Source: a virus (lineage: Duplodnaviria > Caudoviricetes). From it: 58,770 bases of DNA. How positions within the stretch are numbered: the stretch's first letter is position 1; the number at the start of each line of letters is the position of its first letter. Under the pieces are notes generated by a model. It made no database searches. It was not told where the DNA came from and saw only the letters and a list, made by a program, of their open reading frames with translations. The stretch is from positions 1-58,770 of the IMG/VR virus record IMGVR_UViG_3300045999_011096; one strand, written 5' to 3'. The position numbers and the translations under genes were made by a program. This document shows, piece by piece, positions 1-58,770 of the stretch.

Positions 1-1
1 T

Positions 2-3000
2 CCTTCAGGCAGTGTGGTGCCACCGCCAGATACATCTACCCCAACCAACGCTGTTCAGCCCGTCACGTCAGACACCGGTGGCGACACAGGCACCGACGCT
101 CCTGTGCGCACCACCGAGCAAACACAGGCCACTAACGGCTACAATGCAAGTGGCAATGCAATAGGGCTTGACGTCAGAGCCGAAGATGGCACACTGTCTA
201 ATCTTAAAAAGAATCCCGATTCAGGTGAGTTGTACGAACCAGCAGGCACACCTGGAAATACTGAGTTAAAAACCAAACCTGGGACACCCACCAGAGATGA
301 TGCTGCCAACAACAGCACTGTTACCAAACAAACTGAAACCAATGTCGCCGTCAACGCACTAAAAATTCAGCCTAGACCCAACACTCTAGATCAATTTGCC
401 AGTTACACCTATTCCATATCCATTTATTTGTTGAGCGCCAATCAATACGAAAGGTTGCTACGTAGCAAAACAAAAAAGATTGATGGCTACTATTTGCTGT
501 TTCAAGACGGCGGCGCACCACTCAACCGTGGTGGTGTCAAACAAGACATGGGCACAAACACAAATATCTCTGCCAGCGACAGCGGCCGCAACCCATTCTT
601 CCCCAACGATTACTACATTGATTCGTTGACACTGGACACCAGCCCCTTGGGCAAGGCCACTGGGGCCAGCCACATGACCGCCTCAATGAAATTGGTTGTG
701 AATGAACCCAATGGCATTACATTGATTGATAATTTGTATTCTGCTGTGGCCAACCTGCAACAAAAAGATGGCAGCGGAAAAGTCAATTATACCGCAGCTG
801 ACTACTTGGCTGTGATAAGATTCTACGGCCAAGGTGCTGACGGAAATCCAGTACAAGTTCGTTCTGCCAGTGGAGCTGTTATTGAAAAGTTTATCCCTTT
901 TAAACTGGCAGCCATCAACTGGAGCATTGGCAGTAAAATGGTCACCTATGAGTGGGACTGTGTGCCACAAGGGCACTTGATTGCAGGCTACACAGCTCGT
1001 GGTGCAATCCCACACGACATGCAACTTACTAGCACCACGGTGGGAAAATTATTAGGCAGCGACATAATTTACACTGGCAATGACACAAGCAGTGCGAACC
1101 CGGGCCAAACTACCACTGCACAAACTTTGTCACCAGATCAAAGTGATGCAGAAACTGCAAGGCTGAATAGACAAGCAGGCAATCCCCCAACACCCCCCAA
1201 GGCCATTGCCGCACCCACTTCTAGAAAAACTGTTACGCAGGGGTTGATGGGCGCTCTCACAGAATTCCAAGAAGAACTAACTAAATCACAAAAAGGCCAA
1301 GCTGAACCAATATTCAATATAGCCGACAGATACTTTATTAGATTTGTTGACGGTATGGGCTATGATGGCAAAGTAATCCCTGCATCATCGATTGAGAATG
1401 CCACTATCACCTTGCCCAACACCAAAATTGACAACGGTCTAGCAGCCTCGGGCAAAAACAATAACACAAAAGATCTTGATCCACTCAAACAATCACGAGA
1501 CAACGTGACCCGCAGTTTTAGTATCACTGCTGGACAAATGATCACTCAGGCCATTGATCTTGCCATTCGCAACAGCAGTTATATCTTAGGTCAAGCTCTG
1601 ACCCGACAAGACAGCGACGGGTTTCAAGTGCCAAATCCTGACAAAAAAAATTCGCCCATGTCATGGTTCAACATCATAATGAATGCTGTTCCACGCCCCG
1701 GTGGCATTGATCCCAGACGCAACGACCATGCATTTGATATCATTTACACAGTGAAACCCTATAGGTTGCAGAATTTCAACAGCAAATATTTTCCGGCCAG
1801 TAGATTTGCCGGAGTACACAAAAGTTATCCCTACTGGTTCACTGGTCAAAATACTGCCGTGGTTGAATATCAAGAAACCATGAATGCACTGTACAATATC
1901 ACCGTGAGTGGTAGCGATCCCAAAAACAGTGCGGCAGCAAAAATACGTGAAGCTGCCACTTCAAGTCTACGAGACATTGCCAAATACAATTATGCTGTCA
2001 CCAGCGGACAAAGCACACAAGGATCGTCAGATACCAGACTCAACGAAGCTGCGGCCAATGCAGCAGACTATCTATTCAGCCCAGGTGACTTGGCCAATGC
2101 CAAGATAAAAATTCTTGGCGATCCTGATTGGATACAACAAGGTAGCTTGTTCAAAGAAATTAAACCAGGCGAACGTCAAGTGGCAGATGTCACTGGGTTT
2201 GAAGAAGACGGTAGTATCAGTTTTGAAACAGGAGATGTGCTGTTTGAAATAGTGTGGCAACGTCCCGAAGACTACGATCTCTCAACTGGAGTAGCGGATC
2301 CCTACAGCGGAGGCTACAGTGGTCGCGCCAATAAACCAAGAGAACCCATTCAAAGCAGGGTTTATCAGGCAGTCAAAGTCATCAGTGAATTCAGACAAGG
2401 CGCATTTTACCAGACCCTTGAAGGCACACTGTATCAATTTCCTCTGCCCAGCAAGAAAAATACTGTGCAAGCATCAAGCAGTCCTGCCACTAGCGATGCC
2501 TTGGACAACCAACGACCAGCAACCACTGGCGCTGGTGCTGGTACTGGTGCTGGTGCTGGTACTGGGAACAATGCAGCAAATCAAAGCCCAGCCACTGCGT
2601 CGCGACTGGGCACAGACCTTCAAACTCGCATACAAAATGATCAGTTCACAGATCCAAGATCGTCGTTGAGTGCCGATGGCGGTACTGCTGCAATACTTGG
2701 AGCACAACAGGCATCCAGCACCAAACCAGTGTTCCGTAACCCGTTAAGCAACGCAGGACTCAGTGCAGACAGTCTAAACACCGAATCGGGTGTGAACATA
2801 AGACCAGCAGGTCCCCCAGCGCCAGCCACAGATGGAACCGGCGGAACAGTGTCACCTCCAGTGTCCACAACTGGACCGCCAAAGTTGCCAGAATCTGGAG
2901 CAACACCAGGACAAGTTGCTGCTGCCTTGAATGCCCAACGAATAGCAGATTTAAGAGCAAGAGCTGCTGGTACAGCACCCAAGTACAGTCCTGTAACTAA

Positions 3001-3037
3001 TCCAGCTGTGCAAAAAATTGCCACCGACGGAGGATAA
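2..3037 (+). CDS. Baseplate hub/tail-associated structural protein, 5'-truncated
   Basis: Frame is open from position 2, so the true start lies upstream of the window. Segments such as RPNTLDQFASYTYSISIY, VNEPNGITLID, KIKILGDPDWI and YQAVKVISEFRQGAFYQTL resemble large-myovirus hub proteins. It sits directly upstream of the gp5-like gene. Confidence 0.6.
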   Translation, partial: PSGSVVPPPDTSTPTNAVQPVTSDTGGDTGTDAPVRTTEQTQATNGYNASGNAIGLDVRAEDGTLSNLKKNPDSGELYEPAGTPGNTELKTKPGTPTRDDAANNSTVTKQTETNVAVNALKIQPRPNTLDQFASYTYSISIYLLSANQYERLLRSKTKKIDGYYLLFQDGGAPLNRGGVKQDMGTNTNISASDSGRNPFFPNDYYIDSLTLDTSPLGKATGASHMTASMKLVVNEPNGITLIDNLYSAVANLQQKDGSGKVNYTAADYLAVIRFYGQGADGNPVQVRSASGAVIEKFIPFKLAAINWSIGSKMVTYEWDCVPQGHLIAGYTARGAIPHDMQLTSTTVGKLLGSDIIYTGNDTSSANPGQTTTAQTLSPDQSDAETARLNRQAGNPPTPPKAIAAPTSRKTVTQGLMGALTEFQEELTKSQKGQAEPIFNIADRYFIRFVDGMGYDGKVIPASSIENATITLPNTKIDNGLAASGKNNNTKDLDPLKQSRDNVTRSFSITAGQMITQAIDLAIRNSSYILGQALTRQDSDGFQVPNPDKKNSPMSWFNIIMNAVPRPGGIDPRRNDHAFDIIYTVKPYRLQNFNSKYFPASRFAGVHKSYPYWFTGQNTAVVEYQETMNALYNITVSGSDPKNSAAAKIREAATSSLRDIAKYNYAVTSGQSTQGSSDTRLNEAAANAADYLFSPGDLANAKIKILGDPDWIQQGSLFKEIKPGERQVADVTGFEEDGSISFETGDVLFEIVWQRPEDYDLSTGVADPYSGGYSGRANKPREPIQSRVYQAVKVISEFRQGAFYQTLEGTLYQFPLPSKKNTVQASSSPATSDALDNQRPATTGAGAGTGAGAGTGNNAANQSPATASRLGTDLQTRIQNDQFTDPRSSLSADGGTAAILGAQQASSTKPVFRNPLSNAGLSADSLNTESGVNIRPAGPPAPATDGTGGTVSPPVSTTGPPKLPESGATPGQVAAALNAQRIADLRARAAGTAPKYSPVTNPAVQKIATDGG
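2531..2566 (+). repeat. Two copies of an 18-bp unit GCTGGTGCTGGTACTGG(T/G) encoding an AGAGTG linker
   Basis: Seen directly; in frame within a low-complexity C-terminal region. Confidence 0.85.
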
Positions 3038-3040
3038 AAC

Positions 3041-4561
3041 ATGGCAGAAAGTGTAGAACGCAGCCGAGGCCGGCCCAGTAATTACAAATTAGATCGAGGC
3101 GGCGTACCCACAGAATTTGGACCGTTTACTGGCGTAGTAATGAGCACAGTTGATCCCACACGTGCCGGAAGATTGCGTGTGTATATTGATGCCTTTGCTG
3201 CTGGCACCGAAGCCAACATGAACGACGAAAGTGCATGGACCACAGTGAGGTACATGCCACCATTTTACGGCTCAACTCCGTTGCCGGGCACAGCCAATAC
3301 CGGCGACAACGGTTCTTATCCTGGCAATCAAAACAGCTACGGCATGTGGTTCACTCCGCCTGACGTGGGAGTCACTGTTATATGCATCTTTGTCAACGGC
3401 GACCGCAGCCAGGGCTACTATATTGGTGTTGTGCCTGATCAAGGTCTAGGCCGCATGGTGCCGGCCATGGCTTCGGTTCCAGTACTGCAAGCAGAAGTAC
3501 AAAATCAAAATCAAGAAACATATTTCATCAACGCTCCGCGTTTGCCTGTCACAGAAATCAACACCAACAACACTGATCTTTTCAACAATCCTAGATTTTT
3601 TGACGGTGTAAAACCAGTACAAAGCGTGGTGGCTCAGGCGTTGTTACAACAAGGCCTAATCAACGACACTGAACGCGGCACCATAAATTCCAGCAGTCAA
3701 CGTGAAAGCCCCAGTGCAGTGTTTGGCATCAGTACTCCGGGTATTCCGATCTATCAGGGCGGCATGAAACCCAATGACATTAGAACCAAACTGAATTCTG
3801 GCGAACTCAAGTCTGGCGACGCCAAAGTAATTGGGCGGGTCGGCGGCCACAGCCTTGTGATGGATGATGGCGATCTTGAAGGCAACAATTCTTTGTTGCG
3901 ACTGCGCACCAGCAAGGGCCACCAGATCACCATGAACGACAGTGGTAATTTTTTCTACATCATACATGCCAACGGACAAACCTGGATTGAATTTGGCGTT
4001 GAAGGCACAGTAGATGTATATGCCACAAACTCTGTCAACGTGCGCACCAAAGGTGATATCAACTTGCATGCAGACCGTGATATCAACATGTTTGCTGGAC
4101 GTTATTTGAAAATGAAAAGCAAAGAAGACATGCAGATTGAAAGCGACACATTCTTGGCCATGCAAGCACAAGAAGATATCACATTGTACAGCAAGAGCAC
4201 AATTGGCGTCAAAGCTGACGGCACACTGACTTTGAACAGCGCATCAGGTTCTTGGGGTGCTGGATCCAGCCTGGCCCTGCAAGCTGGCGGCATCGATCTC
4301 AACGGTCCCGCAGCAGGCACAGTGACCAATCCACAACCCTTGACCACAACACTGTTGGATGACACTGAGTGGGATACCAGCAAGGGATGGATGGTAAAAC
4401 CCGAAGGACTGTCTAGCGTGGTGAGCCGTGCACCCACACACGAGCCCTATCCTTATCACAACAAGGGTGTGGATGTTGAAATTGCCTTTGAAGAAGGCAA
4501 ACCCAGCCCACCACCAGGTGCAGAACCCGTGCCAGCTGGCATAGAGATACAGGCTAGATAA
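3041..4561 (+). CDS. Baseplate central spike, gp5/VgrG-like (OB fold plus beta-helix)
   Basis: OB-fold signature DPTRAGRLRVYI...GMWFTPPDVGVTVICIFVNGD; RTSKGHQITMND; beta-helix-like repeats; GGAGGA RBS upstream. Confidence 0.8.
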   Translation: MAESVERSRGRPSNYKLDRGGVPTEFGPFTGVVMSTVDPTRAGRLRVYIDAFAAGTEANMNDESAWTTVRYMPPFYGSTPLPGTANTGDNGSYPGNQNSYGMWFTPPDVGVTVICIFVNGDRSQGYYIGVVPDQGLGRMVPAMASVPVLQAEVQNQNQETYFINAPRLPVTEINTNNTDLFNNPRFFDGVKPVQSVVAQALLQQGLINDTERGTINSSSQRESPSAVFGISTPGIPIYQGGMKPNDIRTKLNSGELKSGDAKVIGRVGGHSLVMDDGDLEGNNSLLRLRTSKGHQITMNDSGNFFYIIHANGQTWIEFGVEGTVDVYATNSVNVRTKGDINLHADRDINMFAGRYLKMKSKEDMQIESDTFLAMQAQEDITLYSKSTIGVKADGTLTLNSASGSWGAGSSLALQAGGIDLNGPAAGTVTNPQPLTTTLLDDTEWDTSKGWMVKPEGLSSVVSRAPTHEPYPYHNKGVDVEIAFEEGKPSPPPGAEPVPAGIEIQAR

Positions 4562-4562
4562 C

Positions 4563-6527
4563 ATGGCAGAATTTACATTTAACCTCAGCCAACTTGCAAC
4601 TTCTGCCGCAGCCACTGGCAGCAGGATCAACACTGCTATCTTTGCCAAAACACCTGACTCAGAGTTAATCTACAACGGCGATGATTACATAGTATGGGAC
4701 AGAACCAACCAAGAACGTCTGCGTCGCGGCTTGCCGGGTCTGGCCGCAATTGGACTACCTAGACCGCCTGAAGATACATCAGGCACACAGGCCTTGCCCG
4801 CCACAGGAACAACATCAACTCCCTCCACCGAGCAAGCCACAGTGTTTGCAGTCAAAGGGCCACCTGGACTCACAAGAGAACAAGCATTTGAAATTTTCAA
4901 GAAGCAAGTCAACACTGGTGCCTTGGTGGGTTTTAAATCTGGCGACAGTTTATCAGCTGCTACACAGGCAGCTGATGGTCTTGCTTCAGCACAGAGTGCC
5001 CTGCTGCAGGCACAGTCGGGGTTGACAGGTAGTATAGGTGCATTTACAACAAGTTTGTCAGCATCAGGAGTTGATCTCGCAACTGGAAGAATTGCATCAG
5101 TTGACGCAGCATTTGCCAGGGGTGGCATCAATGGCGCTGCTGGATCATTCGTTAATGTAATTGGCAGCTTGCAGCCCGGTCTAGGCGCTGCTGGCGGCGC
5201 AGATCGGGGATCCCTTACTCAAACCGCAGCAGGCTTGACTGCGGCAGTGGGACCAGCTGTGTCGGCCGTGTCTGGCGCGGTGTCATTGATTCCGGGTGCT
5301 GCAGATGCAGGTAAACCCTTGGTCAATGCTGTGGTCACGCAGAGTTCCACAGCCATTGCAGCCATACAAACCATCAACAAGACCATCACAGAGATACCTG
5401 TAACCAACCCAATCAACACTGCTGATTTTACAAAATTTGCCAGCGGTGTCATTGGCACTGGTGCAGTCAGCGGAATCGGACCCATGGGAGTTGCTGAAGT
5501 CAACGGGGTACTAGCACAGGCCAAAAATTTAGTGGCACAGGATGCAGCTGCCATCAGCAACGACAAAGGCCTTGGCACATTTGGACTTGACCTTGCACAA
5601 CTAGAAGCGGCTGGCTATGTCAAGCCAGGTACTAGAGCGTTGGCAGAAAAAGGTGCCAGCTTGTTCTCCACAGTGATCAAAAGTCCTGCAGCCTGGACTG
5701 GCAAGGATGGCATAAAAAGCGCAACAGACCTCTTGAGCAACCCTAGCAAACAAAGTCTCATACAGCAAGATCTTATGACCAAGGGTGTTGCCGACCTGGC
5801 CGCAGTGGGCGTGCCTGTGCAAAATCTATCAAGTCAAGGTATTGCAGGCATGGCCTTGAATGCAGCCAAAGATTTGCCCAGTGCTGAAGCATTTGCCAAA
5901 GGATTGCCCATTCCCGGCGATGCCACAGGGCAAGTTCAAGCAGCATTTTCGAGTGCTGTGCGCGATGGTGCCTTTGCTGTGAATTTGGTTAATACCAAAA
6001 TACCCACAGCTTTTAAACAGCAAGACATTCCGGTACCCCAGGTAGACACAGTTAATCGAGCCACTGTCGATGCTGCCAGCACTCGTGTTGTTGGAGATGA
6101 AAAAGTACCGGTGCCCAGTTATACCACGCCTGCCAATACAGTTGACTACACTTTTTACGTGGACAAAGCCAAAGCATTTATCAATCAACATGTTTTGCCC
6201 TTTGGTGCAAAATTACAGGCTTTGGACTCAAAGTTTGCTGCCTTGCAAAATCAACAAACCATTACTCAAGCTCAGTACAATGCTCTCGGTGCTGAACGCG
6301 ATGCAATTCGCAACGATTACAGCGTCAACGGCATTCCCAAAGGACTAGAATTGGCTCAACTTTTTGATTCTTTACCTGAACTTGACAAGGCCGCGGTCAG
6401 AGCCCTGGGACTCAACATCGGCGAGATTGCCAAGACAGTACAGGCTGCAATAATATATTCAAACCTACAAAAAGAAAGATTGTATGTGCTGAGCCAAAAA
6501 ATTGAAGGGCGCGGAGAGGGTGAATAA
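4563..6527 (+). CDS. Baseplate-associated protein with a degenerate lysozyme-like domain
   Basis: GLGTFGLDLAQLEAAGYVKPG...WTGKDGIKSATDLLSNPSKQ resembles the GxYQF/WTGKDG muramidase-like modules of virion proteins. Ala/Gly-rich; lies between gp5 and gp25. Confidence 0.5.
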   Translation: MAEFTFNLSQLATSAAATGSRINTAIFAKTPDSELIYNGDDYIVWDRTNQERLRRGLPGLAAIGLPRPPEDTSGTQALPATGTTSTPSTEQATVFAVKGPPGLTREQAFEIFKKQVNTGALVGFKSGDSLSAATQAADGLASAQSALLQAQSGLTGSIGAFTTSLSASGVDLATGRIASVDAAFARGGINGAAGSFVNVIGSLQPGLGAAGGADRGSLTQTAAGLTAAVGPAVSAVSGAVSLIPGAADAGKPLVNAVVTQSSTAIAAIQTINKTITEIPVTNPINTADFTKFASGVIGTGAVSGIGPMGVAEVNGVLAQAKNLVAQDAAAISNDKGLGTFGLDLAQLEAAGYVKPGTRALAEKGASLFSTVIKSPAAWTGKDGIKSATDLLSNPSKQSLIQQDLMTKGVADLAAVGVPVQNLSSQGIAGMALNAAKDLPSAEAFAKGLPIPGDATGQVQAAFSSAVRDGAFAVNLVNTKIPTAFKQQDIPVPQVDTVNRATVDAASTRVVGDEKVPVPSYTTPANTVDYTFYVDKAKAFINQHVLPFGAKLQALDSKFAALQNQQTITQAQYNALGAERDAIRNDYSVNGIPKGLELAQLFDSLPELDKAAVRALGLNIGEIAKTVQAAIIYSNLQKERLYVLSQKIEGRGEGE

Positions 6528-6534
6528 CCTTCAA

Positions 6535-6540
6535 TAAATA
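6535..6540 (+). promoter_or_regulatory. Putative late promoter (TAAATA)
   Basis: Intergenic AATAAATA, 4 nt before the gp25 ATG; resembles the T4 late box TATAAATA. Confidence 0.6.
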
Positions 6541-6544
6541 CAGC

Positions 6545-6922
6545 ATGGCACAAACATTCATTGGATTCAACACACAGGGGCAATTTAAAAAGTTCACTCT
6601 TACAGACTTTGAACTGATCAAACGTGACCTGTTGAACGCATTCAACATCCGTCAAGGTCAGCTGCCAGGCCGACCGGCCTATGGCACAGTGCTTTGGGAT
6701 TTTTTGTTTGAAAATCAATTGGAAGAATTACAAAATAGTATAGTGACCGAGGTGCAACGAGTGGCCGGCGGCGACCCAAGAATCTATATCAGTGACACAC
6801 AGGTGTTCCCACAAGAGAACGGCATACTGCTTGAGATTGAACTACAGGTAATACCCAGTGACAATGCTGAACGACTAAGCATCTTCTTTGACTTACAACA
6901 GCGCAGTGCGTCTTACATATAA
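6545..6922 (+). CDS. Baseplate wedge subunit, gp25-like
   Basis: LIKRDLLNAFNIRQGQLPGRPAYGTVLWDFLFE...DPRI pattern, 125 aa, precedes the gp6-like gene. Confidence 0.85.
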   Translation: MAQTFIGFNTQGQFKKFTLTDFELIKRDLLNAFNIRQGQLPGRPAYGTVLWDFLFENQLEELQNSIVTEVQRVAGGDPRIYISDTQVFPQENGILLEIELQVIPSDNAERLSIFFDLQQRSASYI

Positions 6923-6944
6923 ACTAAGCCGTTTTAGAATTCCA

Positions 6945-6950
6945 TAAATA
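6945..6950 (+). promoter_or_regulatory. Putative late promoter (TAAATA)
   Basis: Intergenic CATAAATA upstream of the gp6-like gene. Confidence 0.6.
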
Positions 6951-6969
6951 AAAATAGAGGCTCAGTACA

Positions 6970-9900
6970 ATGGCAAAAACAACTAGACAAACAGCGATAT
7001 TTGGCGTAGAAGATTGGAAACAAATCTATCAAACCTATCGCGAAGCCGATTTTCAAAGTTATGACTTTGAAACTCTACGCAAAAGTTTTGTTGATTATCT
7101 GCGTTTGTATTATCCTGAAACATTCAACGACTACATTGAATCATCAGAATACATTGCACTCCTGGATCTTATTGCATTCATGGGTCAAGCACTGGCCTTC
7201 CGCACAGATTTAAACACACGTGAAAACTACATAGACACGGCCGAGCGTCGTGATTCAGTGGTTCGCTTGGCCAATCTAGTGAGCTATACTGCCAAACGCA
7301 ATATTGCAGCCCAGGGACTATTAAAAGTATTTTCTGTGCAGACCACAGAAAACGTTGTGGACTATCAAGGCATAAATCTCAGCAATGTTACAGTGAACTG
7401 GGCTGACCCAACAAACCCAGACTGGCAAGAACAGTTTACAGCCATCATCAATGCCAGCTTGGTAGACACACAAAAAGTTGGCCGCCCTGGCAATCGTCAA
7501 ACCATACTGGGTGTGAGAACTGACGAATATGGAATAAATTTGGTTCCTGGTTATCTGCCAGTGGTGCCTTACACTGCCACTGTAGATGGAGTAAGCATGC
7601 CGTTTGAGGCCATGTCTTCGACATCTGTGGGCCAAGATTTTGTGTATGAGCCTGCGCCGCAGGCCAATGTACCATTCAACATCTTGTTCCGCAACGATAG
7701 CCTGGGATTTCAAAGTGCCAATACTGGTTATTTCTTTATGTTCAAACAGGGCGTATTGCAAAACCAAGACTTCAACCTAGCAGAAAAAGTCAGCAACCGC
7801 ACAGTGAACATCAATATTGAAGGGGTCAACAACGAAGATCGCTGGTTGTTTCAATTAGACAATGTTGGTAATGTCAGTCGCGAATGGGCTTACACAGAAA
7901 ACATTTACTCTGCTGGTGCAGAACAAATAGGCACAACCTTGCGTCCTATCTATTCGGTGACTTCTAGAACCAATGATCAGATCACCATGGTGTTTGGTGA
8001 CGGCGTGTTCTCTGAAATTCCAGTGGGCACTTTCCGTGCCTATGTGCGTGCCTCAAACGGATTGCAATACATCATCAACCCTGAAGAAATGCAAGCGGTC
8101 ACAATACCCATTAGCTATATCAGTCGCGCTGGCAATCTTGAAACACTCACATTCACCTGTGGTATTACACAACCTGTGAGCAACAGCCAGGCACGTGAGC
8201 CCATTGATGCAATCAAACAACGTGCTCCTGCTAGATACTACACACAGGACCGCATGGTCAACGGTGAAGACTATAATCTTTTTCCTTACACACAATACAA
8301 CTCAATTGTGAAAAGCAAGGCACTTAACCGTGCCAGTATCGGCACCAGTCGTTATCTTGACTTGGTAGACAACACTGGCAAGTATTCTAGCACAAACAGT
8401 TTTGGTACTGATGGCGGCCTTTGGGAACAAAATATTCTTCCTACAATTTTGTTCTCATGGACCAATCGCAATGAAATTGCTGATTTTGTCGGCAACCAAG
8501 TTCAACCGGCCATTGCCGCAGCCACAGAAAGACAGTTTTACTATTCTAACTTTCCTAGAGTGACTGAAAACAGCTTGCCCACATATGGTGGTACCACCTG
8601 GGTCACCGGTGCTTCATGGACTCAAAGTACCACATTGGCCAACGAAACTACTGGATACTTCAAGAACGATGTGTACTCAATTCAATGGCCCACTGGCTCT
8701 CCCATACCAGTAGGTCCCACCACAACCACAGCATTCAAATACGTTGCTGTGGGTAGTTTGATCAAATTTGCAGCGCCTGCTGGATACTACTTTGATCGCA
8801 ACAACAAGTTGCAGCCAGGAACTCCCACAGCCGCAGATCAAAAGCTAGAAATCTGGGCCAGCCCCATCAGCATTGAAGGTTCAGGCTACAACAATGGTCT
8901 TGGTAATCTTCCATCTGGTGCCGGTCCCGTTGCACTCAATAACTTTGTGCCCACAGGTGCCCTGGTTGACACAATTATTCCTTTGTTTATTACTGACCTT
9001 CCGGTATCAGTAGAGCAGGCCATTGCTGAACAAATTTTGTTAAATCGCAATTTTGGTCTTGGATATGACAGCAACGGAGACATCACTGGTACACCTTATT
9101 CGTGGTATCTGATCACCAGTACCAATCTTGCGCAAGACGCCACCTGGAGTCAACAATACGCTGGCAACACATCGGGTACCAATTTGGATGCATCGTGGTT
9201 GATTCAGTTTGTGGTACAAAATCAAAACTACACAGCCACCTTCCGTGGCTTGGCCTACTACTTTGGGTCCGTGTTGCAGACACGTTTCTTCTACTATGAC
9301 GGCGGTCAGATTTACGACAGCCGCACAGGTACAGTGATCAAAGATTTTATCAATGTTTTGGCTGTAAACACCCAGCCAGACAGCACTGATCATTTGCCAG
9401 GAGACATTGTTATGACCATTATTGGGCAACCGGTAGAAAGCGATGGTTATGTTGATGACTTCCAGGTGTTGGTGGGCTACCGCGACAACGACAACGATGG
9501 TGTGCCAGACAATCCAGACTTCTTTGACGAAATTGTTGCTCCCAACACTAACCCCACGCAAAAGTATGTTTACTTACAAAAGACCGTGGACTTTGACAAT
9601 CTACAACGCTATCTTTTGGTTGAACCAGGTCGTGTGGTCAGCGACTATGGTACGTTGACTGAAATTGAATTACAGAAAAGTGCTTGGACTCCTGGGCAAA
9701 TTTTCTATGCTTACACTGATCTTGCGTTCTATGAGTTGTCGGTGACTGTGACCGGAACACGAACATTGATTGATGTCACAGACGAGTGGATTGCCCGCAC
9801 TGGTCGTCAATCTCTATATTATCAATATCGTCACAATGCACCACTGACAACACGTATTGATCCAGGAACCACAAACATCATTGACTTGTATGTGGTAACT

Positions 9901-10446
9901 TTGAGCTATTACACAGCCTATCAAAATTGGATACGAGACACCACTGGCACAGTTCCTGAGCCAGCAGTGCCTACCATTGACGAATTGTCAACTGAATATC
10001 AAGGCTTACAAAATTACAAAATGGTCAGCGATAACATCATTTTGAATTCAGTTGTATTCAAACCACTGTTTGGTGAAAAAGCCGCACAAGAATTGCGTGC
10101 CACAATCAAGGTAATCCGTGCACAAGGTTCTACAGCCAGCACCAGCGAAATCAAGAGCAGTGTGGTGGCTGCAATGAACACTTATTTCAGCATTGACAAA
10201 TGGAATTTTGGAGACACATTCTATTTTTCAGAACTTGCTGCATATTTGCATAGAGAACTTGGAACCATTATCAGTTCAGTAGTGCTGGTACCACTCAACA
10301 GTCAAAAATACTTTGGTGACTTATACGAAATACGTTCAGCCCCCAATGAAATCTTTGTCAACGGTGCTACCATAAACAACATTGAAGTGATTGAAGCATT
10401 GACCAGTACCAACTTGCGTACTGCACCCGGTAGTGGAGTAATTTAA
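6970..10446 (+). CDS. Baseplate wedge subunit, gp6-like
   Basis: T4 gp6-type motifs DFETLRKSFVDYL, TAERRDSVVRLA, FGDGVFSEIP, IKQRAPARYYTQDRMVNGEDY. Confidence 0.85.
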   Translation: MAKTTRQTAIFGVEDWKQIYQTYREADFQSYDFETLRKSFVDYLRLYYPETFNDYIESSEYIALLDLIAFMGQALAFRTDLNTRENYIDTAERRDSVVRLANLVSYTAKRNIAAQGLLKVFSVQTTENVVDYQGINLSNVTVNWADPTNPDWQEQFTAIINASLVDTQKVGRPGNRQTILGVRTDEYGINLVPGYLPVVPYTATVDGVSMPFEAMSSTSVGQDFVYEPAPQANVPFNILFRNDSLGFQSANTGYFFMFKQGVLQNQDFNLAEKVSNRTVNINIEGVNNEDRWLFQLDNVGNVSREWAYTENIYSAGAEQIGTTLRPIYSVTSRTNDQITMVFGDGVFSEIPVGTFRAYVRASNGLQYIINPEEMQAVTIPISYISRAGNLETLTFTCGITQPVSNSQAREPIDAIKQRAPARYYTQDRMVNGEDYNLFPYTQYNSIVKSKALNRASIGTSRYLDLVDNTGKYSSTNSFGTDGGLWEQNILPTILFSWTNRNEIADFVGNQVQPAIAAATERQFYYSNFPRVTENSLPTYGGTTWVTGASWTQSTTLANETTGYFKNDVYSIQWPTGSPIPVGPTTTTAFKYVAVGSLIKFAAPAGYYFDRNNKLQPGTPTAADQKLEIWASPISIEGSGYNNGLGNLPSGAGPVALNNFVPTGALVDTIIPLFITDLPVSVEQAIAEQILLNRNFGLGYDSNGDITGTPYSWYLITSTNLAQDATWSQQYAGNTSGTNLDASWLIQFVVQNQNYTATFRGLAYYFGSVLQTRFFYYDGGQIYDSRTGTVIKDFINVLAVNTQPDSTDHLPGDIVMTIIGQPVESDGYVDDFQVLVGYRDNDNDGVPDNPDFFDEIVAPNTNPTQKYVYLQKTVDFDNLQRYLLVEPGRVVSDYGTLTEIELQKSAWTPGQIFYAYTDLAFYELSVTVTGTRTLIDVTDEWIARTGRQSLYYQYRHNAPLTTRIDPGTTNIIDLYVVTLSYYTAYQNWIRDTTGTVPEPAVPTIDELSTEYQGLQNYKMVSDNIILNSVVFKPLFGEKAAQELRATIKVIRAQGSTASTSEIKSSVVAAMNTYFSIDKWNFGDTFYFSELAAYLHRELGTIISSVVLVPLNSQKYFGDLYEIRSAPNEIFVNGATINNIEVIEALTSTNLRTAPGSGVI

Positions 10447-13400
10447 TGGCAACAGTCCGCAGCGTAGATTTTCTTCCTGAGATTTTTCAGACTGATGCCA
10501 ACAAACAATTTTTGGCAGCAACACTTGATCAACTGATACAAGAGCCCAAATTTAGAAAAACACAAGGCTTTATTGGTCGTCGTGTAGGCCCCGGCGTCAA
10601 TCCCAACGACAAATACGTGGTAGAACCCACGGTCACAAGAAGTAACTACCAACTTGAACCTGGGGTGGTCAGTCTCGTGCCAGACACCGACACAATCAAC
10701 AACGCCATTACCTATCCTGGACTCAATGATGCTGTGACTTTCCAAGACGGCAACGGTAGTCGACCTGACAGACTGTATTCCAGCGAATACTATACCTGGG
10801 ATCCGTTTATTGATTTTGATACTTTCATAAACTTCAGTCAATACTATTGGGTTCCAAATGGCCCCGATGTAGTGGATGTAAGTGCTACTGAGATTCCAAC
10901 CACTGATAATTTTGTAGTAACCAGCACCAACAATGTGTACAATTTTTCAGGCGTCAACGGCAACAGCCCAGTAATCGAACTGGTACGTGGCGGCAGTTAC
11001 ACATTTCAAGTAACTGATCAATTTTGGATTCAGAGTGCGCCCGGCATTGCAGGCACGATTCCGGCCACCCCAAATATCAGCAGTCGAGATGTTTATGGAG
11101 TAGCCAACAATGGAGAAGATTCTGGCACTGTGGTATTCAATGTGCCCCAGAAAAATGCGCAGAGTTTTTACTACACCTCTCTTGACAGCATTGGTACAAT
11201 TGACCTAGTGACTGAATTGGGTTTTGATGATATCAACGGGCAACCTTTGGTTGATTTTATTCTTGCCAACGGCGGCATTGATGGCACAACCAACTTAGAT
11301 AATCGCACACTGGTTTTTCTCAACAACCCTGCTTACACACAAAAATATCAAATCACCTACAACACTGTTGGTGACGTAATTTATTTGCAAGTTTCATTGC
11401 TGGCCAATATCAATAATTTAGAAAAGTGGACCACCAGTTACGGAGCAGTTTACAGCAGTACCCAATGGTACAAAGATGAGGCTGGAGTTATTCGTAGTAT
11501 TCCGCTGTTGAGCGCCATTCAAGATACACTGTATTACCAGTCTGGCACAAACTCAGAAATTTTTGGCCGCATCACACTGATCGAACCTGGCGCCAGCAGC
11601 GTACTAGACGTTGACACCATAATTGGTAGAAAAACTTATACCAGCCCCAACGGTGTGGCATTTACCAACGGACTCAAGGTAAGATTCACTGGAGATGTAG
11701 TACCCATCAGTTACAAGTCAGGCACCTCAAGTTTTGAGTGCACTGCCACTGAAGCCAACACAAACTACATCACATATTATGATGCTGGCAGTTTATATGT
11801 AGGCCAACAAGTGGTGTTTTTGACCCCCACACTTGGGGGACTTGACGCTGGCACAACATATTATGTAAGATCAATTGCAGCCAGCGGGATCAAATTCACA
11901 GTCAGTGCAGTTCCGGGCGGCCCCGCAGTGACCTTGCAAAACGGCACAGGTGCCATGAACGCAATTGGCATCAGCAATCACGAATACTACGTGAGTGGTG
12001 TTGGAATTGCAATTGAGTTGTTGCCAGTGACAGACTTTGTTGTGCCCGAAACCTATGTTGAAGACTACAATGATAGTACCATTGCAGTAGAGCCCGCTGA
12101 TCCTGATTATCTAACAATCAGCCGCGCCAGCCGAGATTTAAATGCATGGACTAGAAGCAATCGTTGGTTCCACGTCAGCGTGTTAAATGCCACGGCAGAA
12201 TATAACAACACTGCTGCCAACCTTGACAATAATCTTCGTGCCAAGCGTCCAATTATTCAGTTCCGTCCTGGAGTACGTTTGTGGAACATGGGAACTCAAG
12301 GCAAAGCACCTGTAGACATCATTGATTTCACAGAAACTGATGCATTTTCAAATGTGGAAGGATCTACTGGTTACACAACCAATGGCTACTCCTTGGTTGA
12401 AGGATCAAGAGTTATATTTGCTGCTGATGAAGATTTGTCTGTGCGCAACAAGATATATGTGGTGACCTTTGCTGTTCCAGACACGATTCCTCCTTTGATT
12501 GCTCAACCAGTGATTGTGTTGACCGAAGCCGCTGATGGCGCAGTTGAATTAGATGAATCAACTGTGTGTTTAAATGGCAACACTATTGCTGGCAAAACAT
12601 TTTGGTATGATGGCGCTGACTGGATTGAGGCTCAGCAGAAAACCAAGGTTCAACAAGCACCTTTGTTCAACATCTATGATGTGGACGGTGTAAGTTTTGG
12701 TGACAGAGTCAAATATCAATCCAGCAACTTTGTGGGATCAAAGCTGTTTAGTTATGCAGTGGGTGACACCACCATTCTTGACCCAGTGCTGCAATTTCCC
12801 TTGCAATATTTGAACATCAACAACGTGGGAGACATTGTTTTTGACAACAATTTGTATGTTGACAGTTTCACTTACACTATAGACAATGTCAGTACAGTTA
12901 CTCCAATCAGTTCAGGTGCGGCCAGAGAATACGCAACACGAACTGCATACGCCAAGTTAATTGGTTGGCAAACCGCAGTGGTTGAACAACAAATTTATCA
13001 ACAATTTCAGTTCAACTACACTGGCAGTCGACTTCAACTTGATATTGCAGTAACCCCGCAATCATCTATTGCAATGCCAGTAATCAAGGCCTATATTGGC
13101 GGACAATTTATTGATCCAAGCCAATATACCTATACCGTTGGCGACGCCAGCACAACCATTACCTTGAGCAACACATATCTGCCTACAGATGTAATTGAAA
13201 TTTTGGCACTAAGTGATCAGACCAGCAAGGTGGGGTTTTACCAAGTACCAAACAATTTAGAAAATAATCCTCTCAATGCCAACAGCTCATCGTTTACCTT
13301 GGGCACAATCCGTACTCACTACGAGAGCATTTGCGAAAACTTATTGGCGTTGACTGGGCCTATCAACGGATCTAACAACAGTCGTGATCTTGGAAACATT

Positions 13401-16400
13401 GTACCATACGGTTTGGTAATACTTCAACAAAGTAGTCCGCTGACTTTGGCCGGCTACTTTATGCGCAGTTCTGCTTACAATATTTTTGCGTCATTGCAGT
13501 ACAGCAGTCGTGAGTACACCAAATTCAAAGCGCAGATGTTGGATGCGGTGCTGAATCAAAACAACATTGCATTTAGAACCACAGCCAGTATTCTAGACGA
13601 AGCCATACAAGATATTACCCTAGGCAAGTTAAACACTCAGCCCTTCTACTGGAGCGACATGATTCCTCAAGGGGTAACTTCTTACAGCAATACCTACAAT
13701 ATTGGTCTAGTCATCAACTATGTTTTTGACACAGTACAAGTTTACAATTACACATCTTCCAACTATTTAGGATTGTGTGTGTATCTAAACGATCAAATTC
13801 TAACTCGTGACAAAGATTATGTGGTGGCCACAAACGGTCCTAGAATCACAATCACCACAACTCTTGTCACCGGCGACACAGTTACCATCAACGAGTACGG
13901 CGCCACTTACGGAAGCTTTGTGCCCAACACTCCTAGCAAAATGGGTTTGTACCCAGCCTGGGAGCCAGAGATTACCACGCTTGTGACCAGCAATGGCACA
14001 GGTGAATTCATAATTGGGCATGATGGAAGCTCAACTCCAGTGTTTGGTGACATTCGCGATCAAGTGCTGCTGGAATTTGAAACTAGAATTTACAGCAACA
14101 TTAAGCAAGATGGCAATCCTGTTCCTCTCACAGTGGAAGATGTATTGCCGGGTCAGTTTCGTGATACCGGTTACAGCTTTGAAGAAGTTAACTCAATTTT
14201 TGGTTCTGATCTGTTGAGTTTCTGTGGTTGGAACAAATTGGATTTCAAAACTCAGACGTTCAGTGCGACCAACGAGTTTACATGGAACTACAGCAATACC
14301 ACCAACCGACTCAACAACGAAAACTTGTTGGGCGCTTGGCGCGGAATTTATCGTTATTTCTACGACACACAGCAGCCAAGCTATACTCCTTGGGAGATGC
14401 TGGGTTTCACAATTGAACCCGACTGGTGGCAAGATCGTTATGGACCTGCGCCATATACTGGGGATAACTTGGTGTTGTGGGATGACCTAGAAGCAGGCTT
14501 GGTTGCTGATCCCGTTGCACCTTACATTCGTCCAGAATATGCTCGTCCTGGTCTTACATCGGTGATTCCCACTGGTCCGGAAGGTGAATTATTGAGCCCC
14601 CTCAACTCAGTTGTGGGCGTGGTGCCATTCAATCAAAATGTCACATCTAAATACCAGAAGAGCTGGGCAATCGGCGATGGCGGCCCAGTTGAAGCATCGT
14701 GGTGGAATTCAAGTTCATATCCATTCTCGGTAATGCATGTGTTGGCAGTTACTCGTCCGGCAAAATTCTTTGCACTGTTTGCTGACAGAGATTTGTACAA
14801 GTTTGACACTGACTACAATCAATATCTCTACAATGGTCGCTATAGATTAGATGCCAACGGTGTTGAAGTATATGGCAATGGCGTCAGCAAAGCCAGTTAC
14901 ATCAACTGGATTGTGGATTACAACAGACAAACTGGAATTGACTCAACCGATCTGTTGACTGCAGATCTCAAGGCCCTGGATGTGAGATTGTGCTATCGTA
15001 TGGCCAGCTACTCAGACAAACAGTACATCAAGTTGATTACTGAAAAGTCCAGCCCCAACAGTACCAATACAACACTGACCATTCCTGATGAAAGCTACAA
15101 CATTTTGTTGTATAAAAATCAACCGTTTGATCAAATCAAGTACAGCAGTGTAGCGGTGCAAAAGGTCGACGGCGGCGGATTTGCTGTGTTTGGATATGGT
15201 ACATCGCAGCCTTATTTTGAAATACTACAAAGTCAAGCAGTTGGTCGATTGCAAGAATACAGCTCAGGCGGCATCACTGTTCGTGTACCAACTTTCTACA
15301 CTGATGCTGTGGTGCAAGTTCCTTACGGATATGTGTTTGTCAACGAAACTGCTGTGAGTGACTTTTTGTTGAGTTACGGAAAGTTGTTGGAAAAACAAGG
15401 ATTAACGTTTGACAACATGGTCAATGGTTATGAGCTCAGCTGGCCAAGAATGGTAAATGAATTTTTGTACTGGAGCCAACAGGGCTGGAGTACAAATGCC
15501 ATTATCAATTTGAATCCCTTGGCCGAAGGGTTGACTGTGACCCGTCCCGGTGCAGTGGTGGATGGCATTGTGACCGAAACCACTGAAAATCTACTGTTGG
15601 ATCAAAACTCAAACGAAATCCCCACACGCTCTTTGAATGTGGTTCGTCTGGGCAACACTTTTACTATACAACCGTTGTCCACACAAAGCATCAGCTATAT
15701 CAATTTGAGATTTACCAATTTTGAACACATGATGGTGTTGGACAACCAAAGTGTGTTTGGCGACCTCATATATGATCCAATCACTGGTGCAAGACAAAGC
15801 AGACTGACACTGGTGGCTGTAACCACCAGTGACTGGAATGGCAGCGTAGACACGCCTGGATTTATTTTGAATCAGGACAACGTTCAAGAGTGGACCGGAC
15901 TTAAGACGTACCCCAAGGGAGAGATTGTCAAATACAAGAATGTTTATTGGTCAGCACTTAAAATTGTGCAACCTAGCGCAAAGTTCAATTTCAATGACTG
16001 GGCCCAGAGTGATTACACTCAAATTGAATTGGGGTTGTTGCCTAACCTTGCCAACAAAGCCGATCAATTGGCCAACAGCTACAATATCAACGATGCCAAT
16101 ATCGAAAGTGACAACGATTTATTGAGTTATGGGCTAATTGGTTTCAAGCCACGGCAGTATCTAGCCGCACTAAATCTCGATGATGTCAGTCAGGTCAATG
16201 TGTATCGTCAGTTCTTGGGCACCAAGGGTACTATACTGGCAGCAGAATTATTCAAATCGGCCAACCTTGGCAAAGAGGCAGCTGATTACACAATCTATGA
16301 AAATTGGGGAGTTCAACGAGCAGTTTACGGTGCCAATGCTAACCGTAGTTTCTTTGAATTGAGATTAAATCGTGCATTGTTGAGCAGCAATCCCAGCTTG

Positions 16401-19400
16401 GTAGAAGTAGTTGTGCCTCAGCAATCAAGCCAAGCTGATCAAACAGTATTGTTGTCTGATGTGTGGCGCTCCAGCTACAATCTCACCAGTACCAATATTT
16501 TGCCTACCACTACCGAACTGCCCACTGACATAGGATTGCCAACAGCTGGATATGTGAGTTTGGACGATGTTGATATCACAGTATTTGACATCAACAACAC
16601 AGACAGTCTTGCGGCCAACATTGATCAAATTGAAGTGGGAACCAGCATCTGGGTGGCCAAGATCAACGATTACGACTGGAACATTTATCGTGCCCAAGCA
16701 GTGCCTGGTCAAATACAGCATGTTTGTGACAATTTAAACGGAACCAGCCGAGTAATTTTCAACAGTCAGCACGGGTTAAAAGCTGGTGACAAACTGATCA
16801 TCAAGTTCTTTGACAGTGAGATCAACGGCGTGTATCAAGTACTCAACGTTCCATCACTTGACACAGTGAACATTGCATTTACTTTCACAAGCAATCGTGC
16901 AGTGGCCAATGGCACAGGTCTAGGATTTACCTTGCAAACCATGCGGGTAGCTCAGGCCAGCGATGTGGGCGACCTGTCATATGCATTGAATATTTTGCCC
17001 GGCGCCAAAGTTTGGGTAGACGACAACGGCTCGGGTCTATGGGAAGTGCTTCAGAAGAACAATGTATTTTCAAGCATTGTTACGTTGAACCCAGAGTTGC
17101 TTGATGCCAGCGAACAATACGGAGCCAGCGTAGCACAGGCCAGAAACAAAGTGGCTGCCTTGGTGGGTAGTCCACGCTATGGTTTTGCTAGTGGCACCGC
17201 CCGGGGAGCCATCTACGTTTATGTCAAGAGTTTCAGCGATCAATACACTCCAGTAAGTCCGTTGGGCACTGGTGATGCCATACTCACCCTGGATACCACA
17301 GGTCTTCGCGGATACGGCAATGCCATAGACTTTGGCAATCAAACTTATGCCGTGGCCGGTGCCAGCGCCAGCCTGGGTTCGGCAGGGCAAGCCGACAACG
17401 GCTATGCAGTTGTGATTTATCGTGATCCAGTGTTGGGTGTTCCTGGATCTATTCCTTATGGGCAATCGCAATTGTTAACTCAACCTGCAGGCTACGGAAC
17501 ACTATTGACTGGTGCAGGTGAATTTGGTTACAGCGTGGCCATGAGCTTGGACGAACGTTGGATGTATATTGGTGCCCCGGGGTTGAATCAGGTGCATGCT
17601 TATGGTTATGTCGACTGGCAAGATCAGTTAATCAGAACCTTGGCTGATGGTACCACTTTATTATATGCCATCGCTGACAATATACAAATCAACAACAAGT
17701 ACCAACTCAAAGTAACCCTCAATGGACAGGTGCAAACGGTTGACGTAGACTACACTATTGACAACAATTTCAACATTGTTACCTTTGTAAACAATCCTGG
17801 CGTGACCACTGCTGGTAGTTTTATTTCTGGACAAACATATACTATTTTAAGTGTGGGCACTACTGACTTTGTTGCAATTGGTGCAAGTTCAAACACTGTG
17901 GGAGTTGAGTTCATTGCCACTGGCTCAGGATCTGGTACTGGCACTGCACTTGCATCAACCTTGATTGAATTTGCAAGATACAACAGTTTTCAAATTCCTT
18001 ATACTGCATCAACATATGATCTTGATGATGACATTGATGCTGATGGTCGTAGAGTTGGATTATTCACCGCTACAAACATTTACTCTTTCAGCATCAAAGT
18101 TAACGAGTCGCTGTTGCGTCCCAACATCGATTACACATTCTCTGGAACCACAGTGACCTTTACTGGATCCTACAGCCTAACCGACATTATTGTGGTCAGC
18201 GCCAAAGGATACTTTGAATATGTAGATACAATTGACTCTAGCATGGTCACTGGCGGTCTAACTGCTGGTGACAGATTTGGTCATTCAGTGTCATGCACCA
18301 CAGACGGCCGCCAAGTCATGATTGGAACCCCAGAACGTACCATTGATGGTGAAGTCCAGGCAGGTACAGTTTATGTATTTGATCGCAATGTACAAAAGTT
18401 CATATACGGCTCGGATCCCTCCAGTGTGAGCTTCACAGTGCTGGGCGGAACGCCTACTGCACCAGTCAGTGTATTGGTCAACAATGAATTCTTTATCAAC
18501 CAAGACAACAGCGTGATCAATGCTCCCAACTCGTTTACTGTGTCTGGTGACACTGTGACCATATTGGGCGATCTGCAAATTGGTGACATAATTGAAATTG
18601 AAACCAATCAATTTCAGCAGGTGCAACAAGTTGACCAACATGTGACAGCTGACTTCAGTAACTTTGGCCAAGCTGTACAAATTTGCAGTAACAATTGCAG
18701 TTTGTATGTTGGCGAACCGCAGAGCAGTCAACAAATATTCAAAGGTGGTGTTGTTGAACGTTTTGTAAATCAAAGCAGAGTATATGGCACTATCACAGCC
18801 ACCGTGGCCAATCCAGCTTTGACTGCCGGGGACACTATTAGAATTGACAACATAGATGTTGAGGTTCCTGTGGCGCAAACTGTAGCCAGCCTGGCCACAG
18901 CGATCAATGCCGCAGTTCCAAATGTTCTAGCCACAGTCAGCAGCACTGGTTATCTCACAATCAGCGTCAAGAATTCAGCAGCAGCCGCTCCTTTCAACAA
19001 GGTACAAGTGGCACCCGGTTCAGTAGGATCAACATTTGCTGATTTTGGGTTCGAAACGTTTGTATGGACACAGAACATTACCAGCCCATACCCTGTACAA
19101 TACGCAGGATTTGGCGGCGCAATCAGCATAAATGATTCAGCTGAAAACTTGGTGGTAGGCGCACCTCAAGGCACAATCTATCTTGAAACGGTGTTTGATG
19201 ATGGTACCACAGTGTTTGACGCTGGCAGCACAATATTTTTCTCGGTAATTGTGCAGAGCGGTGCAATTTACACATTTGATTATTTGCCCAGCAGCTCGCT
19301 GACTGTGACCAACCCTGGTAAGTTTGTGTTTGGCCAACAAATCAACAACAATCTTGTTGGGCAGTATGATATGTTTGGTGCTGCGGTTGACTATACTTCG

Positions 19401-22400
19401 GGCGTGTTAATGGCCGGCGCACCAAAAAATGATGCCGGTGACAGCGATGCAAACTTTGGAGCTGTGTTTGTGTTTGAAAACCCAACTCAATCACCGGCTT
19501 GGAGTGTGATAGAGATTCAACAACCCACAGTGGACATTAGACTGTTGAATTCAGTGTTTTTCTTTGACAGCATCACCAGCGCACGAACTGAATTCTTGGA
19601 TTTTATAAATCCATTGCAAGGAAAAATATTGGGCGCTGCCCGAGCCAACATTGACTACGTGGGCGCAGTGGACCCTGCGGCCTATAATGTGGGACCCGCA
19701 AACCTCAAAGGCAGCACATGGTTCGCTGATCATGTAGGAGAAATTTGGTGGGATATCAGTTCAGTTAGATTCATTGATCCCAATCAAGACAGCATAGTGT
19801 ACGCCAGCCGACGCTGGGCACAGTTGTTCCCTGGTAGCGAAGTTGATGTGTACCAGTGGGTTCAAAGCACAACACCGCCATCAACTTACACAGGCGAAGG
19901 CATACCACTGAACACGGTTTCCTATACAGTCAACACTAATTTGTCACAAGATGGAACATTTGCTACCTATTATTATTTCTGGGTGCGTGGCATCACAGTC
20001 ACAGCCACGCAGCTAGGCAAAACATTGCCGGCCAGCACTGTAGCATCTTACATTGCTGATGCCAAGGCCAGTGGCATTCCCTACATGGCACCCATAAATG
20101 CCAACACAATTGCATTGTACAACTGTGCTGATCTTATTTCAGCCAGCGACACAGTAATCAGCATTGAATATGATCGTGAATTTACCAACGATAATGTACA
20201 CGTTGAATACGAACTGATTCCTCAAGACCGTGCTGATGGTTTTTTGAGTGACAATTTATATCGTAAACTACAGGACAGTTTCTGCGGGGTAGACACCTTT
20301 GGTAACAAAGTACCTGATCCTAACCTGGGACCCGCTGAACGATATGGAGTACAGTTCCGCCCGCGTCAATCAATGTTCGTGGATCGTTTTGCTGCGTTAA
20401 AAAATTATCTAAAACGTGCAAATGCAGTGCTGGCACAGTATCCAATCACTGAAGATAAGTCGTTTAATCTGTTGAACAGCAGTGACCCAATTCCGTCGCA
20501 GACCGAGATTGTTGATGCTGTCACCGTCACCAATTGGAACCTTCAGGTTGCCAACTTGGAAATACTGGGATTCCAAACACCGTTCTGGAGTGATCCCTTG
20601 GGATCAATACCACTGGGTTACAAGTATCTTGTGACCACTGACAGCAGTCAACGAGGATTGTGGACCATTTACACTGTTCAAGAAAGCGATACTGCGCCCA
20701 ACACTAGAGAATTGGTTCTTTCCAAGGTACAAGGGTACAATACTCCAGACTATTGGAGCTACATCAATTGGTATCGTCCTGGATACAATTCCAGCACCAA
20801 AGTTGTTGCTGAGGTTGCCAATTATGCATCCTTGAGCACACTGACTGTCACAGTTGGCAGCAGTGTAAAAGTCACAGCCAATGCTCAAGGAAAATTTGAA
20901 ATCTATCTTAGAACCGATCTGGGTTGGGAACGAGTTGGGTTGCAAGATGGCACCATTGAATTCAGCGCGGAACTATATGACTATGCACTGGGCAGATTTG
21001 GATTTGACGTAGAAGTATTTGATGCACAGTATTTTGATCAAGAGCCTGTGATAGAAACAAGAAAAATTATTCAAGCCATCAACGAAGAACTATTTGTTGG
21101 CGACTTAGAAATACAGCGCAACAAGTTGTTGGTGTTGATGTTTAACTTTGTGTTGAGTGAATTCTCTGCACCAGAGTGGCTGGTCAAGACATCGCTAATT
21201 GACGTTGATCATAGAATTCGCCAACTGATACCGTATCAAAACTACGTGCGAGACAACCAAGAATTTGTAAGTGACTACATCCAGGAAGTCAAACCATATC
21301 ACGTGACCATTAGAGAATTTAACTTGCTGTACAACGGTTTTGATGAATTTTTTGGTGATATAACTGACTTTGATTTGCCGGCCTACTACAATACTTCGCT
21401 GGAAATACCTAAGTTTACCAGTCCTATATTGTTACCATACAATAACGGAACAGCATTTAATTCTAGCACCAACATCGAAAGTGACGTACCATCAACCAGC
21501 GCATTGTGGTCAACTTGGCCGTACAATCAGTGGTACAGCAATTATTTGTTGTCGTTGGAAAGTGTACAAATTATTGATGGTGGATCGGGTTATACACAAC
21601 CCCCAGTGGTGATAATCACAGGAGGTGCAACAGAACCGGCCAAAGCCACCGCTGTAATCAATAGTATTGGACAAGTTGTTGCAGTAAATGTTACCAACTC
21701 GGGATCAGGCTATATTCAAACCCCAACAATAACATTTGATGGTGGCAACGGTGTTGCTGCCCGGGCATATGCAGTAATGAACAACAGCCTAGTACGCAGT
21801 TTCCGCACAGTGATCAAGTATGATCGTTTTCAGTATTTTTCAGACATAGCATCTTGGGAACCAAATCAAATTTACAATCCCGGTGCCCTGGTACGTTACG
21901 ATGATCGCGTGTGGCAAGCCAGCGCAGCAACGCCAGTTACTGGCCCCACGTTCAATCTTGAAGATTGGACCCTGATCCCAGCACGACAACTAAGTGGCGT
22001 TGATCGTACCATGGGTTACTATGTGCCTGGAGTCAATCAACCAGGACTTGAGTTGCCATTGTTGATCGACGGTGTTGATTATCCTGGGGTACAGGTGTAC
22101 GGCGATTACTTCTTGAACAACCCAACATCAATAGACGCCAACTACTCTAGCGAATTTACAGATGTAACACTGGGAACATCGCCCACAGACATCAATGTGG
22201 ACGGCGGCGAGTTTATTGGCTTGTACGAAGGCCACGCTCCTGAAGAATTGGTCAACGGCGCAGAATTTGACACCCTTGATTTCCGCGTGTACACCAGACC
22301 CGGTGCTGACTGGAATCGCGACGGTCACGGTTTCCAGTGGAGCAGCGTTCGTTACAGTTTCGACCCTACCATTGAAACCGACTACAGCTGGGCAGGAATT

Positions 22401-24629
22401 ACACAGCATCCAGTTCAGGTTCTGGTGAGCAATATTACCACTGGTACTGACCTAGCACCAGATGTCAACTACACCGTTGATTGGGTAAATCAAACAGTTT
22501 CATTGATAGAAATGGCTCCTTGGGTCACCGACGGGGATCAGTTCCAGATCAATGTTTTTGAACTTGGCGGTGGCAGTCAATTGTATCGTGCCAACTATAT
22601 TGGGGGAGACATTGGTGAAACTGTGGTAATTCCAGTTGGCGCGTCGGAAATAGATAGTATTGCAGTATTTGTCAATGGTGAAAATGTAGACATCGTGACT
22701 TGGCAACCATACACAGACAGCACTGATTGGAATATACTAGACAGCTACAACAAACTAGATGTTGTCAACAACAGCGGAAACTACTACCGAGCACTACAAA
22801 GCGTCCCGGTGGGTATAGACATTGCCAATACATTGTATTGGTTTGAATTTGTACCTACAATTGAGAGCCTTGTGGACTTTGGCACTGACTATGGAGCTAC
22901 AGACGGAATTGCCTTGGTAGCATTTGGATTCTCAACAATTGATGCTGGCGATTTTGTAATTGGCAGATCATACACCATAAGCACTGTGGGCACCACCAAT
23001 TGGACAGCCATCGGTGCAGCCGCAAGCACAGTGGGCACATCTTTTGTGGCCACCGGTGTTGGCTCTGGAACTGGCAAAGCAACCACTGACTACAGCTGGA
23101 GTACTCCACAAGTACAATATCAGGTGGCTGACGCAGATTTGGTGACCAACAACGTCATATACTTGACCAACAGCGTACAAGGAACAAATCCAGTCAATGC
23201 TGTAGTCACACGCAATGGACTAAGGCTGCAACCTCCTGAAGGTATCGAATGGATCGGTGATGATTCCAGTGTTAGTTTTGGCTTGCCACAGCGCGGCGGC
23301 TACAGCCAATCCTTGATAAATGCAGCCTCTGACATAACTGTTTGGGTAGACAATGTTCTGCAACCCCAAACCGTGGGACCCACCACAGGCACCTACGTTG
23401 TGACACCATGGGCTGGCAGCAATACTCCGGGACGCCAGGTAGTGTTTACAACGCCACCGGTCAGCGGCGCTAGAATTTTGATTGCCGTAAGCACAGCAGC
23501 TGACTACCGAATCATTGGCAACGAATTGCAAATATCAAGCACAATCTTGCAAGATGATTTGTTTGCAGTGACCACTTGGAATGACACCTCGCAACTTTAT
23601 CCGTTGACGCTGGTATTCAAAGGACCAGTCACTGAAACAGTCACAGTAGTCGAGGGATATGACGAAACAAACTATTCTCCAGACACAGTAAACAATGCTC
23701 CAGGGTCGTTTGATTACTCAGCTGGAACTACAATTTTCACCAACAATTTCTATCTTGAAAGAAGTTTGAACAACGCCAGTAGATTGTGGGTTACGCTTAA
23801 CGGAAATAGATTGTTTGAAGGTGCAGATTACACCGTAAGTGAGGATTATTTAATTTTGGCCAGCGGAGTTATTGGTGTTGGTGACGTTATGGTCATAGAA
23901 GAATTTACCAACAGCATAGTTCCTGAAGCAATGGCTTTCCGCATATTTCAGGACATGCGTGGTGTGCAAGCGGTTTATAGAATAACCCCGGAAACAACCA
24001 CAGCATTGGCTCAGGCCCTGTCTAGTACCGCAGATACTGTTTATGTTGACAACGCTCAGGCCTTGAGCGAACCCGATCTAGAAGCAGGAATTTTTGGAGT
24101 AATAACCATCAATGGTGAGCGCATCATGTATCGTGAGCGAGACGTTGTGGCAAACACCGTATCAGGACTCATGCGTGGCACCGCTGGCACCGGCGCAGCC
24201 GACCATGGCGCAGGCAGTATTGTAAATGACATGGGACGCGGCAATTTGTTGCCCCAGCAATTCCAAGATTACATTGTCAGCAACAGCAGCATGGGCGACG
24301 ACAGTACCACTGTATTCTACGCACCCAGCATAAATTTTGCTGATTTTGAAGATTCCACAATTGAGTCCGCAGCCATTGAAGTTTATGTGGGCGGGGTACG
24401 ACAATATGCTGTAAGTGACACCAGTGCTGAAAGCCAGTATCGCTGGTTTGTGACTGATTTTGACCCAATGGCAGTAGAATTTGATATAGCACCAGCTGCT
24501 GGTGCAGAAGTCACAATTTTAGTGCGTCAGGGTGTGACTTGGTATGCACCAGGCGACGGTACTGCCAGCGACGGAATTGCCTTGCAGGATACCGAAACGC
24601 AAGCTGCAAGGTTCTTGCGGGGTTTATAA
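10446..24629 (+). CDS. Giant (4727 aa) baseplate wedge/adhesin-like structural protein
   Basis: Uninterrupted ORF coupled to gp6 (TAATG overlap). Starts with FLPEIFQTDANKQFL and contains YIQEVKPYH (gp7-like), seven FG-GAP-like repeats, CBM5/12-like motifs and GSGY..P repeats. Confidence 0.75.
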   Translation: MATVRSVDFLPEIFQTDANKQFLAATLDQLIQEPKFRKTQGFIGRRVGPGVNPNDKYVVEPTVTRSNYQLEPGVVSLVPDTDTINNAITYPGLNDAVTFQDGNGSRPDRLYSSEYYTWDPFIDFDTFINFSQYYWVPNGPDVVDVSATEIPTTDNFVVTSTNNVYNFSGVNGNSPVIELVRGGSYTFQVTDQFWIQSAPGIAGTIPATPNISSRDVYGVANNGEDSGTVVFNVPQKNAQSFYYTSLDSIGTIDLVTELGFDDINGQPLVDFILANGGIDGTTNLDNRTLVFLNNPAYTQKYQITYNTVGDVIYLQVSLLANINNLEKWTTSYGAVYSSTQWYKDEAGVIRSIPLLSAIQDTLYYQSGTNSEIFGRITLIEPGASSVLDVDTIIGRKTYTSPNGVAFTNGLKVRFTGDVVPISYKSGTSSFECTATEANTNYITYYDAGSLYVGQQVVFLTPTLGGLDAGTTYYVRSIAASGIKFTVSAVPGGPAVTLQNGTGAMNAIGISNHEYYVSGVGIAIELLPVTDFVVPETYVEDYNDSTIAVEPADPDYLTISRASRDLNAWTRSNRWFHVSVLNATAEYNNTAANLDNNLRAKRPIIQFRPGVRLWNMGTQGKAPVDIIDFTETDAFSNVEGSTGYTTNGYSLVEGSRVIFAADEDLSVRNKIYVVTFAVPDTIPPLIAQPVIVLTEAADGAVELDESTVCLNGNTIAGKTFWYDGADWIEAQQKTKVQQAPLFNIYDVDGVSFGDRVKYQSSNFVGSKLFSYAVGDTTILDPVLQFPLQYLNINNVGDIVFDNNLYVDSFTYTIDNVSTVTPISSGAAREYATRTAYAKLIGWQTAVVEQQIYQQFQFNYTGSRLQLDIAVTPQSSIAMPVIKAYIGGQFIDPSQYTYTVGDASTTITLSNTYLPTDVIEILALSDQTSKVGFYQVPNNLENNPLNANSSSFTLGTIRTHYESICENLLALTGPINGSNNSRDLGNIVPYGLVILQQSSPLTLAGYFMRSSAYNIFASLQYSSREYTKFKAQMLDAVLNQNNIAFRTTASILDEAIQDITLGKLNTQPFYWSDMIPQGVTSYSNTYNIGLVINYVFDTVQVYNYTSSNYLGLCVYLNDQILTRDKDYVVATNGPRITITTTLVTGDTVTINEYGATYGSFVPNTPSKMGLYPAWEPEITTLVTSNGTGEFIIGHDGSSTPVFGDIRDQVLLEFETRIYSNIKQDGNPVPLTVEDVLPGQFRDTGYSFEEVNSIFGSDLLSFCGWNKLDFKTQTFSATNEFTWNYSNTTNRLNNENLLGAWRGIYRYFYDTQQPSYTPWEMLGFTIEPDWWQDRYGPAPYTGDNLVLWDDLEAGLVADPVAPYIRPEYARPGLTSVIPTGPEGELLSPLNSVVGVVPFNQNVTSKYQKSWAIGDGGPVEASWWNSSSYPFSVMHVLAVTRPAKFFALFADRDLYKFDTDYNQYLYNGRYRLDANGVEVYGNGVSKASYINWIVDYNRQTGIDSTDLLTADLKALDVRLCYRMASYSDKQYIKLITEKSSPNSTNTTLTIPDESYNILLYKNQPFDQIKYSSVAVQKVDGGGFAVFGYGTSQPYFEILQSQAVGRLQEYSSGGITVRVPTFYTDAVVQVPYGYVFVNETAVSDFLLSYGKLLEKQGLTFDNMVNGYELSWPRMVNEFLYWSQQGWSTNAIINLNPLAEGLTVTRPGAVVDGIVTETTENLLLDQNSNEIPTRSLNVVRLGNTFTIQPLSTQSISYINLRFTNFEHMMVLDNQSVFGDLIYDPITGARQSRLTLVAVTTSDWNGSVDTPGFILNQDNVQEWTGLKTYPKGEIVKYKNVYWSALKIVQPSAKFNFNDWAQSDYTQIELGLLPNLANKADQLANSYNINDANIESDNDLLSYGLIGFKPRQYLAALNLDDVSQVNVYRQFLGTKGTILAAELFKSANLGKEAADYTIYENWGVQRAVYGANANRSFFELRLNRALLSSNPSLVEVVVPQQSSQADQTVLLSDVWRSSYNLTSTNILPTTTELPTDIGLPTAGYVSLDDVDITVFDINNTDSLAANIDQIEVGTSIWVAKINDYDWNIYRAQAVPGQIQHVCDNLNGTSRVIFNSQHGLKAGDKLIIKFFDSEINGVYQVLNVPSLDTVNIAFTFTSNRAVANGTGLGFTLQTMRVAQASDVGDLSYALNILPGAKVWVDDNGSGLWEVLQKNNVFSSIVTLNPELLDASEQYGASVAQARNKVAALVGSPRYGFASGTARGAIYVYVKSFSDQYTPVSPLGTGDAILTLDTTGLRGYGNAIDFGNQTYAVAGASASLGSAGQADNGYAVVIYRDPVLGVPGSIPYGQSQLLTQPAGYGTLLTGAGEFGYSVAMSLDERWMYIGAPGLNQVHAYGYVDWQDQLIRTLADGTTLLYAIADNIQINNKYQLKVTLNGQVQTVDVDYTIDNNFNIVTFVNNPGVTTAGSFISGQTYTILSVGTTDFVAIGASSNTVGVEFIATGSGSGTGTALASTLIEFARYNSFQIPYTASTYDLDDDIDADGRRVGLFTATNIYSFSIKVNESLLRPNIDYTFSGTTVTFTGSYSLTDIIVVSAKGYFEYVDTIDSSMVTGGLTAGDRFGHSVSCTTDGRQVMIGTPERTIDGEVQAGTVYVFDRNVQKFIYGSDPSSVSFTVLGGTPTAPVSVLVNNEFFINQDNSVINAPNSFTVSGDTVTILGDLQIGDIIEIETNQFQQVQQVDQHVTADFSNFGQAVQICSNNCSLYVGEPQSSQQIFKGGVVERFVNQSRVYGTITATVANPALTAGDTIRIDNIDVEVPVAQTVASLATAINAAVPNVLATVSSTGYLTISVKNSAAAAPFNKVQVAPGSVGSTFADFGFETFVWTQNITSPYPVQYAGFGGAISINDSAENLVVGAPQGTIYLETVFDDGTTVFDAGSTIFFSVIVQSGAIYTFDYLPSSSLTVTNPGKFVFGQQINNNLVGQYDMFGAAVDYTSGVLMAGAPKNDAGDSDANFGAVFVFENPTQSPAWSVIEIQQPTVDIRLLNSVFFFDSITSARTEFLDFINPLQGKILGAARANIDYVGAVDPAAYNVGPANLKGSTWFADHVGEIWWDISSVRFIDPNQDSIVYASRRWAQLFPGSEVDVYQWVQSTTPPSTYTGEGIPLNTVSYTVNTNLSQDGTFATYYYFWVRGITVTATQLGKTLPASTVASYIADAKASGIPYMAPINANTIALYNCADLISASDTVISIEYDREFTNDNVHVEYELIPQDRADGFLSDNLYRKLQDSFCGVDTFGNKVPDPNLGPAERYGVQFRPRQSMFVDRFAALKNYLKRANAVLAQYPITEDKSFNLLNSSDPIPSQTEIVDAVTVTNWNLQVANLEILGFQTPFWSDPLGSIPLGYKYLVTTDSSQRGLWTIYTVQESDTAPNTRELVLSKVQGYNTPDYWSYINWYRPGYNSSTKVVAEVANYASLSTLTVTVGSSVKVTANAQGKFEIYLRTDLGWERVGLQDGTIEFSAELYDYALGRFGFDVEVFDAQYFDQEPVIETRKIIQAINEELFVGDLEIQRNKLLVLMFNFVLSEFSAPEWLVKTSLIDVDHRIRQLIPYQNYVRDNQEFVSDYIQEVKPYHVTIREFNLLYNGFDEFFGDITDFDLPAYYNTSLEIPKFTSPILLPYNNGTAFNSSTNIESDVPSTSALWSTWPYNQWYSNYLLSLESVQIIDGGSGYTQPPVVIITGGATEPAKATAVINSIGQVVAVNVTNSGSGYIQTPTITFDGGNGVAARAYAVMNNSLVRSFRTVIKYDRFQYFSDIASWEPNQIYNPGALVRYDDRVWQASAATPVTGPTFNLEDWTLIPARQLSGVDRTMGYYVPGVNQPGLELPLLIDGVDYPGVQVYGDYFLNNPTSIDANYSSEFTDVTLGTSPTDINVDGGEFIGLYEGHAPEELVNGAEFDTLDFRVYTRPGADWNRDGHGFQWSSVRYSFDPTIETDYSWAGITQHPVQVLVSNITTGTDLAPDVNYTVDWVNQTVSLIEMAPWVTDGDQFQINVFELGGGSQLYRANYIGGDIGETVVIPVGASEIDSIAVFVNGENVDIVTWQPYTDSTDWNILDSYNKLDVVNNSGNYYRALQSVPVGIDIANTLYWFEFVPTIESLVDFGTDYGATDGIALVAFGFSTIDAGDFVIGRSYTISTVGTTNWTAIGAAASTVGTSFVATGVGSGTGKATTDYSWSTPQVQYQVADADLVTNNVIYLTNSVQGTNPVNAVVTRNGLRLQPPEGIEWIGDDSSVSFGLPQRGGYSQSLINAASDITVWVDNVLQPQTVGPTTGTYVVTPWAGSNTPGRQVVFTTPPVSGARILIAVSTAADYRIIGNELQISSTILQDDLFAVTTWNDTSQLYPLTLVFKGPVTETVTVVEGYDETNYSPDTVNNAPGSFDYSAGTTIFTNNFYLERSLNNASRLWVTLNGNRLFEGADYTVSEDYLILASGVIGVGDVMVIEEFTNSIVPEAMAFRIFQDMRGVQAVYRITPETTTALAQALSSTADTVYVDNAQALSEPDLEAGIFGVITINGERIMYRERDVVANTVSGLMRGTAGTGAADHGAGSIVNDMGRGNLLPQQFQDYIVSNSSMGDDSTTVFYAPSINFADFEDSTIESAAIEVYVGGVRQYAVSDTSAESQYRWFVTDFDPMAVEFDIAPAAGAEVTILVRQGVTWYAPGDGTASDGIALQDTETQAARFLRGL

Positions 24630-24634
24630 CAAGG

Positions 24635-24640
24635 TAAATA
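24635..24640 (+). promoter_or_regulatory. Putative late promoter (TAAATA)
   Basis: Intergenic, 7 nt before the ATG at 24648. Confidence 0.55.
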
Positions 24641-24647
24641 AAAGACC

Positions 24648-24797
24648 ATGTCAAATACACAGCAAAATCAACAGGTTGAAACAAAAAAAGAGGAAAAACC
24701 TCGCCGGCCCAACGAAACCGGTACAGTGAATGTACAGGGTTATTTCAAGGTGTTTGACCCAAAAACACAAAAAGTCTATGTGGAGGGACGAGCATGA
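24648..24797 (+). CDS. 49-aa small protein, not in the ORF track (MSNTQQNQ...GYFKVFDPKTQKVYVEGRA)
   Basis: Hand-translated. Fills the gap, follows a TAAATA box, overlaps the next gene by ATGA, and resembles that protein's N-terminus. Confidence 0.75.
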   Translation: MSNTQQNQQVETKKEEKPRRPNETGTVNVQGYFKVFDPKTQKVYVEGRA

Positions 24798-25399
24798 TTG
24801 AGCCAGGACTAGCAAAAATTACCGGGCATGTAAAGATTTATGACCCAAACAGCGGTGAAATATTCTACAACGATCACAATGCCATTCACTATGAAAACAT
24901 CAGCGTGGCAATGGCTCAAAGTTTGTCAAATCGTAACTTGGGCTACATCTACGAAATGGCATTTGGCAACGGGGGAAGCTCAGTGGATCCCACAGGCGTT
25001 ATCACATATCTTCCACCAAATACCACAGGTCAGAGCGCCTCGCTGTACAACCAAACATACCAAAAAGTAGTTGATGATAATTCAGCAGCTGATACAGATC
25101 CAGAAAACAACAAAATGACTGTGTTGCACACAGCCGGAAATGTTTACACTGATATTTTGGTCACTTGTTTGCTGGATTACGGTGAACCAAGCGGTCAACA
25201 AGCATTTGATAATTCAACCAACTTCAACGGCGAATATGTATTTGACGAACTAGGACTCAAGACCTGGAACGGTTCTGCTGAGGATTTGCGTCTGATCACC
25301 CATGTGATTTTTCACCCGGTCCAAAAGAGCTTGAATCGTCAAATTCAAATTGATTACACACTGCGAATCCAGACACTGAGCAACATAAACGCTGTATAA
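24794..25399 (+). CDS. Tail/baseplate structural protein
   Basis: Motifs MAFGNGG, FDELGL, LITHVIFHPVQKSLNRQIQIDYTL; structural context. Confidence 0.65.
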   Translation: MIEPGLAKITGHVKIYDPNSGEIFYNDHNAIHYENISVAMAQSLSNRNLGYIYEMAFGNGGSSVDPTGVITYLPPNTTGQSASLYNQTYQKVVDDNSAADTDPENNKMTVLHTAGNVYTDILVTCLLDYGEPSGQQAFDNSTNFNGEYVFDELGLKTWNGSAEDLRLITHVIFHPVQKSLNRQIQIDYTLRIQTLSNINAV

Positions 25400-25402
25400 A
25401 TA
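25395..25402 (+). promoter_or_regulatory. Late promoter, exact T4 consensus TATAAATA
   Basis: Overlaps the upstream stop codon; lies 18 nt before the tail fibre ATG, with an AAGGA RBS-like sequence between. Confidence 0.7.
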
Positions 25403-25420
25403 TAAGGACAGGGAACTGAC

Positions 25421-27391
25421 ATGGCATATACAATTAATCTTACAGACGGCACAGTTTTTGCCACCATATCGGATGGTACTTTTAATCAAAGCAGTAGCGT
25501 GACTTTGGTGGGTAAAAACTATGCTGGTTATGGTGAATTCCTAGACGAAAACTTTATCCAGATGCTGGAAAATTTTTCCAACAATACTGCACCACCTGCG
25601 CCTTTGACTGGTCAACTTTGGTGGGACAAAACCAACAGCTTGCTCAAAGTTTACAACGGTACAACATTCAAAGTAATTTCAGCAGCAACAGCCAGTGCAT
25701 CGGCCCCAACATCTAATGTCACCGGTGACTTGTGGTATGATACCACAAACCAACAATTAAAAGTATACACTGGCAGCAGTTTTATTGTTGTTGGTCCAGC
25801 TTATTCTAGCAGTCAAGGTACAACTGGTGCTATTCCAGAAACCATCCTTGACAACACAGCAACGCCGCACTACGTCACCACACTTTATTCCAACAGTGTG
25901 CGAGTGGCTATTTTCAACAGCGACGCTGACTTTACTGCGGCTGCCCCAGTTGCAACCCTGTTCCCTACAGTTTTTAAAGGTGTAACATTCAGTAACTCCT
26001 CTGGCACCAACATGGCCGGCAATCTTGTCAGCTCTGGGAACATAGTAATTACTTCAGGCGGCAACACCACAGCTACAATTACCACTACTGGTGCCAACAT
26101 AACTGGGTACACCACTGTGAGTGGTAATGTAACTGGCGGCAATATTCTAACCGCAGGAGTCGTATCAGCCACAGGCAACGTTACAGGTGCAAACTTCATT
26201 GGTAACGTGATCTCCCCAGCTGGCAGTAATGTCAGTACAACAGGCAATGTCACTGGTGGAAACTTGTTGACTGGTGGTATTGTCAGTGCCACAGGCAATG
26301 CAATAGGTGGAAACATACGCACTGCCGGTTTGATCACCGCAACAGGCAATATCACAGGCGGTAACTTGCTCACTGCTGGATTGATATCGGCCACTTCAAC
26401 CATAACATCGGCTGCCAATATTACAGGTGGTAACATCCTGACAGGCGGTTTGATCAGCGCAACTGGAACAATTACCAGTGCTGCCAACATCAGCGGCAGC
26501 TTTTTCTTGGGCAACGGAAGTCAACTCACTGGGTTGAGCGCGGCTGTTAGTGTATCGCAGATTCAGAATGGCAACTCAAATGTGAGAATTGCCGCATCAG
26601 ATGGCAACGTTACCATTGGTGTAAACAGCGTTGCCAACGTGGTAGTAATTGATAGCACATCACTTTATGCCAACGTGGCCAACGTATCCAGTATTGCCAA
26701 AGGCGGCAGCAACGCCGTGGGCAACATTGGAGGCCCCACAAGTTATTTCAATATCACCTATACTTCTACCTTAAACGCCGTGACTGCGAGTGCAAGTGGC
26801 AACGTCACTGGTGGCAACATTTTAACAGGTGGATTAATTTCGGCCACTGGTAATATTACCAGTGGTAACCTGGTAACTTCGGGCACCACAGGTATCTTGA
26901 GTGTCAACAGTATTACTCATACTGGCACCAATGCTGTAGGCAATATTGGTAGTTCAAGCAGTTATTTTGATCAAGTGTTTGCCACAGCAACCACAGCACT
27001 TTATGCTGACGTTGCAGAACGTTTTGCCGCAGATGAAGTGCTAGAAGCAGGAACTGTGGTTGAATTGGGTGGCACTGCTGAGATTACTAGATCTCTTACA
27101 GAATTGAGCGACAATGTATTTGGCGTGATAAGTACTAGACCAGCTTACACCATGAATGGCGGCGCAGGTGAAGACGATACCCATCCCAAAGTTGCTATGA
27201 CTGGGCGTGTACCTGTCAAGGTAACTGGTTATGTCAAAAAAGGCGATCGACTGGTCAGTGCCGGAAACGGGGTTGCTAGATCAGCTCTACCCGGAGAAGC
27301 AACTGCATTTAATGTAATTGGGCGAAGTCTAGTTGACAAACCGACCCAAGAATCAGGTACAATTGAAGCAATTGTTACCATTAAAAATTAA
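25421..27391 (+). CDS. Tail fibre with 17-aa repeats and a C-terminal peptidase-G2-like intramolecular chaperone
   Basis: N-terminal LVGKNYAGYGE..ENF..MLENF..GQLWWD; repeats of GN(V/I)TGGN(I/L)LT(A/G)G(L/V/I)(I/V)SAT; C-terminal YADVAERF...GVIST.PAY.MN...GRVPVKV...KKGD.LVS. Confidence 0.8.
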   Translation: MAYTINLTDGTVFATISDGTFNQSSSVTLVGKNYAGYGEFLDENFIQMLENFSNNTAPPAPLTGQLWWDKTNSLLKVYNGTTFKVISAATASASAPTSNVTGDLWYDTTNQQLKVYTGSSFIVVGPAYSSSQGTTGAIPETILDNTATPHYVTTLYSNSVRVAIFNSDADFTAAAPVATLFPTVFKGVTFSNSSGTNMAGNLVSSGNIVITSGGNTTATITTTGANITGYTTVSGNVTGGNILTAGVVSATGNVTGANFIGNVISPAGSNVSTTGNVTGGNLLTGGIVSATGNAIGGNIRTAGLITATGNITGGNLLTAGLISATSTITSAANITGGNILTGGLISATGTITSAANISGSFFLGNGSQLTGLSAAVSVSQIQNGNSNVRIAASDGNVTIGVNSVANVVVIDSTSLYANVANVSSIAKGGSNAVGNIGGPTSYFNITYTSTLNAVTASASGNVTGGNILTGGLISATGNITSGNLVTSGTTGILSVNSITHTGTNAVGNIGSSSSYFDQVFATATTALYADVAERFAADEVLEAGTVVELGGTAEITRSLTELSDNVFGVISTRPAYTMNGGAGEDDTHPKVAMTGRVPVKVTGYVKKGDRLVSAGNGVARSALPGEATAFNVIGRSLVDKPTQESGTIEAIVTIKN

Positions 27392-27403
27392 ACAGGAACA
27401 AAA

Positions 27404-28396
27404 ATGACTTACGTATTAGGCGGCCTAATAGAAGCAACAGACTACAACACCTTTGCAGGTAATACCACAGCAGGGTTGAATCGTGTTTGGAGTACAGGAT
27501 CAGGCGATGCAGGCTGGGGACAAACCGATATTGCCGCAGTATCTACGGGCGGCACTGTTACAGCAACACAATGGGCCACGTTAGTCAACAGCCTGGGCAG
27601 TTCTGGAAGTCAAACCAATACCACGCTGACATCAAGAACTGCTCCGGTGACAGGCAATACTATCAGCGTGCTGGCTAACATCAGCACCGACACTACTTCA
27701 GTTACCACCAATCGTGGCAACGCCGCGGCATCGGGAACAGAATACGGCGTATTCTCAGGCACAACTTCCAAGACCACAGCCACTGGTTCGGGTCAGGCTG
27801 CATGGACTATAACATTCACACATACCATAACATTCCCCAGTGCTGACCAAGCACGTTATTTTTGGAATGCTGGCGGCATTGTACGCCTCAAGTACGGTAA
27901 AAGTTCAACAGGTACTGACACTGATCCAGACTGGAACACACTGGCTGGCTGGTGCGGATCCATTAATCTTACTGGTCGCGTGAACAGCGCCAGTCAAACC
28001 ATAGCAGGACAGGCCTATACTGGTACCACACGACTGAGTGGTACAGGTGGTACACAAACCACACTTGCAACCACCACAGGATGGTATCAACTTACTACCT
28101 CTCCTGCAACCATATTTCAGTTGAACAATTCTACTGCCCCGTACAGCGGCGAGTTCATTCGTACCACAGCCACAGCCACCAGCTCCACAGTATTGACCTT
28201 GGTTACAACCTGGGTAAGTGACGGATCGTCGGGTGCAGGTACCACTGCTAACATTTCGGGTGGTACAGCAACTACCAGTCCGTCGACCACAATCACAGGC
28301 ACAGCACCCACAACTTTGGTCACGTACCTTCCTCCCAGCACGTCATTCCTTACCAACAGCTGGGGCACACCCTCAATTGCAGCATCAGTTGCATAA
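27404..28396 (+). CDS. Ser/Thr-rich virion structural protein (fibre-associated)
   Basis: AGGA RBS; T/S/G-rich; ARYFWNAGG motif; last gene before a terminator. Confidence 0.6.
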   Translation: MTYVLGGLIEATDYNTFAGNTTAGLNRVWSTGSGDAGWGQTDIAAVSTGGTVTATQWATLVNSLGSSGSQTNTTLTSRTAPVTGNTISVLANISTDTTSVTTNRGNAAASGTEYGVFSGTTSKTTATGSGQAAWTITFTHTITFPSADQARYFWNAGGIVRLKYGKSSTGTDTDPDWNTLAGWCGSINLTGRVNSASQTIAGQAYTGTTRLSGTGGTQTTLATTTGWYQLTTSPATIFQLNNSTAPYSGEFIRTTATATSSTVLTLVTTWVSDGSSGAGTTANISGGTATTSPSTTITGTAPTTLVTYLPPSTSFLTNSWGTPSIAASVA

Positions 28397-28413
28397 TCGG
28401 CAAATCAAGCTGT

Positions 28414-28440
28414 AAAGAGGTAGACATTCTACCTCTTTTT
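28414..28440 (+). terminator. Intrinsic terminator ending the structural operon
   Basis: AAAGAGGTAGA-cat-TCTACCTCTTT perfect inverted repeat running into a T-tract. Confidence 0.8.
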
Positions 28441-28450
28441 GTTGTACAAT
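28421..28450 (+). promoter_or_regulatory. Possible sigma70-like promoter overlapping the terminator
   Basis: TAGACA-N18-TACAAT, 6 nt before the ATG at 28457. Confidence 0.45.
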
Positions 28451-28456
28451 ATTATC

Positions 28457-28762
28457 ATGGAAATCGAAAAAATTGTGGTCCATGCACGGGCTAGATTTGA
28501 TCACGCTGCCGCCCGACGTACACTAAAAGAAAAATACGAAGCACGAATGCTGTTCGCTTATCGCGGAGGCATGTGGCGTGCTGGCCCTGAATTGCAGACA
28601 ACATTGTTGACTTGTCCAGACTCAGAAGCAGTGTTGTTGGATTTGTATGAAAACCCCGTCCGAGTCAATGTCAAAGAGTTGTGTGCACAAAGCCAGCAGC
28701 GTTGGCAAGAACAAATGACGGCCTGGCTAATTGAATATGAAACCCTAAACAAAAATAGATGA
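28457..28762 (+). CDS. Hypothetical protein (first gene of the modification cluster)
   Basis: ATG at 28457 preferred over the TTG at 28439; ATGA-coupled to the next gene. Confidence 0.7.
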   Translation: MEIEKIVVHARARFDHAAARRTLKEKYEARMLFAYRGGMWRAGPELQTTLLTCPDSEAVLLDLYENPVRVNVKELCAQSQQRWQEQMTAWLIEYETLNKNR

Positions 28763-29565
28763 CAACTGGCGCACTGATATTTGCATTCAACAATGAGCAT
28801 ATTGACTATGTCAAAATGGCTGCCTGGAATGCCAAAAATATTCGCAGACATCTAGGTATACCCACAGCCATTGTTACAGACGCAGATCCCACAGACCCTA
28901 GACTCAATGATGTTGATAAAGTGATTGCAAGTTCAGCACAGTCTGGTGGCACACGTTGGTTTGAAGATTATGATGCCACAGTGTCATGGTACAATGCTGG
29001 TAGAACTGATGCTTATCAACTTTCTCCCTGGGATCGCACTGTTGTGCTGGATGCTGATTATGTGGTGGCCAGTGGCCAACTCCAAGTTGCAATTGAAAGC
29101 CATCAAGAATTTTTGTCTCATGATGCTGCCTTTGACGTAACTGGTGTCAACGATTTTCAAGAGCTAAATCATTATGGCATGTATCGCATGCCAATGAGTT
29201 GGGCCACAGTGATGATTTTCAGTCGCAGCCAGCATGTTGAATTGATTTTTGACTGCATGCAAATGATCAAGAACAACTGGCAGCACTATAAAAATGTCTA
29301 CAGAAATGTCAGCAGCACTTATCGAAATGATCATGCCTTGAGCATAGCACTGCATATTGTGAATGGACAAACATTGTCTGCGCCGTCGATGCCTTGGAAA
29401 TTGGCCAGCGTCACGCCCGAGCATGAAGTTTTACAAATTGCCAAAGATTGTTATCGAATCAACTATCAGGATCAGGAACACCGTGCCCGCTGGGTCACAT
29501 TGAACAATCAGGACTTTCATGCCATGGGCAAGCAACACCTGGAGAAAATAATTGAAACCCATTGA
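28759..29565 (+). CDS. GT-A fold glycosyltransferase-like protein (GT8-like)
   Basis: GALIFAFN..DYVKMA start, TVVLDADY (DxD), RNDHALSIA, FHAMGK. Confidence 0.7.
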   Translation: MTTGALIFAFNNEHIDYVKMAAWNAKNIRRHLGIPTAIVTDADPTDPRLNDVDKVIASSAQSGGTRWFEDYDATVSWYNAGRTDAYQLSPWDRTVVLDADYVVASGQLQVAIESHQEFLSHDAAFDVTGVNDFQELNHYGMYRMPMSWATVMIFSRSQHVELIFDCMQMIKNNWQHYKNVYRNVSSTYRNDHALSIALHIVNGQTLSAPSMPWKLASVTPEHEVLQIAKDCYRINYQDQEHRARWVTLNNQDFHAMGKQHLEKIIETH

Positions 29566-30340
29566 AGAACACGGCTACTTGATAGTGGCCACAAACACTG
29601 TGTGCACAGACTATGTGGATTGCAGTGTGACCCTGGCCAAGACCATCAAGTACTGGCATCCTGATGCTAAAATTTGTTTGTTGACCAACAGCACAGAAAA
29701 TCCAGCATCGCATTTGTTTGATTATGTGCGTGAATTTCCTTTCCCCATCACAGTGGAAAATCCCTATGCCAACGACTGGCAAGTATTTCATGCCACTCCA
29801 TTTAGAGAAACCATCAAACTTGAAGCAGACATGCTGATAACCAGCCCAGTTGATCACTGGTGGACCATGCTGAGAAATCGTGATGTTGTGGTCAGCACTG
29901 GTTGCAGAGACTGGAAAGACCGCAGAGCCAGTGCTAGACATTATCGTCAGGTGTTTGATGCCAACCATCTTCCCGATGTTTACAACGCTATCACGTATTG
30001 GAGATTGAGTGAAACAGCACAAGAGTTTTTTGTGACAGTTCGCAACATTTTTGAAAATTGGCCACATTACCGAGCCATGCTGAAGTTCCCCGAAGCTGCG
30101 CCGTCAACTGATGTTGTGTATGCCATGGCCGCTCAACTAATTGGACCCGAACGCTGCACCATGCCATTTGCAAGTTATCCCACCATCATTCACATGAAAC
30201 GGCACATCCAGCACTCGCAACGCGAGGATTGGACTGAAGAAATGCTGTGGGAGTATCGTGACTATGAACTGCGAGTCAACACCGTGATGCAACACGGGGC
30301 ATTTCACTACCATGTCAAGGATTGGCATCGTGAACGCTGA
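29552..30340 (+). CDS. GT-A fold glycosyltransferase-like protein (GT8-like paralogue)
   Basis: GYLIVA..DYV, TPFRETIKLEADML (ExD variant), TDVVYAMA, HMK. Confidence 0.7.
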   Translation: MKPIEEHGYLIVATNTVCTDYVDCSVTLAKTIKYWHPDAKICLLTNSTENPASHLFDYVREFPFPITVENPYANDWQVFHATPFRETIKLEADMLITSPVDHWWTMLRNRDVVVSTGCRDWKDRRASARHYRQVFDANHLPDVYNAITYWRLSETAQEFFVTVRNIFENWPHYRAMLKFPEAAPSTDVVYAMAAQLIGPERCTMPFASYPTIIHMKRHIQHSQREDWTEEMLWEYRDYELRVNTVMQHGAFHYHVKDWHRER

Positions 30341-30662
30341 AGAATTTTGGGCCATACTGCATGCCATGCCTGAGCCCCGGCCGGCATCGTGGCGCCTGTA
30401 CCACAATGCAGCAGGTGAGCCAATTACCTACAGCATGGAGGATTTGCCCGGTACATACATTGAAGTTGATGCAGAGACCTTTGCCAGAACACCATGGAAC
30501 GTGCGAGTACAGGCGGGAAAACTGGTTGAGCGCAAACCTCAATATTATCGATATCAACCAGCAGACACCGGCACGGCCTGTCATCCCGACAATGTGCTGA
30601 TAGTGGTGCCTGAATCGCAGCCACACCAAAAATGGAAACTAAAAACTTATGAAGCAAATTGA
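30330..30662 (+). CDS. Hypothetical protein
   Basis: Coupled between GT genes; start is either GTG 30330 or ATG 30312. Confidence 0.65.
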   Translation: MNAEEFWAILHAMPEPRPASWRLYHNAAGEPITYSMEDLPGTYIEVDAETFARTPWNVRVQAGKLVERKPQYYRYQPADTGTACHPDNVLIVVPESQPHQKWKLKTYEAN

Positions 30663-31575
30663 CGTTGCAGATCTAGATTGCATATATTTGACATATGACG
30701 AACCTGAAAAAGAACAGTATTGGATCAAAATTAAGAACATGGTGCCTTGGGCAAAACGGGTGGATGGCGTTAAAGGCAGCGATGCTGCTCACAAAGCGGC
30801 GGCCGCATCGAGTGATACTGATCGATTCATTCTCATTGATGGGGACAATATCCCCGATCCGTCGTTTTTTAATCAAACGCTTGTTCTTCCTGATCAAGAA
30901 TATGAGAACGCTGTGTTCCGGTGGCGGGCACGTAATCATGTCAATGGACTGATGTATGGTAACGGTGGCTTGAGTTCATGGACTCGGGACTATGTCATGA
31001 ACATGCGCACACACGAAAACACCGACGGACGCAATGAAACTGTGGTGGAGTTTTGTTTTGATCCCCGGTACTGGGCCATGCATGACTGCTATTCAACAAC
31101 ATATCCCAATCAATCACCATTCCACGCCTGGCGTGCCGGATTTCGCGAAGGTGTAAAAATGTGCTTGAATCAAGGTGCCAAGCCCACAGTGCAGGATTTC
31201 CGACAACGTGTGCATCAACGCAATCTTGACCACTTGACCATATGGCACAACGTAGGCACAGATGTTGAGCATGGCATGTGGTGCATTGCCGGCTCAAGAA
31301 TGGGCACTTACATGACCATGCTCACCAATGTAGACTATGTCATGGTGCAGGATTTTGAACGCCTGCGTGAGCTGTGGGACACGGTTCGAGACAGTGATCC
31401 TCGCTTGTTGGCCAATCGTGTGGCAGAAGAACTGGGCACCGCGCTGGATTTACCACTTGCAATGTTAGAAGCAGAGCAAAGTCGTTTTTTTAAACATCAC
31501 TATCGATCAAACTTTGTCAACCGTGGTATCATGGTCAGAGAAATAGATGTTATACGTCAACAAGAAGGCTGGTGA
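30649..31575 (+). CDS. GT-A fold (GT2-like) glycosyltransferase
   Basis: CIYLTYDEP, GVKGSDAAHKAAA, FILIDGDN (DxD), AWRAGFREGVKM. Confidence 0.7.
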   Translation: MKQIDVADLDCIYLTYDEPEKEQYWIKIKNMVPWAKRVDGVKGSDAAHKAAAASSDTDRFILIDGDNIPDPSFFNQTLVLPDQEYENAVFRWRARNHVNGLMYGNGGLSSWTRDYVMNMRTHENTDGRNETVVEFCFDPRYWAMHDCYSTTYPNQSPFHAWRAGFREGVKMCLNQGAKPTVQDFRQRVHQRNLDHLTIWHNVGTDVEHGMWCIAGSRMGTYMTMLTNVDYVMVQDFERLRELWDTVRDSDPRLLANRVAEELGTALDLPLAMLEAEQSRFFKHHYRSNFVNRGIMVREIDVIRQQEGW

Positions 31576-32260
31576 TTTTATTGGCCAATGCCAAATGAGT
31601 TCTTGGACCGTAATGGAATCCATCTCGTGCAAAGTCCAACTGAGTCTCTGGAGTGATCACATTTGTACCTAATTCAGCATAGTCAATTGCTTGATCGTGC
31701 CAGTTGTGTATAAAACTATGTACCAGTTTGGTATCACCTGCTAGGGCTTGTATTGTTTGAAAGTTTGCGAACCAATTTTGATAATTTTCTTCAGAAGAGT
31801 AAAGTGGCTCACATTCTGTGCGCTCATCATCATGCCAATCTGGCTGAGGTCGTTCTCTTCGATGACTGAATGTATAATGTATTACAGTGGCTCTGGGTTG
31901 AAATAATTGCAGTAGTTGTTGAAGTTTTCTTGCTATCCAATCGTTACTGGCACCGTTTAGGCTGAAATTCAGCACCTGATGAGACAGTTGTTGTTCTAAT
32001 ATATCTGTATAACGATCTTGAATGTTGTTGCCCAGCCCTAGTGTGAAGCTATCTCCCAGCACCAGAATAGCGTTGCGTTTAAATTTGTTAACAGAGTGAG
32101 TTCTAAACCCAACTTCGTTGAATTGATAATGCACAGGAGGATGTTGATCAAACAGTTGGCGATTGAAACAATGAGTCAGACTGTCCAAACCAAGACATTC
32201 AGTTTGTAAGTTAGCATAAAAAGGAATTGCTATATGTTGTTGAACAAAATCTATGTACAT
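31550..32260 (-). CDS. SGNH/GDSL-like protein
   Basis: FNEVGFR, LGDSFTLG (block I), NFSLNGASN (block II), DGFHYG (block V). Confidence 0.7.
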   Translation of the reverse strand: MYIDFVQQHIAIPFYANLQTECLGLDSLTHCFNRQLFDQHPPVHYQFNEVGFRTHSVNKFKRNAILVLGDSFTLGLGNNIQDRYTDILEQQLSHQVLNFSLNGASNDWIARKLQQLLQLFQPRATVIHYTFSHRRERPQPDWHDDERTECEPLYSSEENYQNWFANFQTIQALAGDTKLVHSFIHNWHDQAIDYAELGTNVITPETQLDFARDGFHYGPRTHLALANKITSLLVDV

Positions 32261-32265
32261 AAATA
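32260..32265 (+). promoter_or_regulatory. Putative late promoter (TAAATA) heading the sulfotransferase/radical SAM operon
   Basis: CATAAATA at the 14-bp divergent gap, 9 nt before the ATG at 32275. Confidence 0.55.
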
Positions 32266-32274
32266 TTTTTCACA

Positions 32275-33366
32275 ATGAATGTTTTAATACTTACTCCTGA
32301 TCGCGTGGGGTCGACTTTATTGCAACGATTGATCACAATCTATGCAAACCTCAACGAAAACTACAGTCCGTTAACTATCAATTTACATGAATTGACCAAC
32401 GGATTGGTCACCTATGAGCATGATACATTCAAACAAAGTGTGCTGGGCAAAAAAGAAGGTGCATGGGGATATCATCAAACTCTGCAAACTGTTGCGGGCA
32501 TGATTGACACCTGTGGGCATGACGTAGTGAGTCGACTGGCACACTACCACATAAAAAATCGCCGCGACCCAACTGAAGACCAATTGGCGTTTTATCGATA
32601 TCTAAATGAAAATTTTTATATTATTGCGGCCCGCCGAGAAAATCTATTTGAACATGCCATGAGTTGGTGTATTGCTGTAGAGTCCAAGAAGTTAAATGTA
32701 TATTCGTTTGAAGAAAAATACAAAACCTACAACAATATTTTACAGAACCCTGTGACAGTACAGGCCGAAATGGTCGAAAAGTATTTGAATCAATACCAAG
32801 AATACATGGACTGGGTAGATGCTCATTTTCAAGTGAACAATTACTTTGAATACGAGCGAGACTTGCCCAACATAGAACAATACATATTGAATTTGCGAGT
32901 GTTCCAACAGCGCAAGAAACCCTTGACCTGGGCAGACCGTTGGGACATTTCTTGGGCTGATTGGAACCGTATGCACTATTTGTTGAGTCTGGTGCCATTT
33001 GATCATGAATTCAGTTCCGAGGAGACCAAGTTCATGAGCAACAACATTGACTTGTATACCAAGTGCAGAGTTGACATACAAGACTTACAAGATCTGGGAG
33101 TACTGGTTTCTGGTGTGCCTATCAAATTGCATACCTTGCATCAGAAGACACAACTGATTGCCAATGCTCCTGAATGTTTGTTGAGTTATAACAAATGGAC
33201 ACAACAAAATGAAACACCGTATGCTGTGCCTTATACTCCTGAACACATGAATCAAATTGCCCTGTCAGAACACATTAAATGGACACACGGGCACGGTAAT
33301 CGATTGAGTTACAGTGACATAAGTGAACAAAAGTTACTGAGCAGTGACCTCAAAGGATTTGAATGA
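32275..33366 (+). CDS. P-loop sulfotransferase-like protein
   Basis: LILTPDRVGSTLLQ (5'-phosphosulfate-binding-loop-like) and AARRENLFEHAMSW (3'-phosphate-binding-like, as in Stf0-type enzymes); YE.D motif. Confidence 0.55.
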   Translation: MNVLILTPDRVGSTLLQRLITIYANLNENYSPLTINLHELTNGLVTYEHDTFKQSVLGKKEGAWGYHQTLQTVAGMIDTCGHDVVSRLAHYHIKNRRDPTEDQLAFYRYLNENFYIIAARRENLFEHAMSWCIAVESKKLNVYSFEEKYKTYNNILQNPVTVQAEMVEKYLNQYQEYMDWVDAHFQVNNYFEYERDLPNIEQYILNLRVFQQRKKPLTWADRWDISWADWNRMHYLLSLVPFDHEFSSEETKFMSNNIDLYTKCRVDIQDLQDLGVLVSGVPIKLHTLHQKTQLIANAPECLLSYNKWTQQNETPYAVPYTPEHMNQIALSEHIKWTHGHGNRLSYSDISEQKLLSSDLKGFE

Positions 33367-34067
33367 TTATTGCATTCTATCCTGGTGCCGGAGGCAACAG
33401 ATACCTACAACGACTGTTGGGCAATGACTGGACCAAACCCCACACAAGTTACGACCAGATCAATACCACACAACAATATCAACATCGGTATCTATTGGAT
33501 AATATAGCACACACCAATTCACAACACATATTAACACACTGCATGAACAGCCAAAAGATACAGCAGACATTCCCTGGGCATTCAATTGTGTTTATTCGCA
33601 GCAACCTACGTGCAAGTTTGCAAAGAGAATGGGCACTGCATGGACATGAGCGATACATGAATCAAACTCAAAAGACCACTACTGTGTCCAGACTCGAGCA
33701 CTATCAGGCTTTTCGAGCATCCCACTGGCCAGATATTGCCACTGAAGACCAAATTGATAAATTGCCCGCAAACATCATGCAAGAAGTTCAAAATGATTAT
33801 GCCAAGGTGATGAATAATACAATTCATACAGTACCCGACACGCTGATGCAATTGACTCAAAACACAATTGACAAAATTAATTCAGCATACGAAATCATCA
33901 GATGGCATCAGGATTACTATGATCGATACCCTGTAGACTTTTCTGATGCTGAACAAATAATCGATGTAGATAGTTATCATAACGAATTTTGTTTGCTAAT
34001 GCAAATAGAATTTGGTCGATATCACAGTGAAATATTCAATCAGGTATGGGATGCTGTCAATGAGTAA
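33363..34067 (+). CDS. Divergent sulfotransferase/P-loop-like protein carrying an inserted WPD module
   Basis: IIAFYPGAGGNRYL start; internal HYQAFRASHWPDIATEDQIDKLPANIMQEV. Confidence 0.45.
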   Translation: MIIAFYPGAGGNRYLQRLLGNDWTKPHTSYDQINTTQQYQHRYLLDNIAHTNSQHILTHCMNSQKIQQTFPGHSIVFIRSNLRASLQREWALHGHERYMNQTQKTTTVSRLEHYQAFRASHWPDIATEDQIDKLPANIMQEVQNDYAKVMNNTIHTVPDTLMQLTQNTIDKINSAYEIIRWHQDYYDRYPVDFSDAEQIIDVDSYHNEFCLLMQIEFGRYHSEIFNQVWDAVNE

Positions 34068-35430
34068 TAAAAGTGTTTTTATGGGCTCAGCAGAGCAAAT
34101 GCGGGACAAACTGAGCAACGCATTATGCCTGGCCAAGTGGAAACAGGTCAGCTTTCACTTGCCCACTGGACTCAACAACTCATGTTACCACCCTCCACTG
34201 CATCAAATATCTGTGGAGGATTTGAAACGCACTGGTGGCCTGCACAACACAGAATACAAAAAACAGCAACGTAAGTTGATGTTATCCGGTCAACGGCCCA
34301 GTGAATGTCAGTACTGTTGGAACATGGAAGACCTTGGTGAACTCAGTGATCGACACTATAGATCAGGGGAGCCCTGGGCAGCAGTAGACTTTGAAAAGAT
34401 AAAGAATTCAACCGGAGACGAAGATGACGTCATACCTAGCTATGTTGAGGTTAATTTTAATAACGCTTGTAACCTTAAGTGCAGTTATTGTAGTCCCCAG
34501 TTTAGTTCTAGCTGGGCCGACGAATCTAACCGTCATGGGGCTTATCCTACTTCTGCACCACATAATGCTCCTGAACATTTTACAGGGGCTAGACGTGTCA
34601 TTCCCGCTAGGGATCATAATCCCTATGTTGAAGCATTTTGGTCTTGGTGGCCCACGCTTTACCCTCAGCTTCGACACTTCCGCATGACTGGCGGCGAGCC
34701 CTTGATGGACCGAAATACCTATCGAGTGTTTGACTATGTGTTGGCCCTGCCCAAGCTAGACTTGCATTTAAACGTAACATCAAACTTTTCAGTGGAAGAT
34801 GCGCTGTTTGAACGGTATTTGGATTATGTCAAACGCTTGTGCAATACCCAAATAGAACACTTCATGCAGTATGTGAGCCTGGATTCAGGCAACGGTTTTC
34901 AAGCTGAATATATCAGACACGGCATGAGCGCAGATCGAGTGATATCCAATGTCAATCGCTATCTACACGAAGCCCCGTACCGCAACAGTTTGACGTTCAT
35001 TATCACAATGAACAATCTCAGTGTCAGTGGATTCCGCGAATACATGGAATGGATCTTGAGATTGCGTGAAAGTTACAGTAAGACATATCAGCGTGTGTGG
35101 TTTGACACACCGGTGCTGCGACAGCCTGTGTGGCAGAGCCTGCAGATCTTGCCCGAAAGCTATGCAGTGAAACTGGAACAGTGTGCAGACTGGATGGACA
35201 CCAAAGTCACCACAGACCTACATGGATTCCGTGATTACGAAGTGCAGCGGCTACGTAGAGACATTGCTTGGATGCGCGAAGGACAGTGTCAAGACAATTC
35301 TCAAGCTAAGGCAGATTTCTATCGTTTCTTTAGTGAACATGATCGCCGCCGGGGCACAGATTTTTTACGTGCATTTCCTGAAATGAAAAGCTGGTGGCAG
35401 GAATGTGAGTATCATGCTCGGCAATCGTAA
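34060..35430 (+). CDS. Radical SAM protein 1 with N-terminal Twitch/SPASM-like domain
   Basis: CLAKW..SCYHPP..CQYCW; CNLKCSYC; TGGEP. ATG at 34060 overlaps the end of the upstream gene. Confidence 0.9.
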   Translation: MSNKSVFMGSAEQMRDKLSNALCLAKWKQVSFHLPTGLNNSCYHPPLHQISVEDLKRTGGLHNTEYKKQQRKLMLSGQRPSECQYCWNMEDLGELSDRHYRSGEPWAAVDFEKIKNSTGDEDDVIPSYVEVNFNNACNLKCSYCSPQFSSSWADESNRHGAYPTSAPHNAPEHFTGARRVIPARDHNPYVEAFWSWWPTLYPQLRHFRMTGGEPLMDRNTYRVFDYVLALPKLDLHLNVTSNFSVEDALFERYLDYVKRLCNTQIEHFMQYVSLDSGNGFQAEYIRHGMSADRVISNVNRYLHEAPYRNSLTFIITMNNLSVSGFREYMEWILRLRESYSKTYQRVWFDTPVLRQPVWQSLQILPESYAVKLEQCADWMDTKVTTDLHGFRDYEVQRLRRDIAWMREGQCQDNSQAKADFYRFFSEHDRRRGTDFLRAFPEMKSWWQECEYHARQS

Positions 35431-36499
35431 ATTAATTCTAGATACCCACAGTGAAATTTACAGCATGATTAAAGATCATGCTGATGATATATTTTGGGAC
35501 CTGGGCCAACACGTCAAAAAGAATCAAGTTGTGCCCGGTGCAATATACGTGATCGGGCGGGAACAGATACGACGGTTTGGTCAACAGGTACGTGACATAA
35601 TCAATCAACACACCGTCAAAGTTGTGTTCAGCAATCCGCACGAAGGATCTGAAACTTTGAAAAATCACTGCCATTACTATGGCATTGCGGATCTAGTGCA
35701 GAATAGAAAAATAATATTGGTCGGCGGCGGCGACATGGATCATTCCTGGCCGCACATGCGGTATGACAGTTTCTTGCCCAAAGTTTTGGATTACGACGAA
35801 AATATTGAAGCCATTCAACGCTATCAAGATCTCTACAGTGTCAACAGACCCTATAAGTTTTTGTTTTTGAATGGGCGCAGTCGACCTCATAGAAAAGGCA
35901 TGATTGATCGCTTGAGTGGCGTGCTGGATTCAGCAATATGGAGCAACTTGGATTCGGGAAATGGCGCAATAAAGACCCTGCCCCGTCAATATGAAGTAGA
36001 AAGATTTTCAGTAGATGTTGATGCCAGTCAGGACAGCTTTGTAAAACAGCAGGTGTTTTCACCGGGCCACTGGGGCGATGTTATAATTCGAGCTGAGCCA
36101 TACTTGGACACCTATTTTAGTTTGGTATCAGAAACTGTGCACAGCTACCCCCATAGTTTTAGAACAGAAAAGATTTGGAAACCCATTGCTGTGGGCCATC
36201 CCTGGATTGCTGTGGCCAATCAGGGTTTTTATCGGGACCTGCACAATTTGGGTTTTAGAACTTTTGGCGATGTCATTGATGAAAGTTTTGACAACATAGA
36301 AGATAATGATCAACGCCTGGAGAGAGTGGCTGCTGTGGTTGAAGATTTATGCCGCAAGGATCTAGCAAGTTTCCTTGAATTGTGTTATACTACTTGTAAA
36401 TACAATCAACAACACCTAGCCGAAATGCGTACACGGGTACGTGAAGAATTTCCCAGCCGCTTTTTTGAGTTTGTAAAACAATACCAGTTCCATGAATGA
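35414..36499 (+). CDS. Glycosyltransferase-like protein (GT-B, GT10-like TEK motif)
   Basis: FLFLNGRSRPHR; SLVSET...RTEKIWKPIAVGHP...GFRTF..IDESFD; paralogue of 46533-47690. Confidence 0.55.
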   Translation: MLGNRKLILDTHSEIYSMIKDHADDIFWDLGQHVKKNQVVPGAIYVIGREQIRRFGQQVRDIINQHTVKVVFSNPHEGSETLKNHCHYYGIADLVQNRKIILVGGGDMDHSWPHMRYDSFLPKVLDYDENIEAIQRYQDLYSVNRPYKFLFLNGRSRPHRKGMIDRLSGVLDSAIWSNLDSGNGAIKTLPRQYEVERFSVDVDASQDSFVKQQVFSPGHWGDVIIRAEPYLDTYFSLVSETVHSYPHSFRTEKIWKPIAVGHPWIAVANQGFYRDLHNLGFRTFGDVIDESFDNIEDNDQRLERVAAVVEDLCRKDLASFLELCYTTCKYNQQHLAEMRTRVREEFPSRFFEFVKQYQFHE

Positions 36500-37832
36500 T
36501 TTAGAATTTCGCCAGCAGGTGCTGGATGAGTTATCTCCAAGTTTTTGTGCAGCCAAGTGGTACAACGCCACTATTTGGTTGGGTTCTGGTATGACAACAA
36601 GCTGCCATCACCCGCCGGCCCATTTGGTGGACAAAGATAAAGTCCAGGCCAACCCTAGGCTGCTGCACAATACTGATCAAAAGAAAGAGGATCGTAGAAA
36701 AATGCTGGCAGGAGAACGTCCTGCAGGTTGTGAGTATTGCTGGAAAATTGAAGACATGGGTCGCGACGCTGTGAGCGATCGTGTTTACAAATCAAAGATC
36801 TACCCCATTGAGGCCTTGCATGAAGCTAGAAATACGCCCGCAGATCAAGATGTCAACCTTCGTACACTGGAAATTGCTTTTGATCGCACTTGTCAGTTTG
36901 CTTGCAGCTACTGTAATCCAGCTTTTTCTACTACATGGGTTAATGATATTCGACGCAATGGTCCCTATCAACGCCTGGAGTCAGACGGCCGTAACCATTT
37001 TACTCACACTCATGATTCTGCTCAACCCTACAGCATTAGAGAGTCTAATCCATATGTTGATGCTTTTTTTGCATGGTGGGAGTCGGATCTGCATCGTAGT
37101 TTACAGGAGCTCAGAATCACAGGAGGAGAGCCCCTCATGTCTCACCACACATGGCGACTCATTGACTGGTTCCGGGATAACCAGGGCCGTAGTAAAACTC
37201 GTCTTGCCATCAACTCAAATCTGGGCCCACAAGTCGACGTTTACCGCTTGATAGATTCAACTGCGGGCATGCCAGTGGAAATCTACACTTCAATGGAAGC
37301 TGTGGGCACACGAGCAGAATACATCAGAGATGGCCTGGATTATGCACTGTGGCGCCAAAATGTACAGGCCTTGTTGGATGCCGGAATCACTGTGCATTGT
37401 ATGTCGACCATTAATGCCTTGTGTCTTACCACCCTGCCACAACTGCTCGATCAATTATTAAAGTGGAAATTCACACACGGGCGTGATCGGATCAATTTTA
37501 CATTAAATATACTACGCTTTCCCAGCTTTCAATCGCCATTGGTACTGCCTGGCCATTTGCGTGAACAGTTCCGGCAGGATCTGGTTCAATGGATGGTTGC
37601 TCATCGCGGCTTAAGCTGTTTGCATGAACACGAAATCCGTCACACACAACGCTTGATTGACTATTTGGATGTGGTCAAAACTCCACACTCAGATGCATTT
37701 GACCTGCCACGGTTGCATAACGATTTCCGCGAATTCTACACACAGTATGATCAACGCAGAAACAAAAACTTTGCTGTAGAATTTCCCGAACTAACAGAAT
37801 GGTATGACTCAATACAAATACAACAGCACTGA
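36492..37832 (+). CDS. Radical SAM protein 2 with N-terminal Twitch/SPASM-like domain
   Basis: CAAKW..SCHHPP..CEYCW; CQFACSYC; TGGEP. Confidence 0.9.
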   Translation: MNDLEFRQQVLDELSPSFCAAKWYNATIWLGSGMTTSCHHPPAHLVDKDKVQANPRLLHNTDQKKEDRRKMLAGERPAGCEYCWKIEDMGRDAVSDRVYKSKIYPIEALHEARNTPADQDVNLRTLEIAFDRTCQFACSYCNPAFSTTWVNDIRRNGPYQRLESDGRNHFTHTHDSAQPYSIRESNPYVDAFFAWWESDLHRSLQELRITGGEPLMSHHTWRLIDWFRDNQGRSKTRLAINSNLGPQVDVYRLIDSTAGMPVEIYTSMEAVGTRAEYIRDGLDYALWRQNVQALLDAGITVHCMSTINALCLTTLPQLLDQLLKWKFTHGRDRINFTLNILRFPSFQSPLVLPGHLREQFRQDLVQWMVAHRGLSCLHEHEIRHTQRLIDYLDVVKTPHSDAFDLPRLHNDFREFYTQYDQRRNKNFAVEFPELTEWYDSIQIQQH

Positions 37833-39066
37833 TCTAGTACGAGCAACTGAATTAACTGAACGTGAACAGTTCTTGTTAAAAGATAGCAAAACCTTTTGCA
37901 TCTATCCTTGGATTCATTTGCATGCTTATCCCACTGGAGAAGCCTATCCCTGTTGTCATGCTGAAATGAAGCCAGGTGTGGTAGGCAACTGTAAAACCAA
38001 TACACTTGAAGAAATATGGCACGGCGAGCCTATGCAGAAGCTACGTGCGGATATGCTGAGTGAAACACCACATGCTGCCTGCACACGCTGTTATGAACAG
38101 GAAGAATCAGGATTCTTTTCGGGACGTAGATCAGCCAACAAACATCACGGACATCATATCAAGAAGCTGGCAGAAAATCCTTTTGAAATGACTTATTGGG
38201 ATATTCGTTTCAGTAATCTTTGTAACTTAAAGTGTCGTTCATGCGGGCATATCTTTAGTTCACAGTGGTATCAAGATCAAGCACGACTTGCAGGACCAGA
38301 ATGGAAAGAGCAGAACACAGTGCTTAACTATGCAGGACGCACAGAAACAGACATATGGTCGCAACTGGAACCACACCTGGACTATGTGGAGCAGATATAC
38401 TTTGCTGGTGGCGAACCATTATTAATGGAAGAACACTATAACATCCTAGAAGAACTTGTCAAAAGAGGCCGCTTTGATGTGCGACTGATCTACAACACAA
38501 ACTTCACGCATACAGATCTAAAAGGACGCAGTGTATTTGAATACTGGCGTCAATTTGACAGTGTAGCAGTGGGCGCCAGTTTAGATGGCATGGGACACCC
38601 TGCTGAATACATACGCAAGGGCACCCGCTGGTACGACGTTGTGCAAAATCGTCATCAAATGATTGCAACATGTCCCAACGTAGATTTTTATATAAGTCCC
38701 ACGCTCAGTATATTGAATGCTTGGCATTTACCGCACTTTCATCGGGAATGGGTTGCAGCCGGCCTAATTCGCGCACAGGATCTGAATGTAAATATACTGC
38801 AAGATCCCCCATACTATCGCATAGACATTGCACCTGCTGAATACAAACAAAGACTGGAAGAGAAATACCGCAAGCATTTAGACTGGATGAGCGATCGAGA
38901 TCCACTAGGGCGTGCTACACAGGGATTTGAATCGGCCATTACATTTATGAACTCAACAAATAACACACACCTAATAGACTCATTCTGGCGCAGAACAACG
39001 GAATTGGATTCGATCAGAAATGAATCTTGGCAAAATGTATTACCAGAATTAGCGGCGCTAAAATGA
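37804..39066 (+). CDS. Radical SAM protein 3 with N-terminal Twitch/SPASM-like domain
   Basis: CIYPW..PCC..GNCKTNTLEEIW..CTRC; CNLKCRSC; AGGEP. Confidence 0.9.
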   Translation: MTQYKYNSTDLVRATELTEREQFLLKDSKTFCIYPWIHLHAYPTGEAYPCCHAEMKPGVVGNCKTNTLEEIWHGEPMQKLRADMLSETPHAACTRCYEQEESGFFSGRRSANKHHGHHIKKLAENPFEMTYWDIRFSNLCNLKCRSCGHIFSSQWYQDQARLAGPEWKEQNTVLNYAGRTETDIWSQLEPHLDYVEQIYFAGGEPLLMEEHYNILEELVKRGRFDVRLIYNTNFTHTDLKGRSVFEYWRQFDSVAVGASLDGMGHPAEYIRKGTRWYDVVQNRHQMIATCPNVDFYISPTLSILNAWHLPHFHREWVAAGLIRAQDLNVNILQDPPYYRIDIAPAEYKQRLEEKYRKHLDWMSDRDPLGRATQGFESAITFMNSTNNTHLIDSFWRRTTELDSIRNESWQNVLPELAALK

Positions 39067-39182
39067 GCACCTGGAAAGAATTTTACAATCACATACGAGA
39101 CGCTTCATGGCCTGATTGTGACGTAGAATCGGACTTTGCTGATTTGCCTGATAGAATTCAAAAAGAATGCCTGACATTATGA
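39063..39182 (+). CDS. 39-aa standalone WPD-module peptide, not in the ORF track (MSTWKEFYNHIRDASWPDCDVESDFADLPDRIQKECLTL)
   Basis: Hand-translated. ATGA overlaps at both ends (39063-39066 and 39179-39182); similar to a module inside 33363-34067. Confidence 0.8.
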   Translation: MSTWKEFYNHIRDASWPDCDVESDFADLPDRIQKECLTL

Positions 39183-39760
39183 ACGGTCTAGCACTAGGTT
39201 GTAGCCACACAGCAGGAGTTGGGGTTGATCCCTCAGAATGCTATGTGTCGTTGTTGGCTAAACACTATAACATTGACATTACTAATGCCGGAGTCCCAGG
39301 CGGCAATTCAAATCACAATATTAAAACTCTGGTAGCCCACATGCGCAACACCCCGCCTAAGTTTGTTATAGCACAATGGCCCAATCCTGCCAGGCTCACA
39401 GTTTGGCATGGTGATCGCAACAACAACGAAAATATAAACAATGCCAGCACTGCATTTCGTTCTTTAATGACTGCGGGAGAAAAAAACTTCATGCAACCTT
39501 GGTTACAAAATATTATAACAGCAGACACATTGTGTAAACTGGCAGATGTGCCGGTTGTTCACATTCTATTGGAAAATTTAGATTTCAAATATGTTGATAT
39601 ATTGAACGATCAAGGTATAGAGTTACACATGGATTTAAAACTAGAAGGCCGGACTTGGTTGTTTGATTCGCAAGGGTCGGACAATTTGCACCATTCAGCT
39701 CGATGTCATGCCCAATGGGCCGAAAGATTAATTGGATTATTAAATGAAATTACCACATGA
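39179..39760 (+). CDS. SGNH/GDSL-like protein
   Basis: LGCSHTAG, NAGVPGGNS, DNLHHS; ATG at 39179 is coupled to the micro-ORF. Confidence 0.7.
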   Translation: MNGLALGCSHTAGVGVDPSECYVSLLAKHYNIDITNAGVPGGNSNHNIKTLVAHMRNTPPKFVIAQWPNPARLTVWHGDRNNNENINNASTAFRSLMTAGEKNFMQPWLQNIITADTLCKLADVPVVHILLENLDFKYVDILNDQGIELHMDLKLEGRTWLFDSQGSDNLHHSARCHAQWAERLIGLLNEITT

Positions 39761-40964
39761 TAAATTTTGCGTATTGCCCTGGGTGAGCTTAGAGGCTTCG
39801 CCCATTGGCACAGTGCGCCCATGCTGTCTTGCCGACGATGAACTGACGGATGACACAGGCAAGAAGTTCAGCTTGCTCACAGCCAACTTCAAAGACATAC
39901 AAAACAGTGCTGGCATGAAACGACTGCGTGAACAGTTTCTAGCAGGTGAACAGCCGCAAACATGTCGTAAGTGTTGGAATGAAGAACGTGCTGGGCGCAC
40001 ATCAAAACGTATGCATACCTTGGACAGAATGAAGCATATGGGAATCTCAAGTGACTGGACAGCAGACGCCAAGCCCTTGATGTTTCTGGATCTCAAACTG
40101 GGCAACATCTGTAACTTGAAATGTAGAATATGCGGATCCTGGAGTTCAAGTCAATTTGCTTCAGAAGAAATCGCCTGGACGCACCCCGACAAACGCCGAG
40201 ACTCTCACGCCTATCAAATGCTACGTGCCGGAGCCTGGCCCAGAGACAATCCGCAGTTCTGGCAGCAGATTGAACAACATCTAGCAGATATTCGCTACAT
40301 TGAATTCACCGGTGGGGAGCCATTCATGATTGCCGAACACTTTGACATGTTGCAAGGCATAGTGGATTGTGGCATTGCTGGTCAAGTTGAAATACACTAC
40401 AACACCAACGGCACCCAGTATCCTGAGCAGGCCGAACAGATTTGGCAGCATTTCAAAACTGTGGAAATTGCGTTTTCAATAGATGATGTTGGTGAGCGTT
40501 TTGAATATCAACGCACCAATGCTCACTGGACAGAAGTTTGTGCAAACATGGATCGATTTCGTGATCTCAAAGAAATTTATCCCAATATACAATTGCAAAT
40601 TTGCACCACTGTGAATGTGTTCAATGTACGTTATTTGGATCAGATAGCCGACTGGATATATCGCAATCGTGAAGGTTTCAACTTTGTGTACTGGAACATG
40701 ATGCACGATGCTTGGTATTTCAGTATTGCCACACTGCCTGACTCTGCCAAAGCCTCAGTGGCTGAACATCTGCGCACGGCCCCGGTGCCAGATCTTTATC
40801 GCGCTGAGTTTGATCGTATTGTTGAATTCATGCTGAAAGGAGCCAGCACCAGCGGTGACATGTTGAGAATGAAAATAGCAGATCTGGATCGTAAAAGACA
40901 ACAGAATTTTGCCACCGTGGCCCCAGAAATGGCTGCACTGATTGACTATGACTTCACCGCCTGA
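39744..40964 (+). CDS. Radical SAM protein 4 with N-terminal Twitch/SPASM-like domain
   Basis: CVLPW..PCC..CRKCW; CNLKCRIC; TGGEP. Confidence 0.9.
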   Translation: MKLPHDKFCVLPWVSLEASPIGTVRPCCLADDELTDDTGKKFSLLTANFKDIQNSAGMKRLREQFLAGEQPQTCRKCWNEERAGRTSKRMHTLDRMKHMGISSDWTADAKPLMFLDLKLGNICNLKCRICGSWSSSQFASEEIAWTHPDKRRDSHAYQMLRAGAWPRDNPQFWQQIEQHLADIRYIEFTGGEPFMIAEHFDMLQGIVDCGIAGQVEIHYNTNGTQYPEQAEQIWQHFKTVEIAFSIDDVGERFEYQRTNAHWTEVCANMDRFRDLKEIYPNIQLQICTTVNVFNVRYLDQIADWIYRNREGFNFVYWNMMHDAWYFSIATLPDSAKASVAEHLRTAPVPDLYRAEFDRIVEFMLKGASTSGDMLRMKIADLDRKRQQNFATVAPEMAALIDYDFTA

Positions 40965-42243
40965 CACCCTGTGTCTTGCACCCTGGGTGCACACATACTT
41001 GAGTCCGCAAACAGAACGGCGTATGTGCTGTGCGTCACGTGAACCTGCACAAAACTTTGAGCAATACATAGACACTGCTGGGGGCACTGGACGATATATC
41101 CCCATCACACTGGAACAGCATTGGAATGGGGAACACATGCGGTCAGTGCGCAGACGTATGCTGGCCGGAGAAACTCTGCCCGAGTGCGAAGTGTGCAATG
41201 ATAAACTTCTTAATACCAATGTCTACCGCACATACTTTGATCATTTATTCAAGCACAAATTAGAGGATGTATATGCAAGCACAGATGCTTCGGGGGCCAC
41301 GAGCATGGTGCCTGTTTCGTGGGATTATAGATTCAGCAACCTATGTAACTTTAAATGCAGGACCTGCGGCGACATGTTATCCAGTGCCTGGGAAACTGAA
41401 GAAAAAACTCACAACATGGTTGACTGGAACAATCCAAAAAATAATTGGATGCGATCAGATATACGTTCCGAAATCGCACACTTTCAAGAGAATCAAGTTG
41501 AAGCCGAATTTGCTGCCGCCGTGGAGCGACACACAGTGGAGGAAGTCTATTGGGTTGGCGGAGAGCCCTTGATGTACAAACAACACTGGCACTACATGCC
41601 AAGAATAATTGAATTAGGAGATGGAAACCGTGTTTACGCTAGATACAATACTAATCTTAGCCGTGTGGAGTATCGTGGTATTAATTTATATCGTGATATT
41701 TTGCTGCATCTTCGTGACTGGCAAATCTGCGCCAGCCTCGACGGAACAGGCGCCACAGGGGAATATATACGAACGGGCCTGGATTACACCACCTTTTTGA
41801 ACAACTTTGAGCAAGGGGTGAAACTGTCCACTCATGCCCGACAGATGCGCTTGGACTTTACACTCACGTTGCCGGGCATGACCGAAGTAGACAACATGAC
41901 AGCACTGGCCGCAGAAATGGGTGTAGAAATGTTGGCCAAGGTCATATTCAGTTTCTCACCGGACATCATTATGAGTCCCCTGGCTTTGCCCCGAGCACTT
42001 TTAGACGCATGGGTTGACGAACTAGCCAGCCGCAGCCAAGGTGCCATGCGTGATGTACTGCTGCAATTAAAAACTCGCCCCACATTTGAACAACAGTGGC
42101 CAGATACTTATCGCGCGGAGCTTGCAAAAGGCAAAGCTCGTGTGTTAAAATTAGAACAAATACGAACACAGAGCGTTACAATGACTGATATTCTAGCACA
42201 AAGACCAGATGTGCTGAAATGGTGGATGGAAATTGAAGCTTGA
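40948..42243 (+). CDS. Radical SAM protein 5 with N-terminal Twitch/SPASM-like domain
   Basis: CLAPW..MCC..CEVC; CNFKCRTC; VGGEP. Confidence 0.9.
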   Translation: MTSPPDTLCLAPWVHTYLSPQTERRMCCASREPAQNFEQYIDTAGGTGRYIPITLEQHWNGEHMRSVRRRMLAGETLPECEVCNDKLLNTNVYRTYFDHLFKHKLEDVYASTDASGATSMVPVSWDYRFSNLCNFKCRTCGDMLSSAWETEEKTHNMVDWNNPKNNWMRSDIRSEIAHFQENQVEAEFAAAVERHTVEEVYWVGGEPLMYKQHWHYMPRIIELGDGNRVYARYNTNLSRVEYRGINLYRDILLHLRDWQICASLDGTGATGEYIRTGLDYTTFLNNFEQGVKLSTHARQMRLDFTLTLPGMTEVDNMTALAAEMGVEMLAKVIFSFSPDIIMSPLALPRALLDAWVDELASRSQGAMRDVLLQLKTRPTFEQQWPDTYRAELAKGKARVLKLEQIRTQSVTMTDILAQRPDVLKWWMEIEA

Positions 42244-43273
42244 TGAAATAAAAATCACACTACAGAGCCCGCAGCGACAGCAGCTGGATTTGTATATAGA
42301 CATATTTGACAACAGTCTTGGCCGCAAATGGCTTGAGGCTGTGAATTCAGTGTTGACCAATCAACTGCACTTGGAAAAGAATTACTGTTGGTTGGGCTGG
42401 GCCGAAGGTGCTCGTAACTTAGACTATCTTTGTGTTCAAGTCAATAGAAGCATCATGGCCATCAATGCCAGCAGTTTGACATATCGCATACAGGATTTTT
42501 TCAGCCCAGCCATGGTGGTTCAAAAAGACGGCGATGTCAATCATGCCCGAATGAATCAATTGCATAGATATTTTGAAGACCTACAAGGCAGCGCCACAGC
42601 CATCAGCGCACATTACAATCAAGCCGATGCAGAAACTCGCTGGCACATACGCCAGCTGAATTTGTTGTGCCACGAAATTGAAAGTCTTGTGCTGAGCCTG
42701 CGCAAAGCACGTGAGGCACCTGAATGGCGCAGGCCCAGCCAGTTGATGTGTTGGTTGCAGGCCCCAAGATTTGAATTGGCCGCTGAAGACCATGAGTTGT
42801 TTGGCATTGAAACAATCAACAGAAAGCTGGGCGGTGTGTACGTGGGTGTGAACAAAGCTGTGGGCAAACATCACTGGGAGGTATTTTGCGATGAAGGACG
42901 AGATTCACGAATCGGCGAATTGGTTACTACCGGGCTTCGAGCGCAGACTCAAGCGGCTGCTGATTTTGATATTGAATGGGCCCGTGATCCCGGCGCATAC
43001 CATTGGCAAATCCAACAGTTGGCAGAATTTCGTGAATGGCTTACCAGGAACGGCTTCGACCCAACTGACCCCAGTCTCACAATCGGCCACCCGCAGGTGG
43101 GGCAGGTTGATCTTGAAAGGTCTTTTGGCACAACAAACTGGGAAATGATATACAATCACGTGCTGGCGCATCAAGATGTGTTTCAAGTCAGCACCAGCAC
43201 TGCACGGGCTACATACAACTATTGTTGGCAAGATCCTGATTATGATCTACAACAAATCAGGAGTCTAAAATGA
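42233..43273 (+). CDS. Hypothetical protein (possibly a metal-binding helical enzyme)
   Basis: Coupled ORF; MNQLHRYFE and LNLLCHEIE helices; no family recognised. Confidence 0.7.
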   Translation: MKLDEIKITLQSPQRQQLDLYIDIFDNSLGRKWLEAVNSVLTNQLHLEKNYCWLGWAEGARNLDYLCVQVNRSIMAINASSLTYRIQDFFSPAMVVQKDGDVNHARMNQLHRYFEDLQGSATAISAHYNQADAETRWHIRQLNLLCHEIESLVLSLRKAREAPEWRRPSQLMCWLQAPRFELAAEDHELFGIETINRKLGGVYVGVNKAVGKHHWEVFCDEGRDSRIGELVTTGLRAQTQAAADFDIEWARDPGAYHWQIQQLAEFREWLTRNGFDPTDPSLTIGHPQVGQVDLERSFGTTNWEMIYNHVLAHQDVFQVSTSTARATYNYCWQDPDYDLQQIRSLK

Positions 43274-43371
43274 ATTGGTTAAAACGCATTTATGCCAGAA
43301 TAACATTAGAAATTCGATATCGTCGAAAATTAAAAGAATTACGCAAGCGAGATCCATTTATCTACAAATGA
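43270..43371 (+). CDS. 33-aa basic peptide ending RDPFIYK, not in the ORF track
   Basis: MNWLKRIYARITLEIRYRRKLKELRKRDPFIYK; ATGA overlaps at both ends. Confidence 0.8.
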   Translation: MNWLKRIYARITLEIRYRRKLKELRKRDPFIYK

Positions 43372-44846
43372 ACATCCTAGGTATCAGCGCCGGCTTTCAT
43401 GATGCCGCGGCCACAGTAATCTCCCCTGGCGGGGAGATTCTGTTCGCTGGTCATTCAGAGCGTTATTCAAAAAACAAAAACGATGCTGACTTTTGCCAAG
43501 GTCTATTAGACGATGTATTAGAATATGGATTAGATGTGGTTGGGTATTACGAGCGGCCCTGGGCAAAACAACTACGACAATGGTACGCAGGCCAAGGCAT
43601 TGAATGGAACAAGTTAACAACTCGACAAATATTACGCCAACAGTTGGGTGGGAAAATTGATCCTGAGCAAGTGCACAGTTTCAATCATCATCTAAGTCAC
43701 GCGGCCGGGGGATTTCAAACCTCGCCATTTGATCGTGCCACAGTTGTGGTAATAGATGCTGTGGGTGAATTTGAAACAATAACAATCTGGGGAGCTGAGT
43801 ATGACAAAAAAGGTCGAGCTGTTTACCGTAAACTTTGGCAGCAAAACTATCCGCATTCAATTGGATTATTCTATAGTGCAGTTACTAGCCGCGTTGGCCT
43901 ACGCCCACTAGACGAAGAGTATATCTTGATGGGCATGGCTGCTTATGGTGAGCGTGGATTTGGCGAACTCATGAGTCAGGATCTGGTGGAGGACGCATGG
44001 AAAATCAAATTTAAAAAGAATCTACATACGGGCCTAGAACAAAAATATCTGTCATACATAAGTGATGTTGATCTAGCAGCTGGCGCACAAGACCTTGTGG
44101 AAGATCTTGTGATGAATGTCATGCACCGAGCCCGCGGGCATGGTTGGAGCAAGAATCTTGTATACATGGGTGGTGTTGCGCTGAATTGCAGTGCCAATAG
44201 GAGGTTGGGTGAACTATTTGACAATATCTGGATTATGCCTTGTCCTGGTGATGCTGGCAGTAGCCTGGGTGCCGCGGCGCTGGTGCTGGGCACTAGGATT
44301 AATTGGCGCAATGCTTATCTGGGTCATGATATTCCTGGTGCTTATCCAGTTAATGCCATACTGGATCATTTGGTGGATCGCGGTATTGTTGGCGTTGCTA
44401 GTGGCCGCGCTGAGTTTGGCCCCCGTGCCCTAGGCAATAGAAGTTTGTTGGCCGACCCCAGAGGTTCTACTATCAAGGAGCAAGTAAATGAAATCAAACG
44501 AAGACAACAGTTTCGACCCTTTGCGCCTGTCATACTGGAAGAGCTGGCTCACCAGTATTTTGACATGCCTAGGGGTTGGCATCACAGTAGGTATATGCAG
44601 TCAGTCGCTCGTTGCCGCAGTCCTGAGCTATTTCCTGCTGTCGTTCACGCTGATGGCACTAGTCGCGTACAAACTGTAGCCAGAGACGGATCAGGCATCA
44701 GAGAACTTTTAGAGAAGTGGTTTGTGATGACCGGTTGTCCCATGTTGCTCAACACCAGTTTGAACATACGTGGAGAGCCCATGGTCAACGATCGTGCGGA
44801 TGCAGATAGATTTGAAGCACTGTATGGTGTAAAGGTGTGCAGTTAA
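43368..44846 (+). CDS. O-carbamoyltransferase (NodU/CmcH/TobZ family)
   Basis: ILGISAGFHDAAA, HHLSHAA, GGVALNC, GDAGSSLGAA, EFGPRALGNRS, FRPFAP, LLNTSLN. Likely start is the ATG at 43368. Confidence 0.95.
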   Translation: MNILGISAGFHDAAATVISPGGEILFAGHSERYSKNKNDADFCQGLLDDVLEYGLDVVGYYERPWAKQLRQWYAGQGIEWNKLTTRQILRQQLGGKIDPEQVHSFNHHLSHAAGGFQTSPFDRATVVVIDAVGEFETITIWGAEYDKKGRAVYRKLWQQNYPHSIGLFYSAVTSRVGLRPLDEEYILMGMAAYGERGFGELMSQDLVEDAWKIKFKKNLHTGLEQKYLSYISDVDLAAGAQDLVEDLVMNVMHRARGHGWSKNLVYMGGVALNCSANRRLGELFDNIWIMPCPGDAGSSLGAAALVLGTRINWRNAYLGHDIPGAYPVNAILDHLVDRGIVGVASGRAEFGPRALGNRSLLADPRGSTIKEQVNEIKRRQQFRPFAPVILEELAHQYFDMPRGWHHSRYMQSVARCRSPELFPAVVHADGTSRVQTVARDGSGIRELLEKWFVMTGCPMLLNTSLNIRGEPMVNDRADADRFEALYGVKVCS

Positions 44847-44871
44847 TGGATTACAAAAAATTTCAAAAGAA

Positions 44872-45450
44872 ATGAATCAACCACATTGTTACGTGATTGC
44901 ACACGCCACATCAAGAGTGGTGGGCGACTGTGTAAAGAGTTTGACTGCTCACAATTGGCGTTATGAAATATTTCCAGCAGTGATGTCAGTTACTGCGGCA
45001 GACTGGGAAAAGGCCGGTGTTGTCATGAGTACCGGGGGCAAAATGCGTCAACGACCCGGGGCACAAGGTTGTTGGATGAGTCATTGGCAACTATGGAACC
45101 GTTGTGTAAACACTAACCAACCCTTGGTTATACTGGAACATGATGCAGTGGTTCAAGGCCCTTGGCCCCAAGACCTTGACATTGAAACACAGCTGGTCAA
45201 ACTGTATCGCACAGCCGAATGCAAGGTCAAACCTGAGTTTGGTCGCTGGAGCAAAGGGTCGCATGCTTACACTGTGACTCCTGTACAGGCAGCACGATTG
45301 ATTGCTTTTGCTCAAGCAACGCCAGCACAAGCCTTGGACAAACACCTGGGGGATGGTGTATTATCGTGGACTTTTTACAGTCAGGATCTTGTGACGCTGA
45401 ATCCCAGACGCGGGCCCAGTATCACCAGTCCAATACCGCGTCAGAGATAA
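44872..45450 (+). CDS. Glycosyltransferase family 25-like
   Basis: GAQGCWMSHWQLW, LVILEHDA, GSHAYTVTP..A..LI. Confidence 0.75.
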   Translation: MNQPHCYVIAHATSRVVGDCVKSLTAHNWRYEIFPAVMSVTAADWEKAGVVMSTGGKMRQRPGAQGCWMSHWQLWNRCVNTNQPLVILEHDAVVQGPWPQDLDIETQLVKLYRTAECKVKPEFGRWSKGSHAYTVTPVQAARLIAFAQATPAQALDKHLGDGVLSWTFYSQDLVTLNPRRGPSITSPIPRQR

Positions 45451-46478
45451 GTCTCTAATCCACCACGTCGACGAATGTCTTGTGTGCAGCATGAGATGCC
45501 ACCATCCCAGAAGTAACTGTGACGCAGTTCTGAGATGATAGGCTCAATACGGTGTCGGCGGCAGTAGTCAAAAACTTCGCGATTGTAGGCACTAAAGATC
45601 ACATGTGATTCGTCCAGCACAAGACAGTTAACATCAAACACAGTTTCGGCAACAAAACCAGTCCACTTGGTTAGATAGGTGTTCACAAACTCTGTGAATT
45701 CAGGTGTAGGCGTTTGCCCTTGCACGTACCAGGCCCCGGGGTTTTGCTCGTACTTGAACTTGCCCACTTCCATTGCGGCCCAGATTGAACTGTCCCATAT
45801 CTTGCACACGTCCCATCCTGGAAAGTCCGCAGCCAAATTCAAGTTAACATCGTGTTTGCTTGACAACAACACACCGGGCTTTAAGATAGCAAACACTGCA
45901 TCTCCGTGTCCATCTGTAATGGCTTCGTGGATGCGATATTCTGGGCCCAGCACGTTGTCCACAATCCAACGAGTCTGCTCAGGCTTTAAGAAGTCTGAGT
46001 TGTCAAAGAATACATCACGACCCACACGCACAATACAACTTGCTGATGCTTGGTTAAGAATGCAATTCTCATCCCAGCCTGTGGGCCCATGCGGATTGAT
46101 CACTGTGCCGCCCTGTGATTGGTACTCGTTGCACAAGCCATCTAGTTCCGGCATGGCCAACACACGTAGCAGTTTGTCGCCTAAGGTGATTTGCCAGTCT
46201 CTTGGTGTCAACGGAGGTAGTGGTGCACCTCTACCGTAGATCTGTCCGCGGATAAACTGGTCTCGATCAGGTAGATCAGGACGACGTACTCGAGCACCAA
46301 ACTGTTCTATTGTTTTCTGCAAGTTAACAAGATCTTCTTCAGTTTCAGAAAGGATTTGTTGTAACTGATTACGCACCTGTGCGTTCTCGATGAAGTCAAA
46401 ATAGTCTGGGCTGTACGCACGGCCGACTATGACTTCTTCAAGGGGTTGCCAACTTGTATAACTGTTAATAGGATTCAT
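45441..46478 (-). CDS. Amidinotransferase (glycine/inosamine-phosphate amidinotransferase family)
   Basis: NSYTSWQPLEEVIVG, PRD, GHGD, FDVNCLVLD, FWDGGISCCTQDIRR (with the catalytic Cys region). Confidence 0.85.
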   Translation of the reverse strand: MNPINSYTSWQPLEEVIVGRAYSPDYFDFIENAQVRNQLQQILSETEEDLVNLQKTIEQFGARVRRPDLPDRDQFIRGQIYGRGAPLPPLTPRDWQITLGDKLLRVLAMPELDGLCNEYQSQGGTVINPHGPTGWDENCILNQASASCIVRVGRDVFFDNSDFLKPEQTRWIVDNVLGPEYRIHEAITDGHGDAVFAILKPGVLLSSKHDVNLNLAADFPGWDVCKIWDSSIWAAMEVGKFKYEQNPGAWYVQGQTPTPEFTEFVNTYLTKWTGFVAETVFDVNCLVLDESHVIFSAYNREVFDYCRRHRIEPIISELRHSYFWDGGISCCTQDIRRRGGLETYL

Positions 46479-46496
46479 TTATGTGCTCGAGTAGGA

Positions 46497-46502
46497 TATT
46501 TA
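46497..46502 (-). promoter_or_regulatory. Putative late promoter (TAAATA) for the amidinotransferase
   Basis: TATTTA on the + strand in the 54-bp gap, 18 nt before the start codon. Confidence 0.5.
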
Positions 46503-46532
46503 CGCTTGCAATGTTGAGTCTCTAAATAACAT

Positions 46533-47690
46533 TCACTCTTCGTCAATACTGTGTAGCATGTCTTTGAGTTCAGCCCACAAGATTTTTTCAAAGCCGCCAT
46601 TGTAAAAGTGATTCCAGTTATGCTCCACAATGGGGCAAGCCATTTCAAATAAATCTTGCTTACCCTCTGGTGAGAGTTCATCTAGACTACGCAATAAACT
46701 GGCAATGCGTTCAATACGCACATCATCCTCGGCAAGGTCGTAGCTTTCATCCCAGATGCCTTCAAATGTGCGGAATCCGTAGCTGCGCAGATATTGCAAA
46801 CTGCCGCGAGTGCCCACAATGATAAAAGGCATGCCCATGGCAATGGGCTTGAAGGTTTTTTCGGTGATGTGATGTCTACGACCTGTGGCCACAGTTTCGG
46901 TTACAAGATACAGCAAACTATTTGCTGATTCGTTAAACAAACTGAGCCAGCATGAATGCATGGGATGATGGGTTTCGCCCGCAAAGTTGATAGGCAATGT
47001 TTGGCGAGCAAATACTTGTTGTATGTCTGGATACCGGCCAATCAAGGGGCGAACTGCTTCGTGTATGCTGATGTTTTCTGCAGGGCATGTTTCGGGGCAA
47101 CTGATGTGATTGTCTAACATGCCATTTCGGAATATGTAATACAACACTTCCAGCCTGTGACGACGCTCGCCTGCAACAATGCGATTGGGTGCAATGAATG
47201 TTTTTGTGATTGTTCTTTCAGCTGGCGGTGTGATCAAAAATGTTTTGTCGTAGCCACGATACCAATCCAGTGCTGCCCAGCCATGAAAAAAGTAATACAG
47301 TGGTCGCCAGCCGAATCTCTCACACAAAGCATCAACGTTTTCACTGTCACGCTCACTGGTAACAATGTATCCTGGGCTGTGTGCTTTCAAGTGGTCGGGT
47401 ATGGGTGCAACCAAATGATTGCTATCTCGATTCACATACCAACCGTAGTGTATGTCTTTGTTGAGCTCTTTTACCCGTTCAAACGTTGGTAAGTGTATGT
47501 CCAAATGAATTGGCTCTTGGTCAAAAAAGAATATATAATTGTGTTCGTGAGCATCATCTCTACCATAGTTCATCACACTGTCTGGGTCGCTGCGACCAAA
47601 CGGCTCACAAAAGAACTCTCTAAAGCCCGGACGATGTTGTCTAATCCAAGGCCAAAAAGTATTGTTATAAATTTCGTCAATTCTAATCAT
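46533..47690 (-). CDS. Glycosyltransferase-like protein (GT10-like TEK motif)
   Basis: YLVTET...ITEKTFKPIAMGMP...GFRTFEGIWDESYD; paralogue of 35414-36499. Confidence 0.55.
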   Translation of the reverse strand: MIRIDEIYNNTFWPWIRQHRPGFREFFCEPFGRSDPDSVMNYGRDDAHEHNYIFFFDQEPIHLDIHLPTFERVKELNKDIHYGWYVNRDSNHLVAPIPDHLKAHSPGYIVTSERDSENVDALCERFGWRPLYYFFHGWAALDWYRGYDKTFLITPPAERTITKTFIAPNRIVAGERRHRLEVLYYIFRNGMLDNHISCPETCPAENISIHEAVRPLIGRYPDIQQVFARQTLPINFAGETHHPMHSCWLSLFNESANSLLYLVTETVATGRRHHITEKTFKPIAMGMPFIIVGTRGSLQYLRSYGFRTFEGIWDESYDLAEDDVRIERIASLLRSLDELSPEGKQDLFEMACPIVEHNWNHFYNGGFEKILWAELKDMLHSIDEE

Positions 47691-49512
47691 GTTTGATGTA
47701 TTCTATTCGGGAACCAAGCCCAATTTATTTGCGCACGAACGTGAAGCTGAATCTATTGAGCATGCGCAACAGTTAAGCCGTACAAGATTCTTTTGGTGGA
47801 TCTCATACTTAGCGGACTACTCAGACTGGGATTGGCTTTGGGAACCACCACCCTGGCAAGCTCATCAACGACATGCTTGGCCCAGCCAATGGCAAAAGGA
47901 TTCCGGTACATACTTGGTGCCTCAGGCGAGTTATACTGATACAAACTATCATGTTGCACCCAGTATTTTACGGGTTCGCGGTGAAGATGTCAATTGGCAC
48001 ATACCCAGTCATATAGAAAATTTTGATACCACCTGGCACCCAGATCTCACAGATCCCCCTTACATTTACCAATTTGGCACACAACATCAACGCACCGGTG
48101 GCCCGCAGTATCGTGTGCCTGGGGCAACAGATCTTAAATTTGTGGATCAAATACGTGTGAACACCACTAGAGTGGCCACGGCCATATACGAAATAGATCA
48201 CATGGATGGTGCCGCGGGTGCTATACCCAACACCACACGTCGTGTGCGTTACTTTGACAACTATCGCGATACACTCATACGTATAGCAAAGAGCATAGGT
48301 CCCGAACATGAGTTTGTGTGGATATGTTCCTCAATCTGTGACTACAGCAACTTTGACTTCTCATGGCATCCTGAACAATGGCAAGCCGCAATGTTGCATG
48401 TGTTTGCCAGCAATGGTGAAAAGTTCGGAGACACATTCTTCATGCATGTGCCTACATTTGTACGTCGCGCCGAGAACACAGCCTTGTTAGAATGGTATGA
48501 CTGTAACTTTGTAGACGTCAGTGTACCACGTAGACCCATGCCTGTGATCCAACACAGTTACGACAGTCAAGCAGAAGCAGTTCAAGCATTGCCATTCAAC
48601 GGACCACTTGCATTGTATACCACAACAGATTATGTGTCGGGCAACTTGGCCACAGTCCCGCTATGGCGCCAAGAAACCAAAACCATTGTGCCATTGAGTG
48701 CAGGTGCAACGTCAGTGATTGTGCCCAAGGCCGCAGTAGGCGCGATAAAGACACAGTTGTACGATTATCCTTACATAGACCGAACACATCGCATGTTAAA
48801 GGAACAGCCCTTGGACATTGTGTTTATTTCAAATGGCGAACCCAATGCCAAGTCTAATTATTTGCAGATGTCCATGTATCTGGCCAACGAGTCAAGGTAC
48901 ACAAACCGCGTTCATGTGGTAGAAGGTGTAAATGGACGAGTGGCAGCATACCACGCGGCTGCCAGAGCCAGTACCACACCTTGGTTTTTTGCTGTGTTTG
49001 CCAAGCTAGAAGTAAATCAAAGGTTTGATTGGACCTGGCAACCTGATCGCATGCAACAGCCCAAGCACTACATCTTTCATGCCAAGAATCCTGTAAATGG
49101 ACTTGTGTACGGACACCAGGCCATGATTGCCTACAACCGGCAATTGACATTAGAGAATACAGGCGTCGGGTTAGATTTTACGCTGGATCAAGCACACGAA
49201 GTTGTACCTATTGTCAGTGGCACAGCCATGTATGCCGAAACACCTTGGATGGCCTGGCGTACTGCTTTCCGTGAAGCACTCAAACTTCGTGCCAGCTTGC
49301 CTGACGTGGAAAATGAATACAGACTAAAGGTCTGGTTAAAGGAAGACTCTGGCACCATTGCCAATGGACATTGGAGTCATAAAGGCGCACAGGATGCAGT
49401 GGAGTTCTATGAAGAAGTCAATGGTGATCCCACTGAGCTCAAGAAAAGCTACGAGTGGGCATGGCTTTCAAGTTATGCGTTTATAAAACGAGGACTAACA
49501 ACACATGTCTAA
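47689..49512 (+). CDS. Multi-repeat GT-A-like protein (C-terminal domain paralogous to 30649-31575)
   Basis: DIVFISNGEPNA, GVNGRVAAYHAAA, NPVNGLVYGH, AWRTAFREALKL; repeated (F/W)D..W.P units. Confidence 0.65.
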   Translation: MFDVFYSGTKPNLFAHEREAESIEHAQQLSRTRFFWWISYLADYSDWDWLWEPPPWQAHQRHAWPSQWQKDSGTYLVPQASYTDTNYHVAPSILRVRGEDVNWHIPSHIENFDTTWHPDLTDPPYIYQFGTQHQRTGGPQYRVPGATDLKFVDQIRVNTTRVATAIYEIDHMDGAAGAIPNTTRRVRYFDNYRDTLIRIAKSIGPEHEFVWICSSICDYSNFDFSWHPEQWQAAMLHVFASNGEKFGDTFFMHVPTFVRRAENTALLEWYDCNFVDVSVPRRPMPVIQHSYDSQAEAVQALPFNGPLALYTTTDYVSGNLATVPLWRQETKTIVPLSAGATSVIVPKAAVGAIKTQLYDYPYIDRTHRMLKEQPLDIVFISNGEPNAKSNYLQMSMYLANESRYTNRVHVVEGVNGRVAAYHAAARASTTPWFFAVFAKLEVNQRFDWTWQPDRMQQPKHYIFHAKNPVNGLVYGHQAMIAYNRQLTLENTGVGLDFTLDQAHEVVPIVSGTAMYAETPWMAWRTAFREALKLRASLPDVENEYRLKVWLKEDSGTIANGHWSHKGAQDAVEFYEEVNGDPTELKKSYEWAWLSSYAFIKRGLTTHV

Positions 49513-50164
49513 ACATTTTTCAGATTCTGAATATATTTTAAATTTTGGAGATAGCTGGGCTCATGCAGCCGATGCTGGACACCAGGACGGTTACTCATAT
49601 CTAATGAGTTGTTCTCTAAGGTTAACTTGGAAAGATTATAGTGTGCCTAGCAGTAGTGTAGGAAACATGATTTTGCAGTTACAAAATTTCTTAAAGACGG
49701 ACTACAATCAGAATCATAATTATACTGCATTATTTTTTGTAACTGCACAGGAACGGCAGTTGATGTTTGATGCAAACGGGAATCCAGTTGACTATCATCC
49801 TCAACAGCACGGAGAGTACTATCAAAAATACTACAATCATCGATTAGGAAATTATAGCCTTAACACTGCAATGATTACACTACAATCTATATGTCGTAGA
49901 TACAAGATAAAGGATCATTACTTACTTGGTTGGCAATTGCCAATGCTATGGCACGAAGTTGATGTAACTAAGTTCTACGACTACGGCCGTAGCAGTGCTA
50001 TAAACATGTTTGCTGGTCCAGATGCTAATTTAATTGATCTAATGACTGACAACCATCCTTGTCTAATATCATCAACAAACGGCCACCCGAGCAAAGAAGG
50101 GCACCGCAAGATTTATGAAGAATGGCTCAAATGGATACAGCAACCGCATCAAGTACTTGACTAG
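49505..50164 (+). CDS. SGNH/GDSL-like protein
   Basis: FGDSWAH at the N-terminus and NGHPSKEGH at the C-terminus. Confidence 0.7.
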   Translation: MSKHFSDSEYILNFGDSWAHAADAGHQDGYSYLMSCSLRLTWKDYSVPSSSVGNMILQLQNFLKTDYNQNHNYTALFFVTAQERQLMFDANGNPVDYHPQQHGEYYQKYYNHRLGNYSLNTAMITLQSICRRYKIKDHYLLGWQLPMLWHEVDVTKFYDYGRSSAINMFAGPDANLIDLMTDNHPCLISSTNGHPSKEGHRKIYEEWLKWIQQPHQVLD

Positions 50165-51209
50165 CGATATACTCAACTTCGTCGCCGGTTAGTTCAGGAT
50201 AGATAGGGAAACTTAAACAACGTCTACTCAATGAGCTGGCAGCGCTCAACATGTCAGGACCTTGATAATGCTGGTATGCTGGTAGCTCGTGTAACGGATG
50301 TGCATAGTGTACCTTTGTTTCAATCCCACGTTCTTTTAGTTTCTTTGCTACTTCGTCTCTGTTATCTATCTCAACCACAAACTTGTGAAAGCTATGTGTA
50401 TCAAAGTTTGTTTCGTTGATCAGGCAACGCACAGGTGAGTCCTTAAACTTATACATCCAGTAGTGTGCAATGTACCTGCGGCGTGCTTGCCAATCGTTTA
50501 TATACTTTGCTTTAACTAACAGTTGGGCACAGTCTACTTCACTCATGCGTGAGTTTGTACCTACTTCAGCATGTCCGGTACTCTTGCCATTGTCAGTCCA
50601 CCCACGTGCATAATTTAACAGTTCTTGATCGTCTGTAACAATAGCGCCGCCATTGCCGTAGTTACCTAAGTTCTTCATGGGATCAAAACTGATTGCAGCA
50701 CCCATGCCCCACCGATTGCCATTGTCAGCAAGCCAATGTTGGGCAGCATCTTCGATCAAGCCAGTTTGGATTCGAATGTCTCTAGGCAACGCTGCCCCAT
50801 ACAACCCTATGCCGAGTACAGCTTGGTACGAAACTGTTCGATCAACTTTGTTCAAATCTATGATGCCATATGCATTAGTATCGGCAAAGTTTATGTTCCA
50901 TCCTGCACGAATAAATGCATTAGCTGACGCAGGAAAGGTCAGTGACGGAACAAGTACTGTAGGAGGATGTATCCCTAGTCTTTGTCGAGCATAGCTGGCA
51001 ATAATTTCTAGTGCTTGTGTGCCCGAATGACACACCGCAGCATACTTTGTTTGATTCTTGCCGGCAAGCCACAGTTCAAAATGTGCAGTCCTTGGTCCGT
51101 TCATGAGAATACCAGATGTCAACACAGAATCTGTTGCATCCAGTATTTCTTGGCGTAGGTTGTTATACTGTCTTTTTAGACCAGTAAACGCTATTTGATA
51201 ACCACTCAT
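50127..51209 (-). CDS. DegT/DnrJ/EryC1/StrS PLP-dependent sugar aminotransferase
   Basis: SGTQALE, IEDAAQ, SFDPMKNLGNYGNGGAIVT (PLP Lys), GTNSRM, FPIYPEL. Confidence 0.93.
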   Translation of the reverse strand: MSGYQIAFTGLKRQYNNLRQEILDATDSVLTSGILMNGPRTAHFELWLAGKNQTKYAAVCHSGTQALEIIASYARQRLGIHPPTVLVPSLTFPASANAFIRAGWNINFADTNAYGIIDLNKVDRTVSYQAVLGIGLYGAALPRDIRIQTGLIEDAAQHWLADNGNRWGMGAAISFDPMKNLGNYGNGGAIVTDDQELLNYARGWTDNGKSTGHAEVGTNSRMSEVDCAQLLVKAKYINDWQARRRYIAHYWMYKFKDSPVRCLINETNFDTHSFHKFVVEIDNRDEVAKKLKERGIETKVHYAHPLHELPAYQHYQGPDMLSAASSLSRRCLSFPIYPELTGDEVEYIASQVLDAVAVSI

Positions 51210-52134
51210 AATATTTCTGGAAGCCTTCTTCAACGTCTACTTTGGGGTCAAAGCCTAGGATAGTTCTAGCACGGTCAATGTTCAATGCGCCACGGCTGGG
51301 AAAGTCTGCGTCTTTGTTGCGTACCTCAATCTCACCTCGGCCCACAATCTTCACAATCATTTCGGCGGCTTCCAGTAAGCTGACACTGTGAGATTTAGTG
51401 ATGTTAAATGTTTTGTTGGCACTCATAATACGTGTTGCAGCGGCCACAATACCATCTGCAGCATCATCTACGTAGGTAAAGTCCAAAGTTTCTCCTGCAC
51501 CATTGACTTTGAGTATATTACCTCGCATGGCAGCAAGCATGAACTTGGCAACCACACGGTCTTCCACATCCAGTGGCCCATACACAGCACTGGGACGTAT
51601 AACACAATAATCAAAAGCACCGCGACGATGATAGTCTCGAACAAGATCTTCTCCTGCAAGTTTCATAATACCATATTGACCAATGGGTTTGCATGAATCG
51701 TCTTCCAGTACCTGATCCTCAAAATCTCCGTACACCATGCTACTGGATATGTAAACCACACGCTCTACACCGTGCAATTTGGCACTCTCGCAAACGTTGA
51801 TCAAACCTTCCATCATGACTCTAGCACCCCAGGCAGGGTTGGCATTTACAACTTTTTGTCGCGGAAAGCTGGCCATGTGTATGATTGTTTCTGGCCGGTG
51901 ATTGGCCACCACACGGTCAAACGCTTCAGCATCTGAGATATCAGTGCGATATATGTGTTGTGTTTTGATCTTCTTGCCGCGCTCGCCCAACAAGTACTCT
52001 AATTCAGCTTGTGGAATTATACCATAGTTGGTCATGACATCCACAATCACAACTTCGTGACCCTTGTCTTCTAGACGTTGCACCACGTTATGCCCAATCA
52101 AGCCCATGCCGCCTGTTACTAAAAATTTACTCAT
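51163..52134 (-). CDS. NAD-dependent NDP-sugar epimerase/dehydratase
   Basis: TGGMGLIG, SSSMVYG, YGIMK, DFTYVDD. Confidence 0.93.
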   Translation of the reverse strand: MSKFLVTGGMGLIGHNVVQRLEDKGHEVVIVDVMTNYGIIPQAELEYLLGERGKKIKTQHIYRTDISDAEAFDRVVANHRPETIIHMASFPRQKVVNANPAWGARVMMEGLINVCESAKLHGVERVVYISSSMVYGDFEDQVLEDDSCKPIGQYGIMKLAGEDLVRDYHRRGAFDYCVIRPSAVYGPLDVEDRVVAKFMLAAMRGNILKVNGAGETLDFTYVDDAADGIVAAATRIMSANKTFNITKSHSVSLLEAAEMIVKIVGRGEIEVRNKDADFPSRGALNIDRARTILGFDPKVDVEEGFQKYYEWLSNSVYWSKKTV

Positions 52135-52463
52135 TTTATATTTCCCCATTTAAGCTGCCAAAACATTTCATTTTGTTCACTGAGTCTGGCCATGACGCAA
52201 TATCTGTGACTATATGAAGTGTGATCAAGTTGACGCATCCAATATGGTTGTTCTACAGCATGCTCCATGACCCAGCTACCAGCCTCACTATTTTGCCAGT
52301 TCCACAACGGCTCTCCTGCCATGATATCGGGATCCTCAACGTCGCCCATGGAGAACTCATACACACAAACATCGCGAAAACGCACTGCTTGCCCGTCAAC
52401 GACTAATGTGTGTTGAGGTCGCCAGTGCGAATACTGTGCTTGATCTCGGTCCGATATAGCCAT
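52131..52463 (-). CDS. Hypothetical protein
   Basis: Coupled to the epimerase; MGDVEDPDI motif; promoter immediately upstream. Confidence 0.7.
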   Translation of the reverse strand: MAISDRDQAQYSHWRPQHTLVVDGQAVRFRDVCVYEFSMGDVEDPDIMAGEPLWNWQNSEAGSWVMEHAVEQPYWMRQLDHTSYSHRYCVMARLSEQNEMFWQLKWGNIK

Positions 52464-52468
52464 GCTAC

Positions 52469-52497
52469 ATTATAGCATTATTTTGCTACAAGGTCAC
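52469..52497 (-). promoter_or_regulatory. Sigma70-like promoter
   Basis: GTGACC-N17-TATAAT, 5 nt before the ATG. Confidence 0.65.
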
Positions 52498-53167
52498 TGG
52501 CCATTGGAAAGATTTTAGAGATAACTTCGGCACAGGCCAGGGCGATTTGCTGATGTTCTTTTTGTGTACCGTTGCCTGAGCGCAGTTCGATAAAGTGAAT
52601 CCAGCTACGCAAGGTACCGTTCATGTACATGCGACTCACAGTAAGCCCTTCGGGCAACACAGCTCGGGCCTGTTCCTTGGCAATACCATTGTCAATGGCC
52701 CACCGGTATTCTTGTGTGACAGCAAACAGCACACGTTTTTGGGCACGTTCCCACTCAATACCCAATAGTCGTTGTTGCTCGTCGGTGGGATCCAGTTCTA
52801 CACTGTTTTGTCTATTTTTGAGGTCTTGGAATCTTGCGTCTCTAAGTACAAATGCACTTTCGAGTTCTGCGGTAGGGTCTGCATATCGCTGGGAGAACTC
52901 TTGGAAACTGAAACTTCTGTGACGGAGGATTTGACGAGCGATGTCCCGGGTAGTAACAATCTCCATACATGCTGAAACCATCTCAAGAGGACTCCAGTGT
53001 TGGTGTCGTATGAGATACCTGATAAGACGATCTGATGTTTCGGTGTTGAATTGGTTGGCCGGGTTGGAGACTCGGGCACAGTAGGCGATGAGCTCTTGAG
53101 CGTCTCCGATACCGTTGTTGACAAATTCTTCTGTAGGTTGCGAATAGGAGACAAGTCGGACATTCAT
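52478..53167 (-). CDS. thyX: FAD-dependent thymidylate synthase
   Basis: ThyX motif RHRSFSFQEFSQRY; HWSPLE; KEQARAVLP. Confidence 0.95.
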   Translation of the reverse strand: MNVRLVSYSQPTEEFVNNGIGDAQELIAYCARVSNPANQFNTETSDRLIRYLIRHQHWSPLEMVSACMEIVTTRDIARQILRHRSFSFQEFSQRYADPTAELESAFVLRDARFQDLKNRQNSVELDPTDEQQRLLGIEWERAQKRVLFAVTQEYRWAIDNGIAKEQARAVLPEGLTVSRMYMNGTLRSWIHFIELRSGNGTQKEHQQIALACAEVISKIFPMASDLVAK

Positions 53168-53466
53168 AAATCTTTTAGTAATCGATCAGTTTGTGGCTGA
53201 ACCAGCTTGGCAACTTCAGTGACATCAACAACAAAATCAATGTCATGCACTGCATCACCAAGCTCGGTCAATGTGCGTGTTAGCACAGTCTCAACTTCGT
53301 TCAAATCAAGACCTTGTCGTTTCAGGGTGCTTAGATTGATGGTTTTTTGACGACGATCATGCAATCTAATCACAACTTTTTTAATGCATTCAAGAGGGAC
53401 TTCAGTTTTATTGACTTCTTCAATAATGTGTTCCCACTGTTGAATGAACTCGTCACTGAACGGCAT
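53164..53466 (-). CDS. Hypothetical protein
   Basis: Coupled ORF in the minus-strand operon. Confidence 0.7.
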   Translation of the reverse strand: MPFSDEFIQQWEHIIEEVNKTEVPLECIKKVVIRLHDRRQKTINLSTLKRQGLDLNEVETVLTRTLTELGDAVHDIDFVVDVTEVAKLVQPQTDRLLKDL

Positions 53467-54193
53467 CGGCAGTCACTACCTTGGCTTTAGGAGGACGACC
53501 CTTTTTGGGTGCTGATGGAGTTGGTATGGCTGCTTCGGGTGCTGAATAATCACTGAGATTCACAGATGGGTTCAAACCCTGTGCTTCTTTTTTCATTCGT
53601 GCTGCCTCGGCAATTAGTCCCTTGGCTTCAGCTTCCATGCGCTTGGCTTGTGCCAGCATGTTGGCAGCCAAAGTCTTGTCATCCAAGGCGCCATCGGCGC
53701 TGGACATTGGTGAAACAGGCTTGGTTGGATTTTGTGCCTGGCGTTCCTGGGCACGTTTGAATTCAGCTTCGGCTTTGCGTTTCTGTGCGGGATCCACAAT
53801 GCCTGAACTTGCGTCAAGTTCTTGCAGACGTTTGAGAGCTTCACCACCTTGTTCCATTTCGCGAATGATCTTGTTCATTTCATCCAGCTTTACATTGCTT
53901 TGTGAAGTGGGGGTCACAATTACTTGATTGGCAGGGATCTTCTTGATCATGCCTTCGCGGTGCAAGGCCTCTAGTTGAGGACGTCCGTCGGGCAGGAGAC
54001 TTCTGTGCAACACTTCTGACAGATTGTTGGCTGCTTGACCGGGGGCACTTTCCAAAGTACTCATGATACTGTTGTGAATGTGCGTGGGCATGGTCTCGGG
54101 ATATACCACAAGGCACATGTGTTCCTCACCGGGTACTTCTCTAAAGAGAATAGCAACCTTGCGGTCGCCGTGTCGTCCTATGTGTTTAAGCAT
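53453..54193 (-). CDS. Hypothetical protein with a coiled coil and basic C-terminal tail
   Basis: AAGGAG RBS; KKGRPPKAK near the C-terminus. Confidence 0.75.
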   Translation of the reverse strand: MLKHIGRHGDRKVAILFREVPGEEHMCLVVYPETMPTHIHNSIMSTLESAPGQAANNLSEVLHRSLLPDGRPQLEALHREGMIKKIPANQVIVTPTSQSNVKLDEMNKIIREMEQGGEALKRLQELDASSGIVDPAQKRKAEAEFKRAQERQAQNPTKPVSPMSSADGALDDKTLAANMLAQAKRMEAEAKGLIAEAARMKKEAQGLNPSVNLSDYSAPEAAIPTPSAPKKGRPPKAKVVTADAVQ

Positions 54194-54395
54194 TTTGATC
54201 TCCTTGTGATTGTGCTTGTTCTTCTTCTTGAGCTTTTTGTTGGGCTACAACAGCATCAAGAAAAGCCGACAGTTTGTCGTAAACTTCGCCGACTGATTTC
54301 ATTTCTGCGGCCTTGAATGCACCGCGAGTACATGCAGCGTCAATGATTTGTTTGAGACTTGCCAGGTCTGCAAGAGTAAGTTGAGTGTTTTCCAT
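54186..54395 (-). CDS. Small helical viral protein
   Basis: DLASLKQIIDAACTRGAFKAAEMKSVGEVYDKL; preceded by a TAAATA box. Confidence 0.75.
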   Translation of the reverse strand: MENTQLTLADLASLKQIIDAACTRGAFKAAEMKSVGEVYDKLSAFLDAVVAQQKAQEEEQAQSQGDQNA

Positions 54396-54400
54396 ATAGA

Positions 54401-54406
54401 TATTTA
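54401..54406 (-). promoter_or_regulatory. Putative late promoter (TAAATA)
   Basis: TATTTA on the + strand, 5 nt before the ATG at 54395. Confidence 0.55.
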
Positions 54407-54432
54407 ATGCCTAAATACCTACATTAATTATT

Positions 54433-54648
54433 TTACGGGTTGTTTTGGAGAAATTGATTCAGGCGATGCACTGCTTCATCAAAGTCAACTGCCCAAACTA
54501 GTGCTTCTAATGTGGTGCCACGAATGGTGATATCAAACGGAACAACACCGTTGAAAACAACACCATTTGGCACTTCAGTTACAACAGTAAATTCTTGTAA
54601 GTTTTTGGCTCTGAAAATCAGATTGGTTGCCATGTCAGCTGAGTTCAT
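54433..54648 (-). CDS. Hypothetical protein
   Basis: ATGA-coupled ORF. Confidence 0.65.
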   Translation of the reverse strand: MNSADMATNLIFRAKNLQEFTVVTEVPNGVVFNGVVPFDITIRGTTLEALVWAVDFDEAVHRLNQFLQNNP

Positions 54649-54884
54649 CGGTATGCCTTTATGTCTTTGTGCTTGACGATTAAAATGTGATGCACTTTAT
54701 CTTGGTACTTGATAGGCAAGTCCAAATGCACAGTAATTTCAGGACCATCCCGTTCGTTGATCAGTCGGTCATTGCCAACTGTGCCCACAAACGGGATTTT
54801 GTTCCAGCGACCAAACACACGATCACCAATGAACCATGTTGGCTTGTATCCAACCCGATTGAAGTAATCGGTTTGAATACCCAT
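54645..54884 (-). CDS. Hypothetical protein (SH3-like beta pattern)
   Basis: IGDRVFGRWNKIPFVGTV; coupled ORF. Confidence 0.65.
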   Translation of the reverse strand: MGIQTDYFNRVGYKPTWFIGDRVFGRWNKIPFVGTVGNDRLINERDGPEITVHLDLPIKYQDKVHHILIVKHKDIKAYR

Positions 54885-55090
54885 TACAGTTTGCTTTCGT
54901 GAATTAGTCGTTCAAATGTGTCCCACAAACGTTCAAATTTTTGTTCGTAATAGGCACTCAAGGTCGACAAGTCTGCACCTTGCTCCTTCCATAACCTGAT
55001 GTCTGTGGTAACTTTCCAGCACTCCAAGATGTCTTGTTCAAGATCAAAACGATCTCGTGCTTTTTCACTTGTTTGGTTTTCGCCACTCAT
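54884..55090 (-). CDS. Hypothetical protein
   Basis: DRFDLEQDILECW...YEQKFERLWDTFE; coupled ORF. Confidence 0.65.
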   Translation of the reverse strand: MSGENQTSEKARDRFDLEQDILECWKVTTDIRLWKEQGADLSTLSAYYEQKFERLWDTFERLIHESKL

Positions 55091-55214
55091 GTTTTGCCAC
55101 CTTTGCTTCGTAAATGATTTTTTTGATTAATTTCCAACCCGGGTGCCACATGTATCCTACAGCAGCACCAATTACAAAATAGTTCACAGCTATTCGGAAT
55201 TCTTCCCAGTTCAT
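55065..55214 (-). CDS. 49-aa putative membrane peptide, not in the ORF track
   Basis: MNWEEFRIAVNYFVIGAAVGYMWHPGWKLIKKIIYEAKVAKHEWRKPNK fills the gap after the VWA gene. Confidence 0.55.
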   Translation of the reverse strand: MNWEEFRIAVNYFVIGAAVGYMWHPGWKLIKKIIYEAKVAKHEWRKPNK

Positions 55215-55219
55215 GTCAA

Positions 55220-56521
55220 TTAATTGTGTTTTTCTTCTTCATAGTAGGCGTATTGACCCCAGGGCGGAACAATGCTAGTGGTGCCGTGCAAAATCCACAC
55301 AGTGTCAGCATAGTTTTCGTCGCCCCACGAACCAAACGGGTAGCCGTCTGTGAACACCACCAGTCGTTTGGGCTCAATTTCGTTGTCCTTCAAGTACTTG
55401 AAGATGCAATCAAAGTCTGTACCACCACCACCAGTTACTTCGTAGTCGCAAATACTATCCAAATTGTCCGAGTCATATTGTGCAGGATTGTATGCATCAG
55501 TATCAAAAGTGATCACGTGAATACGATATGCAGGGAACGAGTCCATGATGCCTTGAATCTCACCCAAGAAGTCTTTCAACATTTTTTCGCTGATACTACC
55601 CGAAGCGTCCAATGCAATGGCAATGTCAATCATGGGATCTTGCTTCATACCCGGCATCACTGCATCCATGTGCCAACCGCGTCGGCTGGCTCGCATCCAG
55701 GTGTAGTCTGACTTGATGGTGCTCTCCAATTGCATACGCAACAGTTCGCGCCAGTTCATCTTGGGCTCGGTAAGCTCTTGGATCAAACGCTTGACACCAG
55801 CGGGCAAGTTTCCAGCACCGTCCACGGTAGCAGCCGCTGCCAACATGGCCTCTTTGATCTCGTCTTTGATTTGTTGTTTTTCGGCATCGCTCAACTTGGG
55901 ACGACCTTTGCCATCTTCGCCGTCGCTATCACCTTCGCCGTCGCCATCCATGTGTTCGTCGATCATTTTGTCCAGCAAGTTGCTGAGACTGATTTTTTGC
56001 ACATTCTTCATCAAGTCTTCGTAGACTTCTTCAGAGCTCAGGCCATCGTACTTGCGATCGTACAAACAAGGCACCGAAGTAATCATGTCACCAACGCGGT
56101 GTTTTACCAAATCGCCGTTGACACAGTAATCGTTGGCAATATTCCAAATCTGCGGATCACGATCACCGCGGCGACCAAAGTGGTCATATACACAATGCAA
56201 CACTTCGTGTCCAAACAGGAACTCAATCTCTTTGGGTTTCAGCAGTTTGATAAAGCGGCTATTGTAGTAGAAGTGACGGCCGTCTGTTGCGGCAGTAGCA
56301 CACCACTCGTCGGCATTGACCAACTTGAGTCGAGTAGCAAGATTACCAAAGAAGCTGGCCTTGAGCAGCAGGCCTACACGAGCAGTGACCAATAGCTCAC
56401 GCACATCACGATCCAGTTTGGGATCAGTGGGGCCAATCAGATTGGCAAACTTTTTGGCATCTTCTTTGGTAGCAGTGGTACCGGCTGTGGCATGCAGAAT
56501 GTTGGGATTGAAATATTGCAT
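55220..56521 (-). CDS. Metallopeptidase-like plus VWA domain protein (DUF2201-type)
   Basis: TAATDG, HEVLH (HExxH), DASGS (MIDAS), GGGGTDF, VFTDG; AAGGAG RBS. Confidence 0.9.
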   Translation of the reverse strand: MQYFNPNILHATAGTTATKEDAKKFANLIGPTDPKLDRDVRELLVTARVGLLLKASFFGNLATRLKLVNADEWCATAATDGRHFYYNSRFIKLLKPKEIEFLFGHEVLHCVYDHFGRRGDRDPQIWNIANDYCVNGDLVKHRVGDMITSVPCLYDRKYDGLSSEEVYEDLMKNVQKISLSNLLDKMIDEHMDGDGEGDSDGEDGKGRPKLSDAEKQQIKDEIKEAMLAAAATVDGAGNLPAGVKRLIQELTEPKMNWRELLRMQLESTIKSDYTWMRASRRGWHMDAVMPGMKQDPMIDIAIALDASGSISEKMLKDFLGEIQGIMDSFPAYRIHVITFDTDAYNPAQYDSDNLDSICDYEVTGGGGTDFDCIFKYLKDNEIEPKRLVVFTDGYPFGSWGDENYADTVWILHGTTSIVPPWGQYAYYEEEKHN

Positions 56522-56544
56522 AGATGCTCCTTAACTGTTTCTAT

Positions 56545-56573
56545 ATTATAGCACGAGTTGAATTATTGGTCAA
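56545..56573 (-). promoter_or_regulatory. Sigma70-like early promoter
   Basis: TTGACC-N17-TATAAT. Confidence 0.8.
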
Positions 56574-56596
56574 CTGTTACTTGATAATACTCAAGT

Positions 56597-56926
56597 TTAC
56601 AGTGACACAGGATGACATAACACAAACCAACTCAAGGTTTTATCTTCATCTACATAGATGCGATAATCGCCATACTTGACAGCATACGCCCAAACTGGAT
56701 TGATATCGTTGTCTTGATATGATTCTGGATTGTGTCGTTTGTTCTGTATCATTCTGGATCGAGTCTCGACGTCTTGACTCCAGCCAAAATTCTCATTGAA
56801 CCAACGTCGGCATCGATCAAAGTCCAATACGCCAGTGCCGGAAGTTGGGTTGGTAGAGAACTCGATGAGGTATCGGTATCCATGCCGGGTATACCTATTG
56901 TCCATTTTGGTTATTTGATAGCGCAT
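56597..56926 (-). CDS. Hypothetical protein
   Basis: 109-aa ORF between the ATPase and VWA genes. Confidence 0.65.
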   Translation of the reverse strand: MRYQITKMDNRYTRHGYRYLIEFSTNPTSGTGVLDFDRCRRWFNENFGWSQDVETRSRMIQNKRHNPESYQDNDINPVWAYAVKYGDYRIYVDEDKTLSWFVLCHPVSL

Positions 56927-56940
56927 AGTGCAATAGAAAT

Positions 56941-56986
56941 AAAAAAGGGCCGTGTGCCACAGCCCATGTTTAGCGGCACACGACCC
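56941..56986 (-). terminator. Intrinsic terminator after the ATPase
   Basis: Minus strand GGGTCGTGTGCCGC-N12-GTGGCACACGGCCC followed by TTTTTT. Confidence 0.75.
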
Positions 56987-56992
56987 ACACCT

Positions 56993-58078
56993 TTAGGCCG
57001 AAGCCTGCAGAATGTACTTGCCAAAACGTTGATGAAACTCGTCAAAGTTCTTGAGCTTGGTGGGCAGGAAGGGCAAGTCGTATGTGGTCAATGCAATACG
57101 AGCACCCATAACAGTGAGCTCAGTCTCAAAGTTCTTCATCATGTAGCCCAGGAAGTTGTCGGCCATTTCGTGAAACTTCTTGTCCTCCACTTTGGTCTCG
57201 ACAGCGGCCTTGAGCTCGTAGCACATGGAGATCACCAGACTGTACATGGCGCTGACTTCTTTGACCTGCAGGTCCTTGACCTTGCCTTCCAAGATGTCCT
57301 TGGGGTTGGGCATGCGACTTGCAACCTTGCGATGGCTCATGAACTTCACAGCAAGACCTTCACCCACAGTACCCGCAATTAGGTTGGTCAAGGTTTCATC
57401 GTCAGTGGACTCGTCGTTCAACAGCTGGCTTACAAAGGTCCAAGAGCGCGGAGTAGCAAATGCACGGCTGGAACTCTTGCTGTCAAAGTCGTACAGGTCC
57501 TGCTTGGCAAAGCTGAGGTAACCCACCACGTCTTTGTGGATCTTGTTCATCACAGCCCACTCTTGATAACTGGCAAAGTCCACCTTCATCTCTTGGTGAA
57601 TAAAGCGGTTGGCCAACGGTGTGGGCATGCGATAAGTAACGCCCTTGTCCGATTCACGATTACCTGCGGCAACCATGACCACATTGTCGGGCAGACGATA
57701 CTTGCCCACGCGACGGTTCAAAATCAGCTGATAGGCTGCGGACTGCACACTGGCAGGAGCCGAGTTTAGTTCGTCCAAGAACAGCACCACAATAGGGTAC
57801 TGGCTGGCAATTTCTTCGTCGGGAAGTTCCACAGGGGGAGCCCAATCCATCTTGCCAAGATCTTTGTTATAAAACGGAATACCACGAATGTCAGTGGGCT
57901 CCATCTGACCCAGTCGCAGGTCAATCATCAAACCACCAAGTTCGGCAGTGATACCCTCCACAAGTTCGCTCTTGCCAATGCCGGGAGGACCCCACAAGAA
58001 CAAGGGACGTTTGACTTCAAATGCCTTGAGCAGACTTTTACGAGCCTGCAGAGCGGTTACGGTACGTGATTCAGACAT
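56993..58078 (-). CDS. MoxR-like AAA+ ATPase
   Basis: GPPGIGKS (Walker A), LFLDE (Walker B), AAGN, LANRF, TPRSW. Confidence 0.9.
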   Translation of the reverse strand: MSESRTVTALQARKSLLKAFEVKRPLFLWGPPGIGKSELVEGITAELGGLMIDLRLGQMEPTDIRGIPFYNKDLGKMDWAPPVELPDEEIASQYPIVVLFLDELNSAPASVQSAAYQLILNRRVGKYRLPDNVVMVAAGNRESDKGVTYRMPTPLANRFIHQEMKVDFASYQEWAVMNKIHKDVVGYLSFAKQDLYDFDSKSSSRAFATPRSWTFVSQLLNDESTDDETLTNLIAGTVGEGLAVKFMSHRKVASRMPNPKDILEGKVKDLQVKEVSAMYSLVISMCYELKAAVETKVEDKKFHEMADNFLGYMMKNFETELTVMGARIALTTYDLPFLPTKLKNFDEFHQRFGKYILQASA

Positions 58079-58113
58079 GGGCTTTGCCTTTCAAAAAATG
58101 TTGCTAAGTTGTT

Positions 58114-58142
58114 ATTGTAGTTGATCTTGATTTAATGGTCAA
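58114..58142 (-). promoter_or_regulatory. Sigma70-like early promoter
   Basis: TTGACC-N17-TACAAT. Confidence 0.75.
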
Positions 58143-58312
58143 CTGTTGATGGTAGCAAAGGGACTAAGAGTTTCATCAGAATCTTCGTCCACCTCTTGCG
58201 CTTCGTAGACCCACGTCACTGGAATCTCCAGCTCTCGGGCCACTTCCATAGGACTCTTGCCTTTCTCAAGCAGGTCCTGGATGTCTAGGTCTAGTTCGCT
58301 CATGCGGCTCAT
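58139..58312 (-). CDS. Small protein with an HTH-like pattern
   Basis: LLEKGKSPMEVARELEIPVTWV; ATG at 58312 is coupled to the upstream gene. Confidence 0.6.
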   Translation of the reverse strand: MSRMSELDLDIQDLLEKGKSPMEVARELEIPVTWVYEAQEVDEDSDETLSPFATINS

Positions 58313-58581
58313 GCTGTCTCCTTCATGCAATATTCAAACAAAATCCACTTGGCACGATTCAACGTCTGGCGTTGATCTTCCATGATGTTGGCCAGGGTGT
58401 CGCTGTCGTAAGGACCATAGCTCACCATCTCTTGGCAGTCGCTCAGGAGGCTGGCCGCCATCATTGCCGGACCTGAAAAACGAAACGTGATGCTCTCTTC
58501 CACTGCTTCACGCAACTGGGCTTCGGTGCAACCATACATGTGAATGTCGCGTTTTTGGCTTTCATTGAGTTCCCGGTACAT
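58309..58581 (-). CDS. Hypothetical protein
   Basis: AAGGAG RBS and a promoter upstream. Confidence 0.7.
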   Translation of the reverse strand: MYRELNESQKRDIHMYGCTEAQLREAVEESITFRFSGPAMMAASLLSDCQEMVSYGPYDSDTLANIMEDQRQTLNRAKWILFEYCMKETA

Positions 58582-58612
58582 CGCTGGCTCCTTTTTGTTA
58601 CACTATGCCTAT

Positions 58613-58641
58613 ATTATAGCAAATCGGAAATTATTGGTCAA
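58613..58641 (-). promoter_or_regulatory. Sigma70-like early promoter
   Basis: TTGACC-N17-TATAAT; spacer begins AATAATT, as in the promoter at 56545. Confidence 0.8.
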
Positions 58642-58644
58642 CCC

Positions 58645-58676
58645 AAAAAAAAGCCCCGCAAACTTGCAGGGCTTTT
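58645..58676 (-). terminator. Intrinsic terminator
   Basis: Plus strand AAAAGCCCcGCAA-ac-TTGCaGGGCTTTT hairpin; T-tract follows on the minus strand. Confidence 0.7.
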
Positions 58677-58717
58677 GTAGTACTTGAGTATTACTTTTCA
58701 AAACTAGTACTCTAGTA

Positions 58718-58770
58718 CTACATGGCAGGACCGTTGCCGTTGCGAAACCCTATCTCCCCACCTTCTGCTT
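58718..58770 (-). CDS. 3' end of a gene starting outside the window (...AEGGEIGFRNGNGPAM*)
   Basis: Open frame to a TAG, followed by a terminator. Confidence 0.4.
   Translation of the reverse strand, partial: AEGGEIGFRNGNGPAM

Follow-up and report, generated by a model that had tools for sequence, protein, structure and literature searches.

The window analysed here is a 58,770-nucleotide stretch of DNA from a virus of the Caudoviricetes (positions 1 to 58,770 of IMG/VR record IMGVR_UViG_3300045999_011096). On its plus strand a 39-codon open reading frame, whose translation is MSTWKEFYNHIRDASWPDCDVESDFADLPDRIQKECLTL followed by a stop, lies between a radical SAM gene and an SGNH gene. An initial annotation had described this micro-ORF as coupled by ATGA on both sides, and the coupling is as described: the upstream gene ends in a TGA that shares the ATGA at 39063-39066 with the micro-ORF start codon, and the downstream gene begins with an ATG at 39179 that shares the ATGA at 39179-39182 with the micro-ORF stop codon. 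This ATG is the same conserved start that the downstream gene has in a related locus, L074. The features of this region are as follows.

37804..39066, plus strand: upstream gene for a 420-aa N-twitch radical SAM protein (NF033640, 397.8 bits; cut-off 170)
39063..39182, plus strand: micro-ORF, 39 aa, read here as what an in-frame internal deletion left of a gene for a ~460-aa N-twitch radical SAM protein, full-length orthologues of which occupy the same slot
39063..39170, plus strand: codons 1-36, a complete WP mini-domain corresponding to the N-terminal extension of the parent enzyme (HMM 83.5 bits)
39171..39182, plus strand: last three codons (L, T, L) and stop, matching the 3' end of the parent gene
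39179..39760, plus strand: downstream gene for a 193-aa SGNH/GDSL-like protein (weak Pfam Lipase_GDSL match, E 0.0036)

The 420-aa protein has a Pfam SPASM match at residues 32-97, before Radical_SAM, and the window's five intact radical SAM neighbours of the micro-ORF match NCBIfam NF033640 (N_Twi_rSAM, twitch domain-containing radical SAM) at 276-398 bits. Homologues of carbamoyltransferases, GT25 and amidinotransferases, which are typical of small-molecule or glycan tailoring, are also among the neighbours. The micro-ORF itself gave no match in Pfam and PHROG scans. A search of the literature full text for phage radical SAM, twitch and glycan systems found nothing relevant.

Comparison of the locus with its relatives

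Among 80 loci related to the window through the upstream radical SAM gene, tblastn placed the peptide directly 3' of the upstream-gene homologue in four (L015, L043, L058 and L074; E 1e-12 to 8e-16). All four share the start overlap ...AAAATGAGC, and in every one of these jumbo-phage contigs the peptide opens a longer ORF of 458-461 aa; micro-ORF codons 1-36 are 54-69% identical to the N-terminal 36-42 residues of these proteins. The L074 gene order (rSAM420 / rSAM460 / SGNH / rSAM406 / rSAM433) is that of the window with the gene intact, and the SGNH gene 3' of it is 88% identical to the window's. The 460-aa ORF of L074 is a member of NF033640 (223 bits, cut-off 170); because the model begins at its residue 62, the retained residues 1-36 lie outside the model, so that the micro-ORF keeps none of the model positions and only the lost parent was a member. 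At the other end, the L074 protein finishes in YNLTL with its TGA overlapping the SGNH ATG, and the window reads ...ECLTL with the same overlap; a KYNLTL C-terminus is found in 8 of 70 full-length homologues. Since the micro-ORF thus consists of parent codons 1-36 plus the last three codons and stop, we infer that it is the in-frame scar of a deletion of about 421 codons, with the junction between 39170 and 39174. Lacking both CxxxCxxC and the twitch cysteines (its two Cys are C19 and C36), this remnant is therefore not an enzyme.

Further sequences bear on the state of the gene elsewhere. A 535-nt contig from an RNA-library run (X20) is 97% identical to the window over 39174-39399, and its upstream part is 255 nt unlike the window, of which the last 30 nt are identical to the end of the radical SAM gene in L074. 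That run has a contig on the SGNH gene and none on the micro-ORF, a pattern with no bearing on micro-ORF transcription. Seventy of the 103 longer profile matches are 450-471 aa long with WP within the first 25 residues, and all 70 have the CxxxCxxC motif. Comparison of these relatives indicates that the full-length radical SAM form is the norm and the "free" state secondary. At loci with the SGNH gene only, the two flanking genes are joined directly by ATGA and the scar is absent.

These findings are consistent with the following course of events. In an ancestral lake jumbo phage the genes for the 420-aa radical SAM protein and the SGNH protein would have been separated by a further N-twitch radical SAM gene, coding for ~460 aa, and the first ~40 residues of that enzyme would have formed a small independent domain (the jumbo phage lineage described in PMC12619734, up to 307 kb, is a different one). 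An internal deletion of ~421 codons would then have taken out the entire catalytic body, fusing codons 1-36 in frame to the final three codons and stop and keeping both ATGA overlaps. Ribosomes finishing the upstream gene would still translate 39 codons and then re-initiate on the SGNH gene; because they can do so, the scar would be tolerated and probably still translated, and this explanation need not give the free peptide any specific role. We consider it very probable that the micro-ORF is the deletion scar of a radical SAM gene and that the piece retained is a genuine domain which has been added repeatedly to phage enzymes. A tightly coupled micro-ORF that resembles a hidden peptide gene can thus be all that remains, still in frame, of an enzyme gene lost by deletion, and here it was comparison with relatives that settled its origin.

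Some observations run against a simple scar. No direct parent is among the sampled sequences, and the micro-ORF is only 54-69% identical to intact N-termini, as against 88% identity between the flanking SGNH gene and its L074 counterpart, so the region is mosaic or the scar has evolved faster. In addition, decay is absent: the micro-ORF keeps 19 of 22 positions (counted by eye) that are invariant among three intact orthologues, all family-invariant residues and both coupling overlaps. Finally, a 71-aa protein from 647-nt contigs (P0008) has its N-terminal 55 residues joined to a C-terminal FPWLVDEF... tail and, judged from its sequence, looks like a second independent in-frame deletion product. 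Taken with the stable occurrence of the short form in lake-water runs (below), the lack of decay, the kept overlaps and P0008 mean that the module could be kept on purpose.

The WP mini-domain and the enzymes that carry it

The retained piece has the consensus W..FY..[IV][KR]D.SWPDC..E.DF..LP..IQ.EC; a variant related to it reads DY..aGp.WP.Y. A profile search among 1.84e9 representatives returned 613 clusters (50%-identity representatives) at E<=1e-3, 44 of them at E<=1e-10. A 32-row alignment has Y8, W16, P17, L28 and P29 in every row, and conservation reaches 90% or more at I32 and E35, so that the pattern Y-x3-R-x3-WPD-x9-LP-x2-I-x2-E noticed in the initial annotation proves to be the conserved core of a large family. 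The micro-ORF has all of the invariant columns and scores 83.5 bits against the family profile, which includes the micro-ORF itself. In orthologous copies (L095 rows left out) synonymous sites are saturated (pS 0.73-0.97) and pN is 0.09-0.29, which places the conservation at the protein level. AlphaFold2 with the 32-row alignment gives the 39 residues a mean pLDDT of 84 with helices at 3-11, 22-26 and 30-38; the mini-domain is accordingly predicted to be an autonomous compact fold of three short helices, with a packing core of W4/F7/Y8, W16-P17, F25, L28-P29 and I32 and with C19 and C36 in contact. Together the comparisons indicate that the WP mini-domain is a real protein module of ~40 aa, of which we found no earlier description: the literature full text yielded none, and searches for SWPDC, SWPEC and "WPDC motif" gave unrelated acronyms only.

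No model of the mini-domain was found in Pfam, PHROGs or NCBIfam (the NCBIfam scan was made with full-length L074, and the micro-ORF itself was scanned against Pfam and PHROGs), and Foldseek matched the micro-ORF model to nothing in the PDB at E<=10. Its best Foldseek match is UniProt A0A6J5LZ38 (BFVD; TM 0.85 normalised to the query, rmsd 0.6 over 35 columns, 37% identity), with an E-value of only 0.034; this protein (228 aa, unannotated and uncharacterised) comes from an uncultured Caudovirales phage, evidently carries the module as well and offers no functional information. An ESM Atlas search by features gave best scores of 0.85-0.86, to unnamed clusters and below the tool's meaningful level, and a word-index search with the peptide gave the peptide alone at near lengths and no candidate at longer ones, though the family is large by profile search. 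The strict pattern has 66 true matches in IMG/VR and 0 in 185,579 prokaryote genomes, and the mini-domain seems, from these counts, to be confined to viral contigs. GenBank phages gave no match to blastn of 37800-41000 and none at E<=0.01 to tblastn of a 51-aa module protein (P0058). Among five near-complete relatives of ~340 kb, module copies (E<=0.01) are absent in one and number 2-4 in the other four.

The window itself has a second copy, and several of its genes belong to families in which other members carry the module:

33363..34067, plus strand: 234-aa protein, family unknown, with an internal insertion of the mini-domain (AlphaFold2 pLDDT 88.8)
33681..33806, plus strand: the mini-domain copy in that protein, residues 107-148, part of a ~55-70-residue insertion (HMM 82.3 bits)
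34054..35430, plus strand: N-twitch radical SAM gene adjoining the 234-aa protein (NF033640, 305.2 bits)
35405..36499, plus strand: 364-aa protein, module absent; its family carries a C-terminal mini-domain elsewhere (BLASTP to P0022, E 6e-17)
31550..32260, minus strand: SGNH hydrolase, module absent (weak Pfam GDSL match; BLASTP to a module-bearing L089 protein, E 6e-27)
45441..46478, minus strand: amidinotransferase homologue, module absent (PDB matches to L-arginine:glycine amidinotransferase, E 4e-15, and StrB1, E 4.8e-12)

The ungapped alignment of the micro-ORF to the 234-aa protein, first noticed in the initial annotation, is significant: BLASTP gives 11 of 30 identities without gaps to residues 112-141 (E 2e-5 as a single comparison), and when all 58,770 bases of the record are searched in six frames this copy is the only second match (E 0.0104). 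The profile of the module orthologues and an independent profile of the 234-aa family agree by hhalign with a probability of 94.7% (E 5.9e-8, 33 columns). In an alignment of the 234-aa family 13 rows have the mini-domain, and because six homologues lack it (L015, L016, L021, L022, L038 and L077) we regard it as an insertion. In four of these six (L021, L022, L038 and L077) the module-less 234-aa-like domain is fused N-terminal to the radical SAM protein in ORFs of 644-656 aa. The 234-aa model has nothing in the PDB at E<=0.001 by Foldseek; weaker fold matches, mainly to sulfotransferases and P-loop kinases (E 0.046-0.4), are a lead only. A HAYQMLRAGAWPR stretch in the 406-aa radical SAM protein (40212) has the first half of the motif only and, because its HMM E-values are above 6, was set aside as chance or too distant.

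Elsewhere the mini-domain lies at either terminus or in internal loops of enzymes from at least ten families, which include radical SAM, SGNH, methyltransferase, DUF6492 and amidinotransferase-like proteins. The copies in the 149 top matches are mostly C-terminal (84), the others being internal (41) or N-terminal (26); 59 of the matches belong to the family of the 364-aa protein. The partner families with several members number at least 13. The module heads the 458-471-aa radical SAM proteins, yet its partners are mostly not radical SAM enzymes, and it is inserted in internal loops in at least four enzyme families. The SGNH family of 31550..32260 has members elsewhere with the mini-domain inserted, and when the 45441..46478 protein is aligned with a module-bearing L090 protein (BLASTP E 3e-55) the module falls opposite a gap in the window protein. 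The suggestion that a portable domain might exist here is therefore strongly supported, and on a far wider scale than could be seen in the window. From these alignments it appears that uncultured aquatic phages have repeatedly added the mini-domain to unrelated group-transfer and tailoring enzymes, at their ends or in surface loops.

Possible roles of the domain and of its free copy

A docking or tethering role for the mini-domain is a plausible candidate, suggested by architecture alone. Dockerins, the docking domains of PKS/NRPS systems and RiPP recognition elements are short self-folding units on the termini of varied enzymes, and the mini-domain is like them in being a short unit, predicted to fold by itself, at the termini of many enzymes; it is unlike them in that it matches no solved structure, lies in internal loops as well and is seemingly viral only. 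Rickettsia palindromic elements are selfish DNA inserted in frame into many unrelated genes. The mini-domain resembles these as a segment of ~40 residues within many unrelated proteins of one genome group, but differs in being conserved at the protein level (the pS and pN values above), and the two copies in the window share only 11 of 30 residues. We tentatively suggest that it may be an adaptor that tethers enzymes to a shared partner, scaffold protein or common polymer substrate, although the odds are somewhat against it. A complex prediction with two copies of the module lent no support (score 0.01, mark 0.42), which is not evidence either way. The domain is the more useful result, with 613 clusters and neither a database model nor a solved structural relative: that it has been grafted again and again onto enzymes of at least ten families, internal loops included, marks them as belonging to a single process of uncultured lake phages, and used as pull-down bait it could give a handle on the targets of phage radical SAM and tailoring enzyme arrays.

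We also considered whether the free 39-aa copy is a selected, functional small protein, possibly a soluble docking or competitor peptide that binds the partner of the fused copies, for instance the 234-aa protein's copy or a scaffold. The free copy is a whole domain with a predicted fold of its own, both translational-coupling overlaps are retained, a second protein in the window bears the module, and P0008, the possible second deletion product, has kept it too. In 19 lake-water runs from 2020-2025, moreover, the short form makes up 99-100% of the words sampled; each of these runs is marked as a possible source, and they may all belong to a single campaign. However, it forms a single 90% cluster of two sequences on 19+2 contigs, and the sole other DNA copy found, on an independent metagenome contig with the same junction, is 98.4% identical to the window over 3,468 nt; all strains in which the short form was found are lake strains nearly identical to the window (98.4% or more). 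Selection after the deletion is not measurable, because the two short forms are near-identical and differ by one non-synonymous change (N9T). A complete free small ORF is present in none of the 66 module-bearing IMG/VR loci, where five small ones all touch the locus end, and the 15 of 149 top matches below 100 aa are mostly on contigs of 504-1,550 nt. Two deletions would both be in frame by chance with a probability of about 1 in 9, and retention of the frame also preserves expression of the downstream gene, so survival of the scar is explained without peptide function. We therefore regard a function of the free peptide as improbable. The proposal that the domain exists both free and fused holds only in a formal sense: on the deletion-scar reading the free form is a remnant, and it was found in these strains only.

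A broader proposal would join the two ideas: the mini-domain would be a virus-specific docking tag that aquatic jumbo phages place at the ends or in loops of tailoring enzymes and by which they recruit these enzymes (radical SAM, methyltransferase, SGNH, amidinotransferase, sulfotransferase-like, DUF6492 and the 364-aa family) to one scaffold or polymer substrate, and the free copy, still translated through coupling, would compete for that site and tune assembly. We think this distinctly unlikely as a whole; if true, it would mean a tailoring assembly built by phages from otherwise unrelated enzymes.

Two other roles offered for the peptide in the initial annotation were not supported by comparison. 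As a small peptide with Trp and two Cys among five radical SAM genes, it might be a RiPP-like precursor modified by the adjacent radical SAM/SPASM-type enzymes, but its orthologues are N-terminal domains of an enzyme, and the module is also fused to methyltransferases, SGNH hydrolases, DUF6492 proteins, amidinotransferase homologues and others. Conservation extends over the whole length where a leader and variable core would be expected, I or V replaces both Cys in the 234-aa family, Pfam scans (E<=0.01) found no PqqD/RRE-type domain in the neighbouring enzymes, and the neighbours noted above typify tailoring of small molecules or glycans; we judge such a substrate very unlikely indeed. An ACP/PCP-like carrier of pathway intermediates, for which the small, acidic and helical character of the module might speak, has next to nothing to commend it, since none of the invariant columns (Y, W, P, L and P) is a Ser, Lys or Cys for attachment, the 39-42 residues form three short helices as against the ~80-aa four-helix bundle of the ACP/PCP type, and no Pfam carrier-domain match was found. 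Finally, it is scarcely conceivable that the short ORF is an artefact of assembly or gene calling, even though the record is a metagenomic fragment (17% complete), since gene calls on 19 contigs, drawn from five source collections, gave the identical 39-aa product, the independent metagenome contig has the same junction, and in each of three DNA runs (2020, 2023 and 2025), any of which may be the source sample, one contig spans 38700-39600 and bridges the junction with 0 differences.

The micro-ORF and its parent gene

The enzyme genes that follow the virion genes form a block, and the micro-ORF (39 encoded residues) is part of it. CheckV estimates the completeness of the window at 17%, and the relatives found through its genes are 320–353 kb long, some with terminal repeats, so that the window represents part of a jumbo-phage genome; lake water is the source label on the sequencing runs that contain it. 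In the block are five radical SAM genes, all intact, that match NCBIfam NF033640 ("N-terminal twitch" radical SAM) at 276–398 bits, two SGNH-type hydrolases, a carbamoyltransferase, a GT25 protein and an amidinotransferase homologue, and several of its further proteins have no family match. The features nearest the micro-ORF are as follows.

33363-34067 (+), 234-aa protein of unknown family
34054-35430, NF033640 radical SAM paralogue
36492-37832, NF033640 radical SAM paralogue
37804-39066, NF033640 radical SAM paralogue (420 aa)
39063-39182 (+), micro-ORF, followed by an SGNH gene with its ATG at 39179
39744-40964, NF033640 radical SAM paralogue (406 aa)
40942-42243, NF033640 radical SAM paralogue

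In these five near-tandem paralogues the SPASM/twitch cysteines are N-terminal to the radical SAM core (Pfam), the reverse of the usual order, and the corresponding block of related phages has as many as seven or eight of them. Directly upstream of the block, amid virion and tail-fibre-like genes, is a single ORF of 4,727 codons (10446-24629). The carbamoyltransferase, GT25 and amidinotransferase homologue genes lie near the micro-ORF block at 43275-46478 and 50127-52149, together with aminotransferase- and epimerase-like genes judged from translations only, and these tailoring genes suggest a sugar or small-molecule tailoring pathway.

The initial annotation described the micro-ORF as coupled to both neighbours, and indeed its start codon overlaps the stop codon of the upstream 420-aa radical SAM gene, and its own stop codon the SGNH ATG. 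With the 420-aa protein as bait, 214 of 218 IMG/VR candidate stretches encode relatives, and we retained the best 80 of these loci (76–93% identical to the bait). The peptide directly follows the 420-aa gene in four of the 80 (L015, L043, L058 and L074; tblastn), with the same overlap sequence, and there it forms the first ~37 residues of an ORF of 458–461 aa. The L074 ORF is an NF033640 member in which the model begins at residue 62; the peptide is therefore an N-terminal extension of the parent enzyme, and the parent gene belongs to NF033640 whereas the stump does not. Mapping the gene order across all loci reveals variable content in the slot that separates the 420-aa from the 406-aa radical SAM gene; in most loci the slot is empty.

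Content of the slot in related loci
SGNH gene only: L003, L018, L022, L059, L070
458-aa gene only: L015, L043, L058
Paralogues (38–40% identical) of the parent: L013, L052, L063, L076, L080, L081
460-aa gene, then an SGNH gene sharing 88% identity with that of the window: L074

The slot has the character of a cassette site (~7250-8700 in loci L003-L082; 39063-39760 in the window) whose genes are joined by conserved ATGA overlaps.

Given its 460-aa gene and similar SGNH gene, L074 represents the window arrangement with the gene intact. Its protein ends ...KKYNLTL, with the TGA overlapping the SGNH ATG, and the window peptide ends ...QKECLTL with the same overlap; thus the micro-ORF comprises codons 1–36 and the last three codons of the parent, with about 421 codons gone in frame. 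A broader search gave 103 longer proteins bearing the peptide, of which 70 are 450–471 aa with a CxxxCxxC motif, and eight of the 70 end in KYNLTL. The SGNH-only loci have their flanking genes joined directly by ATGA with no stump, so ordinary slot turnover is clean and the window carries a different, internal deletion. Finally, one freshwater RNA-library run yielded a 535-nt contig that differs from window 39174-39399 at six positions; its upstream part has 255 letters unlike the window, the last 30 of which are the 3' end of an L074-type radical SAM gene. There is therefore a close relative in which the gene is intact beside the same SGNH gene, and the junction falls between 39170 and 39174. 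These alignments show the micro-ORF to be the product of an internal deletion in a radical SAM gene. Contigs of such a library run, possibly from DNA carry-over, are 95–97% identical to the SGNH gene (window 39174-39600) and belong to a strain whose radical SAM gene upstream of it is full-length.

Spread of the short form and selection on it

An identical 39-aa product is found on 19 contigs from five source collections, and a one-residue variant (N9T) on two more. A degenerate pattern for the junction was absent from IMG/VR and matched once in the JGI metagenome collection, on a contig that shares 98.4% identity with the window across 3,468 nt. Among 23 listed runs, 19 are lake water (2020–2025) and contain 99–100% of the sampled words of 38700-39600; all 19 were flagged as possible sources and may stem from one campaign. 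In each of the three DNA runs compared, a single contig bridges 38700-39600 with zero differences. The short form is real, recent and confined to one lineage.

Between the 36 window codons and intact orthologues, synonymous sites are saturated (pS 0.75–0.97) and pN is 0.17–0.29, against 0.09–0.25 among intact genes; these values reflect a long history inside the full-length gene, not the period after the deletion. A single non-synonymous change separates the two short forms. All family-invariant residues are retained in the stump, as expected under a recent event or continued constraint alike. The stump is probably translated by coupling and tolerated, the in-frame state being favoured, we infer, because it keeps termination-reinitiation onto the gene that follows. 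P0008, a 71-aa protein on 647-nt contigs in which the N-terminal 55 residues are joined to a C-terminal FPWLVDEF... tail, possibly represents another in-frame deletion, independent of the first. Taken as a micro-protein gene, the micro-ORF is an ordinary deletion scar; beyond that it points to a so far undescribed domain family, apparently restricted to viruses.

The WP mini-domain and its partner enzymes

The ~40-aa unit in codons 1–36, which we call the WP mini-domain, recurs in the 234-aa protein, as first proposed from an ungapped alignment. The similarity (residues 112–141, 11/30 identities, pairwise E 2e-5) exceeds chance, and with orthologues added on both sides hhalign gives a probability of 94.7% (E 5.9e-8); within the record this protein is the sole other match (E 0.01). 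Orthologues of the 406-aa radical SAM protein share with it a conserved 'HYQMLRAGAWPR(D/E)N' stretch (window 40200-40250) resembling the first half of the module, without significance against the module profile (HMM E above 6).

A profile of 42 columns built from seven copies, searched against 1.84 billion 50%-identity representatives, gave 613 protein matches at E<=1e-3, of which 44 reach E<=1e-10. In the best 149 of the 613 the copies are C-terminal (84), internal (41) or N-terminal (26), with two copies in five proteins. This search and list of fusion partners, suggested at the outset, thus returned many homologues and, once the module was masked and the remainders clustered, at least 13 multi-member partner families among the best 149. 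The earlier idea of a portable domain existing both free and fused stands as to portability, across many enzyme families, but the free copy is a deletion stump of one lineage. The retained part is shown to be a conserved domain that is promiscuously grafted and is predicted to fold autonomously.

Partner families among the best 149 proteins
~400-aa family homologous to the window 364-aa protein (E 6e-17): 59 members
DUF6492: 11 members
234-aa family: 10 members
MTS-type methyltransferases: 9 members
~250-aa family of no known function: 8 members
SGNH hydrolases: 8 members
Smaller groups: radical SAM, Asp/Asn beta-hydroxylase-like and Methyltransf_24 proteins

Copies of the module are embedded in SGNH hydrolases, homologues of the window protein 31550-32260 (E 6e-27), and in amidinotransferase homologues of window 45441-46478 (E 3e-55), where the module faces a gap in the window protein; one copy stands at the N-terminus of a methyltransferase. 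Five near-complete relatives hold 3, 4, 0, 4 and 2 copies (E<=0.01), scattered over their genomes. In the 234-aa family it is part of an insertion, present in 13 aligned rows and missing from six homologues. Four of these six are fused to the neighbouring 472-aa-type radical SAM enzyme (ORFs of 644–656 aa; L021:1620-3566, L022:1684-3609, L038:1609-3555 and L077:1269-3191), an N-terminal fusion which suggests that the overlapping window genes 33363-34067 and 34054-35430 work together.

AlphaFold2 (39 residues with 32 aligned rows) predicts helices at 3–11, 22–26 and 30–38 with a mean pLDDT of 84. Foldseek found no match to this model in the PDB and, in BFVD, only an uncharacterised uncultured-phage protein, evidently a further carrier of the module. 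The module is not represented by any model in Pfam, NCBIfam or PHROGs. The back-translated pattern WPDC-x2-E-x2-F-x2-LP hit 67 IMG/VR loci, 66 with the module by HMM; among prokaryote genomes (596 Gb) it hit six, and no module is present at any of these (the best, at 17 bits, shares the fixed residues only); a 51-aa module protein had no match in the GenBank phage collection (tblastn, E<=0.01). The family appears to be confined to uncultured, mostly aquatic phages.

Putative role and a sister motif

We tentatively suggest that the WP mini-domain could be an adaptor through which various tailoring enzymes reach a shared partner or substrate, because enzymes unrelated in fold and chemistry carry it at either terminus or within loops, and because its conserved residues look structural, not catalytic. 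Its behaviour would resemble that of known docking or adaptor mini-domains, none of which it matches. A carrier of pathway intermediates, also proposed initially, does not hold for a unit of 39–42 residues and three predicted helices whose invariant columns are Y, W, P, L and P. A RiPP-like substrate, proposed from the Trp and Cys residues beside radical SAM genes, fails on conservation over the whole length and orthology to an enzyme N-terminal domain.

In the paralogues with 38–40% identity to the parent enzyme, the N-terminus bears a sister motif once or twice, DY..aGp.WP.Y......qkEI, which is related to the module at an hhalign probability of 88.6% (E 2.7e-6). In the form DY..aGp.WP.Y.df..G......qkEI it stands once or twice in tandem at the N-termini of radical SAM paralogues and also in a P-loop-like protein; the loci are L013:8458-10044, L080:7212-8861, L076, L052, L063, L058:9840-11252, L007:7245-8510 and L086:3668-4000.
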